A stretch of 32,000 bases of DNA from Candidatus Pelethomonas sp. (GTDB lineage Bacteria > Bacillota > Clostridia > Oscillospirales > Oscillospiraceae). The stretch spans positions 7,062 through 39,061 of the forward strand of contig JAZOVU010000040.1 of the NCBI GenBank assembly GCA_045658885.1, read 5' to 3'. The notes beneath the pieces were generated by a model, which ran no database searches, had not been told where the DNA came from, and worked only from the letters and a program-made list of their open reading frames with translations. Positions within the stretch are counted from its first letter, which is position 1. The number at the start of each line of letters is the position of its first letter. Position numbers and translations under genes: made by a program. This document shows positions 1 through 32,000 of this stretch, one piece after another.

Positions 1-1120
1 CGGTATCCTTCTCGCCCTTGGTGTAAGAATCGGGACGCTCAGCCTCCATCTTCTTTGCAGTACAGGGCATAATGGAAACAACCACGGTCTTCTTGCCCTG
101 TGCGTTCTCCTCAGCGCGATAGTACTCCTTCAAGATAGCGGAGAACATCTGCTGGGGGCTACGGCAGGTGGAGATATTGGGCTTAAATTCGGGGTACTCG
201 TTCTCGACGAACTTCACCCATGCAGGACAGCAGGAAGTCAGCAGAGGCAACTTCTCGCCCTTGGTGACGCGGTCGAGGAACTCAGCGGACTCCTCCATGA
301 TGGTCAGGTCAGCGGTAAAGGTGGTATCAAACACCTCGTCGAAGCCCATGCGGTGCAGGGCGGCAACGACCTTACCCATAGCATTCTCACCCTTACGCAG
401 GCCAAATGCCTCACCAACAGCGACACGGACAGCAGGTGCAATCTGGGCAACGACACGGGTATTCTTATCACCCAACGCCTGCCATACTTCGGTCATATTG
501 TGGTGAATGGTCAGCGCACCAGTGGGACAGACCACGCGGCACTGGCCACAGCTGACACAGTTGGTGGCGGACAGCTGACGATTGAAAGCAGGTGTCACAG
601 TAGCATCGGTACCGCGATGGGCAAAGCCCAGAACACCAACACCCTGAATCTCGTTACAGACACGGACACAGTTACCGCAGAGGATGCACTTGTTGGGGTC
701 ACGGACAATCGCGGGAGAGGAGAAGTCCACAGGCTCCACCTCGCGGTGATTGTCAAAGCGAATCGTATTTACGCCCAACTGATAGGCCAACTTCTGCAGA
801 GTGCACTTACCATGCTTGTCGCAGGTGGTACAATCACGGCAGTGGGCGGCCAGCAGCAGCTCCACAATCAGCTTGCGGTGCTTACGCAGCTTCTCGGTGT
901 GGGTATAGATAACCATACCGTCACGGGGCTCCTCAGAGCAGGAAGCGAAGCAACGACCGCGGTCGTCCTCCACCGTACACAGACGGCAGGCACCGAAGAT
1001 GGAGAGCTCGGGCTGATAGCACAGCGTAGGAATTTCAATTCCCGCCTTGCGGATAATTGTCAAAAGATTTTTTTCATCGGTAAATTCAACTTTTTTACCA
1101 TTGATTGTAATAGTTCCCAT
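1..1120 (-). CDS. hydA: [FeFe]-hydrogenase catalytic subunit HydA, N-terminal ~373 codons (3' end runs off the left edge)
   Basis: Absent from the ORF track because it is open-ended. My minus-strand translation from ATG 1120-1118 reads MGTITINGKKVEFTDEKNLLTIIRKAGIEIPTLCYQPELSIFGACRLCTVE (NuoG-like 2Fe-2S N-terminus). I checked these motifs in frame: CILCGNCVRVC (about 655-690), TSCCPAWV (about 215-238) and MPCTAKKME (about 45-71), the last two being H-cluster signatures. A GGAGGGG SD lies just upstream, and the gene follows hydC-hydB. Confidence 0.9.
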   Translation of the reverse strand, partial: MGTITINGKKVEFTDEKNLLTIIRKAGIEIPTLCYQPELSIFGACRLCTVEDDRGRCFASCSEEPRDGMVIYTHTEKLRKHRKLIVELLLAAHCRDCTTCDKHGKCTLQKLAYQLGVNTIRFDNHREVEPVDFSSPAIVRDPNKCILCGNCVRVCNEIQGVGVLGFAHRGTDATVTPAFNRQLSATNCVSCGQCRVVCPTGALTIHHNMTEVWQALGDKNTRVVAQIAPAVRVAVGEAFGLRKGENAMGKVVAALHRMGFDEVFDTTFTADLTIMEESAEFLDRVTKGEKLPLLTSCCPAWVKFVENEYPEFKPNISTCRSPQQMFSAILKEYYRAEENAQGKKTVVVSIMPCTAKKMEAERPDSYTKGEKDT

Positions 1121-1133
1121 GTTCTACCCCTCC

Positions 1134-3032
1134 TTATGCCTCGACATAGATAGCGTCAAATGCGCAGTTATCCTTACATGCGCCACACTTGATACACTTG
1201 TCGGCATCAATGGTGTAGGGCGACTTGACAACGCCAGAAATTGCGTTGACAGGGCAGTTGCGTGCGCACTTGGAGCATCCCTTACAGAATTCGGGGTTAA
1301 TCACATAGCGACGCAGAGCAGTACAGGTCTTAGCACGGCACTTCTTGTCCACGATATGCTCAACATACTCGTCACGGAAAGTCTTCAGCGTGGAGATAAC
1401 AGGCAGAGGTGCGCTCTTACCCAGACCGCACAGAGCCATAGTCTGAATCATCTTCGCCAGCTCTTCCAGGGTATCCAAATCTTCCAGCTTACCCTGACCG
1501 TTGACGATGCGCTCCAGAATCTCCAGCATACGCTTGGTACCTTCACGGCAAGGCGTACACTTACCGCAGGACTCACGCTGGGTGAAGCTCATAAAGAAGC
1601 GAGCAACTTCCACCATGCAGGTGTCCTGTCCCATGACGACCATACCGCCAGAACCGACGATAGCATCGAACTTCTTCACGGAGTCGAAATCCAGAGGTTC
1701 ATCCAGATGCTTCTCGGTCAAGCAACCACCAGAGGGACCACCAATCTGCACTGCCTTGAACTCGGCGCCGTTCTTCAGACCGCCGCCGATATCAAAGATG
1801 ATTTGACGCAGGGTAGAACCCATGGGGACTTCAATCAGACCCGTGTTCTCAATGGCACCGGTCAGGGAGAAAGTCTTACAACCAGGGCTTCCGGGGGTAC
1901 CAATGGACTTAAACCACTCTGCACCCTGCAGAATAATCTTGGGAACATTGGCGTAGGTTTCGACATTGTTCAGGACAGTGGGCTTCTCCCACAGACCCTT
2001 CTCAACCGTTCTGGGGGGCTTGGTACGAGGCATACCGCGGTTGCCCTCGATGGAGGCAGTCAGTGCAGAACCCTCGCCACAGACGAATGCGCCTGCGCCC
2101 TTGTTGATGTGCATATGGAAAGAGAAATCTGTGCCCATGATATTGTCGCCCAACAGGCCACGCTCCTCGAGCTGTGCAATAGCGTTCTTCAGTCTAGCGA
2201 CGGACATGGGATACTCTGCACGAACATAGATATAACCGTTCTGGGCATTGACTGCATAACCAGCAATCATCATACCCTCAATCAGCTTGAAGGGGTCGCC
2301 CTCCATGACGGAGCCATCCATGAAGGCACCGGGGTCACCCTCGTCACCGTTACAAACGACATAACGCTCCGTTTCCTTCTGACGGGCAACCTGCTTCCAC
2401 TTCTTACCCGTGGGGAAGCCACCGCCGCCACGGCCGCGCAGACCAGACTGGTCAACCTCGTCGATAACCTCGTCACGGGTCATGTCAAACATGGCCTTCT
2501 TCAGGGCCTCAAAACCGCCAGAAGCCAGATACTCGTCCAGAGATTCTGCGTCAAACTTGCCACAGTTCTCCAGAACGATACGGGTCTGCTTTGCAATAAA
2601 GGGAATTTCGTCGGGCTGTACATAGCAGGTTTCTCCCTTGTGGTACAGCAGACGCTCAATCACTTCGTCACCCAACACGCTCTGCTTGAACACTTCCTCG
2701 CAGTCGTCGGGCTGCACCTTAACATACTGGATGACCTTGTCACCCTTCTGGATACGAACCAGAGGCCCCAGCTCGCAGAAGCCCTGGCAACCAGTCTTCT
2801 TCACGCCAACGGTCTTATCGTCCTGCTCATCATCGTGGCCACCGCAGGGGGAAAACACCAGAGAAACACCGGGGGTATCCTTCACGAGCTTCTCAAAAAT
2901 TTCATGGATTTTATTGGAACCTGTTGCAATACAACCAGTTCCGGAACAAACCAGAATACGGCAATCATACTGGCTCAGCTGTTCAGCAGCTGCGCTCTTT
3001 GCCTGAGAGAGTTCTTCTTTTGTACGAATCAT
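1134..3032 (-). CDS. hydB: NuoF-like flavoprotein subunit of NAD(P)H-dependent/bifurcating [FeFe]-hydrogenase (HydB/HndC type)
   Basis: 632-aa ORF. It has an N-terminal thioredoxin-like Cys cluster (CSGTGC), GLRGRGGGGFPTGKKW (NuoF FMN/NADH site), ESCGKCTPCREG (4Fe-4S), and C-terminal CKGCSKCARNCP and CIKCGACKDNC (2x ferredoxin-type clusters). Confidence 0.9.
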   Translation of the reverse strand: MIRTKEELSQAKSAAAEQLSQYDCRILVCSGTGCIATGSNKIHEIFEKLVKDTPGVSLVFSPCGGHDDEQDDKTVGVKKTGCQGFCELGPLVRIQKGDKVIQYVKVQPDDCEEVFKQSVLGDEVIERLLYHKGETCYVQPDEIPFIAKQTRIVLENCGKFDAESLDEYLASGGFEALKKAMFDMTRDEVIDEVDQSGLRGRGGGGFPTGKKWKQVARQKETERYVVCNGDEGDPGAFMDGSVMEGDPFKLIEGMMIAGYAVNAQNGYIYVRAEYPMSVARLKNAIAQLEERGLLGDNIMGTDFSFHMHINKGAGAFVCGEGSALTASIEGNRGMPRTKPPRTVEKGLWEKPTVLNNVETYANVPKIILQGAEWFKSIGTPGSPGCKTFSLTGAIENTGLIEVPMGSTLRQIIFDIGGGLKNGAEFKAVQIGGPSGGCLTEKHLDEPLDFDSVKKFDAIVGSGGMVVMGQDTCMVEVARFFMSFTQRESCGKCTPCREGTKRMLEILERIVNGQGKLEDLDTLEELAKMIQTMALCGLGKSAPLPVISTLKTFRDEYVEHIVDKKCRAKTCTALRRYVINPEFCKGCSKCARNCPVNAISGVVKSPYTIDADKCIKCGACKDNCAFDAIYVEA

Positions 3033-3508
3033 TAGCCTCTACCTCTCAATTCCTCAAGCACGGCCAAAACCTTCTCCGGGTTCATAGCAGGGTAGACCTG
3101 CTCGTTGACCATCATGGTGGGGGCCAAACCACAGGCACCCAGACAGGAAACGGTTTCAACGGTAAACATCATATCGTCGGTGGTATGCTTCTTCTTGCTC
3201 AATCCCAGCTCTTTCCACAGCGTTTCAAGAACAGGGGTGGAATGGCGAACATGGCAGGCAGTGCCATCGCAAACCTTGATAACATACTTTCCCTTTGCCT
3301 CAAAGGAGAAATTTTCGTAGAAAGTGGCAACAGAGTAAGCCTTGGCCTCGGTAATACCGATTTCCTTTGCCACATAGCTCAGGAGCTCCTTAGGGAGATA
3401 ACGGTACTCCGCCTGAATGTCCTGCATAATGGGAATCAGCGACCTTGCATCCCGTACATAACGGGAAATGATTTCGTCTGTTTTACGGTAGTAAGATTCA
3501 TCCAGCAT
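3032..3508 (-). CDS. hydC: NuoE-like [2Fe-2S] subunit of the hydrogenase (HydC/HndA type)
   Basis: 158-aa ORF with CDGTACHV ... SCLGACGLAP, the NuoE-type 2Fe-2S pattern. Its TAA stop overlaps the hydB ATG by 1 nt (TAATG). An AAGGAG SD precedes the start. Confidence 0.88.
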   Translation of the reverse strand: MLDESYYRKTDEIISRYVRDARSLIPIMQDIQAEYRYLPKELLSYVAKEIGITEAKAYSVATFYENFSFEAKGKYVIKVCDGTACHVRHSTPVLETLWKELGLSKKKHTTDDMMFTVETVSCLGACGLAPTMMVNEQVYPAMNPEKVLAVLEELRGRG

Positions 3509-3703
3509 AAATATGTACTCCTTACTTTTGTGTCACTCAGCGAAGATTGCTGTTTTTTGTCAATCTGCGTTTTATATTATATCGGATATTGTTTTATAAT
3601 GCTATAAACAAAATTTATATTTTTTCATTTGCTTTTTTGTGAATAGTCACTATATTGGCATTTTTTTAACAAACTAAGGTAATTTCCCCTCTGAGCAGAA
3701 AAA

Positions 3704-3852
3704 TTATCAAATCTTTGTGTATAATTTAACATTCTTCCACCCAATTTCTAGGAAATCCTTTTTTCGCTCCAGAAATGACAGCTAGCAAACAGTATTCGCC
3801 TACCCTTTTTACAAAGAAGTAACATTATCAATGCTTTGTGTATTTTTTAACA
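3704..3852. repeat. Two copies of a 28-nt direct repeat (3704-3731 and 3825-3852) in the hydC/trkH divergent intergenic region; each holds a TTGTGTA-N4-TTAACA core
   Basis: TTATCAAATCTTTGTGTATAATTTAACA versus TTATCAATGCTTTGTGTATTTTTTAACA, 24/28 identical by my position-by-position count. Confidence 0.6.
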
Positions 3853-3856
3853 GAGA

Positions 3857-3885
3857 TTGCAATTCCTCTGTATGCATAGTATAAT
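3857..3885 (+). promoter_or_regulatory. Sigma-A type promoter for trkH-trkA
   Basis: TTGCAA (3857-3862), 17-nt spacer, TATAAT (3880-3885), about 57 nt upstream of the trkH ATG. Confidence 0.55.
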
Positions 3886-3942
3886 TCTTTCCATCCATTT
3901 CACTGTCATCGGACGGACTATCAAACAACGAAAGGACCTGTT

Positions 3943-5304
3943 ATGAGCATCCGAGATTCCTTCAAACTGACGACAACGCAGATGATTCTCCTGAGTTTTC
4001 TTGTCGCAATTTTGGCAGGCAGTTTTCTGCTCTCCCTCCCCCTCAGTACCGCAGATGGCAAGGCAGTCCCTTATATCGATGCGCTATTTACTGCGACCAC
4101 AGCTACCTGTGTAACAGGTCTTGTCACATTACCCACCGTATCCACATGGAGTACCTTTGGACAAGTTGTGATTCTGTGCCTTATCCAAATCGGTGGTCTC
4201 GGTATCATCACGATTGTGTCTGCGCTGATGATTCTATTCCACAAAAAAATGGGCATTGGGGAGCGTCTACTCCTCCAAGATGCGTTTAATCTCAATAGCC
4301 TATCTGGTATTGTACGCTTTGTAAAAAAGGTCATGTTGGGCACTTTTTTAGTGGAGGGTATCGGCGCACTGCTGTATATGACGGTCTTTATCCCCGAATT
4401 TGGTCCAAGAGGTATCTGGATTTCGGTATTCACCGCCATCTCTGCATTTTGTAATGCTGGTATTGATATCATCGCGGACAACAGCCTCTGCAATTACGCC
4501 ACCAACCCCATGGTCAATTTCACCACTTGCCTCTTGGTCATTTTGAGTGGTATCGGCTATATCGTGTGGTGGGATGTCATGCGTGTTACGACAACTTCCG
4601 CCAAGAATCGCCGTAAATGGTTCCGCAACCTCACCCTGCACAGCAAAATCGCTATCACAACCACCTGTATTCTGTTGGTAGGCGGTGCGCTTGTCCTGTT
4701 CCTATTGGAGTATAACAATCCACTGACGATACAGGGAATGTCCCTCTTTGACAAAATGCAAGTATCGTTCTTTCAGTCCGTCACCACGCGAACGGCTGGT
4801 TTTGCCACCATCCCCCAAGAGAATTTGACCAACGCATCCGCCCTATTTTGCCTGTTGCTCATGTTCATCGGTGGCTCCCCTGTGGGTACGGCAGGCGGTA
4901 TTAAAACGGTCACAATTGCGGTGCTGGCTGTATCCGCACTGGCTACCATCCAGAACAAGGAGGAAGTATCCCTCTTTGACCGCAGTATTTCCAAGCAAGC
5001 CATTAACAAGGCGGTCGCTGTCACTGCCATGTCTTTCACTATCCTGTCGCTGTCCACACTTCTGCTCTCCGCAGTGACCGACCGCGACACGCTGGATATC
5101 CTCTATGAAACCGTCAGTGCAACGGCAACCGTCGGTCTGACGAGAGATTTGACACCGCATTTGAATCTTGCTGGAAAGGCCATTATCATCGGCACGATGT
5201 ACCTCGGCCGTGTTGGCCCCATCTCTCTGGCACTGGCACTCAATAGCAAGAAAAAACGAATCAATATCATTAAGAACCCGACGGAAGAAATCAGTGTCGG
5301 ATAA
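3943..5304 (+). CDS. trkH: TrkH/KtrB-family potassium uptake membrane subunit
   Basis: 453-aa polytopic ORF with repeated pore-loop-like glycine motifs (QIGGLGIITI, IGGSPVGTAGGIKT) typical of the TrkH/KtrB family. It is followed immediately by an RCK-domain gene. Confidence 0.85.
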   Translation: MSIRDSFKLTTTQMILLSFLVAILAGSFLLSLPLSTADGKAVPYIDALFTATTATCVTGLVTLPTVSTWSTFGQVVILCLIQIGGLGIITIVSALMILFHKKMGIGERLLLQDAFNLNSLSGIVRFVKKVMLGTFLVEGIGALLYMTVFIPEFGPRGIWISVFTAISAFCNAGIDIIADNSLCNYATNPMVNFTTCLLVILSGIGYIVWWDVMRVTTTSAKNRRKWFRNLTLHSKIAITTTCILLVGGALVLFLLEYNNPLTIQGMSLFDKMQVSFFQSVTTRTAGFATIPQENLTNASALFCLLLMFIGGSPVGTAGGIKTVTIAVLAVSALATIQNKEEVSLFDRSISKQAINKAVAVTAMSFTILSLSTLLLSAVTDRDTLDILYETVSATATVGLTRDLTPHLNLAGKAIIIGTMYLGRVGPISLALALNSKKKRINIIKNPTEEISVG

Positions 5305-5315
5305 AGGTGGTCATT

Positions 5316-5966
5316 ATGAGTATACAAAAAACATACGCAGTCTTTGGCTTGGGACGATATGGACTAGCCGTAGCAAGGAAGTTAGTCGAACACGGTGCAG
5401 AGGTCATTGCAGTGGATTTGGACGAAGCTGTCGTCAATGCCGCCGCAAGTGAATTGCCTATCTGCAAGTGTGCGGATATTACCGATGTAGAAGTTGCTAT
5501 CCAGCTCGGCATCCACAATGTAGATATCGTTATCATTGCGATGGCGAGCAATCTGGAGGCCAGTGTGATGGCTGTCACCCTCTGCAAAGAGTTGGGGGTC
5601 AAAACAGTCATCGCCAAGTGTGGCAACGAAATGCACCAGAAGATTTTGACCCGTGTGGGCGCAGACCAAGTGGTCTTTCCCGAGAAAGAATCTGGGATTC
5701 GTCTGGCAAAAAATTTACTCAGCTCTGGCTTTGTGGATATGCTTTCGCTCTCCGACAGAGTATCTCTGGTCGAATTGGAAGTCCGTGAAGATTGGGTTGG
5801 GCGTAGCCTGATTGAATTGAATCTCCGCAAAAAATTCTCCATCAATGTAGTCGCCATTCGCAAAGGCGAGAGTGTTTCTGTGGACATCAACCCTGAAGAA
5901 AAATTGGACAAAAGTGCCACGCTCATTGTCATCGCCAACACGGAGAAGCTGTCTAAAGTCAAATAA
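5316..5966 (+). CDS. trkA: TrkA/KtrA-family RCK (NAD-binding) regulatory subunit
   Basis: Contains the VFGLGRYG Rossmann GxGxxG motif and is about 216 aa (RCK_N + RCK_C size). I prefer ATG 5316 (AAAGGTGG SD at 5303-5310) over the GTG at 5307 used in the track. Confidence 0.85.
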   Translation: MSIQKTYAVFGLGRYGLAVARKLVEHGAEVIAVDLDEAVVNAAASELPICKCADITDVEVAIQLGIHNVDIVIIAMASNLEASVMAVTLCKELGVKTVIAKCGNEMHQKILTRVGADQVVFPEKESGIRLAKNLLSSGFVDMLSLSDRVSLVELEVREDWVGRSLIELNLRKKFSINVVAIRKGESVSVDINPEEKLDKSATLIVIANTEKLSKVK

Positions 5967-5996
5967 TCGGATGGGATTTTTCCTGAAAGTCGGATT

Positions 5997-6048
5997 AAAA
6001 AATAAAAAATGAGAAGCGCACCGCACAGTGAACTTCTCATTTTCTTTA
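5997..6048. terminator. Bidirectional intrinsic terminator between convergent trkA and the ABC ATPase gene
   Basis: ATGAGAAGCGCAC (6009-6021) pairs with GTGAACTTCTCAT (6028-6040). An A-run lies upstream and a T-run downstream. Confidence 0.7.
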
Positions 6049-6094
6049 ACTACTTTGACTGTCCTATTTTGTCCATGTGTGTCATCACTCTTGT

Positions 6095-6889
6095 CTAGGA
6101 CAATTCCGCACCCACATAACGGATATAGGGTATCTTCCCTGCCTCTTTTTGTATCTCCGCCTTGACGCGGAATAATGCTTTCAGATTCTCAGGGGTCAAG
6201 ACTTCTTCGGGTGTTCCCGTACGGAACACCCTACCGTCTTTTATGGCTATGATTCTATCACAGTACTGCATAGCCATATTCATATCGTGGATGGATGTAA
6301 AAATCGTGGTATCTTTGCGACTTTTCATAATATCGAGAATCAGGAATTGATACCCCACATCGAGATGGTTGGTCGGTTCGTCCAAAACAATCAGTTCTGG
6401 ATTTCTGGAAAATGCACTGGCAATGAGAACCTTTTGCTTCTCTCCACCAGACAAACTGAGAAAAGAACGATTCTTGAAATCTAGCATACCAACCGAGGCA
6501 AGGGCTTCTTCACACAGTTTGGTATCATTTGCAGTATTCTTTTCCAGCAGGGTGCGCTTAGAATAGAGGCCAATCATCATAATTTCCATCACGGAAAAGT
6601 CAAAATTGACTTGATTCTCCTGTGCTACCACCGCCATTTGGCGTGCGATTTCCCTGTTGGACATTCGTTCCATTTCTTTGCCATTCAGGTATACACACCC
6701 TGCGGAAGCCTTATTGGCGCGATAGATGGTTTTCAGTAGCGTAGATTTCCCACTTCCATTGGGTCCGATAATACCCACGAAGGAACCTCTCGGAATATCC
6801 AGAGATACCCCTTTGAGCAATTCATGGTGGTCGATTTCATAGTGAATATCCGATACGGATAAAATATTTTCTTTTCCCATAGCCACCAC
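6095..6889 (-). CDS. ABC transporter ATP-binding protein (iron-chelate/cobalamin FecE/FepC-like)
   Basis: Walker A GPNGSGKST, signature LSGGEKQK, Walker B LIVLDEPT. The track start is a GTG at 6889. ATG at 6880 with a GAGGTGG SD is an alternative start. Confidence 0.88.
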   Translation of the reverse strand: MVAMGKENILSVSDIHYEIDHHELLKGVSLDIPRGSFVGIIGPNGSGKSTLLKTIYRANKASAGCVYLNGKEMERMSNREIARQMAVVAQENQVNFDFSVMEIMMIGLYSKRTLLEKNTANDTKLCEEALASVGMLDFKNRSFLSLSGGEKQKVLIASAFSRNPELIVLDEPTNHLDVGYQFLILDIMKSRKDTTIFTSIHDMNMAMQYCDRIIAIKDGRVFRTGTPEEVLTPENLKALFRVKAEIQKEAGKIPYIRYVGAELS

Positions 6890-6890
6890 C

Positions 6891-7940
6891 TCACTGGAAG
6901 GAATATTTGCTGTTCTTCAGAAGTAACAGGAAGAACGGAACGCCAATAAAGGCAGTGACAACACCGATGGGAAGCTCCGAGGGAGCAACTACGACGCGCG
7001 CCAGCGCATCTGCCCAGACCATCAGGATGCCACCCAGCAATACAGCGAATGGTATCATCCGTCGGTGTGCTGTTCCCGCAATGGTTCGTGCAATATGCGG
7101 AATCACCAATCCCACGAAACCAATGGTACCACTCACAGACACCATTACGCCAGTCACCAAACTACTCAGCACAACAATCAACAATTTCAGCCTTGGCACA
7201 TCCACACCCACGGTAATGGCTAATTCTTCCCCGAGGAGCAACGCATCCAATGCTTTATGTGCTGTCAGCATCACACAAAGGCAGAGCACCAACGAAACAA
7301 ACACAGGCAGAACATCGCTCCATGCCACACCAGCAAAAGAGCCAGTCATCCAGAATAAAACAGCCGATAGCTTTTTCTCATTGCTCTGCATGAAAATCAG
7401 CAGATTGGACAGGGCGGAGAACAGGGCAGAGATAGCCGTACCAGACAGAATCAGCTTCGTAGCACTCACACGACCACTCGCACCTGCCAACAGGAACACC
7501 AGTGCAGAGGAAAGAATTGCCCCCAGAAATGCGCCACCTTGCACGGACACTACACCAAGCAGAGGCAGAGTGCCCACTAAGATTGCCGCCGTCGCACCAG
7601 CAGATGCACCAGAGGAAATACCCAATAGATAGGGGTCAGCCATTGAATTTTTCGTCATCGCCTGCATCATAATGCCAACCAAGCTCAACCCTGCTCCCAC
7701 ACAAGCGGCAACCAAGACCTTTGGCAATCGCATTCCCCACACAATGCCATTGGCATACGCTGGCCAGACAACGGGATAGACATCGTTTCCCGTCAGATTG
7801 TTCACCAGAATTTGATACACCCACGCAGGTGTAATATCTACCGCACCGATATGGATAGCCAACACAATCGAAAACAGGAGGAATCCTGCCATCAGGGTAC
7901 AAATTAAAACAAAAAGGGATGTACGAATATTTTTCAGCAT
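6891..7940 (-). CDS. FecCD-family ABC permease
   Basis: 349-aa, very hydrophobic (~10 TM) ORF with glycine-rich FecCD-like segments. It abuts the ATPase gene. Confidence 0.85.
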   Translation of the reverse strand: MLKNIRTSLFVLICTLMAGFLLFSIVLAIHIGAVDITPAWVYQILVNNLTGNDVYPVVWPAYANGIVWGMRLPKVLVAACVGAGLSLVGIMMQAMTKNSMADPYLLGISSGASAGATAAILVGTLPLLGVVSVQGGAFLGAILSSALVFLLAGASGRVSATKLILSGTAISALFSALSNLLIFMQSNEKKLSAVLFWMTGSFAGVAWSDVLPVFVSLVLCLCVMLTAHKALDALLLGEELAITVGVDVPRLKLLIVVLSSLVTGVMVSVSGTIGFVGLVIPHIARTIAGTAHRRMIPFAVLLGGILMVWADALARVVVAPSELPIGVVTAFIGVPFFLLLLKNSKYSFQ

Positions 7941-7987
7941 AAAAACACCACACAGGGCTACATCAAAACGATGCAGCCCCGTCTTCT

Positions 7988-8992
7988 TTAGTCTTCAGGA
8001 TGGAACTTGGAAGCAAGCATAGGAATCGTATCTGCAATGCGCTCACCAACCGTCAGGTCAACTAGACCGATAACGATGAAGTTTTCGTTCTGCACCGCCT
8101 TCATCTGACTGCAAGCAGGATGATTTTTCAGGAAAGTAATCCAGAAATCCGCATCCTCTGCCCCCTCGTAGACACCGAGGACAATCCATTCAGGGTCTGC
8201 GGCAGCAATTTCCTCCCAGCTGACATTCAGCCAAGGGTCAGTCGTATTGTTGATAATATTTGCACCGCCAGCCGTTCGGAAAATGTCTGCCACCAGTGCA
8301 TCACCAGCAGTAAAGGCGGCTTCTTCAGAGGAGTAGGCATCGATATACACGACGCTGACAGGAGCCACATCCGCCATTTGTTCAGCGACAGGTTCAATTT
8401 TTGCTTTCATCTGGGCAACGATTTCTGCGGCGCGTGTTTCTTTGCCGAAAATCTTGCCCATATTGGTAAAGTCGTCGTATACAGACTGTATCTTAGCACC
8501 GTCAATATCGGAAGTCATTGTGTAAGTTCCGATATTGTTCGCAGTGAGAAACTCGTAGGTATAATCAGGAGAACCATTCCAGAACATCATAAAATCAGGT
8601 TCGAGTGCCATAATCATTTCCTGCGAAACCGACCATTCTTCCGTGATACAATGCAGGGAGTCAAAAGCCGCCTTGTACTGGTCGGGAATTACATTTTCCT
8701 GCATCGCATAGCCGACAATGTTCTGCTCCAACCCCAACGCGAGCAACATTTCCGTGGCAGGGCTGGCAAGGGTCACAATACGCTGTGGAATCGTAGCGTA
8801 AGTAAATTCATAGCTCTCGCCTAGAATGACATTTTTCAGTGTGAAATCTTGTGTTCCGGATACTTCGTTCTGTGTATCGCCGTCTGTCTGCGAACCATTA
8901 TTTGCAGGCCCCTCCGTATTGGTGCTACCGCATCCCACCAACAGGCTCATCGTCATCGCTACGACCATGAGAAGCGTCAACAATCGTTTCAT
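7988..8992 (-). CDS. Periplasmic-binding-protein type (BtuF/FhuD-like) substrate-binding lipoprotein
   Basis: Signal peptide plus lipobox (LLVGCGS), 334 aa, first gene of the three-gene importer operon. The ligand cannot be assigned from sequence. Confidence 0.8.
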   Translation of the reverse strand: MKRLLTLLMVVAMTMSLLVGCGSTNTEGPANNGSQTDGDTQNEVSGTQDFTLKNVILGESYEFTYATIPQRIVTLASPATEMLLALGLEQNIVGYAMQENVIPDQYKAAFDSLHCITEEWSVSQEMIMALEPDFMMFWNGSPDYTYEFLTANNIGTYTMTSDIDGAKIQSVYDDFTNMGKIFGKETRAAEIVAQMKAKIEPVAEQMADVAPVSVVYIDAYSSEEAAFTAGDALVADIFRTAGGANIINNTTDPWLNVSWEEIAAADPEWIVLGVYEGAEDADFWITFLKNHPACSQMKAVQNENFIVIGLVDLTVGERIADTIPMLASKFHPED

Positions 8993-9139
8993 AGTATCGT
9001 TCCTTTCTATTTATTTCCGGTACAGCAAGCAGACACTACCGCATGGTGTTTCCGGTCCTTTGCTGCTTGTCCCGGCTATTTTATCATTAAAATACTGACA
9101 AGGGAAGCCACCTAGGGGGATATTCGTTTGCTAAATAGC

Positions 9140-9204
9140 AAAAGAAAAAATGAGAAGCTCACCATACCGTGAACTTCTCATATCTCCGACTGTCACAACA
9201 GTCG
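9140..9204 (-). terminator. Two hairpins downstream of the tRNA; the second is a strong intrinsic terminator
   Basis: CGACTGT-CACA-ACAGTCG at 9187-9204. ATGAGAAGCTCAC (9150-9162) pairs with GTGAACTTCTCAT (9169-9181) and is followed on the minus strand by TTTTTTCTTTT. Confidence 0.7.
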
Positions 9205-9210
9205 TATCTC

Positions 9211-9299
9211 TGGCGCAGCGGGAGGGATTCGAACCCTCGTGCGATTGCTCGCAAACTGATTTCGAGTCAGCCCCGTTATGACCACTTCGATACGCTTGC
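9211..9299 (-). tRNA. tRNA-Ser (anticodon CGA), class II with long variable arm and encoded CCA; the acceptor stem is aberrant
   Basis: The minus strand reads GCAAGCG-TA-TCG-AAGTGGTCATAA-CGG-G-GCTGA-CTCGAAA-TCAGT-TTGCGAGCAATCGCAC-GAGGG-TTCGAAT-CCCTC-CCGCTGC-G-CCA. The anticodon CGA lies at 9264-9262. The T arm, anticodon arm and variable arm fold normally. In the acceptor stem, only 4 of 7 positions pair in the canonical register. Confidence 0.75.
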
Positions 9300-9318
9300 G
9301 TATTTAATTTACTTGTAA

Positions 9319-9347
9319 AGTATAGCATAAAAAAATTAGCTTTGCAA
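9319..9347 (-). promoter_or_regulatory. Promoter for the tRNA-Ser gene
   Basis: On the minus strand: TTGCAA (9347-9342), 17-nt spacer, TATACT (9324-9319). It ends about 20 nt upstream of the tRNA 5' end. Confidence 0.55.
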
Positions 9348-9379
9348 GAGTTTTTTTAAATTTACCAAAAAGTTAAGAA

Positions 9380-9408
9380 TTGACAAGCGCATATCTATAT
9401 GATAGAAT
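9380..9408 (+). promoter_or_regulatory. Promoter for yccF
   Basis: TTGACA (9380-9385), 17-nt spacer, TAGAAT (9403-9408). Confidence 0.55.
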
Positions 9409-9437
9409 TAAAATATAAACACAAAGGAGAGAACTTT

Positions 9438-9794
9438 ATGAAGGTAATCGGAAACATTTTATGGCTTATTTTCACAGGCATTTGGGAAGCGCTTGCGTGG
9501 TTTTTCCTCGGAATCTTTTGGTGCATTACCATAATCGGAATTCCGTTCGGAAAGCAATGCTTCAAGTTTGCAAGCGTGGCATTTTGGCCTATGGGCAAGG
9601 AGATTGACTCGAACTTTGGCAAGCACCCTATCGCAAACATTCTTTGGCTCATCTTCGGTGGCTTGGAGCTTGCGATTTCGTTCTTGGTTGTTGGCATCAT
9701 TTGGTGCATTACAATTCTTGGAATTCCATTCGGAAAGCAATGCTTTAAGCTTTTCAAGCTCGCACTTTGCCCATTCGGCGCTGACGTAAAATAA
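9438..9794 (+). CDS. yccF: YccF-family (DUF307) inner-membrane protein
   Basis: Contains an internal tandem duplication: NILWLIFTGIWEALAWFFLGIFWCITIIGIPFGKQCFKF and NILWLIFGGLELAISFLVVGIIWCITILGIPFGKQCFKL. I place the start at ATG 9438, after an AAAGGAGAG SD, not at 9399. Confidence 0.8.
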   Translation: MKVIGNILWLIFTGIWEALAWFFLGIFWCITIIGIPFGKQCFKFASVAFWPMGKEIDSNFGKHPIANILWLIFGGLELAISFLVVGIIWCITILGIPFGKQCFKLFKLALCPFGADVK

Positions 9795-9796
9795 AG

Positions 9797-9822
9797 AAAA
9801 GGTAGCCTAAGCTACCTTTTTT
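9797..9822. terminator. Bidirectional terminator between yccF and the convergent lipoprotein gene
   Basis: AAAA-GGTAGC-CTAA-GCTACC-TTTTTT. Confidence 0.7.
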
Positions 9823-11077
9823 ATTTGCTTGACGACTCGGTCTTTTCCTTGCCGAGATCTCCGTAAAGGAAATTGTAATCGAGGTCGTTTGGATAAACGC
9901 TTGAAAGAGGCATTCCCTCATAGCGTCCGTGGTCCTTTATTTGATATCCCGATTCGTTTGCTTGGAAATTAGCAATATGCTCTCCGTACAAAATCGAGGT
10001 TGCCGAGGCTTTAAACGTGCCAAAGAAATCCTTGAATTCCTCTTTGTCGTACGCGCCCTCTTCCTTTGGCAATCTCTTTACAAAAACGTTACCGTAGGTG
10101 AAATAATCACCTGCGTTAACGGTTACCTTTTTGCCACCGATTTCAAACGTTCCGCCCTGTGAGAAGAAACGGTTAGCCTTAACCTTGGCAACGTCATTTT
10201 CTTTTAAAAGGGCAGCAGCACTTATCGCATTTTGTGCGCCGGCATTCTTTGGGAACTGTGTATAACAGCCCTGGGGATATGCCTTATCGTCCGAATAATA
10301 CGCATAAATCTCATCGTACGTCATAGTAGGGTCGATAACCTTGTACTCATAACCTTCCTTGCTTTCGATAAAGAGGTTAGTAAGGTCGTCGATTATATCG
10401 TTGCGCTCCTTGATTTCATCCTCGTTAAGAGGCTCCATAACAGTTACCTGCTCGCCCTTGTCGTTAGTTTCCTTAACAAGCTTGTAAACGTTGTTTATAA
10501 TGATAGTTTGGAAGCACATATAGTTCTTTTCGAAAATATCGTCAAGGTCTTCCTTTTCGATTTTTTCACCGTTAGCTCCGAAAAGATGCTCAATTACGAG
10601 CCTTTGCTTCGACTGCATTGTGAAAACCTCGCGCAAGGTCTTTGCCGTAAAGCCGTAAAGGCGCGACTTTTGATTGAACTTTTGCTCGGAGTATCCACCG
10701 TAATAGTTGGTAATTACCGTTACGTTTGACTCGATTGTGTCCTCAATCTCCTTTGTCAGCTTAAGATCGTAAACATCGAACAAAAGCTGAGAGAACATAA
10801 GCATATAAATATCGTTCAAAAAGCTCTGTTGAGTTGTGTCAAGCGCCTGTGCAACGGTAAGACCGCTTTCAAACTTTGCCTCAAGAGAGGTATTTACGCT
10901 TATTTGGTAGGAGTCGAATTGCTTTCTGTTGTGAATGCTCGCAAGATATCTGTAATGGTCTTCCTTGATTTCATACTTACCAAGAGAGAAAACAGTTCTG
11001 TTCGAGCAAGACGAGAAGCAAACCGTTACCGAAACAAGCATACATATTAAAAGAATAAAAGATAAAATCCTTTTCAT
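9821..11077 (-). CDS. Secreted lipoprotein of unknown function (possibly a SurA-N/PrsA-like chaperone without an obvious PPIase domain)
   Basis: Signal peptide plus lipobox (VCFSSCS), 418 aa. It lies directly downstream of mfd, the position often held by prsA-like genes in Firmicutes. The functional call is weak. Confidence 0.5.
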   Translation of the reverse strand: MKRILSFILLICMLVSVTVCFSSCSNRTVFSLGKYEIKEDHYRYLASIHNRKQFDSYQISVNTSLEAKFESGLTVAQALDTTQQSFLNDIYMLMFSQLLFDVYDLKLTKEIEDTIESNVTVITNYYGGYSEQKFNQKSRLYGFTAKTLREVFTMQSKQRLVIEHLFGANGEKIEKEDLDDIFEKNYMCFQTIIINNVYKLVKETNDKGEQVTVMEPLNEDEIKERNDIIDDLTNLFIESKEGYEYKVIDPTMTYDEIYAYYSDDKAYPQGCYTQFPKNAGAQNAISAAALLKENDVAKVKANRFFSQGGTFEIGGKKVTVNAGDYFTYGNVFVKRLPKEEGAYDKEEFKDFFGTFKASATSILYGEHIANFQANESGYQIKDHGRYEGMPLSSVYPNDLDYNFLYGDLGKEKTESSSK

Positions 11078-11137
11078 TTAAAAATCCTTTCATTTCGTGC
11101 TATTACTAATTATAACACCTATGCGCCAAAAAATCTA

Positions 11138-14100
11138 CTATATTTGCTCGATTTCCTTACATTTCTTAATATAGGTCTTTAACAAGTCAACGCTACCGGT
11201 AAGCTCAATATCGCTTGGATCGGTTACGAGCATAATGTAAGGAGCTTTTCCTACACCGCAAATTTTGACGGTGTCAGGCTTAACCTTAGACATTTGATAG
11301 AGAATTCCCATATCAATTTTGTCGGGAAAGAATCGAATTTGCCCACGCATTTGCTCAACTCGCTTGATTTTAGCCATTTGAGCATAGGATTTGGTAATCG
11401 ATGCGCCAAGGAGCGTTTTTGCAGGTGGGGGGAGTGGACCGAAGCGGTCGCAAAGCTCGCTCTCCACATCCTTCAAATCGTCCTCGTTTTCTATGTGAGC
11501 GATTTTCTTGTACATATCCATTCTTTGCGCCGAGGAGCGAATATAGCTCTTTGGCAAGAATGCATCACACGAAAGCGTGATAACGCTCTCGAACTTTTCC
11601 TCGGGCACAATGCCCTTTTCCTCGAGGACTGCCTCGTTTAAAATGCGAATGTATAAATCGTATCCGATGGCTTCCATATGTCCGTGCTGTGCCGAGCCGA
11701 GAATGCTACCCGCACCTCGTATTTCAAGGTCGCGCATTGCAATCTTGAAGCCTGCACCGAATTCGGCAAAATCTCTTATTGCGTTAAGACGCTTTTCGGC
11801 AATCTCGGAGAGCTGCTTGCCTGGACGGTACGTGAAAAACGCATACGCGCGACGGTGGCTTCTTCCAACTCTACCGCGGATTTGGTGAAGCTGAGCAAGT
11901 CCCATTCTGTCTGCGTTTTCGATTATGAGAGTGTTTGCGTTTGGAATGTCGATACCTGTTTCGATAATAGTTGTGCTGACAAGAATATCAACCTCTCCGC
12001 GCACAAGCTCCTGCCAAATATCCTCAATATCCTCACGGTCCATTTGTCCGTGGGCGATTTGAATTCTCGCATTCGGAAACGCCTTGGAAAGTCTAGCTCT
12101 GACGTCGTATATTTTTTCAACATTGTTGTAAAGATAGAACACCTGTCCGCCACGGTGAAGCTCGCGCTTAATGGCATCGTTTATAACGTTTTCGTCATAT
12201 TCGAGCACATAAGACATAACTCCAAGACGGCCACCCGGTGCGTCGTCAAGCACTGACATATCACGAATTCCGCCCATCGCCATGCTAAGCGTTCTCGGAA
12301 TAGGCGTTGCGCTAAGCGACAAAACGTCAACGTCGGGCACTAGCTGCTTGATTTTTTCCTTTTGACCGACACCGAAGCGTTGCTCCTCGTCAATTACGAG
12401 AAGTCCAAGGTCCTTGAACTCGATTTTGCCACTCAAAAGCTTGTGAGTGCCGATAATAATATCGACGTCGCCACGTCTTAAGCGCCTGAGAGTGTTCGCT
12501 TGCTCCTTTGGTGTACGGAAGCGCGAAATCATATCTATGTTGACCCCTGTGCCTGCAAAACGGGCAAGAGCAGTCTGATAATGTTGCATTGCAAGAATGG
12601 TTGTAGGCACTAAAATCGCAACCTGCTTGTTGTTAGCCACCGCCTTCATTGCCGCACGGAATGCAACCTCGGTTTTGCCGTAGCCAACGTCTCCACAAAG
12701 CACTCTATCCATAGGATACGGGCGCTCCATATCGTTTTTAATGTCCTCGATTGCCTCAATTTGGCTCTCCGTTTCGTCAAACTCAAACGAGGAGTCGAAT
12801 TCGCGCTCCATTTGTCCGTCAGGCGCAAAGGAGAAGCCGTCAATTCTTAATCTGCGTGCGTAAAGGTCGATTAGCTCCTTCGCCATTTCCTTTGCGCTCG
12901 CCTTCGCCTTTGAGGTTGCCTTTTTCCAATCGGCACCACCCATTCGGGAGAGCCTTACCTCACCGTCGGAGCTCGTAGCACCGATATATTTCGATACCAT
13001 ATCGAGCTGATCCACGGGCAAAAATAGCTTATCCGTGCCGGCATATTGAATAGTTATATAATCCCTGTGCGCACCGCATACAAGCAAATTTTCAATTCCG
13101 AGATACTTACCGATACCGTACTTTTCGTGTACAACGGCATCTCCGACATTAAGGTCGGCATACGATAAAATCTTCTCGCCCGCATTCTTTGCGTGCTTTG
13201 AGCGCTTTTTGGACTTTTTAGCCGTGCGCTCGCTCCTTGACGATAGCACCATAACAACGGATTTTGAGTCAAAAAGCTCGTATCCGTCGGGGAACGTGTC
13301 GCTTAAAACGCAAACCGTGCCCTCGCTTGGGCAGTCGCCCTCGCTCCTTGATGCAAAGGCAGGCACATCGTAATCGCAAAGCGCTCTTACCGCTTCCTTA
13401 ACCTCGGCATCGGTTCGGCATACAAGAGAACACGAATATTTATTTTCACAGTAGTATTTTAATTGCTCAATTATCGTATTTATCGACACGTCAGAGCCCG
13501 AAATGCCCCTTGCCTTGAAATCGTAGATTCCGCCGGCGTTGCCTCGGTAGCTGATTGCAAACTTGTCAAGATTGATAATTTGCTCGTTTTCAAAAAACGC
13601 CTCAAGCTCCTTCTCACCGTCGCTATAAAGGGCGTATTCCTCGCTTACAAGGCAAGCACCAACGAGCGCGTCCGCAAGCTCCCTGCTTAGCTCAAGCGCA
13701 TTTTTCGCCTTCGCGCGCACTCCTGCAATATCGCAAACGATTGATGCAGGCGAATTTGCAAAATAATCGAGAAGTGATTTCTTTTGCGGATAAATAAGAG
13801 AAATAAATTTATCAAAGAACGAATTTGAGGTTTTTGCCTCTATTGAAAACAGCTCGTGGCGAAGCTCCTTTTTCGCCTCGTCGTCTCTTGCAATTTCAAG
13901 TAAGCTCGACACTTGGTCGCGGATTTTCTCAATTTTGTCTTCGTCTGCAATGATTTCCTTTGATGGAGTAATCGAAAAACGCTCGATAGGTCTTGTAGCT
14001 CTTTGCGTTATCGGGTCAAACAAGGTAAGACGGTCGATTTCGTCGCCAAAAAGCTCTATTCTTATCGGTAAGGCGTCGCCCTCGCCCTGTCCGTCTATTT

Positions 14101-14698
14101 GAACGGTGTTTCCAAGCGTTGGGAAAATATCTATAATTCCACCACGCACCGCGTACTGTCCTGCGCCCTCAACCAAATCGCACGGTGCGTAGCCCGTGTT
14201 AATGAGCTTTCTTATAAGCTCGTCGGTGTCAAGCGTGTCGCCAAGTGAAATAGAGAAGGTTCTTGCAAGAAGCTCTTCCCTTGGCATGGTGTATTGAAGA
14301 AGCGCATCGGGAGTCGTAATCACGGCATCAAGAGTTGAAAAGGCAACTCCGCAAAGGACGCGAAGACGGTCATATTCAAGCTCACGCGAGGCGGTCATAT
14401 CATAAAAATTGAAATCGCGCACAGGATAAAACTCACACCTCATACCGCTTTTTCTGAAAAAGTCGTTTAGGCGGTTGGCGCGTCTTTCCTCGTCAACCAA
14501 AATAAGCACGCATTTGCCGTATTTTGCCTTTATATCGGAAACGAGAGAGAAAATAAGCGCACTCTCCGCACCGTCGCAAAGACCGTTTACAAGAAGCGGA
14601 AGTCGCTTTCCCGAGTCCTTAAGCTCCTCAAGGCGCGACAAAAGGGCGGAGTATTCCTTCGCCTGTCTTATTGGATTCAAAAGTACATTAGTGTTCAT
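11138..14698 (-). CDS. mfd: Transcription-repair coupling factor Mfd
   Basis: About 1186 aa. SF2 helicase motifs are GDVGYGKTEVA, LVIDEEQRFG, SATPIPRT and QLHQIRGRVGRS. It also has a UvrB-homology N-terminus and a CarD-like segment (VGDAVVHEKYGIGKYLG). The start is probably MNTNVLL at 14698. The track ORF extends to 14731. Confidence 0.93.
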   Translation of the reverse strand: MNTNVLLNPIRQAKEYSALLSRLEELKDSGKRLPLLVNGLCDGAESALIFSLVSDIKAKYGKCVLILVDEERRANRLNDFFRKSGMRCEFYPVRDFNFYDMTASRELEYDRLRVLCGVAFSTLDAVITTPDALLQYTMPREELLARTFSISLGDTLDTDELIRKLINTGYAPCDLVEGAGQYAVRGGIIDIFPTLGNTVQIDGQGEGDALPIRIELFGDEIDRLTLFDPITQRATRPIERFSITPSKEIIADEDKIEKIRDQVSSLLEIARDDEAKKELRHELFSIEAKTSNSFFDKFISLIYPQKKSLLDYFANSPASIVCDIAGVRAKAKNALELSRELADALVGACLVSEEYALYSDGEKELEAFFENEQIINLDKFAISYRGNAGGIYDFKARGISGSDVSINTIIEQLKYYCENKYSCSLVCRTDAEVKEAVRALCDYDVPAFASRSEGDCPSEGTVCVLSDTFPDGYELFDSKSVVMVLSSRSERTAKKSKKRSKHAKNAGEKILSYADLNVGDAVVHEKYGIGKYLGIENLLVCGAHRDYITIQYAGTDKLFLPVDQLDMVSKYIGATSSDGEVRLSRMGGADWKKATSKAKASAKEMAKELIDLYARRLRIDGFSFAPDGQMEREFDSSFEFDETESQIEAIEDIKNDMERPYPMDRVLCGDVGYGKTEVAFRAAMKAVANNKQVAILVPTTILAMQHYQTALARFAGTGVNIDMISRFRTPKEQANTLRRLRRGDVDIIIGTHKLLSGKIEFKDLGLLVIDEEQRFGVGQKEKIKQLVPDVDVLSLSATPIPRTLSMAMGGIRDMSVLDDAPGGRLGVMSYVLEYDENVINDAIKRELHRGGQVFYLYNNVEKIYDVRARLSKAFPNARIQIAHGQMDREDIEDIWQELVRGEVDILVSTTIIETGIDIPNANTLIIENADRMGLAQLHQIRGRVGRSHRRAYAFFTYRPGKQLSEIAEKRLNAIRDFAEFGAGFKIAMRDLEIRGAGSILGSAQHGHMEAIGYDLYIRILNEAVLEEKGIVPEEKFESVITLSCDAFLPKSYIRSSAQRMDMYKKIAHIENEDDLKDVESELCDRFGPLPPPAKTLLGASITKSYAQMAKIKRVEQMRGQIRFFPDKIDMGILYQMSKVKPDTVKICGVGKAPYIMLVTDPSDIELTGSVDLLKTYIKKCKEIEQI

Positions 14699-14831
14699 AG
14701 GATTCCTTTGTAAACGCAACATCGCGCCCAAAAAGGGCGCGTAGATTTGTGTGTTTTTATAATAATACCATATATTTCATTTTTTGTCAATTAAAATTAT
14801 ATCACGCGATATATTTTATTATTCTAAGGCA

Positions 14832-14860
14832 TTGACAATCAAGGCAAAAAATGATAAAAT
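14832..14860 (+). promoter_or_regulatory. Promoter for the transketolase operon
   Basis: TTGACA (14832-14837), 17-nt spacer, TAAAAT (14855-14860). Confidence 0.55.
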
Positions 14861-14895
14861 ACAATAAAGAAAAATCAACCTATGGAGGTTTAAAT

Positions 14896-15735
14896 ATGAA
14901 TAAACAAAGGCTTTTAGAGCTTAAAAAAATTGCGACTGATATAAGAATCGGTGCTGTTGATGCTGTATATAATGCAAAGAGCGGACATCCGGGCGGAGCG
15001 CTTAGCGCATCTGATATTATGGCTTGTCTTTACTTTTCGGAGCTTAGAATAAATCCCGAAAATCCAAGCGATCCCGAAAGAGACAGATTCGTTCTTTCAA
15101 AGGGACACTCGTGCCCTGCGCTTTATTCGGCAATGGCACATAAGGGATATTTCCCCGTTGAGGACCTTAAGGGCTTCCGTCATCTCGGAACAGCCGTACA
15201 AGGACACCCCGATATGAAGTCAATCAAGGGAATTGATATGTCGGCAGGCTCGCTCGGTCAGGGCTTTTCATGCGCTTGCGGAATGGCACTTGCGGGAAAG
15301 CTTGACAAAAAGGATTATAGAGTATATTCAATGATAGGCGACGGCGAGAGCCAAGAGGGACAGGTTTGGGAGGCAATTATGTTTGCTTCACACTATAAGC
15401 TTGACAATCTTTGCCTTATCGTTGACAATAACGGCTTGCAAATCGACGGTCGCGTTGAGGACGTTATGAACACAATGCCTTATGAATCAAAGCTTGAGGC
15501 GTTTGGCTGGAACGTTATCACAATCGACGGACACGATATTGAGCAAATTCTCAGTGCGTTTGATAGCGCAAGGACGGTTAAGGGCAAGCCTACTGCTATT
15601 GTGGCAAAAACCGTCAAGGGCAAGGGCGTTTCCTTTATGGAAAACGAGGCAGGCTGGCACGGAAAAGCGCCTAACGATGCAGAATATGAGAAAGCAATAG
15701 CAGAGCTTAACGCCTACAAGGCAAGCTTGAAGTAA
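14896..15735 (+). CDS. Transketolase, N-terminal (TPP pyrophosphate-binding) subunit
   Basis: SGHPGGALS and GDGESQEGQVWEA motifs. Starts at ATG 14896, after a GGAGG SD. About 279 aa, the two-subunit form. Confidence 0.9.
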   Translation: MNKQRLLELKKIATDIRIGAVDAVYNAKSGHPGGALSASDIMACLYFSELRINPENPSDPERDRFVLSKGHSCPALYSAMAHKGYFPVEDLKGFRHLGTAVQGHPDMKSIKGIDMSAGSLGQGFSCACGMALAGKLDKKDYRVYSMIGDGESQEGQVWEAIMFASHYKLDNLCLIVDNNGLQIDGRVEDVMNTMPYESKLEAFGWNVITIDGHDIEQILSAFDSARTVKGKPTAIVAKTVKGKGVSFMENEAGWHGKAPNDAEYEKAIAELNAYKASLK

Positions 15736-15745
15736 GGAGATAATT

Positions 15746-16690
15746 ATGGCAGATAAAATAGCAACAAGAGAAGCATACGGCAACGCACTTGCCGAGCTTG
15801 GCTCAGTATATGAGAATGTGGTAGTTCTTGATGCAGACCTTGCAGCAGCTACCAAGACGGGAGTTTTCAAAAAGAAATTCCCCGAGAGATTTTTTGATTG
15901 CGGTATTGCCGAGAACAATATGTTCGGTGTAGCCGCAGGACTTTCAACCACAGGCAAGATTCCTTTTGCAAGCACCTTTGCTATGTTTGCGGCAGGAAGA
16001 AGCTTTGAGCAAATCAGAAACTCAATCGGTTATCCACACCTCAACGTAAAAATCGGCGCAACTCACGCGGGAATTACCGTTGGTGAGGACGGTGCAACTC
16101 ATCAGTGTAACGAGGATATCGCGCTTATGCGTACAATCCCCGGAATGGTTGTAATCAATCCGTCCGATGCAGTTGAGGCAAGATGCGCAGTTGAGGCTGC
16201 AATCAAGCACGAAGGACCTGTTTATATGCGCTTTGGACGCTTGGCTGTGTCCGTAATTAACGATAAGCCTGACTACAAGTTTGAGATCGGCAAGGGAATT
16301 ACTCTCGTTGACGGAAGCGATATTACAATCGTTGCAACTGGAATTATGGTTGAACAGGCACTCTTGGCAAGCGAAATGCTCGCAAGTGAGGGAATTAGCG
16401 CAGGCGTTGTAAATATTCACACAATCAAGCCACTTGATACACAGCTTCTTATTGCCTTGGCTCAGCAAACAGGCGCAATGGTTGTAACCGAGGAGCATAG
16501 CGTAATCGGTGGACTTGGAAGCGCAGTATGCGAGGCGCTCGCAGGAGTTTGTCCTATCCCTGTTGTAAGACACGGTATAGAGGATGTTTACGGTAAATCA
16601 GCACCTGCAAAGGAGCTTCTTGAATACTATAAGCTCAATGCGCTCGGTATTGTTGAAAAGGCAAAGCAGGCTCTTGCAATGAAACACTGA
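15746..16690 (+). CDS. Transketolase, C-terminal (pyrimidine-binding + C-terminal domain) subunit
   Basis: 314 aa with the FDCGIAENNM motif. It begins 10 nt after the N-terminal subunit gene. Confidence 0.9.
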   Translation: MADKIATREAYGNALAELGSVYENVVVLDADLAAATKTGVFKKKFPERFFDCGIAENNMFGVAAGLSTTGKIPFASTFAMFAAGRSFEQIRNSIGYPHLNVKIGATHAGITVGEDGATHQCNEDIALMRTIPGMVVINPSDAVEARCAVEAAIKHEGPVYMRFGRLAVSVINDKPDYKFEIGKGITLVDGSDITIVATGIMVEQALLASEMLASEGISAGVVNIHTIKPLDTQLLIALAQQTGAMVVTEEHSVIGGLGSAVCEALAGVCPIPVVRHGIEDVYGKSAPAKELLEYYKLNALGIVEKAKQALAMKH

Positions 16691-16713
16691 TCGTGTTCGA
16701 AGGGAGAATGACT

Positions 16714-17472
16714 ATGAAAAAGATTTTAGCGTTTATAATCGTGCTTACTATGCTATGCGGTATGCTCGTTTCGTGTGATAACGCGCTTGTGATGATTCAA
16801 GAGGCGAATAAGGCTCTTGAGGAAGCACCGTATGAGATGACCGTTAAGACGAAATTCGAGTGCGACGATTACGATATTTACGGAATTTTATCTAGTATGA
16901 ACCTAGAAATTCCTGTTACAGTTGACGGTGAAAACATTTCTACAAATATGAGCGTTGGTGCGATGGGCTTTTCCGTTAGTGCCAAGGTGATTGTAGTCGA
17001 TATGGTTGCTTACCTTGATATATCTATGCTCGGTCGACAGCTTAAAATGAAGGCTACTCTTGATGAAGAGGCTTACAATGAGCTTATGTCGGAGAGCAAT
17101 GCCGAAATGATAATAAATCCCGAGGATTTCGCCTCTCTTGACGTAGAAACCAAGGACGGCAAGAAATATATTGCCTGTGCGGAAATCAGCGACGAGGCGC
17201 TTGCCGAGCTTAACGATATGATGGAGCAGGCGCTTAAGAGCGTAAACGGCAAGGCTACCGTTAATGATATCGTTTATAGCGTTACTTTAAACGACGGCAA
17301 ATACGAGTCAATGGATATGACCTGTTTTTATTCGGTTACCGTTTCGGATAAAGCCTGCGATGTAACGTTTACGCTAAGTGCAGATTTCGCATACGATAAC
17401 ATTGAAGAGGTTGTTGCTCCAAGCGATGCTAGCGAGTATCAAGAGGCAGACCTCGATAATTTCTTGAACTAA
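16714..17472 (+). CDS. Hypothetical lipoprotein
   Basis: MKKILAFIIVLTMLCGMLVSCDN (signal peptide plus lipobox). AAGGGAGAA SD. I recognise no family. Confidence 0.6.
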   Translation: MKKILAFIIVLTMLCGMLVSCDNALVMIQEANKALEEAPYEMTVKTKFECDDYDIYGILSSMNLEIPVTVDGENISTNMSVGAMGFSVSAKVIVVDMVAYLDISMLGRQLKMKATLDEEAYNELMSESNAEMIINPEDFASLDVETKDGKKYIACAEISDEALAELNDMMEQALKSVNGKATVNDIVYSVTLNDGKYESMDMTCFYSVTVSDKACDVTFTLSADFAYDNIEEVVAPSDASEYQEADLDNFLN

Positions 17473-17484
17473 ATTAAAGTAAGT

Positions 17485-17513
17485 AAAAAGGACTCCGTTT
17501 GGAGTCCTTTTTT
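17485..17513. terminator. Bidirectional intrinsic terminator
   Basis: AAAAA-GGACTCC-GTTT-GGAGTCC-TTTTTT between convergent genes. Confidence 0.75.
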
Positions 17514-18861
17514 ATTTTTCATAATGAATTTTTTCGATTTTGCCGTACCCTGTGGCTGGAATATCGTCATATAGGTTGTCAAACACGATTTCTCGTATGT
17601 ACTCGGAGAGGTCATCTGGCGACTCTCCGTTTATTTTTATTTTTTCAAGATATACATTTTTTGCAACCGAGGAAAAGCAAGGGTCGAAATATTCGATTTG
17701 ATTTGCCCCACGCGCACTCTTCGGACCTATGCACATAAGATACGCATACGGATGCTTTTCCTTGTCGGCACGGAAGCGAATATTCTTAAGATATAGATTT
17801 TCAATATTTAGTCCAAGCTCAAAGCCGGCAAAGCTTCCCTTTATAGGGTCGTTTGTTATATATCCGTCAAGCAAATCTATCGGAGCATCAAGATTTATAT
17901 CAATATCCTCAAATAAAATCCGCTCACCACTTCCAACGCTAACCCTTTCTTGTGGAATTGTTGGACTGTACGGTGGAGTTTGGCAGTAAAGCTTAAAGGT
18001 TTTTATGCCCGAGATGCGACGGAAAATCGCATCGGTAAGAGAGCAGTCAATGCTTGTGCCGTCATCGTAGGTGTAAACTCCGGGCTCAATTCTTAGCGCC
18101 TTGTAATAGCTGTTTTTCGATAACTCAAGGTCTTGACAAATTACGCTCTTGCAAGGACCGAAGTTGATTGATGAGTTTTGCCAGTCGAACATATTAAAGG
18201 CAACAAGGTCGTCGCCAACCTCGCCTCGAATATCGCTTATAAGCGCGTTTTCAACATTTCCGTTTATGTGTAGACCGTCGGCAAAGCAGCTTTCAAAGCG
18301 AATGCTTTCAATTACAATATCACGCGCATCACCTATTTGTACAGCGAAAGCGCCACAGCATCTGAATTTGAGATTTTTGAGCGTCAAGTGGTTGATATTT
18401 TCGAGAAGCATATAGGTCGAAACACCAAAAAAGGAGCGATTTTCGTCATACATTCCGTTTTGTCCGTAGCCAAGGCGACTTTTGCACCAATCCTCCCAAA
18501 TTCCACCCTCAATTGTGATGTTTTCGTTTCGTGGAGCGGTAATCGGTGCGTGAGTGCCATCGGCGGTATTAGAATTGCGTAGTGCCAAAGCCTTAACACC
18601 GTCAAGAAGTCGAATTACAGCACCGTCCTCGCATATAATATGCCTGTTTGACGGGATTATAATAGGTCTTTCGATAATGTGAGGGGAGTTAGATGCAGGA
18701 ATTATAATTCTTTCGTGCTCGTCAAGTGCGCTCTGAAGCGCATTCGAGAAGTTGTCGTATTTGTCAAGGCGTACCTCGTCGTGAAGTGAAGCGCAAAGAC
18801 GCTCGTTGCGTTCCTTAACCTCGCTTAAGAGAGCCTCTAGATTTTTAGTTAAATTTTCCAT
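17512..18861 (-). CDS. Cytoplasmic protein with right-handed parallel beta-helix (pectin-lyase-fold/GH28-like) repeats
   Basis: Repetitive I/V-x-I-x-N/D-type turns (ITIEGGIW, LTLKNLKF, IVIESIRF, LHINGN) and no signal peptide. I prefer ATG 18861 (GAGG SD), 7 nt after the upstream stop. Confidence 0.55.
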   Translation of the reverse strand: MENLTKNLEALLSEVKERNERLCASLHDEVRLDKYDNFSNALQSALDEHERIIIPASNSPHIIERPIIIPSNRHIICEDGAVIRLLDGVKALALRNSNTADGTHAPITAPRNENITIEGGIWEDWCKSRLGYGQNGMYDENRSFFGVSTYMLLENINHLTLKNLKFRCCGAFAVQIGDARDIVIESIRFESCFADGLHINGNVENALISDIRGEVGDDLVAFNMFDWQNSSINFGPCKSVICQDLELSKNSYYKALRIEPGVYTYDDGTSIDCSLTDAIFRRISGIKTFKLYCQTPPYSPTIPQERVSVGSGERILFEDIDINLDAPIDLLDGYITNDPIKGSFAGFELGLNIENLYLKNIRFRADKEKHPYAYLMCIGPKSARGANQIEYFDPCFSSVAKNVYLEKIKINGESPDDLSEYIREIVFDNLYDDIPATGYGKIEKIHYEK

Positions 18862-18868
18862 AATTACC

Positions 18869-19264
18869 TCATTTATCGCCACAGGATGCGCCCTTTTTGC
18901 GTGGCATTTTGGGCTTTGTAAGGTCGTAGCTTAGGTCAACTAGCCATTCTATTGTGTGATTATCAACGCTTCCGTCGAGGGCAAGCGAAAGCCAATGCGC
19001 GCGATTCATATGATACGCAGGGAAAATTCCGTTCTCTTGCCACATAGAATCAATAATCTCCTGTGGACATTTTACGTTGACAATGTCGATTTTGTCATCA
19101 CTTGAAAGCCCAAGCTTTCTTTTTGAAATTGTCATCAAAAGCGCAAACCATTTTCGATTTGATGTGTGGCGAAAAACAAGCGTAGAGTCGTATTCCTCAA
19201 ACGGATTGTCGCCGATAACGCCGTATTTTTCAAGTATGTGCGCCTTGAATTCCTCTTTTGTCAT
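18869..19264 (-). CDS. MmcQ/YjbR-family DNA-binding protein
   Basis: 131 aa with the family-typical DNPFE..VFRH..NRKWFALL..VNVKC..PAYHMNRAHWLSLALDGS pattern. Confidence 0.75.
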   Translation of the reverse strand: MTKEEFKAHILEKYGVIGDNPFEEYDSTLVFRHTSNRKWFALLMTISKRKLGLSSDDKIDIVNVKCPQEIIDSMWQENGIFPAYHMNRAHWLSLALDGSVDNHTIEWLVDLSYDLTKPKMPRKKGASCGDK

Positions 19265-19324
19265 ATAATCAGCCCCTTTGATAAAATTATATCATAAAAC
19301 AATGCGCTTTTCAATACAAAATAC

Positions 19325-19353
19325 TTGAAAAAGGCTTATACCTTTGTTATAAT
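19325..19353 (+). promoter_or_regulatory. Promoter for the seven-gene operon
   Basis: TTGAAA (19325-19330), 17-nt spacer, TATAAT (19348-19353). A CGAAGCAC-AAA-GTGCTTCG hairpin sits in the short leader. Confidence 0.55.
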
Positions 19354-19410
19354 AAAAATAGAATTCGAAGCACAAAGTGCTTCGCGATATAAAAAATAAA
19401 GGAGATGCTT

Positions 19411-20154
19411 ATGGCAAACGACGGAATATCCATTGATAGAATAATATCAAGGCTTGACGAATATTTAAGCAAAAACGACCAAGAGGGCGCAAAAAGGCAT
19501 CTTCATTATTGGCTTGACGAGGCGATAAATGCCAAAAACGGCAGAGTAGAGCTTCTTTTAAGAAACGAGCTTATGGGAATTTACCGCAAGAACGGCAATC
19601 GCTCCCTTGCTCTTGAAAATGCCGAGGGAGCTCTTGCAAAAATCAAGGAGCTGGGAATTGAGAGTCAGGTCGGCTCGGCAACGACTTATCTAAACGTTGC
19701 AACCGTGTATAAATCCTTTGGAATGGCAAAGGAGGCATTACCAATATTCGAAAAAGCTAAGGCAATTTATGAGTCAAGCCTTGAAAAAAACGACACAAGG
19801 CTCGCAGGGCTTTATAATAATATGGCGCTTGCCTTGGTTGACGAGGGGATTTTCGACAGGGCATATGAGCTTTATGATAAGGCGCTCAAAATTACAAACG
19901 GTACGCTTGAAACGGCAATAACGCACCTTAATATTGCAAGCGCAAAAGAGGCAGAGCTAGGACTCGAGGACGCTGATGAGCAAATACAAAAGCGACTTGA
20001 AAGCGCACGCGAGATTTTGGAAAATCACGAAAACCAAGACGGCTACTACGCCTTCGTTTGCGAAAAGTGTGCGGGCGTTTTCGGCTATTACGGACACTTT
20101 CTTTACGAGCAAGAATTAAACGAAAGGGCAAGGAAAATTTATGAAGGGAATTGA
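19411..20154 (+). CDS. Tetratricopeptide-repeat protein
   Basis: TPR-like A/Y/L periodicity (ATTYLNVATVYKSFGMAKEALPIFEKA, LYNNMALALVDEGIFDRAYELYDKAL). ATG 19411 has proper spacing from GGAG. The ATG at 19405 abuts the SD. Confidence 0.65.
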   Translation: MANDGISIDRIISRLDEYLSKNDQEGAKRHLHYWLDEAINAKNGRVELLLRNELMGIYRKNGNRSLALENAEGALAKIKELGIESQVGSATTYLNVATVYKSFGMAKEALPIFEKAKAIYESSLEKNDTRLAGLYNNMALALVDEGIFDRAYELYDKALKITNGTLETAITHLNIASAKEAELGLEDADEQIQKRLESAREILENHENQDGYYAFVCEKCAGVFGYYGHFLYEQELNERARKIYEGN

Positions 20155-21079
20155 GCTATCCGAAGCGTTTTATAACGAATACGGCAGAGCGATGCTAGAG
20201 AATTTTCCGCATCTGTCGGATAAAATCGCGGTAGGTGTGTGTGGAAGTGGCTCGGAATGCTTCGGCTACGATGATGAAATTTCTCGCGACCACGATTTTG
20301 AACCGGGCTTTTGTATTTTCTTGCCTGACGAGGAAATTATTGATTCCAAAACTGAATTTCAGCTTGAGCGCGCTTATACGAAGCTCCCAAAGGAGTTTAA
20401 GGGATATAAAAGAAGTGTTTTGAAGCCTGTTGGCGGTGCGCGCCACGGAGTGGTTAGAATAAGCGACTTTTTAATGGATAAAACAGGCACTAAAAACGCG
20501 GAGCTTTCTCCTCGCGAATGGCTTACAATCCCTGAGCAAGCGCTTGCCGAGGCAACTAACGGAAAAATCTTTTTCGACGGTCTTGGCGACTTGACCAAAA
20601 TAAGAGAGCGCCTTTCGTATTTGCCCGAGGGCGTAAGGCGCAAAAAGCTTGCGGGAAATCTTCTCATTATGGCACAGTCGGGACAGTATAACTACTCGCG
20701 ATGCGTGCTAAGGGGCGAAACCGCATCGGCACAGCTCGCTGTTTTTGAGCTTGTAAAAAGCGCGCTTAATGTGATATTTTTGCTAAATAAGCGATACATC
20801 CCCTACTATAAATGGACCTTTAGGGCACTTCGTGAGCTTCCGTTGCTCTCGCATCTTTATACGAAGCTCGAATATCTTTTGACAAGCTCGAATGAAGGAA
20901 ACGAGGCAACGAAGAAGCAAGCGTTAATCGAGGAAATTTGCTCAGAGATAATAGAGGAGCTTAAGGCACAGGAGCTAACCTGTATTGACACGCTTGACCT
21001 CGAGCCTCACGCATACTCTGTAAACGATAAAATCACCGACCCAACGCTTCGCAATCTTCACATTCTTTGTGCAATTTAG
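20141..21079 (+). CDS. Nucleotidyltransferase-fold protein (DUF4037-like)
   Basis: VCGSGSECFGYDDEISRDHDF matches the G-S-x(n)-D-x-D pol-beta NTase motif. It overlaps the TPR gene by 14 nt. The family name is from memory. Confidence 0.6.
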   Translation: MKGIELSEAFYNEYGRAMLENFPHLSDKIAVGVCGSGSECFGYDDEISRDHDFEPGFCIFLPDEEIIDSKTEFQLERAYTKLPKEFKGYKRSVLKPVGGARHGVVRISDFLMDKTGTKNAELSPREWLTIPEQALAEATNGKIFFDGLGDLTKIRERLSYLPEGVRRKKLAGNLLIMAQSGQYNYSRCVLRGETASAQLAVFELVKSALNVIFLLNKRYIPYYKWTFRALRELPLLSHLYTKLEYLLTSSNEGNEATKKQALIEEICSEIIEELKAQELTCIDTLDLEPHAYSVNDKITDPTLRNLHILCAI

Positions 21080-21087
21080 GAGTAGAT

Positions 21088-21894
21088 ATGAAAACGATAC
21101 TTATAACAGGCGCATACGGTGGAATGGGCTATGCAACGGCAAGGCTCTTGCGCGACAGGGGATACACTGTTTTCGCCCTTGATTTAAAAGTAAGGGATGC
21201 CGAGGAAAACATAATTCCAATCGAGGCGGACATCACAAGCGAAAAGAGCATCAAGGACGCGCTTGATACGGTAAGGGCGCACACGGACTCCCTTGATGCA
21301 ATCGTGCATTTCGCAGGCGTATATATGCTTGACTCTCTTGTAGAAATGGACACGGGTGCGTTCGATAAGATTTTTGATGTCAACGTTCGTGGAGTGTTTT
21401 TAATCAATAAGCTTTTTATGCCACTTTTGAAAAACGGCTCGAGAATTCTTATCACCACAAGTGAGCTAGCCCCACTTGACCCACTTCCGTTTACTGGAAT
21501 ATATGCCGTTACCAAGGGCGCGCTTGATAAATATGCCTACTCGCTTAAAATGGAGCTTCAGCTTCTCGGAATAAACGTGAGCGTGCTTCGCGCAGGCGCA
21601 GTCGATACCGGAATGCTCGGCGCATCGACCAATGCTCTTGATAAGTTTTGCCAAAAAACAGGGCTTTACTTATGTAACGCAGAGCGCTTTAAGAGTATAG
21701 TCGAAAAGGTCGAGGCAAGGTGCGTTCCACCTGAAAAAATCGCAAAAAAGAGTGCCAAGATTTTGTCAAGGCGCTCTACCAAATTCGCATACACCATCAA
21801 TCGAAATCCACTTTTGCTCCTTCTTAACGCGCTTCCAAAGCGCCTTCAGCTGTGGGCAATAAAAATGGTTTTAAAGAATAAAAAGGAAAAGTAA
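21088..21894 (+). CDS. Short-chain dehydrogenase/reductase (SDR)
   Basis: TGAYGGMG cofactor motif and YAVTKGAL (YxxxK catalytic motif). AGGAG SD. Confidence 0.8.
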   Translation: MKTILITGAYGGMGYATARLLRDRGYTVFALDLKVRDAEENIIPIEADITSEKSIKDALDTVRAHTDSLDAIVHFAGVYMLDSLVEMDTGAFDKIFDVNVRGVFLINKLFMPLLKNGSRILITTSELAPLDPLPFTGIYAVTKGALDKYAYSLKMELQLLGINVSVLRAGAVDTGMLGASTNALDKFCQKTGLYLCNAERFKSIVEKVEARCVPPEKIAKKSAKILSRRSTKFAYTINRNPLLLLLNALPKRLQLWAIKMVLKNKKEK

Positions 21895-21899
21895 GAATT

Positions 21900-22604
21900 A
21901 TGAGTAAGTATAAATATCAGCTACATTTACATACATATCCATGCTCCAAGTGTGGGGCTATGACTCCCGAGGAGCTTTGTAGAGCCCTTTTCGAAAACGG
22001 CTATCAGGGCGCAGTTATAACAAACCATTTCTATCACGGAAATTCGGGAATTGACAGGAGCGAGCGCACCTCGTGGAACGAATTTGTTAAGGCATATGAA
22101 AACGATTATCTTGAATGCGTTGAGCAGGCAAAAAAGTACGACCTCGATATAATCTTTTCAGTCGAGGAGGGACTTGGCGACGGAGTGGAGATTTTGTGCT
22201 ACGGTGTAACTCCAAAAATTCTTTACGATAACCCCGCTTTAAGAAATTGCTCACCCGAGGAGTGTCTTAAAATAATGCGTGAAAACGGTGTCGTTTTAAT
22301 TCAGCCTCATCCGTTCAGAGAGGCATCGTATATTTCAAGACCGGGACCCTTGCCTCCCACGCTAATCGACGGCATAGAGGTTTATAACTCAGGCAACGCA
22401 AGTGAGGAAATGAACAAAAAGGCGATGGCTCTTGCCGAGGCAAATCCGCATCTTATCAGAACCTCGAGTGCCGATGCGCACTCGTCGGACCGTGTTGGCT
22501 ACGGTGGAATTATGGTTAAAGAGAGAATTAAATCAACCGAGGACCTGGTGAGAATTCTCAAAAGTGGCGACTACGGAATGATTTTCCCACCAAAGGAGAG
22601 ATAA
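21900..22604 (+). CDS. PHP-domain metal-dependent phosphoesterase
   Basis: The N-terminal LHLHT motif, ITNH, and a later QPHPFRE and DAHS pattern are consistent with the PHP His/Asp metal ligands. Confidence 0.65.
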   Translation: MSKYKYQLHLHTYPCSKCGAMTPEELCRALFENGYQGAVITNHFYHGNSGIDRSERTSWNEFVKAYENDYLECVEQAKKYDLDIIFSVEEGLGDGVEILCYGVTPKILYDNPALRNCSPEECLKIMRENGVVLIQPHPFREASYISRPGPLPPTLIDGIEVYNSGNASEEMNKKAMALAEANPHLIRTSSADAHSSDRVGYGGIMVKERIKSTEDLVRILKSGDYGMIFPPKER

Positions 22605-22605
22605 A

Positions 22606-23652
22606 ATGAGAAAAATAATCGATAGCCATCTTCATATAATCAATTGGCGCGAGGGCGATTTTATTTCCTGCTTTGACAGCTACGTTAAGAAAAACGAGCT
22701 TAGCGCTATAAATATTTGCTCCGTTCCGTTTGAGCGCTCGAACGTAAGCAACAACATTATGCTCGGTCTTTACAAGCTTGCGTGTCCTAACACATACGTT
22801 CACGCGGGAATAGAGCTTCTTGAAATTCCAATAGACAATATGCCGTCCGATATGGACGCGGTAACGCAGTATAGAGAGCTAATGGAAATAGGCTTTGACG
22901 GAATAAAAATGCTAGAGGGCAAGCCAAACGAGCACAAAAGAGTAGGCGGAAACCTAAATCATCCGTCGCTTAATGCCCTTTACGCCGAAATGGAGAGGGA
23001 CGGCACGCACCTTCTTATGCACGTAAACGACCCCGACGAGTTTTGGGACCTTGATAGAGCGCCACAGTGGGCAATTGACAAGGGCTGGACGTATACCGAC
23101 GGCACGTTTGCCTCATACGAGGAAATTCAAAGACAAACAATAAAAATTCTCGAGGATTATCCAAGGCTTTCACTTACCCTGGCGCACTTCTTCTTTTGTA
23201 GCAAGACTCCCGAGCTTTTGGAAAAGCTCTTTGCCCTTTATCCAAATCTTTGCGTGGATTTGACCCCAGGTGGCGAGATGTATGTGGAATTCGAAAGAAA
23301 TTACGGCTACTACAAGGACTTTTTTGAAAAATATCATCAAAGACTTATCTTCGGCACTGACCGTAGCCGTGGCTGTGATGAGAAATTTGCCGATTGGCTT
23401 TACAATATGGTTACAACCTTCGTTGGCACGGACAAGAGCGTAACAAGCTTCGAGGGTAAGGAACTAAAGGGACTCGGTCTTTCAAGTGAAAAGAGCGACA
23501 ATATCCTCTTTGCTAACTTTGAAAAACGCGTTGGAGTGTCGCCAAAGCCGATGAACAAGGAAAAATTTAAGGCGTATATTGAAAAATATTACTTTGCAAT
23601 AAGCGACGGGGAAAAGAAAAAACTCGCTCCGTTAATTGAGAAGTATTTGTAA
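22606..23652 (+). CDS. Amidohydrolase-superfamily (Amidohydro_2-like TIM-barrel metal hydrolase), paralogue 1
   Basis: N-terminal DSHLHI (HxH metal motif), then HVNDP and GTD later. Clear paralogue of 24745-25809. Confidence 0.65.
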   Translation: MRKIIDSHLHIINWREGDFISCFDSYVKKNELSAINICSVPFERSNVSNNIMLGLYKLACPNTYVHAGIELLEIPIDNMPSDMDAVTQYRELMEIGFDGIKMLEGKPNEHKRVGGNLNHPSLNALYAEMERDGTHLLMHVNDPDEFWDLDRAPQWAIDKGWTYTDGTFASYEEIQRQTIKILEDYPRLSLTLAHFFFCSKTPELLEKLFALYPNLCVDLTPGGEMYVEFERNYGYYKDFFEKYHQRLIFGTDRSRGCDEKFADWLYNMVTTFVGTDKSVTSFEGKELKGLGLSSEKSDNILFANFEKRVGVSPKPMNKEKFKAYIEKYYFAISDGEKKKLAPLIEKYL

Positions 23653-23662
23653 GAGGATAAAT

Positions 23663-24748
23663 ATGGAAAAGAAGAAAATAAAGCTTGGCGTCGTAGGGCT
23701 TAAAAGAGGCGCATACGTTGCTTGGACGCTTATAGGAGACGACAATGTTGTCATTCGTGCGATTGCCGATAGCAATCCCGAGGTCTTGAAGGCGTGCAAG
23801 GAGGATTATATTAAAAACGGAGTTACCGACCTTCTTTGCTTTGATAGCATTGAGGAGCTTTTAAAAAGCGATATTGACGCAGTATATATCGCAACCGATA
23901 AGCCACTTCACACAAAGCATACGGTAATGGCACTTGAGGCAGGTAAGCACGTGCTTAGCGAAATTCCGTCAATTGAAACGCTTGAGGAGGCAAAAATCCT
24001 TCGTGATGCAGTGAAATCCCACCCTGAGCTAAAATATATGGCAGGCGAAAATTGCTTTTATTGGCACTTTATTCAGGAGTGGAAGAAAATGTACGAGGGT
24101 GGCAGATTTGGCGACATCTTGTATGCCGAATCCGAATATCTTCACGCACCTCACCCCGACGAAATCAAGCCCTATGAGCCCGAAAATCATTGGCGCAGAT
24201 ATAGCTCGGCAATCTCGTATCTTACACACAATCTAGGACCGCTTCTTTACATTTTGGACGACTACTGTGTGAGTGTTTCCTGTATGGTTCCCGATTCGGC
24301 AAAGTATAATCCGTACAGAGAACCGGGCGAAAACGGAATCGCAATCTTCCGTACAGCCAAGGGCGCGGTAATCCGTATATTTATCGGATTTGGTATGTAC
24401 GTTGGCTACGACCACAACTTTGCCCTTTACGGCACGAAGGGAAGCATCCTGACCGATAAAACAAAGCCTCTTGAAGAGGCACACTCGTTTGCGAAGCTTT
24501 ACGATACTCCCGACACCTTTGAAAAATTTGTCGAAATTCCCGTTAAGCTTTCCGAAACCGATGACGTTTACGGACACGGTGGAGTTGACGCAAAGATGAT
24601 TCGCGACTTTATAAATTGCACAATTAACGACACAGAGCCCCTTATCGATGTCGATATGGGCATAAGAATTTCACTCCCCGGCATTATCGCAACCGAATCG
24701 GCAAGGCGTGGCGGAGAGCTACTTGAAATCCCAAAGGAGATACTATGA
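23663..24748 (+). CDS. Gfo/Idh/MocA-family NAD(P)-dependent oxidoreductase
   Basis: N-terminal IKLGVVGLKRGA Rossmann motif and the EIPS/EKP-like motif (HVLSEIP). Start at ATG 23663, after an AAGAGGA SD. Confidence 0.75.
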   Translation: MEKKKIKLGVVGLKRGAYVAWTLIGDDNVVIRAIADSNPEVLKACKEDYIKNGVTDLLCFDSIEELLKSDIDAVYIATDKPLHTKHTVMALEAGKHVLSEIPSIETLEEAKILRDAVKSHPELKYMAGENCFYWHFIQEWKKMYEGGRFGDILYAESEYLHAPHPDEIKPYEPENHWRRYSSAISYLTHNLGPLLYILDDYCVSVSCMVPDSAKYNPYREPGENGIAIFRTAKGAVIRIFIGFGMYVGYDHNFALYGTKGSILTDKTKPLEEAHSFAKLYDTPDTFEKFVEIPVKLSETDDVYGHGGVDAKMIRDFINCTINDTEPLIDVDMGIRISLPGIIATESARRGGELLEIPKEIL

Positions 24749-25809
24749 GTCAAGAATTCCCAAAGGTTAAGCATAAAACAATCGACTCTCACCTACATAT
24801 ATACACTTGGCAAAACGATGAGGGAGAATACTTTTTTCATTGCTTTGAGGACTATAAAAAGGAAATGGGCTTGTCCGCTATAAACGTTTGCGCACTCCCC
24901 TCGGGCTATGGAAGCGACGTTACAAGTAATCTTATGTGTGCGGTGTATAAGCTAATAAACAAGGACACCTTCGCCCACGCAGGACTTCTTTACGATAAAT
25001 ACCCAATGGGCGACACGTTACCCGACGAAATGAATTTTATAACTCAGCTTGACGAGCTCGAGGCAATCGGTTTTGATGGAATTAAAATGATAGAGGGCAA
25101 GCCGACAATGCATAGGACAATCGGCAAGAATTTGCTGAACTTAGAGCACGATAAATTCTTTGCCGAGGCTGAAAAAAGAGGTACGCATATCGTTCTCCAC
25201 GCAAACGACCCAAAGGAGTTTTGGACAACCGAGGGGCTCGATTACTACGGAGATGACACTTACGCAAGCCACGAGGAGCTTTACCGTCAGGTGTACGCAA
25301 TTTTGGAAAAGCATCCAAATTTGTGCGCAACCTTTGCTCACTTCTTTTTCAAGGGCGACAAGCCTCAGGATTTGATAGATTTGTTTGAAAAGTACCCCAA
25401 CGTGTGCGTGGATTTGACTCCCGGTTGGGAAATGTATATTTCGTTTTACGATAATAAGGAATATTTTAAGGACTTCTTTACAAGGTATTCCAAAAGGATT
25501 GTTTTAGGTACAGACGCCGACTTTCCAAGCAAAACCGAGAGCAGTATGTGGCGCGTGGATAGAGTTTATAGATTTTTGTCAAGCCCCGATATCGTAAAGG
25601 GCGTTGCCGATAGATACGAGTCGGGAATGTGTCTCCCCGATGAGGCAATAGAGGATATTACCTATAAAAACTTTGAGCGTCGCGTCGGCACCTCGCCAAA
25701 GCCAATCAATAAGGACGCCCTCAAGGCCTATTACGCAAAATATAAGCACCTCATGACCGAAAAGGACATCGCCTTCACCGACGAGGTCTTCGCAAAATTC
25801 GTTGACTAA
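24745..25809 (+). CDS. Amidohydrolase-superfamily protein, paralogue 2
   Basis: Shares blocks with paralogue 1 (paralogue 1 listed first in each pair): DSHLHI, LSAINICSVP/LSAINVCALP, IGFDGIKMLEGKP/IGFDGIKMIEGKP, RGTHLLMHVNDPDEFW/RGTHIVLHANDPKEFW, YPNLCVDLTPG/YPNVCVDLTPG, and NFEKRVGVSPKP/NFERRVGTSPKP. Its start overlaps the previous gene's stop in an ATGA. Confidence 0.65.
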   Translation: MSQEFPKVKHKTIDSHLHIYTWQNDEGEYFFHCFEDYKKEMGLSAINVCALPSGYGSDVTSNLMCAVYKLINKDTFAHAGLLYDKYPMGDTLPDEMNFITQLDELEAIGFDGIKMIEGKPTMHRTIGKNLLNLEHDKFFAEAEKRGTHIVLHANDPKEFWTTEGLDYYGDDTYASHEELYRQVYAILEKHPNLCATFAHFFFKGDKPQDLIDLFEKYPNVCVDLTPGWEMYISFYDNKEYFKDFFTRYSKRIVLGTDADFPSKTESSMWRVDRVYRFLSSPDIVKGVADRYESGMCLPDEAIEDITYKNFERRVGTSPKPINKDALKAYYAKYKHLMTEKDIAFTDEVFAKFVD

Positions 25810-25811
25810 TC

Positions 25812-25841
25812 AAAAAAGAACTCCAAACGGAGTTCTTTTTT
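25812..25841 (+). terminator. Intrinsic terminator ending the seven-gene operon
   Basis: AAAAAA-GAACTCC-AAAC-GGAGTTC-TTTTTT. Confidence 0.75.
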
Positions 25842-25898
25842 GTTGTTTTTTAAAAAATTATTGCAAAATTTGTAGCCAAAAAGGATAGTTCAAGGTGA

Positions 25899-25927
25899 TT
25901 GACAAAACGAGCAGAACATGATATAAT
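25899..25927 (+). promoter_or_regulatory. Consensus sigma-A promoter of the RNase III-like/XRE operon
   Basis: TTGACA (25899-25904), exactly 17 nt, TATAAT (25922-25927). Confidence 0.65.
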
Positions 25928-25933
25928 GAAACC

Positions 25934-26141
25934 ACAAGAAGGCGGTATGAATATTTAAACGGCTGGACATAAAATGAGAATATTTGATTTTAACTATGCA
26001 AGTGGTTAATTTCAAATGGTAGCGATTTATGTAATGCATTTTAACTATTTGTGCCCGATGAAAGCGCACGGGATACGTGGGCTTTGTCGGGCTATACTTA
26101 TACCTTCTTGTAGAAATTACTATAAGGAGGTTGTTTTTATT
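25934..26141 (+). promoter_or_regulatory. Unusually long (~200 nt) 5' leader with long-range pairing
   Basis: ACAAGAAGG (25934-25942) is perfectly complementary to CCTTCTTGT (26103-26111). GCCCGA (26053-26058) pairs with TCGGGC (26087-26092), enclosing CACG-GGATA-CGTG. The AAGGAGG SD is at 26124-26130. Confidence 0.35.
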
Positions 26142-27239
26142 ATGAACAACGAAACATTGGAATTTATCCAAGAACAAATAGGGTATAAATTTAAAAACGA
26201 AGATTTGCTGGTGCAAGCTTTTACAAGACGTTCGTATGCGAATGAAAACGGTGGTGAAGATAACGAAGTATTAGAGTTTATCGGTGATACCGCGCTTGAT
26301 TTTATTGTCGTCAAAATACTTACAGAAAGATATGGGTATTTTGCGAGTGAATGCGATGATTATGATCCCGAAGAAGAATGCAACGAATTTATTTCCGAAC
26401 GAGACGAGGGGCAGCTCACAGAATTAAAAAAGAATTTAGTAAAAAGAGAAACTCTTGCGTCAAGAATTGATGAATTCGGATTTGCGGAGTACTTGATCAT
26501 GGGAAAGGGCGATGAAGACAATAACGCAAATCAAGAAGCTTCAGTAAAAGAAGATTTGTTTGAGGCTATCATTGGTGCTGTTACTCTCGACAGTTCTTGG
26601 GATAATGAAAAGATGCAAGAAGTCGTCGACATTATGCTTAACCCAGATGAGTATTTGGATGCTCAAGATAATGATGATGAAAAAGAAGAAAATTATGTAA
26701 GCTTAATTCAAGAATGGGTTTCTAAAAAGTATAAATGTGTGCCACGGTATATATTCATTGAAGAAAACGACATTTGGCGTGCGCGAGGTGAGTATGATAC
26801 GATTGATGATTATAATTATCACGGGTACGATGAAAAACATGCGTGTGTTTTGAAACTTGGTAGCTTTGATAAAAAATTTCTGTCTTTGGGGCACAGCAAA
26901 AAAAGGGCAAGACTAAACGCTTGCGTTCTGGCGTATAAGTATTTAAGGGAACACAATCTTTTTTATCTGCCTATCGATGAAATCGGAGAGCCTGATGTTT
27001 CAAAAGCAATCAATCAATTGCAAGAACTTCATCAAAAAAAATATATAGGTGAGCCATGGTATGACTTTTCGGAAGCATATGATGATAACGGTAATCCAAT
27101 TTGGCATTGTGAATGTCATGTAAGCGGAAGAGATACTTATTGGTGGAGAGATTGCTCATCAAAAAAACAAGGTAAAAAACTTGTTGCCTATGATATGCTT
27201 TGCGATATCCTCGGCTGGGAGGAAGATGATGAGGCTTAA
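26142..27239 (+). CDS. RNase III-family protein with an internal acidic/Cys insert and two C-terminal dsRBD-like modules (accessory paralogue)
   Basis: 365 aa counted from ATG 26142. Carries the NEVLEFIGD signature and KEDLFEAIIGA, the two RNase III catalytic acid clusters. Has two dsRBD-like C-terminal helices: GHSKKRARLNACVLAYKYL and CSSKKQGKKLVAYDMLCDIL. The gene is clearly A+T-rich (about 30% G+C in a 60-nt sample I counted). Confidence 0.7.
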   Translation: MNNETLEFIQEQIGYKFKNEDLLVQAFTRRSYANENGGEDNEVLEFIGDTALDFIVVKILTERYGYFASECDDYDPEEECNEFISERDEGQLTELKKNLVKRETLASRIDEFGFAEYLIMGKGDEDNNANQEASVKEDLFEAIIGAVTLDSSWDNEKMQEVVDIMLNPDEYLDAQDNDDEKEENYVSLIQEWVSKKYKCVPRYIFIEENDIWRARGEYDTIDDYNYHGYDEKHACVLKLGSFDKKFLSLGHSKKRARLNACVLAYKYLREHNLFYLPIDEIGEPDVSKAINQLQELHQKKYIGEPWYDFSEAYDDNGNPIWHCECHVSGRDTYWWRDCSSKKQGKKLVAYDMLCDILGWEEDDEA

Positions 27240-27429
27240 AGAATTACGTGCAGAAAAGGGAGCAACACAAAAGGAAGTTGCTGAGTTTATTTGTTGTTCT
27301 CCGCTGGTATATTCGCGTTATGAAAGAGAAGAGCGTGAACCGGATATAGATTCGCTTTGCAGACTCGCAGATTATTTCGGAGTAACCATTGACTATTTGG
27401 TTGGACGAGAAAAAACAATTAAACAATAA
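27226..27429 (+). CDS. XRE/Cro-C1-family helix-turn-helix protein
   Basis: MRLKELRAEKGATQKEVAEFICCSPLVYSRYEREEREPDIDSLCRLADYFGVTIDYLVG is a textbook HTH_3 pattern. Its start (ATG 27226 or 27229) lies inside the 3' end of the RNase III-like gene, after a GGGAGGAAG SD. Confidence 0.85.
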   Translation: MMRLKELRAEKGATQKEVAEFICCSPLVYSRYEREEREPDIDSLCRLADYFGVTIDYLVGREKTIKQ

Positions 27430-27430
27430 T

Positions 27431-27476
27431 AAAAAAATCCGATTAGGAGTCGCAAGAAACCTAATCGGATTTTTAT
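27431..27476 (+). terminator. Intrinsic terminator of the RNase III-like/XRE operon
   Basis: ATCCGATTAGG (27437-27447) pairs with CCTAATCGGAT (27460-27470), followed by TTTT. Confidence 0.75.
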
Positions 27477-27495
27477 ATTAGCATCTCAATTTAGC

Positions 27496-27528
27496 GAAAA
27501 AAGGAGATTCTTGTGAATCTCCTTTTTG
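27496..27528. terminator. Second, bidirectional terminator hairpin; on the minus strand it ends the candidate ncRNA
   Basis: AAGGAGATTC (27501-27510), TTGT loop, GAATCTCCTT (27515-27524). Six As lie on one side and five Ts on the other, so the minus strand reads stem + TTTTTTCGC. Confidence 0.7.
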
Positions 27529-27766
27529 GTCTGAGTGGAACCTTGCGTAAGCTCGGCGTGTCCGCCCTCCGAGTAGCAAACAAGACTTCTCGCTCGGCAG
27601 AGCGAGGTCGCAGGCGACAGAACTTGCGCTACCCGGTCAAGTCGCATAGTCAAAAACGACAAATAATCGCAGATTTTTGCCATTTTCTCCTTGCTTTGTT
27701 GACTTCGCGGCGTAAAAACCGTCGTTTAGAAGGTTTTTAGTTGCTCACCCTACCACCCCAAGACCG
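27528..27766 (-). ncRNA. Candidate structured ncRNA of unknown class (~240 nt plus terminator)
   Basis: My hand count gives about 58% G+C over 27531-27660, against about 39% for 27661-27780 and about 30% in a 60-nt sample of the adjacent RNase III-like gene. Perfect local stems are CTCGG/CCGAG (27552-27573), CTCGCT/AGCGAG (27589-27606) and GTCG/CGAC (27607-27618). The ends can pair (27753-27765 with 27528-27538, and 27743-27748 with 27547-27552). The last helix needs a G-U pair that exists only in the minus-strand transcript. The only ORF here reads through the terminator. Confidence 0.4.
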
Positions 27767-27781
27767 ATTTTTATATTTTTC

Positions 27782-27809
27782 TAGTGCTAAATAGTGCTTA
27801 TTGGTGCTA
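27782..27809. repeat. Three direct TAGTGCT-type repeats at exact 10-bp phasing
   Basis: TAGTGCTA (27782), TAGTGCTTA (27792), TGGTGCTA (27802). A TTGACA hexamer on the minus strand (27818-27813) lies immediately beside them. Confidence 0.6.
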
Positions 27810-27866
27810 TTCTGTCAACCAAAGTGTATATTTTCGTGCTCTCGTGTACTACTGTTTCCATGTAGT

Positions 27867-27898
27867 CCACTTCTCGAAGTGGTCAAGCATGTGGTCAA
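27867..27898. repeat. 16-bp palindrome overlapping two GTGGTCAA direct repeats
   Basis: CCACTTC-TC-GAAGTGG (27867-27882). GTGGTCAA at 27879-27886 and 27891-27898. Confidence 0.55.
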
Positions 27899-27983
27899 AA
27901 AACAAGTCCTGCGTATCCGTTTATTGTGATACACAGGGCTTCGTTTTTCGTTTACCGTACCCCAAAATTGGGGGCGCAAAAAC

Positions 27984-28006
27984 CGACGAAAAAGGTCGAC
28001 GAAAAA
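27984..28006. repeat. Tandem CGACGAAAAA repeats (13-bp phasing), preceded by a CCCCAAAATTGGGG inverted repeat (27960-27974)
   Basis: CGACGAAAAA at 27984-27993 and 27997-28006. Confidence 0.5.
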
Positions 28007-28030
28007 ATGAAGATAATTTAATAGAATCTA

Positions 28031-28081
28031 TTGACAGTAACGCTAATAACTGATATAATATCGTTAGTAACCGTTAGTAAC
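28031..28081 (+). promoter_or_regulatory. Consensus promoter of the AlbA_2/AEP-helicase operon with a tandem palindromic operator over the predicted start site
   Basis: TTGACA (28031-28036), 17 nt, TATAAT (28054-28059). CGTTAGTAAC is repeated perfectly in tandem (28062-28071 and 28072-28081), and each unit contains the GTTA-G-TAAC palindrome. A partial related copy GTAACG lies in the spacer (28037-28042). Confidence 0.6.
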
Positions 28082-28098
28082 GAAGTTGGAGGCAAAAT

Positions 28099-29388
28099 AT
28101 GTTGGAAGATAAGAATATCGAGTTTAAAAGGGAATATGTTGAGGATATAAAAAACACGCTTGTTGCTTTTGCAAATACTGATGGTGGTAATCTTTATATC
28201 GGAATTGACGATGACGGCAATGCTGTTGAAATCAATAATTTTGACGGTGTTATATTACAGATACCACACGTGATCCGAGATGCGATCAAGCCGGATCTTG
28301 CAATGTTTTGCGATATTACTGTGGAAACCGTTCAAAACAAAAAGGTTGTCAAAATCACCGTCAATCGCGGTACTGCCCGTCCTTATTATTTGGCGGCTAA
28401 AGGTATTCGTCCGGAAGGTGTATATGTGAGACAGGGGGCATCATCCGTTCCTGCTTCCGAGAGTGCAATTCTTTCTATGATACGAGAAACAGCTGGGGAT
28501 AGCTATGAGGAGGCGCGCTCGCTTATTCAGGAATTAACCTTCAATGAAGCAAATATTGTTTTTGAAAATAAGCAAATTCCTTTCGGAGACGCACAGAAGA
28601 GAAGCCTTGGCTTGATTGGCGAGGACGGAACGTATACCAATCTTGCGTTGTTGCTTTCCGATCAGTGTACTCATACTGTAAAAATTGCAGTTTTTGAAGG
28701 CGAGCAAAAGACGGTATTTAAGGATAGACGAGAATTTAGCGGTTCGCTGTTAAAGCAGCTTAACGATGCGTATCAGTTTATAGATCAGTTTAATCATACA
28801 CACTCACATACGGAAGGTCTTTACCGTGTTGATAAAAGAGCATATCCTGCGGAAGCAATCAGAGAGGCACTTTTGAACGCTATTGTTCACAGAGAATATA
28901 GCTTTTCAGCGAGCACACTAATCAGTATTTTTGATAACCGAATAGAGTTCGTATCCATAGGTGGACTTGCACACGGTATTTCACAAAGTGATATATTGCT
29001 CGGCATCTCAATTGCTCGAAATAAAAAGCTCGCAGATGTGTTCTATCGTTTGCATTTGATTGAGGCTTACGGCACAGGCATGCCCAAAATCATGGAGTCT
29101 TATAAAGAATACGGAATTGTGCCACATATAGAAATATCGGCCAATGCATTTAAAATTGCGTTACCTAATAATACAAATGCGACTGTTAAAGAAACAAAGG
29201 TTGAGTTGACCGAAAACGAGCAAGGCGTGCTTTCTGTACTGAAAGAAGGAATTAAGTCGCGTCCTGAAATTCAAAAGGCGCTTGGCTTTTCGCAAACGAC
29301 TACGATAGTAACAATATCAGCTTTAATTGATAAAGGCTTGATTATAAAGGTCGGAAATGGGAACAAGACGAAATATAAATTGATATAA
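28099..29388 (+). CDS. AlbA_2 (Schlafen-type) domain + HATPase_c_4-like ATPase + C-terminal winged-helix protein (often annotated as putative DNA/RNA-binding transcriptional regulator)
   Basis: N-terminus NIEFKREY...LVAFANTDGGNLYIGIDDDG (AlbA_2 pattern). Mid-protein AIREALLNAIVHREY (the pattern I recall from RecG-C-terminal-like ATPase family members). C-terminal LTENEQGVLSVLKEGIKSRPEIQKALGFSQTTTIVTISALIDKGLI (wHTH). GGAGG SD 6 nt upstream. Confidence 0.7.
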   Translation: MLEDKNIEFKREYVEDIKNTLVAFANTDGGNLYIGIDDDGNAVEINNFDGVILQIPHVIRDAIKPDLAMFCDITVETVQNKKVVKITVNRGTARPYYLAAKGIRPEGVYVRQGASSVPASESAILSMIRETAGDSYEEARSLIQELTFNEANIVFENKQIPFGDAQKRSLGLIGEDGTYTNLALLLSDQCTHTVKIAVFEGEQKTVFKDRREFSGSLLKQLNDAYQFIDQFNHTHSHTEGLYRVDKRAYPAEAIREALLNAIVHREYSFSASTLISIFDNRIEFVSIGGLAHGISQSDILLGISIARNKKLADVFYRLHLIEAYGTGMPKIMESYKEYGIVPHIEISANAFKIALPNNTNATVKETKVELTENEQGVLSVLKEGIKSRPEIQKALGFSQTTTIVTISALIDKGLIIKVGNGNKTKYKLI

Positions 29389-29402
29389 AAAGAGGCTGTA
29401 AA

Positions 29403-32000
29403 ATGTATGAGAAGCTATATCGTGAGCTTTTGCTACGTTACAACGCATTAGAGGGTGAAAATAAGCGGCTCTCGGAGGAAAATGCGCGGTTGCGACTGCA
29501 ATTTGGCTTTGCGAATGCATTCAATGAAAATACTGAGATACTAGCAATCGCCCCCACTTCTGTCAACAAATACAGCTCTTCAAAGGAAAAGATCGAGTTA
29601 TTCCGTTCGTTGTTTTGTGGCAGGGAAGATGCGTTTGCGAGACGGTGGCAAAGCACGACGATCGGAAAAAGCGGATATCAGCCCGTGTGTGAAAATGAAT
29701 GGGCGGAAGGTTTGTGCGATAAAAGAAAATATAAGTGCGCAAACTGTCCCAATCGAGTGTTAAAATCCTTAACTGATGAAGATATTTACAAGCATCTTGA
29801 GGGAAAGGATGCTCTTGCTCGGGATGTGATAGGAATTTATCCTATGCTGCAGGATGAAACTTGCCATTTCCTGTGTGCCGACTTTGATGATGACTTGTTT
29901 GAAATGGATGTTTCCGCTTTCAGAGAGGTTTGTAAGGAATTAGGGATACCCGTGTACGTGGAACGATCTCGCTCCGGAAATGGCGCCCATTCATGGATAT
30001 TCTTCGAGTCGCCTATTGCTGCCGCTACCGCACGCAAATTAGGAAGTGGTATTTTGACCCAAGCGATGGAGAAGCGCGGAGAGTTGTCATTCAAGTCGTA
30101 TGACAGATTGTTTCCAAACCAAGATACAATGCCTAACGGTGGTTTTGGAAATCTTGTTGCTTTGCCTTTACAAGGACTGGCAAGAAAAAGTGGAAACAGT
30201 GTTTTTGTTGATGAGTATTTTCAACCATATGAAGATCAATGGGCGTATCTTTCTGCTGTAAAAAGATTGAGTGCAGATGCGGTTGAAGCTTTGGTTATGT
30301 CTTTCGGTAAGGATGGTGAGCTTGGTAAACTCATTAGCGAATCCGAAAGTAAGCCGTGGGAAACTAAAAAGAAGATCAAAATTACACGAAGTGATTTTCC
30401 TATGATGCTGAATGTTGTTCGTGCAAATATGCTTTATATTCCTACGGTAGATTTATCCGCGAATGCGAAGAATCAGATCAAACGTCTTGCGGCATTTAAA
30501 AATCCCGATTTTTACCGTGCTCAGGCAATGAGATTACCAATATACGATAAGCCGCGGATCATATGCACAGCGGACATCGCAGAAGATTATATTGCCATTC
30601 CGCGCGGTTGCGAGGAAGCACTTTGCAATCTGCTCGATGAAGCAGACGTATCATATGCAATCGAAGATAAAACCAATTCAGGAGAGATTATACCCGTTAC
30701 TTTTAACGGTGAGTTGCGTGAAGAACAGCGGCCTGCGGCAGACGCACTATTGGAACAAGATACGGGTGTTCTATCTGCAACAACGGCGTTCGGTAAGACT
30801 GTCATTGCCTCGTATATGATCGGGAAAAGAAAAACAAACACCTTGATTCTCGTACATACACAAGCTTTGATGACACAATGGAAAAAGTCTCTCGAAAGCT
30901 TTCTGAAGTTTGACATAATACCGCCCGAGGAAAAGAAGGGCAAAGGTCGCAGGAAGGTGTGGTCTCCCATTGGCATTCTCGGCGCAGGGAAGGATACTTT
31001 ACACAGCGTTGTCGATATTGCTGTTATGCAGTCACTTATTAACGGTGATGAGGTAAAAGAGCTTGTTCGTAATTACGGAATGATTATTGTTGACGAGTGC
31101 CATCACGTTTCTGCGGTCAATTTTGAGATGATACTCAAGCACGTCAATGCAAAATATGTTTATGGACTAACCGCTACACCCACAAGGCAAGATGGACATC
31201 ATCCTATCATATTTATGCAATGCGGTGCGATCCGATACCGCGTAGATGCTAAGGAGCAAGCTGAGAAGCGAAGCTTTGAGCATTATCTCGTGCCGAGGTT
31301 TACCAATACGCGCTGCCCAGGCGAGGGTAAGCCGAGCATCACGGATATTTACAAGAAATTATCTGAAAATGAGCTCCGAAACAATATGATTGTTTTCGAT
31401 GTTGTTGAAGCATCGAAAAACGGAAGAAATCCTATTGTGCTGACCGAACGCCGAGAGCATGTTGCGTTGCTTGCGGAACGGCTTTCCTGTTATTGCAAAA
31501 ACATTATTCAACTCGTGGGAACCGCTTCCGCAAAGGAGCGCAGAGAAACGATGGAAAGGCTTGAAGCTATCCCCAGTGATGAATCGGTTGTCATAGTTGC
31601 AACGGGTAAATACGTAGGAGAAGGCTTCGACTATCCTCGGTTGGATACGTTATTCCTTGCGTTGCCGATTGCGTGGAAGGGTAAAGTCGCACAGTATGTC
31701 GGCAGACTCCACAGAAATTATGAAGGCAAAACCGAGGTGCAGGTCTATGATTATGTGGATATCCATATTCCTGTACTTGAAAGAATGTATCAAAAGCGTG
31801 TGAAAAGTTATTCTGCTATTGGATATAAAACAAAGCTTTTGTCAAATGCCAATGCATCTCCTGACTTGATCTATGACGGAAAATCTTTTTATCACGGATT
31901 TTGTAATGATTTGCAAAATGCTAAAAGCGAAGTTCTGATTGTGAGTCCGTTTATGAGAAAAAGCAGAATCACAAGTCTTATGAAAATCCTTAAGTCGGAT
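29403..32000 (+). CDS. Giant fusion protein: coiled coil + Cys-rich element + archaeo-eukaryotic primase (PrimPol-like) domain + SF2 (DEAD/DEAH, ResIII-like) helicase + start of a probable PLD-like C-terminal domain; runs off the right edge
   Basis: Open frame of exactly 866 codons from ATG 29403 (AGAGG SD 7 nt upstream) to the window end; it is missing from the track only because it is open-ended. AEP motifs checked in frame: CADFDDD (DxD, 29880-29894), SGNGAH (29973-29990) and YDRLFPNQD. Cys cluster: CENEWAEGLCDKRKYKCANCP. Helicase motifs: TAFGKT (GKT, about 30792), VDECHH (about 31092), GLTATPTRQDG and QYVGRLHR. The C-terminal EVLIVSPFM resembles the first strand of PLD-like nuclease domains. 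Confidence 0.8.
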   Translation, partial: MYEKLYRELLLRYNALEGENKRLSEENARLRLQFGFANAFNENTEILAIAPTSVNKYSSSKEKIELFRSLFCGREDAFARRWQSTTIGKSGYQPVCENEWAEGLCDKRKYKCANCPNRVLKSLTDEDIYKHLEGKDALARDVIGIYPMLQDETCHFLCADFDDDLFEMDVSAFREVCKELGIPVYVERSRSGNGAHSWIFFESPIAAATARKLGSGILTQAMEKRGELSFKSYDRLFPNQDTMPNGGFGNLVALPLQGLARKSGNSVFVDEYFQPYEDQWAYLSAVKRLSADAVEALVMSFGKDGELGKLISESESKPWETKKKIKITRSDFPMMLNVVRANMLYIPTVDLSANAKNQIKRLAAFKNPDFYRAQAMRLPIYDKPRIICTADIAEDYIAIPRGCEEALCNLLDEADVSYAIEDKTNSGEIIPVTFNGELREEQRPAADALLEQDTGVLSATTAFGKTVIASYMIGKRKTNTLILVHTQALMTQWKKSLESFLKFDIIPPEEKKGKGRRKVWSPIGILGAGKDTLHSVVDIAVMQSLINGDEVKELVRNYGMIIVDECHHVSAVNFEMILKHVNAKYVYGLTATPTRQDGHHPIIFMQCGAIRYRVDAKEQAEKRSFEHYLVPRFTNTRCPGEGKPSITDIYKKLSENELRNNMIVFDVVEASKNGRNPIVLTERREHVALLAERLSCYCKNIIQLVGTASAKERRETMERLEAIPSDESVVIVATGKYVGEGFDYPRLDTLFLALPIAWKGKVAQYVGRLHRNYEGKTEVQVYDYVDIHIPVLERMYQKRVKSYSAIGYKTKLLSNANASPDLIYDGKSFYHGFCNDLQNAKSEVLIVSPFMRKSRITSLMKILKSD

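Follow-up and report, generated by a model that had tools for sequence, protein, structure and literature searches.

Gene content and limits of the region

The window analysed here, a 32,000-nt stretch of DNA from Candidatus Pelethomonas sp., carries the following features in and at the edge of its last part (25842-32000).

25811-25842, plus strand: intrinsic terminator of the upstream chromosomal amidohydrolase gene (14-bp stem, then a T-run; terminator scan)
25899-25927, plus strand: consensus sigma-70 promoter of the RNase III-like/XRE cassette (TTGACA-17-TATAAT, 12/12, extended TG)
25934-26141, plus strand: conserved structured 5′ leader RNA of the RNase III-like gene (MFE z, covariation, nhmmer)
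26142-27239, plus strand: RNase III-like nuclease, 365 aa (Pfam Ribonucleas_3_3, 1.2e-21; dsrm, 2.5e-8)
27223-27429, plus strand: XRE-family HTH protein, 68 aa (HTH_3, 3.7e-15)
27427-27480, unstranded: hairpin terminator closing the RNase III/XRE cassette (inverted repeat I1, 21-nt arms, 95% complementary, A/T runs on both sides)
27498-27537, minus strand: tRNA-Pro(GGG) 3′-end remnant and terminator hairpin (exact 11-nt match, hairpin I4)
27538-27749, unstranded: G+C-rich, hairpin-dense spacer between two tRNA-Pro fragments (fold z = -5.2/-3.9)
27750-27900, unstranded: att-type repeat “A” (tRNA-Pro match and copies in relatives)
28031-28081, plus strand: consensus promoter and tandem repeat of the AlbA_2 operon (12/12, extended TG)
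28099-29388, plus strand: AlbA_2 (Schlafen-type)/HATPase_c_4/C-terminal wHTH “head” protein, 429 aa (Pfam)
29403-32000, plus strand: AEP-TOTE primase-polymerase and XPB/Rad25-like SF2 helicase (Pfam AEP-TOTE, 3.5e-100; ResIII, DEAD, Helicase_C)

All genes, domains, promoters and terminators listed in the original prediction were found, including two perfect TTGACA-17-TATAAT promoters (25899-25927 and 28031-28059), and the accessory nature of the region is supported. On the left, the accessory DNA is bounded by the terminator at 25811-25842, and similarity to other RNase III-like loci starts at ~25873. The shift in composition proposed at this edge is modest overall: G+C content drops to 0.37 in the RNase III/XRE pair only, whereas the AlbA_2/AEP part (0.40-0.44) stays inside the range of the remaining window. 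Likewise, the arginine codon count given for the first 90 codons of the gene at 29403 (7 CGN versus 2 AGR) is right, but whole-gene CGN:AGR counts (34:20 in the AEP gene, 49:33 in Mfd) give no separation from chromosomal genes. The window ends at 32000, before the PLD domain and before the downstream att copy, intact tRNA or any integrase could appear, and the extent of the element is hence estimated from relatives.

A self-contained RNase III-like/XRE cassette with a structured leader

The RNase III-like/XRE pair (25873-27480) is an autonomous, self-contained cassette made up of a consensus promoter, a ~200-nt structured leader, an RNase III-like nuclease, a small putative XRE repressor and a terminator. 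The nuclease carries two C-terminal dsRBD-like modules and intact catalytic motifs, with EFIGD and EDLFEAIIGA invariant. The family has 2068 matches at E ≤ 0.001, with lengths of 331-400 aa among the matches listed, and its named examples come from Clostridia and Lachnospiraceae. The XRE ORF overlaps the nuclease gene by 17 nt, and the pairing is kept only in a subclade of at least 50% identity (10 loci). Neighbours of RNase III-like loci are almost wholly variable and rich in mobile elements; those that recur are HTH_17, TnpV, ParA/ParB, type I HsdR and PDDEXK ATPases. Similarity to the other loci stops at ~27409.

We rejected a housekeeping rnc identity for the gene at 26142, which scores 137.5 bits against TIGR02191 (cut-off 166.25). 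The 5′ leader of E. coli housekeeping RNase III (rnc) is cleaved by the enzyme itself. The window gene resembles housekeeping rnc in its catalytic motifs, dsRBD and structured 5′ leader, but its product is 365 aa long with two dsRBD-like modules and falls below the TIGR02191 cut-off, and the gene sits in mobile contexts, coupled to XRE and preceded by an unrelated, uncatalogued leader motif.

Three hairpins make up the leader: a long one with a TTATGCAAGTG apex, a second one, and one that sequesters the Shine-Dalgarno (SD) sequence and is followed by a U-run right before the ATG of the nuclease gene. The leader folds with an MFE z of -8.0. Compensatory changes occur in 20 of the 34 pairs of alignment A4 (RNAalifold), and 95.5% of its cells are paired, compared to 42-52% in slid controls, a level attained by 0/500 shuffles; part of this covariation signal stems from one subclade split. 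Of the 80 RNase III-like loci that include upstream sequence, nhmmer detected the motif in 79; it is missing from the loci retrieved through the AEP helicase, the tRNA motif or the AlbA_2 protein, and the leader has no Rfam match. Its 5′ end can instead base-pair with the anti-SD strand, in a mutually exclusive helix of 9-14 bp (15 of 20 representatives). The nuclease may regulate itself via its leader. In the intact RNA, the 5′ end would pair with the anti-SD strand and leave the ribosome-binding site free; cleavage of the long hairpin by the enzyme would free the anti-SD strand, which could then close the SD hairpin or terminator and turn expression off.

A probable tRNA-Pro(GGG) integration scar

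The segment from 27498 to ~27900 is probably the scar of a site-specific integration into a tRNA-Pro(GGG) gene, and contains the old tRNA 3′ end and terminator, a 212-nt spacer and an att repeat with phased arm-type repeats. Positions 66-76 of tRNA-Pro(GGG), CACTCAGACCA, lie at 27537-27527 as an exact 11-nt match to the intact gene in L172, and are followed by the terminator hairpin I4 (27498-27527) with its perfect 13-bp stem. The same arrangement occurs in L002 with the full tRNA 3′ half and terminator. On the other side of the spacer, the end of repeat “A” (27762-27750, minus strand) corresponds to tRNA positions 31-43, covering the anticodon loop and 3′ stem (13 nt), after which come three TAGTGCT and two GTGGTCA repeats, phased and resembling recombinase arm sites. 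These tRNA matches are short (13 and 11 nt) and owe most of their weight to where they lie and to the longer copies seen in relatives. Copies of repeat “A” with 87-93% identity precede the cassette in L002 and L175-177 and follow it in L001 and L168. A diverged variant, “B”, occupies the opposite side, and relatives thus carry repeats on both flanks. The L002 copy runs on into the whole tRNA 3′ half, of which the copies are graded truncations, and in viral contig L171 this same partial tRNA lies 140 bp from a tyrosine integrase.

The direct repeats and palindromes noted in 27750-28098 are present, and this repeat-rich 300 bp is likely an att-type repeat starting in the tRNA anticodon loop, followed by the promoter and a likely operator of the AlbA_2 gene. 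The spacer had been described as a structured RNA. While the segment 27486-27750 does fold more stably than shuffled sequence (minus strand, z = -5.2; plus strand, z = -3.9), 27538-27749 lacks conservation support, has no Rfam match at E ≤ 10 and is absent from all relatives compared, with no homologue among L001-L174 or the phage and plasmid collections.

The AlbA_2 head and the AEP-helicase-PLD protein

The promoter of the AlbA_2 operon (28031-28059) is followed at the expected transcription start by a direct repeat of CGTTAGTAAC (two copies, 28062-28081), a probable operator, and the whole of 28031-28081 is identical in L001 and L002. Clusters that match the head protein with at least 87% identity number more than 120. 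Its gene is followed after 14 nt by the AEP-helicase gene, and the lack of a promoter in this gap points to co-transcription. All five close relatives fetched (L001, L002, L168, L169, and L170) keep the pair with a gap of 14-15 nt, inside defence islands and in differing genomic contexts beside RM, Mrr, Vsr/Dcm, Z1, HNH, and RT genes.

The AEP ORF in the window encodes the first 866 of ~957 aa and runs past 32000. Full-length relatives (~957 aa) also carry a PLDc_2 nuclease, which in the window gene falls beyond the end. The catalytic motifs CADFDD, SRSGNGAH, AFGKT, DECH, and HxKx4Dx6GSxN are conserved. PDB matches are XPBII, Rad25, CAPP 7nqd, and 7clg, presumably SauUSI. Similarity to MkoB, MkoC and DrmC was found for the PLD domain, to type IV restriction profiles for the helicase, and to the PADLOC CRISPR-associated PrimPol profile (1.3e-89) for the AEP domain. 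This last match, together with existing membership of Pfam PF22548 “AEP-TOTE” (3.5e-100), means that the system is undescribed only in part.

In L175-L182 the block 27750-29395 is 89-91% identical, and PsyrT and PsyrA (E = 2e-230 and 4e-88), which form a validated defence system, stand behind the head and same promoter in place of the AEP gene. Similarity to these loci breaks 7-14 nt past the AlbA_2 stop codon. The head could be a mere conserved flank of a cargo hotspot and not a functional partner; AEP-helicase-PLD would then act as a stand-alone, single-gene defence or restriction-like enzyme, with AlbA_2 as a backbone or regulatory hotspot gene devoid of an effector role. The break fits a hotspot boundary, the head’s wHTH and the tandem repeat at its own promoter suggest a transcription factor, and at ~60 of 85 AEP-helicase-PLD loci neither upstream ATPase type is found. 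Distant relatives, however, have only two recurrent neighbours, both upstream on the same strand: AlbA_2/HATPase_c_4 (~13 loci) and AAA_14/DUF4143 (~11 loci; the gene from L003, the only one tested, matches PADLOC candidate PDC-S01). The former includes divergent proteins (20-26% identical) at the same -1 slot in Bacteroidota relatives far removed from this element, and the second ATPase class in that slot suggests a required but exchangeable partner. With the promoterless 14-nt gap also weighing against it, we regard the stand-alone enzyme as possible but somewhat doubtful.

The two gene pairs are essentially unlinked in relatives

The original prediction joined the RNase III-like/XRE pair, the intergenic RNA, the repeat region and the AlbA_2/AEP-helicase pair into one co-functioning, undescribed conflict system. 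These four parts adjoin in the window and all have nucleic-acid-directed functions. AlbA_2/HATPase_c_4 genes lie near RNase III-like genes at four further loci, and in a single lineage among the 85 RNase III-like loci an AEP-TOTE helicase-PLD gene lies close by, either immediately downstream in convergent orientation (L084, L085, L090, and L095) or ~7 kb upstream (L091). That AEP gene, however, is just 40% identical, and none of these five loci has a close AlbA_2 partner. Moreover, an RNase III-like gene lies within 10 kb at 0/85 AEP-helicase-PLD loci (tblastn for L001-L082, called-gene tables for L168-L170), so that the two pairs are essentially unlinked in homologue neighbourhoods. Nucleotide similarity to other RNase III-like loci covers 25873-27409 only, and similarity to AlbA_2/AEP relatives starts from 27750; the intergenic RNA is seen in no relative. 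The tRNA-Pro(GGG) att scar and two terminators stand between the pairs, each of which has its own promoter. A single system is largely refuted by the neighbourhood data, and we consider it highly improbable. The region, on a Clostridia-type chromosome, is probably a mosaic in which three unrelated, independent mobile pieces abut, namely the RNase III-like/XRE pair with its leader, the tRNA-Pro scar and the AlbA_2/AEP pair.

Comparison with known systems

TOTE (TPR, OB, TBP, Effector) conflict systems were predicted by Aravind, Iyer, and Burroughs in 2022, as summarised in PMC12458937. The window AEP, a full-length PF22548 member fused to a DEAD/ResIII helicase, resembles them, but it is partnered with ATPases of the AlbA_2/HATPase_c_4 or AAA_14/DUF4143 type; TPR-OB and TBP genes are missing from the window and from the surrounding 10 kb in close relatives, and neither is a recurrent neighbour across the 85 AEP-helicase-PLD loci. 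CAPP (7nqd/7nqf; PADLOC PDLC01465, PDLC01101) offers the nearest solved AEP structure (E = 1e-12) as well as the PADLOC profile match, whereas the AEP studied here has no cas genes nearby and shares one polypeptide with an SF2 helicase and a PLD nuclease. The combination of an SF2 translocase and a PLD-family nuclease is also seen in SauUSI-type type IV restriction enzymes, and PADLOC mREase_IV, Mokosh MkoB/MkoC, and DISARM DrmC match at 1e-8 to 1e-12; the window protein differs in domain order and in its extra N-terminal zinc finger and AEP domain, and no modification-reading domain was detected in it. PsyrTA (RqlHI), a helicase-based defence/toxin-antitoxin system, occupies the same slot behind a ~90% identical head, promoter and att block, but consists of unrelated proteins (RecQ-like helicase and DprA-like) and is absent from the window. 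Thermus ICETh2 Ppol/Hel, in which Ppol limits foreign DNA uptake (PMC7693054), and pAgo-associated AgaPP (PMC11724360) also combine an AEP primase-polymerase with a helicase on a mobile element; unlike the window protein, they use separate genes, other AEP clades and PriCT/DUF3987-type helicases and have no PLD nuclease. No PADLOC system-level model fits the AlbA_2/AEP pair, and the searchable literature holds no experiments on the family.

A putative defence module

Fusions of AEP primase and helicase are classic mobile-element replicases, and PHROGs places the parts in its “primase” and “DNA helicase” families. Since the gene lies in an element integrated at tRNA-Pro, close to iteron-like GTGGTCA and TAGTGCT repeats (L001 has at least seven GTGGTCA copies), it might encode the replicase of an integrated plasmid-like or satellite element, with the phased repeats as origin iterons. 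We consider this unlikely. The helicase is an SF2, XPB/Rad25-like enzyme and not SF3, SF4 or DnaB-like, and it is fused to an intact PLD nuclease; the nearest AEP relatives are CRISPR-associated PrimPols. No integrase, partition or Rep gene is a recurrent partner across the 85 loci, PsyrTA replaces the gene behind the same head and att block, and the repeats adjoin the tRNA core, a position typical of recombinase arm sites.

A defence role is instead suggested because the pair is kept in five relatives beside Mrr, Vsr/Dcm/Z1, HNH, RT, and RM genes, because a ~90% identical head with the same promoter precedes PsyrT/PsyrA, and because the PLD, helicase and AEP domains match defence-type profiles with all catalytic motifs conserved. 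We infer the following biochemical steps and a protective phenotype. The AlbA_2 operon (28031 to beyond 32000) would be the integrated element’s first cargo operon, in which the AlbA_2/GHKL-like ATPase/wHTH head is co-transcribed with an AEP/XPB-like helicase/PLD nuclease effector. The head would bind nucleic acid, possibly the tandem CGTTAGTAAC operator, and license or target the effector, which would translocate along foreign DNA and cut it via its PLD domain while the primase-polymerase acts on the unwound strand.

Taken together, the ~200-nt leader that precedes the RNase III-like gene is a structured RNA with strong covariation that had not been catalogued before, and the AlbA_2 head and AEP-helicase-PLD protein probably form an anti-phage or anti-plasmid module set beside unrelated neighbours.

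The accessory region holds two gene pairs

The 25 kb upstream of the region is ordinary chromosome, carrying genes for NuoF-like, TrkH, FecCD, Mfd and Gfo/Idh/MocA proteins and an amidohydrolase. The features that follow are:

25811-25842, terminator of the amidohydrolase gene
26142-27239, plus strand, RNase III-like protein of 365 aa
27223-27429, plus strand, XRE HTH protein of 68 aa, overlapping the RNase III-like gene
28099-29388, plus strand, AlbA_2/HATPase_c_4/wHTH protein
starting after a 14-nt gap behind the AlbA_2 gene, plus strand, AEP and SF2 helicase protein, leaving the window at residue 866

Each of the two gene pairs is preceded by a perfect TTGACA-17-TATAAT promoter (n = 2). The original prediction described these genes and signals correctly, and its four plus-strand genes, two consensus promoters and terminator were all recovered. 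The compositional shift that it reported holds for the RNase III/XRE pair (G+C 0.37), the only clearly AT-rich part, but not for the rest of the region. Its count of Arg codons is right for the first 90 codons of the AEP gene, but whole-gene ratios are not distinctive, and Arg codon usage was dropped as an island marker.

Searches of phage and plasmid collections with 25842-32000 (megablast) and 27430-28100 (sensitive blastn) returned no match, so the region is not a known plasmid or phage. Three window proteins, looked up by exact sequence, gave no hit that would lengthen the contig. Rfam reports nothing in the region at the gathering score or at E ≤ 10, and ARAGORN, which was run over the entire window, finds no tRNA or tmRNA. 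Rfam does place a tRNA match at 9214-9299 on the minus strand (36.6 bits, above the gathering score), where ARAGORN finds none. The window (20141-21079) and L083, one of the fetched RNase III-like loci (1-813), each have a DUF4037 gene some 5 kb ahead of the RNase III-like gene, which may reflect synteny left over between related genomes.

The AEP-helicase-PLD protein belongs to a predicted conflict family

The N-terminus of the AEP protein matches the Pfam family PF22548 ("AEP-TOTE, TOTE conflict system") with 334.8 bits (E = 3.5e-100) over profile positions 1-229 of 230. The window copy also contains ResIII, DEAD and Helicase_C domains. Its homologues, about 957 aa long, end in a further domain, a PLDc_2 nuclease whose HKD motif is intact. 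Conserved motifs mark all three parts: CADFDD and SRSGNGAH in the AEP domain, AFGKT and DECH in the helicase, and HxKx4Dx6GSxN in the PLD domain. The helicase is an SF2 enzyme of the XPB/Rad25/RadD-like type, and the PLD domain matches Mokosh MkoB/MkoC and DISARM DrmC. A scan with one genome per species yielded at least 582 confirmed stretches encoding the family, distributed over Bacillota, Bacteroidota, Desulfobacterota, Verrucomicrobiota, Planctomycetota and other phyla. The searchable literature holds no mention of AEP-TOTE, PF22548 or AEP-helicase.

We compared the protein with known systems that share parts of its architecture. TOTE stands for TPR, OB, TBP and Effector (PMC12458937), and the likeness to it lies in the AEP domain, a PF22548 member. 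A gene for a TPR-OB (cold-shock/S1-like) fusion is absent from window 25.8-32 kb, from the Pfam tables for 10 kb around the genes in four close relatives (L001, L002, L168 and L169) and from 33 adjacent upstream genes of related loci, and none recurs in the 85 AEP-helicase-PLD loci; the same searches reported no family of TBP-like (TATA-binding-protein) genes. The AEP is thus a member of the TOTE domain family, but the locus, as far as these searches reach, lacks the genes that define a TOTE system. The PrimPol domain is likewise homologous to CRISPR-associated PrimPol, or CAPP (PADLOC PDLC01465, 1.3e-89; PDB 7nqd/7nqf, 1e-12), but CAPP sits in a CRISPR-cas locus, whereas no Cas families occur in the window or in the relatives' neighbour tables. 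The helicase also resembles PDB 7clg (6e-10), which we take to be the type IV restriction enzyme SauUSI. Enzymes of that kind share the combination of SF2 helicase and PLD nuclease on one polypeptide; they differ in their modified-base reading domain, as neither the window protein nor 120 relatives, judged by their precomputed domains, have a DUF3427/SRA-like Pfam domain. Finally, the XPB/Rad25/RadD-like SF2 helicase sets the protein apart from the replicative primase-helicases of mobile elements, with their SF3, SF4/DnaB or PriCT-linked helicases.

Putative partner genes lie immediately upstream of the AEP gene

An AlbA_2 gene lies 14-15 nt upstream of the AEP gene in each of the five fetched close relatives, whose nucleotide identity is 78-93%. 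The surroundings of this pair differ from one relative to the next and include Mrr; Vsr/Dcm/Z1/DUF4420; HNH; several Dcm methylases with a reverse transcriptase; and an AraC regulon. The 85 AEP loci show recurrent neighbours only in the position directly upstream on the same strand. This position is occupied by AlbA_2/HATPase_c_4 proteins in about 13 of them, some just 20-26% identical to the window copy, and by AAA_14/DUF4143 ATPases in about 11; the ATPase of L003, the sole one tested, matches the PADLOC candidate PDC-S01. Among the other adjacent upstream genes are some typical of defence islands (RhuM, Abi_2, XamI, XhoI, AbiEii, Fic and Eco57I). Loci with AAA_14/DUF4143 directly upstream are L003, L006, L008, L010, L017, L034, L058, L061 and L079.

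At 7323-8147, just upstream of an att repeat and the intact cassette, the relative L002 also carries what deletion has left of a second AlbA_2/AEP cassette. This remnant retains the 3′ end of AlbA_2, the 5′ part of AEP and a C-terminal piece of the helicase, which suggests tandem accretion and decay.

The repeat-rich stretch is a probable tRNA-Pro(GGG) integration scar

Window 27750-27900, repeat "A", recurs upstream of the cassette in L002 and in L175-L177, in which AlbA_2 adjoins other genes (see below), and downstream of it in L001 and L168; a diverged form of it, variant "B", occupies the other side of the cassette. Read on the minus strand, every copy of repeat "A" terminates in CTTGGGGTGGTAG. 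The L002 copy extends past CTTGGGGTGGTAG as AGGCCGCAAGTTCAAGTCTTGTCACTCAGACCA and then a terminator, comprising the whole 3′ half of a tRNA. A scan of viral contigs with the tRNA motif recovered an intact tRNA-Pro(GGG) in L172 along with partial copies, and a second viral contig, L171, encodes a tyrosine integrase 140 bp from its partial copy. Two window fragments match the L172 tRNA:

27762-27750, minus strand, tRNA-Pro(GGG) positions 31-43
27537-27527, minus strand, tRNA-Pro(GGG) positions 66-76, with a perfect 13-bp terminator hairpin immediately behind it

Given the matches to L002, L172 and the partial copies, repeat "A" starts in the anticodon loop of tRNA-Pro(GGG), at an att-type junction. 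Both the window fragments and the L002 3′ half place the att core in the 3′ part of the tRNA gene. The repeat copies flank the cassette in the relatives, and L001 has integrases 8 kb downstream; for the window element, the second att copy and the recombinase gene would lie past position 32000. Phased repeats next to the tRNA core (TAGTGCT three times, GTGGTCA twice) look like recombinase arm sites. We had considered 27750-28098 as a leader of the AlbA_2 gene and then as a cassette-array repeat, and dropped both because the tRNA-Pro homology fits better. Right after the -10 box of the AlbA_2 promoter, CGTTAGTAAC occurs twice in tandem, identically in L001 and L002, and this repeat is a plausible operator. 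Following the downstream att repeat of L001, at 13300-13540, are at least seven more GTGGTCA-type repeats, ahead of an HNH_4 gene and a gene for a 411-aa protein that matches no Pfam family.

Between the tRNA fragments lies a G+C-rich spacer of 212 nt. It folds well (z = -5.2), partly owing to terminator hairpins. No homologue was found in the fetched loci compared (L001-L174) or in the phage and plasmid collections, and Rfam 15 gives no match for spacer or leader within 25.8-28.2 kb at the gathering score; at E ≤ 10 it shows nothing above noise. This spacer is the convergent structured RNA of the original prediction; judged by these comparisons, it is not a conserved component of anything. 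It was also considered as a tmRNA, a tRNA intron, a group I intron or a small-protein gene, and each of these was rejected or left open, since neither a model nor a homologue matched. The candidate small-protein gene, a 65-aa ORF inside the spacer (27486-27683, minus strand), has an AGGAG site and runs through the terminator hairpin, and no evidence marks it as a gene. A G+C-rich ORF cluster downstream of many RNase III-like genes resembled a conserved RNA; its ORFs are spurious and unrelated to the window spacer.

The AlbA_2 gene also precedes PsyrTA

At ≥87% identity, over 120 database clusters represent the AlbA_2 protein, far outnumbering those of the AEP protein. Eight loci drawn from two of the clusters (L175-L182) share a block with the window at 89-91% identity. 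In window coordinates it runs from 27750 (or 27997) to 29395-29402, and it contains the att core, arm repeat, promoter and AlbA_2 gene; together with the genes behind it, it lies at about 6001-10400 of these loci. The genes that come next encode a RecQ-like helicase and a DprA-like protein in place of the AEP-helicase-PLD protein, and these match PADLOC PsyrT (E = 2e-230) and PsyrA (E = 4e-88), respectively. PsyrTA is a toxin-antitoxin pair demonstrated to protect against phages (10.1101/2022.05.11.491447). Similarity between the window and these loci stops 7-14 nt past the AlbA_2 stop codon, so the AEP-helicase-PLD gene occupies the exact position of PsyrTA. This swap is the strongest contextual argument for the AEP-helicase-PLD protein as a defence effector. 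AlbA_2 itself may be an exchangeable functional partner of the effectors or may simply form the conserved border of a cargo hotspot.

The RNase III-like/XRE pair is a separate cassette

The RNase III-like protein retains the catalytic residues of RNase III, as does housekeeping Rnc, and E45-F-I-G-D49 and E137-D-L-F-E141 are invariant in 22 sequences. Whereas Rnc has about 220-230 aa and one dsRBD, the window protein is longer (365 aa), with two dsRBD-like modules, and scores below the cut-off of the rnc equivalog TIGR02191 (137.5 versus 166.25 bits), the match spanning only residues 10-210. The family has 2068 matches at E ≤ 0.001, and Clostridia and Lachnospiraceae are among the named sources. 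Its XRE partner is confined to the subclade closest to the window.

Both flanks of the gene are highly variable among 85 RNase III-like loci. Recurrent neighbours are HTH_17, TnpV, DUF6809, AAA-ATPase/PDDEXK_9, type I HsdR, ParA/ParB and occasionally AlbA_2, which mark these neighbourhoods as contexts of mobile elements and accessory islands. In L145, a tRNA-Ser(CGA) lies directly downstream of the RNase III-like gene (4772-4860, minus strand), a hint that islands linked to tRNA genes are also among the sites of this family.

The original prediction had joined the four parts of 25842-32000 into a single candidate undescribed conflict system. With an RNase III-like gene near none of the 85 AEP loci and a spacer RNA that is not conserved, this reading is not supported. 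The two families do meet in one RNase III lineage of Lachnospiraceae type: L084, L085, L090 and L095 have a 40%-identical AEP-helicase-PLD gene directly downstream in convergent orientation, and L091 has one about 7 kb upstream, all five without an AlbA_2 head. We read this proximity as a chance meeting of two defence-island residents and not as a system. L084 and L085 also contain nearby NTP_transf_2 pairs and SMC_N/MComp1 and SNF2/DUF3670 genes.

The RNase III-like gene has a conserved structured leader

Nucleotide similarity among the RNase III-like loci begins well upstream of the ATG, and window 25934-26150 folds with z = -8.0. The leader (25934-26141, plus strand, about 200 nt; same position in L083-L167) did not feature in the original prediction. 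An alignment of 20 non-redundant leaders (A4) supports a structure of five helices, in which 20 of the 34 pairs have compensatory changes. Paired cells amount to 95.5% in the named structure versus 42-52% in slid controls, the covariation score is 0.479 versus 0.08-0.15, and none of 500 shuffles reached the observed pairing value. Part of the covariation is owed to one subclade split; helices 3-5 each show three to five pair types.

A leader HMM finds a match ahead of 79 of the 80 RNase III-like genes with upstream sequence and no match in loci fetched via the AEP helicase, the tRNA motif or the AlbA_2 protein. In five further RNase III-like loci, the sequence ahead of this gene likewise has no Rfam match. 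L095 has a second leader copy 6 kb downstream of its RNase III-like gene (16152-16315, plus strand, E = 5e-23), which we suspect belongs to a second, fragmentary gene of this kind.

The last hairpin of the leader, with a U-run behind it, masks the Shine-Dalgarno sequence. In 15 of the 20 representatives, its 5′ arm (TTATGCCTTYT) can alternatively form 9-14 bp with the leader 5′ end (ARRGGCRTAA). These predicted, mutually exclusive helices are arranged like those of a switch. E. coli RNase III cuts its own leader. By analogy, cleavage of the long leader hairpin by the RNase III-like nuclease would provide negative autoregulation.

Discussion

Taken together, these comparisons divide the region into three units and not one system: an RNase III-like/XRE cassette that is autonomous and bears a novel leader, the probable scar of an integration at tRNA-Pro together with its spacer, and an operon of AlbA_2 and AEP-helicase-PLD genes that, on domain content and genomic context, is a probable defence operon. 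Pfam already assigns the effector family to predicted conflict systems, and the putative head gene also precedes PsyrTA. The case shows that adjacency within an accessory region is weak evidence for one system.

A broader reading is possible, and we put it forward tentatively, as somewhat less probable than not: that AlbA_2/GHKL-like/wHTH or AAA_14/DUF4143 heads are exchangeable and sense or license varied DNA-directed immune effectors, including the AEP/XPB-like helicase/PLD protein, and that, separately, the mobile RNase III-like nuclease and its leader form a new self-regulating dsRNA-processing module in mobile elements of gut Clostridia. The leader itself is well supported as a candidate new family of cis-regulatory RNAs. 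The presence of an AlbA_2 head ahead of PsyrTA as well points to a general class of partners or regulators for defence effectors, which could aid the annotation of the very abundant AlbA_2/HATPase_c_4 and AAA_14/DUF4143 genes.

The chief interest lies in this head swapping, in the leader RNA and in the puzzling, putative immune role of a primase-polymerase. If AlbA_2 and AEP-helicase-PLD protect cells, they would constitute a defence module widespread across many phyla and so far predicted from its domains, and would raise the question of what job a primase-polymerase performs in immunity. If the heads are indeed exchangeable, a primase-polymerase would be employed directly in innate anti-phage or anti-plasmid immunity.

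Follow-up and report, generated by a model that had tools for sequence, protein, structure and literature searches.

The locus under study occupies positions 25873-27480 of the window, i.e., the whole 32,000-nucleotide stretch of DNA that was analysed, and contains a gene for an RNase III-family protein, preceded by a promoter and a long structured leader and overlapped at its 3' end by a small XRE-family gene. The features recognized are the following:

25873-25887, + strand: putative XRE operator, the palindrome TAGCCAAAAAGGATA, consensus TATCC-N5-GGATA
25899-25927, + strand: sigma-70-type promoter, TTGACA-17-TATAAT with TG, 12/12 match
25934-26141, + strand: 5' leader, a conserved structured RNA about 208 nt long (MFE, covariation, covariance model)
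25934-25950, + strand: P1 5' strand, ACAAGAAGG CG GUAUGA, the 5'-terminal stretch of the transcript, partner 26094-26111
25967-26032, + strand: Pa+Pb, a rod-like hairpin of about 24 bp interrupted by internal loops, helices 2-5 covarying
26053-26092, + strand: P-long hairpin, outer stem GCCCGAU/GUCGGGC, inner hairpin of variable sequence
26094-26111, + strand: P1 3' strand, overlapping the terminator 5' strand
26102-26141, + strand: terminator-like hairpin, ACCUUCUUGUAG-AAAUUA-CUAUAAGGAGGU, a 12-bp stem and a T-run
26142-27239, + strand: RNase III-family gene, 365 aa (profile matches, conservation, AF2 model, structure comparison)
26142-26669, + strand: RIIID, residues 1-176
26331-26417, + strand: beta-hairpin insert, residues 64-92
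26694-26951, + strand: dsRBD1, residues 185-270
26997-27212, + strand: dsRBD2, residues 286-357
27226-27429, + strand: XRE-family HTH gene, 67 aa (Pfam HTH_3, 3.5e-15)
27427-27480, no strand assigned: inverted repeat at the operon end, with arms of 21 nt, a loop of 12 nt and bordering A- and T-runs

The first-pass annotation had described the larger gene as an extra RNase III paralogue with an RIIID-dsRBD-dsRBD architecture, an architecture borne out by Pfam, NCBIfam and the AF2 model. Profile searches detected both the nuclease domain (Pfam Ribonucleas_3_3, 1.2e-21, residues 19-155; Ribonuclease_3, 5.8e-15) and the second dsRBD (dsrm, 2.5e-8, residues 289-354), while the NCBIfam model TIGR02191 RNaseIII gave 137.5 bits, below its equivalog cut-off of 166.25, with only residues 10-210 aligned. 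The signature motif and catalytic acids, which had been noted as intact, are present (NEVLEFIGD and KEDLFEAIIGA): across the 38 family members compared, no variation is seen at E42, D49, D138 and E141 and hardly any at E45, and the motifs are intact in 76/77 family copies of a metagenome sample. The two separate dsRBD-like ends proposed earlier were recovered by different means, as dsRBD1 matches the dsRBD of Thermotoga maritima RNase III (1o0w) in a PDB profile alignment, and dsRBD2 is found by Pfam and seen in the AF2 model. That alignment also shows the N-terminal 270 residues to be collinear with canonical RNase III. The model has a mean pLDDT of 87.3, and its best Foldseek matches are the bacterial RNase III structures 7r97, 2ez6 and 1o0w (E ~1e-11); against the viral structure set only giant-virus RNase III matches were obtained, which were uninformative. 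In dsRBD1, the modelled topology is alpha-beta-beta-beta-alpha, with an additional helix in the beta1-beta2 loop.

An acidic, Cys-containing insert had also been proposed to interrupt the nuclease domain. The insert itself is real, as it corresponds to a 20-residue gap in the alignment with 1o0w, sits between helices 3 and 4, and is modelled, at pLDDT values above 90, as a beta-hairpin whose strands span residues 65-67 and 83-85. Its Cys positions, however, vary across the alignment of 38 family members, so that its being "Cys-containing" is incidental. A conserved Cys/Zn site was likewise excluded, both for the insert and for dsRBD2, because the Cys and His positions vary; C235 and C325 are exceptions, but form no consistent cluster. 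Overall, the protein is predicted to be a catalytically competent class-1-type RNase III with two dsRBDs. The hairpin adjoining the RNA-binding cleft, together with the second dsRBD, suggests a dsRNA endonuclease, a function that is deduced from the fold.

By sequence and by fold, this protein is matched best by class 1 Rnc enzymes (TIGR02191; 1o0w, 2ez6, 7r97), with which it shares a single RIIID, the signature motif, all catalytic acids and a collinear dsRBD1. The Rnc equivalog has one C-terminal dsRBD and about 220-250 aa, and is near-universal, single-copy and found in a conserved context. In contrast, the protein described here is 365 aa long, carries the 20-residue beta-hairpin insert, an extra helix or variable insert between beta1 and beta2 of dsRBD1 and a second C-terminal dsRBD, scores below the equivalog cut-off, and is mobile, sporadic and sometimes present in two copies. 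One RIIID followed by two dsRBDs is also the architecture of R3B2 from Mucorales, a eukaryotic protein that is reported to have lost key residues of the signature motif and the catalytic site, and to cleave ssRNA only (PMC8136814). No specific sequence relationship between R3B2 and this RNase III family was found.

We then considered the distribution of the family, which is sporadic: 373 stretches were found among 185,579 species genomes, with two copies in each of two MAGs, and further members lie on 19 IMG/VR contigs. Carriers include Hominiventricola filiformis CLA-AA-H276 and Pumilibacter intestinalis CLA-AA-M10. Synteny between the loci is absent, and no conserved housekeeping context could be recognized. 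Their neighbours include phage integrases, serine recombinases, C5 methylases, HTH_17, TnpV, FtsK, Tn4451-like genes, HipA, AIPR, DrmE and AEP-TOTE/PLD helicase, and the settings are mobile elements and regions resembling defence islands. These observations agree with the earlier placement of the gene outside the usual rnc context, as does its A+T-richness with the G+C content of 0.37 for positions 26001-27000, against 0.40-0.46 in the flanks. No close relative was found in sequenced phages and plasmids, where the sole notable match, a 506-aa protein of R. albus pRUMAL01, is distant and is not accompanied by the leader. Moreover, no PADLOC v2 protein model matches the RNase III, and the literature yielded neither a relevant RNase III defence system nor a riboswitch candidate 5' of RNase III genes. 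Altogether, 25873-27480 is a self-contained accessory module, mobile among gut Clostridia, and its vehicles are integrative elements, prophages and defence-island-like regions.

A component that is conserved across the family, and that the first-pass annotation had missed, is the leader of about 208 nt with its terminator/anti-SD switch. Transcription is predicted to start at about 25934, and most of the 83 loci, from both clades alike, have a promoter with 10-12 of 12 consensus positions at a constant distance of -230 to -260 relative to the ATG. Consensus strength is odd for the promoter of a gene that is to be held low; it would be easier to understand if the terminated leader RNA were itself functional and abundantly made. 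Within the leader, the rod hairpin is capped by a GCAA tetraloop at 25998-26001, inside the conserved UAUGCAAGUG, and the RNA holds a conserved GNRA loop in addition to invariant unpaired motifs. P1 closes a domain of several helices, and its 3' strand competes with a hairpin that would be both terminator and SD sequestrator: the terminator 3' strand is the SD sequence of the RNase III gene itself (AAGGAGG, 26124-30), followed by the U-tract UGUUUUUAUU running into the ATG. Because the P1 3' strand overlaps the terminator 5' strand, P1 and the terminator are mutually exclusive. In the predicted folds of 179-186-nt transcripts, 25934-42 pairs with 26103-11, and 25944-48 with 26094-98.

The leader has an MFE of -73.5 kcal/mol (z = -8.0, 200 shuffles). 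Its pairs are formed in 88.8% of cells, against 39-49% with slid partners, and 29 of its 40 pairs show compensatory change; the observed values were matched by none of 500 shuffles. P1 (helix 1) is 84% paired, with covarying positions such as CG29/UA10/UG6 and GC17/AU13, and helices 2-5 of the rod offer further examples (UA30/AU18, GC27/AU19, AU24/GC14/UA4). The outer stem of P-long (helix 6) is paired in 94.6% of cells, with compensatory changes at 7/7 pairs, and the terminator helix in 94.1%, with such changes at 5/8 pairs. The many G-U pairs in the latter point to an RNA on the + strand, and DNA palindromes as the source of the leader helices were excluded on the same ground; covariance-model scores for the + strand are about twice those for the - strand. 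Among 48 homologues, P1 is formed in 44 when transcripts are truncated and the terminator appears in the full-length MFE of 33, the two states lying 0-6 kcal/mol apart.

The covariance model scored 100.8 bits in the window and gave a single + strand match in 77/82 loci, with no leader copy elsewhere in 1.06 Mb. A gene-agnostic pattern scan of metagenomes found an RNase III family gene 3' of the leader in 108/108 cases; its pattern had been lengthened beforehand, since a short version gave 2/5 chance matches in viral contigs, seated in tape-measure and terminase genes. Rfam offered nothing credible over 25934-26141, either at gathering thresholds or at E up to 10, so a known RNA family was excluded. 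A leader peptide was also excluded: the ATG within UAUGCAAGUG opens ORFs of 8-15 codons and is replaced in some members (AUGUAA/GUGAAA). Direct repeats of at least 16 nt are absent, and the RNA forms a single complex fold. The leader is, apparently, an undescribed conserved RNA, exclusive to this RNase III family among the cases scanned.

Downstream, the XRE gene overlaps the RNase III gene by 14 nt (ATG at 27226) or 11 nt (ATG at 27229), and an SD-like GGGAGG lies at 27217-22, as had been noticed in the first reading; the 14-nt overlap implies translational coupling. The protein matches the RstR family profile (1.4e-15) and, in PADLOC v2, generic HTH regulators only (capH, 3.3e-9; the RmrA N-terminus), with an R-M control protein at 0.0095. 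HTH_3 spans residues 4-58 of 67, which would leave no space for a separate toxin-binding domain. An XRE gene occupies the same position 3' of the RNase III gene in 28/83 species-level loci and is absent from the other 55, whereas in the gene-agnostic metagenome sample it adjoins 1 of 71 unique proteins and is absent next to 70. The toxin-antitoxin-like layout proposed earlier is therefore retained in part: XRE is a real, conserved partner in the clade of the window, but not a general partner of the family, and it is a bare HTH. No fixed protein partner was found in the XRE-less members, whose 3' genes vary (DUF6809/TnpV backbone, DUF6548, helicases and unrelated genes).

The 15-bp palindrome, 11 nt 5' of the -35 box, also delimits the conserved module on its 5' side. 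Of the XRE+ loci, 26/26 have it at -262 to -278, and 23 of these match at 9/10 positions or better, whereas a match of at least 9/10 occurs in 0/51 XRE- loci. Its variants are symmetric (TACCC..GGGTA, TAACC..GGTTA), and of 18 perfect sites detected across 1.07 Mb of loci, 16 are at the operator position. This strict co-occurrence indicates that XRE would be a clade-specific transcriptional autoregulator, one resembling the controller (C) proteins of R-M systems and acting on the putative operator. Like C proteins and small XRE/Cro-type repressors, it consists of an HTH alone (about 70 aa) and shares a transcript with a nuclease, and a palindromic box lies directly 5' of the operon promoter. 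Unlike in those systems, the XRE gene follows the nuclease gene instead of preceding it, a single 15-bp palindrome replaces the usual double C-box, and similarity to the control proteins of PADLOC is weak (E ~0.01). With its centre near -54, the operator falls outside the core promoter, a position that suits activation as well as repression; the feedback is most probably repression.

Based on these results, we propose, as a reading for which the balance is even, that the module is a self-limiting mobile dsRNA endonuclease, autoregulated via its own leader, with an XRE loop added in one clade. In all clades, the near-consensus promoter would drive synthesis of the structured leader, whose first 9-17 nt can pair with the strand that otherwise forms the 5' half of the terminator, which would also hide the SD. 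With P1 closed, read-through would occur and the SD would be accessible; with P1 open or cut, transcription would terminate and no translation would follow. We infer that the RNase III itself may bind or cleave double-stranded parts of the leader, either P1 or the 24-bp rod, as well as dsRNA in general, and such binding or cleavage would exert a negative feedback on enzyme synthesis, set by the competing cellular dsRNA load. In the clade of the window only, the coupled 67-aa XRE would bind TATCC-N5-GGATA and thereby add a transcriptional feedback. The biological role is probably the benefit or protection of the mobile element or its host, e.g., against phage dsRNA, and a defence role is plausible. 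RNases autoregulated through their own 5' UTR are an established precedent, namely E. coli rnc and rne. The E. coli rnc leader and rne 5' UTR resemble the present leader in being long, structured and dedicated to one RNase gene, and in the feedback of the enzyme on its own mRNA, which is only proposed here; the leader described here, however, bears no sequence or Rfam relationship to them and has a riboswitch-like switch of P1 versus terminator/anti-SD.

An unlikely reading, though one of real weight, is a module of the type III toxin-antitoxin or abortive-infection kind, in which the strong promoter would yield chiefly the terminated leader of about 200 nt, and this abundant RNA would keep an RNase III "toxin" inert via its dsRBDs; upon shutoff of host transcription by phage or a flood of dsRNA, the labile RNA would be lost or out-competed, and cellular or phage dsRNA degraded. 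The order of promoter, structured RNA, terminator and endoribonuclease is the layout of ToxIN, CptIN and TenpIN, which share mobile carriage with the present module. The near-consensus promoter found family-wide, the exclusive partnership of leader and RNase III (108/108) and the context resembling defence islands and mobile elements also speak for it. Nevertheless, the leader is one complex fold, whereas ToxI, CptI and TenpI consist of tandem repeats; the nuclease has the RNase III fold, unrelated to ToxN/AbiQ, and matches no PADLOC model; and the terminator, in overlapping the SD and competing with P1, looks cis-regulatory. A wider formulation, to which we also give a small but appreciable chance, takes the leader as a new structured-RNA class that would form a dedicated two-part system with the mobile RNase III, serving as its antitoxin or decoy RNA or else sensing invading dsRNA; in the sensor variant, dsRNA from phages or plasmids would draw the enzyme away from the leader and so turn the nuclease on. 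If the antitoxin or sensor reading were true, it would indicate dsRNA-directed immunity in bacteria, in the form of a Dicer-independent, dsRNA-triggered immune or abortive-infection module.

The P1/terminator design is that of a textbook ON riboswitch that senses a ligand, so that a small-molecule or other trans-acting effector is conceivable. A riboswitch whose ligand, be it a small molecule or a signalling nucleotide, would stabilise P1 and switch on the nuclease without the protein being a sensor is favoured by P1 enclosing several helices with its 3' strand overlapping the terminator, by the near-isoenergetic states, and by the conserved GNRA loop and invariant unpaired motifs. We regard it as rather doubtful, as metabolite riboswitch classes usually govern several gene families, whereas this leader was found solely 5' of one (108/108, with 0 orphan copies in 1.06 Mb) and is not linked to metabolic genes.

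Improbable, too, is a type II system in which XRE would be the protein antitoxin and autorepressor of an RNase III toxin. The 14-nt overlap, the toxin-first order as in higBA and mqsRA, the weak similarity of XRE to antitoxin families, the co-occurrence of the palindromic operator and, in locus L001, a HipA/HTH pair adjoining the module are all in its favour. However, XRE is missing from 55/83 loci and 70/71 metagenome copies despite intact catalytic motifs in 76/77; the wide occurrence of RNase III without it argues against an obligatory antitoxin. In addition, the 67 residues of XRE are HTH only, and other members have different or absent 3' partners, e.g., DUF6548 in L029 and L030. That the gene is the organism's housekeeping rnc in unusual form is very improbable, since, in spite of the intact catalytic site and the collinear N-terminal 270 residues, its score falls below the TIGR02191 cut-off, its distribution is sporadic (two copies in two MAGs), the family loci are flanked by integrases and transposon genes without conserved housekeeping synteny, and the G+C of the copy in the window is below that of its own flanks; it is, as judged from these data, a putative additional paralogue.

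To our knowledge, bacteria are seen as having one housekeeping RNase III, and Mini-III is the only type of paralogue recognised besides it. The present family, whose members in gut Clostridia of animals and humans number at least in the hundreds, is mobile and carries an additional dsRBD, and these proteins are annotated as "hypothetical" or "RNase III domain-containing". Its leader is built like an ON riboswitch, yet bound to a single protein family; should the enzyme sense or cut this leader, it would represent a clean natural case of nuclease homeostasis tied to dsRNA load. With 1.6 kb, the module is compact and amenable to direct testing, and XRE and its putative operator offer a ready-made regulator/operator pair to study. 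At the opposite end of the module, the inverted repeat at 27427-27480 is likely a bidirectional terminator, as predicted from its arms and flanking runs.

The mobile module spans 1.6 kb (25873-27480) and is laid out as a putative operator, a consensus promoter, a predicted bistable structured leader RNA, an RIIID-dsRBD-dsRBD nuclease, a putative XRE autoregulator and a terminator, with the following features:

25873-25887: putative operator (TAGCCAAAAAGGATA), 11 nt upstream of the -35 box
25899-25927, + strand: promoter TTGACA-17-TGnTATAAT (12/12)
25934-50 and 26094-26111: P1, the closing helix of the leader, formed by the first transcript nucleotides and their 3' partner
25967-26032: rod, a hairpin of ~24 bp capped by a GCAA tetraloop
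26053-26092: long hairpin (RNAalifold and explicit pair counting; compensatory changes in 7/7 pairs)
26102-26131, + strand: terminator-like Shine-Dalgarno (SD) hairpin (terminator scan)
26124-30, + strand: SD AAGGAGG, preceding the RNase III ORF
26142-27239, + strand: RNase III ORF, 365 aa
27217-22, + strand: GGGAGG SD of the XRE gene
27226-27429, + strand: XRE gene, 67 aa (profile search, HTH_3/XRE, 3.5e-15)

The coordinates given in the first-pass annotation, and the features it described in the sequence, are correct. Profile searches with the 365-aa protein detected the RNase III domain (Pfam Ribonucleas_3_3, 1.2e-21, residues 19-155; Ribonuclease_3, 5.8e-15) and a single dsrm match (2.5e-8, residues 289-354). 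A homologue search returned at least 120 full-length relatives (~330-400 aa, 49-92% identity), those listed being nearly all unnamed or "hypothetical protein" entries from Clostridia and Lachnospiraceae MAGs. The catalytic acids, earlier described as intact, are indeed so: E42, D49, D138 and E141 do not vary among 38 aligned members, E45 is nearly invariant, and the motifs are intact in 76/77 members of a gene-agnostic metagenome sample. The AlphaFold2 model computed from the 38-member alignment (mean pLDDT 87.3) comprises:

residues 1-176: RNase III domain
strands 65-67 and 83-85: beta-hairpin insert, replacing the short helix 3-helix 4 loop
residues 185-270: first dsRBD, whose beta1-beta2 loop contains an additional helix
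residues 286-357: second dsRBD

Its top PDB matches in Foldseek were bacterial RNase III structures (E ~1e-11). In a PDB-sequence profile search, the family's alignment with 1o0w, the RNase III of T. maritima, started at the N-terminus and covered the entire first dsRBD, with a 20-residue gap at the position of the insert, and the second dsRBD gave weak matches to R2D2 and TARBP2. Overall, the Pfam matches, the model and the 1o0w alignment confirmed the proposed RIIID(+insert)-dsRBD-dsRBD architecture. The acidic, Cys-containing insert that had been pointed out is present, its cysteines not being conserved in the 38-member alignment. The Mucorales protein R3B2 resembles the family in layout but is unrelated; it is reported to have no catalytic signature and to cleave ssRNA (PMC8136814).

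The NCBIfam RNaseIII equivalog TIGR02191 scored 137.5 bits (residues 10-210), under its 166.25-bit cut-off. In a scan of 185,579 genomes, one per species, 373 stretches encode relatives, the best 80 of which are almost all from gut Clostridia MAGs. A pair of family copies occurs in each of two MAGs (JAZRBV01, loci L007 and L009; CALWZO01, loci L077 and L082); these copies are divergent, each preceded by its own leader. Neighbourhoods show no synteny, and recurrent neighbours include tyrosine and large serine recombinases, C5 DNA methylases, HTH_17 (excisionase-like), DUF6809, HNH endonucleases, TnpV, FtsK/SpoIIIE, helicases and an IS66 transposase; HipA/HTH, AIPR and DrmE are found at L001, and an SMC-like ATPase, nucleotidyltransferase pairs and an AEP-TOTE/PLD helicase at L002 and L003. 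Moreover, 19 IMG/VR contigs bear a family member, and in two of the annotated ones (L086 and L089) the gene lies at the element edge, directly behind a tandem pair of large serine recombinases; no close relative was found among sequenced phages and plasmids. In the window, the upstream genes are of ordinary metabolism, the next downstream gene encodes a Schlafen/AlbA_2-HATPase_c_4 protein, and G+C falls to 0.37 over the RNase III gene, in agreement with its description as A+T-rich. The housekeeping gene rnc is near-universal. Given the sub-cut-off score, the sporadic distribution with two copies in two MAGs, and the mobile, non-syntenic context, we rejected the housekeeping rnc; together with rnc near-universality, these same observations are the basis for regarding the enzyme as a probable extra paralogue.

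The commonest human-gut form, of 379 aa, was found at L058, L064, L082, L084, L085 and many human-gut metagenome loci in the fixed order HTH_17 - RNase III - DUF6809 - TnpV, with FtsK/SpoIIIE, C5 methylase and helicases nearby; this arrangement looks like a Tn4451-like or conjugative-transposon backbone. At L025 the module sits at another point of the same backbone, which suggests that the promoter-leader-gene unit moves as a cassette. A distant relative (29% identity over 97% of the query) is encoded on the R. albus 7 plasmid pRUMAL01 (L103, 76931-78451), as a 506-aa "ribonuclease III domain-containing protein" with an N-terminal extension; its neighbours are a topoisomerase, a PP2C phosphatase and TnpB, and the covariance model found no leader there.

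A 10-12/12 promoter occurs at equal distance in most loci of both clades, which implies a leader of ~208 nt, and the entire leader is conserved across the family. In the upstream-of-start alignment, the SD lies within the 3' strand of a covarying hairpin, followed by a U-run that leads into the ATG; the covarying strand pairs are CCUUCUUGUAG/CUAUAAGGAGG, CCUUUUAGUA/UACUAGGAGG and CCUUUUGGUAA/UUACCGAAAGG. Pairing in the long hairpin and the terminator/anti-SD hairpin reaches 94.4%, compared with 37-59% when the partners are slid; for the full structure, 88.8% of cells are paired, compared with 39-49% when slid. In each case 0/500 shuffles matched the observed values. Compensatory changes were found in 29/40 pairs of the full structure, and P1 is 84% paired (e.g., CG29/UA10/UG6 and GC17/AU13). 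Since G-U pairs are frequent in the helices and covariance-model scores on the + strand are ~2x those on the - strand, the structure belongs to the sense RNA. For the window leader, the folding energy is -73.5 kcal/mol (z = -8.0); Rfam contains no match to it.

Because one strand serves both as the 3' side of P1 and as the 5' side of the terminator, only one of these structures can form at a time. The window transcript cut at 179-186 nt, in which the terminator 3' strand is not yet present, folds with P1 (-67.1 kcal/mol), and at 200 nt the terminator replaces it (-71.0 kcal/mol). When 48 homologues were folded independently, P1 formed in 44 truncated RNAs and the terminator in 33 full-length ones, with P1/terminator energy gaps of 0-6 kcal/mol. 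As modelled, the leader is of ON-switch design: stabilisation of the P1-closed fold would give read-through and a free SD, and loss of P1 would give termination and SD sequestration.

With a covariance model of the 5' domain, 77/82 genome loci each gave a single + strand match, in the expected place, and nothing matched elsewhere in 1.06 Mb; the model also recognised the leader in 14/19 viral loci, including relatives at 40-47% identity. A long gene-agnostic pattern derived from the leader matched at least 120 metagenome contigs, and the next gene was of the RNase III family in 108/108 contigs that extended far enough downstream. Imperfect 13-24-bp duplexes, the type that RNase III enzymes bind and cut, abound in the leader. 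In our preferred model, the enzyme would act on its own leader as negative feedback, much as E. coli rnc and rne are precedents for, and competing cellular or invading dsRNA would relieve it. Alternatively, abundant terminated leader could neutralise the nuclease in a ToxIN-like arrangement, which the very strong promoter favours; the absence of tandem repeats from the leader and its cis-acting design speak against it. The other main alternative is a true ligand riboswitch, but the leader pairs exclusively with a single protein family, which speaks for a leader specific to that protein and against a riboswitch for a metabolite.

The XRE ATG lies 14 nt within the RNase III gene, and the overlap and separate SD described earlier hold. 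An XRE ORF ending 175-215 nt past the RNase stop was found in 28/83 loci, all within the 70 best-ranked and mostly the window's nearest relatives, and in just one of 71 unique family proteins of the gene-agnostic metagenome sample; downstream of other members there is nothing conserved or a different overlapping gene. At L029 (6097-6600) and L030 (8975-9463), a DUF6548 gene (162-167 aa, R-x4-H motif, RNQLSH) overlaps the RNase III 3' end in place of XRE, as an alternative translationally coupled partner. Among loci with XRE, conservation upstream of the promoter starts at TATCC-N5-GGATA, a 15-bp palindrome that 26/26 carry at -262 to -278 and whose variants are symmetric (TACCC..GGGTA; TAACC..GGTTA); at a 9/10 match it occurs in 0/51 loci lacking XRE. 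Of the 18 perfect sites in 1.07 Mb of loci, all but two occupy the operator position, so that the perfect palindrome TATCCGATACGGATA at 6847-6861, inside an ABC-transporter ATPase gene, probably arose by chance. The co-occurrence of the upstream palindrome with XRE makes a strong comparative case for XRE as a DNA-binding autoregulator of the operon. As the protein is a bare HTH and the nuclease is widespread without it, we read XRE as a controller confined to one clade and resembling R-M C proteins, rather than an obligatory antitoxin; the toxin-antitoxin reading of the first-pass annotation, with XRE as antitoxin, is weak, and its idea of RNase III as a regulated effector is reasonable. The acidic C-terminal tail (…EDDEA/T; 27217-27239) is conserved in the XRE-bearing clade, and the nucleotides that encode it (GGGAGGAAGATGATGAGGCTTAA) also form the SD spacer and start of the XRE gene; gene overlap, rather than protein function, probably explains part of this conservation.

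We found no description of the family or its leader in Rfam, PADLOC or the searched literature, where both appear undescribed. We rate the module as a class 1 RNase III combined with an RNase-gene leader/attenuator, and its role plausibly lies in defence or inter-element conflict.

Elsewhere in the window, Rfam called an 86-nt tRNA at 9214-9299 (- strand; 36.6 bits, above gathering), whereas ARAGORN reported none in the entire window. The ~2.6 kb at 29400-32000 hold no ORF >129 aa on either strand (ORFs running off the window end excluded), no tandem repeats and no Rfam match, and may represent decayed genes or non-coding sequence. A non-coding stretch at 27480-27780, located after the operon terminator and before the next promoter, is relatively rich in G+C; it contains a GC-rich, terminator-like - strand hairpin (CTCGCTCTGCCGAGCGAG, 27589-27606) and may be what is left of an insertion junction. 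That next promoter, a second perfect sigma-70 TTGACA-17-TGnTATAAT (28031-28059), drives a 429-aa protein (28031-29388 region) that combines Schlafen AlbA_2 and HATPase_c_4 with a winged HTH at its C-terminus. In PADLOC this protein is weakly similar to pAgo-associated (Aga) PNTD regions and to CasR/Csa3 HTH; its gene and the RNase module may form a small defence islet beside metabolic genes.

Follow-up and report, generated by a model that had tools for sequence, protein, structure and literature searches.

The open reading frame (ORF) that closes the 32,000-nt stretch of DNA under analysis (the window) is a real gene for a large fusion protein that joins a primase-polymerase (Prim-Pol), an XPB-like motor and, by homology, a nuclease just past the window end. 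Our preferred reading, to which we assign a probability of approximately 0.5, is that the product, one chain that probably forms homodimers, works on ATP as an "open, prime, cut" conflict enzyme encoded on a mobile cassette, most likely serving host defence against invading DNA. In such an enzyme, a leucine zipper would pair two chains so that two single-HKD PLD halves form one nuclease active site; the XPB-like motor would translocate on duplex DNA or open it locally; the CAPP-like Prim-Pol, aided by a Zn knuckle, would bind the exposed single strand and start DNA synthesis de novo; and the PLD dimer would then cleave the engaged DNA. Discrimination of foreign from self DNA and a protective phenotype would be expected of an enzyme of this kind.

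The ORF is stop-free for 866 codons and runs off the window end. Homologues at 85–93% identity are all 950–957 aa long and have a single-HKD PLD nuclease as their C-terminus, and therefore approximately 91 residues of the fusion protein are predicted to lie past the window end; close homologues at 66–93% identity range from 945 to 969 aa, with PF13091 present in nearly all of them. AAGAGG precedes the ATG at 29403, and 14 nt separate this start codon from the TAA of the upstream gene. The gene and its predicted domains are as follows:

29403..32000, + strand: AEP/Prim-Pol, XPB-like SF2 helicase and PLD fusion gene, 866 of approximately 957 codons (ORF, Pfam, homologue lengths, motif conservation)
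29403..29501, + strand: leucine zipper, aa 1–33, L9/L16/L23/L30 (heptad leucines, AlphaFold2 helix, conserved in homologues)
29586..30290, + strand: AEP-TOTE Prim-Pol domain, aa 62–296, with Cys4 knuckle and catalytic motifs I, II and III (Pfam, PDB, Foldseek)
29688-29747, + strand: Cys4 knuckle, aa 96–115 (C96-x8-C105-x6-C112-x2-C115)
30291..30710, + strand: linker alpha/beta region, aa 297–436 (first part under the PADLOC Cas-associated PrimPol model; AlphaFold2 confidence mixed to low)
30711..31832, + strand: XPB/Rad25-like SF2 helicase core, aa 437–810, with Walker A GKT, DECH, TATP, an RQD "RED-like" motif and motif VI (Pfam, PDB, Foldseek)
31902..32000, + strand: start of PLDc_2 nuclease domain, aa 834–866, with the HKD motif past the window (homologue Pfam, PADLOC, Foldseek)

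The Prim-Pol domain matches Pfam AEP-TOTE (PF22548) over model positions 1–229 of 230 (E = 3.5e-100; 334.8 bits against a cut-off of 27), which as a sequence match is far beyond chance, and the same family is matched in 35 of 35 diverse homologues. The AEP motifs DFDDD (aa 160–164), SGNGAH (aa 191–196) and YDRLFPNQD (aa 233–241) are intact, and residues D160, D162, S191, G192, G194, H196 and D234 are invariant in the 35 homologues, which span more than eight phyla; the four knuckle cysteines are at least 90% conserved in the same set. The best-matching solved structures are those of the CAPP Prim-Pol, both by sequence (PDB 7nqd/7nqf, E = 4e-12) and by fold (Foldseek match to 7nqe, target-normalised TM 0.80, E = 1.9e-13). 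The PADLOC Cas-associated PrimPol model PDLC01465 covers aa 45–365 (E = 1.3e-89), NCBIfam NF040561 (PrimPol_Msp) scores 115.8 bits, below its cut-off of 200, and the PADLOC model RT_UG10_large gives a weak match over aa 167–271. The whole-protein AlphaFold2 model was built from a shallow alignment and has a mean pLDDT of 63.9, with poor confidence in the helicase and linker regions.

N-terminal to the Prim-Pol domain, AlphaFold2 predicts a helix at residues 2–33 (pLDDT 79–88) that is kept in most of the 35 homologues irrespective of partner type, and HALZ Pfam matches occur in two family members; this putative leucine zipper would serve as a homodimerisation element. A role for the helix as a partner-specific adaptor was rejected, since zippers of one type accompany Schlafen, AAA_14 and SWIM partners and are also present where there is no partner.

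The helicase region has Pfam matches to ResIII (aa 437–595), DEAD and Helicase_C (aa 668–772), with GKT at aa 464–466, DECH at 564–567, TATP at 590–593 and QYVGRLHR at 764–771; G464-K-T and D564-E-C are invariant in the 35 homologues from more than eight phyla. The best PDB helicase match is XPB (E = 2e-19), with GLTATPTRQDGHH aligned to GLTATPERDDGKH and GLTATFEREDGRH, and Foldseek matches of this region are to XPB and TFIIH. The RQD that follows motif III aligns to the RED/RDD of XPB, in a protein for which the AlphaFold2 model is weak in the thumb/DRD region, and there is an insertion relative to XPB at about aa 503–525. The NCBIfam XPB score is 50.8 against a cut-off of 610, and the XPB, RadD and Hef scores of the fusion protein are all far under their cut-offs; by these sequence comparisons the helicase is XPB-like and not an XPB orthologue.

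The last 33 residues encoded in the window already align with the start of PLDc_2, the HKD motif falling beyond base 32000; in the full-length homologue P0003 PLDc_2 spans aa 834–953, and a PADLOC match to the MkoB PLD region covers aa 814–864. In close homologues the motif reads FHQKFTV[VI]DQSVVWYGSVNF, that is HxK(x4)D, followed by GSxN, and HQKFTV[VI]D...GSVN is present in homologues at 85–93% identity to the window protein. The closest Foldseek matches of the PLD part are NucT, Nuc and Zucchini (TM 0.58–0.67), each of which has a single HKD motif and works as a dimer. The HKD motif is intact across the window clade, down to approximately 54% core identity. Across the family, many relatives lack the nuclease or have it in a catalytically dead form, and the C-terminal module is swapped among relatives (PLD, DUF559/Vsr-like or none), as is typical of conflict effectors; the family alignments point to a C-terminal nuclease that is optional and to primase and helicase catalytic residues that are invariant. 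Because of this contrast, priming and the motor would be the obligatory step of the family and cutting an add-on kept intact in the window clade, so a restriction-like cutting mechanism would not be general.

The initial annotation, made from the letters alone, had described an AEP–SF2 helicase fusion of more than 866 aa with an N-terminal coiled coil, a Cys knuckle and intact AEP motifs, and had predicted that it continues into a PLD-type nuclease. The open ORF and the Pfam matches to both domains bear out the fusion, the AEP fold has both profile and structural support, the knuckle is present, all the AEP and helicase motifs named lie where they had been placed, and the PLD domain is present in full-length homologues. 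The coiled coil proved to be a leucine zipper with heptad spacing, and the SF2 helicase with motifs I, II, III and VI could be refined to an XPB/Rad25-like one.

Upstream of the fusion gene, the following elements were identified:

27755..27900, + strand: 146-nt conserved non-coding element that co-travels with the cassette (upstream here; downstream of the cassette in other genomes)
28031..28059, + strand: cassette promoter, TTGACA, 17-nt spacer, TATAAT, extended TG (12/12 consensus; sole perfect site in 27200–29500)
28062..28081, + strand: perfect tandem of two CGTTAGTAAC copies, after the -10 box and before the Shine-Dalgarno (Tandem Repeats Finder: period 10, 2 copies, 100% match)
28099..29388, + strand: partner gene, 429 aa, Schlafen/AlbA_2, HATPase_c_4 and C-terminal winged-helix (Pfam, PADLOC)
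29389..29402, + strand: 14-nt intergenic spacer with AAGAGG ribosome-binding site (sequence reading)

The promoter lies 40 nt 5′ of the ATG of the partner gene, and the tandem CGTTAGTAAC repeat is a putative, operator-like element. The partner protein matches SLFN_AlbA_2 (E = 4.7e-20) and HATPase_c_4 (E = 1.5e-14) in Pfam, with weak TrmB-like wHTH matches, and CasR/Csa3-like wHTH models in PADLOC. There is no terminator between the partner and the fusion gene, and the same partner lies 14–15 nt upstream of the enzyme gene at loci L001, L002/L046, L008, L009, L087 and L088. The fusion gene comes second in a two-gene cassette that has its own promoter. DNA identity of approximately 86% starts at 27750–27975 and extends through the two genes, but the genes on either side are different in each genome; this pattern shows that the cassette moves between genomes. 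Copies of the 146-nt element that are 89–93% identical lie upstream of the cassette in L002/L046/L048 and approximately 315 nt past the stop codon of the enzyme gene in L001, L009 and L011. A search for the element as direct repeats flanking the cassette gave only one copy in each locus, on a side that varies by genome. Neither Rfam nor tRNA scanning of the sequence around the cassette gave a significant match.

The 14-nt gap, the common promoter without an intervening terminator and the joint travel of the gene pair at approximately 86% DNA identity could indicate an obligate two-component system in which the Schlafen/HATPase_c_4/wHTH partner acts as sensor and licenses the fusion enzyme; in roughly 20–24 of 59 loci, a same-strand gene does lie at most approximately 40 nt upstream. 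However, we consider such obligate coupling doubtful. In L090/L091 the enzyme is 85% identical and has no partner; elsewhere the partners belong to unrelated families (SLFN/HATPase_c_4, ATPase_2 with DUF234, AAA_14 with DUF4143, DUF1016/YhcG, SWIM, AbiEii and HTH_17), every one of which is by itself a stand-alone PADLOC defence candidate; and the N-terminus of the enzyme does not co-vary with partner type. The partner gene is co-transcribed, yet as an accessory it is optional and can be exchanged; it may be a regulator, a sensor or a defence gene in its own right.

The cassette sits, by the annotation of its neighbours, beside restriction, abortive-infection or integrative-element genes. In the window, the neighbours at 26016–29388 are RNase III-like, XRE and SLFN/HATPase_c_4 genes; L002 has the context HTH-Vsr-Dcm ×3-HNH-NUDIX-RT, L088 has SbcCD-Mrr, the cassette and HTH-Vsr-Z1, L001 has integrases and an S24 repressor, and L087 has a T4SS coupling protein nearby, while at L090 the enzyme gene lies without visible mobile genetic element (MGE) genes. 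Among 145 neighbouring proteins from 25 diverse loci, recurrent families include AAA_14/DUF4143, Fic, AbiEii/AbiEi, AbiLi, DpdF, dGTPase and PsyrT, as well as PDC-S01, S05, S23, S27 and S62. This association with defence islands in the sampled loci suggests a defence role through guilt by association, a link also suggested by the "conflict system" label of the Pfam and PGAP curators and by the patchy distribution of the family. The analysis found nothing that would tell self from non-self.

The family comprises 2,727 clusters at 50% identity (E ≤ 1e-30), and 684–876 of 5,426 complete Escherichia coli genomes (13–16%, about one in seven; O157:H7 included) carry a member. The E. coli copy follows int-HTH-YfjI/DUF3987-Gp2 in an integrative island, and PGAP names it a "TOTE conflict system AEP domain" protein. 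The O157 homologue presumably corresponds to the "Z1568-like" AEP family of Iyer et al. (2005). Of 120 plasmids with a match, 51 are conjugative, and short nuclease-less forms on alphaproteobacterial conjugative plasmids adjoin genes for DUF736, an ArdC-like zincin peptidase, ParB-like and strawberry-notch proteins and TraA/TraC/TraD/TraG; other contexts are Tn3 cargo in Bacillus and TA-rich accessory regions in Acinetobacter. Short relatives in establishment-type plasmid regions, and several long-form loci near ICE or integrative genes, speak against defence and fit a benefit to the MGE too. The full architecture is absent from 50,697 phage records, in which matches are helicase-only, and phage-encoded copies were rejected on this basis.

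The label of a TOTE conflict system AEP domain given in the initial annotation was correct (PF22548, and the PGAP name of the E. coli homologue), and, in keeping with its statement that the class lacks experimental characterisation, no experimental study of the family or of the architecture was found in the literature searched. The alternative that the initial annotation had raised, a plasmid or ICE replicative primase-helicase, fared less evenly: the homologues are not embedded in Rep/Par modules (top 25 families of 145 neighbours, 25 diverse loci) and plasmid copies lie in accessory regions, whereas the short nuclease-less relatives in establishment-type plasmid regions agree with it.

CAPP from Marinitoga (PDB 7nqd/7nqe/7nqf/7p9j) is the closest solved AEP by sequence and fold, with the same catalytic motifs, and as the nearest characterised AEP it primes, polymerises and strand-displaces; most non-CRISPR homologues of CAPP are Prim-Pol and helicase fusions in MGEs (Zabrady et al., 2021; PMC8211822). 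Unlike CAPP, the window protein has an extra Cys4 knuckle and a zipper, and is fused to an XPB-like helicase and PLD rather than to TPR or PriCT-like domains. CRISPR association of the fusion gene was rejected, with no CRISPR array in the window and no cas genes near the window gene or among the top 25 neighbour families of 25 loci. PADLOC v2 has no dedicated system model, and among system domains only the Cas-associated PrimPol model matches. TOTE denotes TPR, OB, TBP, Effector conflict systems (Aravind, Iyer and Burroughs, 2022, as quoted in PMC12458937), and as far as that quotation describes them the window protein shares with them the full-length AEP-TOTE effector-type domain. Measured against the same quoted description, a canonical TOTE operon was rejected. 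A TPR-OB/CSD fusion gene is absent from the position adjoining upstream in the window and from either flank in L001, L002, L087, L088, L090 and the E. coli locus, and is not recurrent among the top 25 families of 145 neighbours from 25 loci; the sole TPR protein of the window (19405–20154) belongs to an unrelated run of genes at a distance of 9 kb and lacks an OB/CSD domain. A TBP-like gene was likewise absent from the closest loci, the E. coli locus and the top 25 families of 145 neighbours, a list in which families with two or fewer occurrences could escape. The TOTE label is, on this gene content, a domain name only, and the window protein looks like a stand-alone effector.

The combination of motor and nuclease is common to XPB/Rad25 with Bax1 (PDB 6p4f, 6p4o, 2fwr), including motif III followed by R-x-D, but the window-type nuclease is a PLD, fused in cis and unrelated to Bax1, and the window gene is accessory and mobile, not housekeeping. 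Proteins of the pRN1 ORF904 type, TraC1, Sog and the Primpol of Tn1549-like elements likewise combine a Prim-Pol and a helicase on mobile DNA. The helicase of ORF904 belongs to SF3; that of the window protein is SF2/XPB-like, without recurrent Rep/Par linkage and with a C-terminal nuclease in the window clade. In the type IV restriction enzyme SauUSI the PLD domain is N-terminal; the domain order is therefore reversed in the window protein, and SauUSI has no polymerase domain. SauUSI-type enzymes (PDB 7clg) otherwise share an SF2 motor and a single-HKD PLD in one chain, with a sequence match over the helicase (E = 3.7e-10) and PADLOC mREase_IV matches; a modified-DNA reader (SRA, DUF3427 or similar) was absent from the Pfam and PADLOC results for the window protein and the full-length homologue. 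PPRT/DRT PrimPol-RT proteins (PMC12439943; bioRxiv 10.64898/2026.04.18.719102) also place a Prim-Pol inside a single-chain anti-phage protein, but the fusion protein has no reverse-transcriptase domain, its fused partners being the helicase and PLD.

Within a conflict role, the executing step could be de novo DNA synthesis itself and not cleavage: the motor would open invader DNA and the Prim-Pol would prime on it, which would poison, mark or hijack replication of the invader, and the upstream slot of the cassette would be a plug-in site for sensors or accessories. We offer this version only tentatively; the nuclease as an optional amplifier would explain its loss or death in many lineages beside invariant primase and helicase residues.

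The same invariant core and dispensable nuclease would also suit a primase-helicase that benefits the MGE, by priming or unwinding the DNA of the element itself (single-stranded DNA after conjugative entry, or an origin-independent start by XPB-like opening followed by priming), with the nuclease as a lineage-specific extra. The short forms beside conjugation and establishment genes on alphaproteobacterial plasmids, the 51 of 120 conjugative plasmids, the E. coli integrative island, the T4SS coupling protein at L087 and the integrases at L001 are in line with such a function; transferred single-stranded DNA is known to be primed by conjugative primases, and non-CRISPR CAPP–helicase genes have been placed in MGEs (PMC8211822). 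Yet an intact PLD under purifying selection in the window clade is hard to square with the copying of an element's own DNA, and the motor is of the monomeric SF2/XPB type, not a hexameric replicative SF3, SF4 or SF6 helicase. No Rep, Par or relaxase family is recurrent within three genes (top 25 families, 25 diverse loci), L090 lacks visible MGE genes, the cassette has its own constitutive-type promoter, and none of the 50,697 phage records holds the full architecture; we consider this function unlikely overall.

Alternatively, the enzyme could be a weapon that an ICE, plasmid or satellite expresses against competing elements or host defences, excluding competitors or neutralising restriction, rather than a protector of the chromosome. 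Its presence in leading regions, in which anti-defence genes (ArdC-like, ParB-like) tend to group, its location as cargo of E. coli integrative islands and of Tn3 in Bacillus, its occurrence in TA-rich accessory regions of Acinetobacter, and an intact nuclease and motor suited to attacking foreign DNA all accord with this. The data look alike, however, for host-beneficial defence, many loci lie amid chromosomal restriction-type genes, and no homology to known anti-defence proteins was found; such a weapon is decidedly improbable overall.

A host DNA-repair or damage-tolerance enzyme, combining PrimPol re-priming with XPB-Bax1-like lesion processing, is very improbable: the helicase is closest to XPB, the partner of the Bax1 nuclease in archaeal repair, Prim-Pols are active in damage tolerance, and a PrimPol-RT defence protein is reported to contribute also to an oxidative-damage response, but the distribution is sporadic and strain-variable, the cassette moves horizontally among defence and MGE genes and not repair genes, the NCBIfam XPB, RadD and Hef scores fall far under their cut-offs, and no LexA or SOS linkage was seen.

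The family is already computationally known and named, and the window copy brings no new architecture. It unites three nucleic-acid enzymes in one chain, and is very common and apparently without an experimentally assigned function; the E. coli homologues allow a direct test of the defence or the mobile-element idea. If the family serves mobile elements, it would represent a new type of enzyme for establishment or replication; if, as we favour, it is a defence effector, it would represent a primase-dependent mode of immunity beside reverse-transcriptase-based systems and CRISPR-associated Prim-Pols.

The fusion gene (window 29403-32000, + strand) is a single open frame of 866 codons with no interruption, beginning at an ATG that follows AAGAGG and lies 14 nt past the upstream gene’s stop codon. 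Every motif listed in the initial annotation is found at its expected place in this ORF: the AEP motifs DFDDD (aa 160-164), SGNGAH (191-196), and YDRLFPNQD (233-241); the helicase motifs GKT (464-466), DECH (564-567), TATP (590-593), and QYVGRLHR (764-771); and a Cys knuckle (C96-x8-C105-x6-C112-x2-C115). The N-terminus is a leucine zipper, with leucines at positions 9, 16, 23, and 30 of the helix. Pfam AEP-TOTE (PF22548) matches aa 62-296 (E = 3.5e-100; 229 of 230 model positions covered), followed by ResIII/DEAD (437-595) and Helicase_C (668-772). In PDB sequence searches, the AEP matched the CAPP Prim-Pol domain (7nqd/7nqf; E = 4e-12) and the helicase matched XPB/Rad25 (E = 2e-19); the restriction enzyme SauUSI (7clg) was also matched. 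The helicase is XPB-like: GLTATPTRQDGHH of the fusion protein aligns opposite GLTATPERDDGKH and GLTATFEREDGRH, a stretch comprising motif III and then the XPB ‘RED’ motif, which reads RQD in the fusion protein. An AlphaFold2 model was made for P0003, a full-length homologue (93% identical); its zipper helix, AEP domain, and PLD domain are confident, and its helicase and linker are weak (mean pLDDT 63.9). Foldseek searches with this model returned the CAPP Prim-Pol (TM 0.80, E = 1.9e-13), XPB/TFIIH, and the single-HKD nucleases NucT, Nuc, and Zucchini (TM 0.58-0.67). Pfam, PDB sequence, and Foldseek matches agree on an AEP plus SF2 helicase fusion; the observation holds, and the first reading of this gene was essentially right.

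At E <= 1e-10, the fusion protein has more than 8,000 matches among database proteins. The nearest homologues (66-93% identity) are 945-969 aa long, nearly all contain PF13091 (PLDc_2), and their C-termini read FHQKFTV[VI]DQSVVWYGSVNF, i.e., HxK(x4)D plus GSxN. The fusion gene aligns to 957-aa homologues with no net indels, and the window copy is therefore about 91 codons short; judged by sequence, the last 33 residues inside the window belong to the beginning of the PLD domain. Both observations bear out the earlier suggestion that the protein probably continues into a PLD-type nuclease, as predicted from the full-length homologues.

Across 35 aligned homologues (from Clostridia, Bacteroidota, Thermodesulfobacteriota, Fibrobacterota, Acidobacteriota, Planctomycetota, Myxococcota, Streptococcus, Paenibacillus, and others), the AEP residues D160, D162, S191, G192, G194, H196, and D234 and the helicase residues G464-K-T and D564-E-C are invariant, and conservation is at least 90% for the four Cys and the motif VI arginines. 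The C-terminus is variable. The HKD motif is intact in the window clade (close relatives) and in relatives down to ~54% core identity. In members from Bacteroidales, L023 (L numbers denote genome loci of homologues), and Streptococcus, the domain is still PLD-like but other residues stand in place of its catalytic His and Lys; such C-termini, of ~130-150 aa, occur in L035, L039, L041, L043, L023, L072, and L077, with SLSFSATIID, QSCRCAIID, TTENLTLID, and KIVTPILLVN at the motif and the AEP and helicase residues still intact. In four sequences (L052, L053, L055, and L059) a DUF559/MTES_1575 (Vsr-like) endonuclease replaces the PLD domain, and ten sequences stop directly after the helicase. Given this variability beside invariant primase and helicase residues, the obligatory family core consists of primase and helicase, with the nuclease as a lineage-specific module that is optional across the family. 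Three of the DUF559-type members (L053, L055, and L059) clearly have no N-terminal zipper and L052 has a long, non-zipper-like N-terminus, which fits a role for the zipper in PLD dimerization; however, the nuclease-less short forms retain the zipper.

The fusion gene occupies second place in a compact operon, and no terminator was found between it and the partner gene upstream. Features of this two-gene cassette, and copies of a non-coding 146-nt element (89-93% conserved) that accompanies it, are as follows:

28031-28059, + strand: cassette promoter, a perfect TTGACA-17-TATAAT with extended TG
28062-28081: perfect tandem CGTTAGTAAC x2, between the cassette -10 box and the Shine-Dalgarno of the partner gene
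28099-29388, + strand: partner gene, 429 aa, with Schlafen/AlbA_2, HATPase_c_4, and winged-helix domains
27755-27900: 146-nt element in the window
L001 13189-13334: 146-nt element
L009 11189-11334: 146-nt element
L011 2890-2958: 146-nt element
L002 8350-8500: 146-nt element

The tandem repeat is possibly an operator for the partner’s own winged-helix domain. GC is about 0.45 before base 26000 and falls to 0.37-0.42 beyond it. DNA identity to the closest loci is ~86%, sets in at 27750-27975, and extends through both genes; the genes around the cassette differ in each genome compared, which indicates that the partner and fusion genes move as a unit. The 146-nt element directly precedes the cassette in the window, L002/L046, and L048, but follows the fusion gene’s stop by ~315 nt in L001, L009, and L011. 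Its orientation is constant, and each locus has a single copy; the two positions could reflect breakage of a circular or tandem cassette intermediate at different points. In L002, the intact cassette is immediately preceded by an internally deleted remnant of a second fusion-gene copy (7323-8147; called gene 7541-8200), in which an N-terminal part (78% identical) is joined to a PLD-region fragment (86% identical), suggesting tandem duplication or cassette turnover there.

The window also encodes a 407-aa RNase III-like protein (26016-27429; GC 0.37), with an RNase III domain (aa 61-197) and a dsRBD (aa 331-396) separated by ~130 residues without a domain match. A small XRE/HTH_3-type gene (27181/27229-27429) overlaps its 3' end and is followed by a strong hairpin terminator (27427-27480). 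PADLOC gave no match for 26016-27429, and the RNase III-like gene may be an accessory or island gene and not the housekeeping rnc. Elsewhere, an 86-nt Rfam tRNA match at 9214-9299 (- strand; 36.6 bits versus a gathering score of 29), where ARAGORN called no tRNA, may be a long-arm or degenerate tRNA.

Roughly 20-24 of 59 genome loci have a same-strand gene ending within ~40 nt upstream of the fusion gene, and this slot is modular. Its occupants are mutually unrelated: SLFN_AlbA_2/HATPase_c_4, AAA_14+DUF4143, DUF1016/YhcG, SWIM-containing proteins, AbiEii, HTH_17, and, in seven Bacteroidales loci, ATPase_2+DUF234, which is the partner in all Bacteroidales copies with a substituted PLD motif. 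Several correspond to PADLOC single-gene ‘phage defence candidates’ (ATPase_2+DUF234, PDC-S27; AAA_14+DUF4143, S01; DUF1016/YhcG, S02; SWIM, S62). L090/L091 encode an enzyme 85% identical and have no partner gene, and no co-variation of the enzyme N-terminus with partner type was seen. We conclude that the partner is no obligate subunit but an optional gene, either an accessory or a co-resident defence gene. A PRiA4_ORF3-family gene, possibly a second partner type, directly follows the fusion gene both in a Prolixibacteraceae genome (L030 10931-12163; 2-nt gap) and on a Bacillus cereus plasmid (L095 10083-10649).

Among the close relatives, the surroundings are of three kinds: HTH–Vsr–three Dcm methylases–HNH–NUDIX–reverse transcriptase (L002); SbcCD–Mrr on one side and HTH–Vsr–Z1 on the other (L088); and an adjacent S24 repressor, excisionase-type HTH proteins, and integrases, or an adjacent T4SS coupling protein (L001 and L087). 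When the three closest neighbours on either flank were tallied at 25 diverse loci (145 proteins), the recurrent families were AAA_14/DUF4143, Fic, AbiEi/AbiEii, AbiLi, AAA_21, ATPase_2, RhuM, DpdF, dGTPase, and PsyrT, with recurrent matches also to PDC-S01, S05, S23, S27, and S62 and to recombinases. Cas, Rep/Par, TPR, TBP, and CSD were absent among them; homologues consistently embedded in replication or partition modules, which would have spoken against the initial annotation, were not what this comparison found.

No phage genome carried the fusion architecture. A near full-length match occurs in 95 of 72,556 plasmid records, mostly as the short form, the nuclease-less relative ending after the helicase. 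On Dinoroseobacter/Sinorhizobium conjugative plasmids the neighbours are DUF736, an ArdC-like peptidase, a ParB-like protein, strawberry-notch, TraA/TraG, and recombinases; the Bacillus copy is Tn3 cargo adjoining PRiA4_ORF3, and an Acinetobacter copy is preceded by a HigBA pair. Of 5,426 complete E. coli genomes, 684-876, O157:H7 included, carry the short form, usually within an integrase–HTH–YfjI/DUF3987–inovirus Gp2 island; IS elements often flank or interrupt it:

L094 6896-9262: E. coli short form, 786-788 aa
L097 9001-11361: E. coli short form, 786-788 aa

The RefSeq name of this E. coli protein, ‘TOTE conflict system archaeo-eukaryotic primase domain-containing protein’, and the Pfam AEP-TOTE match substantiate the TOTE label given in the initial annotation. 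TOTE (TPR, OB, TBP, Effector) denotes predicted conflict systems (Aravind, Iyer and Burroughs, 2022, quoted in PMC12458937). The fusion protein shares the effector-type AEP domain, but no TPR-OB or TBP gene was found upstream of it in the window or beside its closest relatives, and the locus is therefore not a TOTE system by the definition as quoted; we rejected a canonical TOTE system on this basis. By sequence and predicted fold, the Prim-Pol domain resembles that of CAPPs, which are primases, polymerases, and strand-displacing enzymes, and whose commonest non-CRISPR homologues were remarked upon, without study, as Prim-Pol plus helicase fusions in mobile elements (Zabrady et al., PMC8211822). 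The literature searched yielded no experimental work on the AEP–XPB-like–PLD architecture, in line with the initial annotation, which described the class as computationally predicted.

We favour a conflict or defence effector as the function of the fusion protein, with a probability of about 0.5. The strongest rival, a primase-helicase that benefits its element in establishment or replication, draws on the invariant primase-helicase core and the nuclease-less forms on plasmids, and priming of the transferred single strand is an activity of conjugative-element primases (PMC5512222); in the window clade, however, the nuclease is conserved and predicted to be active, the motor is of the SF2 type, and the neighbours are defence-type, and we regard this reading as unlikely. 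A weapon borne by a mobile element against competitors is less probable again, and a repair enzyme is improbable.

For the defence effector, our observations cover domain assignments, conserved residues, the operon and its mobility, and the genomic context; we infer the dimer, substrates, order of events, target discrimination, and phenotype. In single-HKD PLD enzymes, one active site takes two chains, and for this reason a homodimer is proposed, in which two fusion chains would pair through the zipper. Opening or tracking of DNA would fall to the XPB-like motor, and priming on the strand thus exposed to the Prim-Pol; in the window clade, cutting by the PLD dimer would follow.

The family is large, computationally recognized, and apparently uncharacterized by experiment; the window gene is a further member without architectural novelty, and the E. 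coli short form offers a tractable experimental model. What is added here is that the locus is not TOTE by the quoted definition, that the helicase is XPB-like, that the N-terminus is a leucine zipper, that the partner is optional and sits in a modular upstream slot, and that the nuclease is optional. These five points move the question from how one enzyme could both ‘make and destroy’ nucleic acid to why priming is indispensable.
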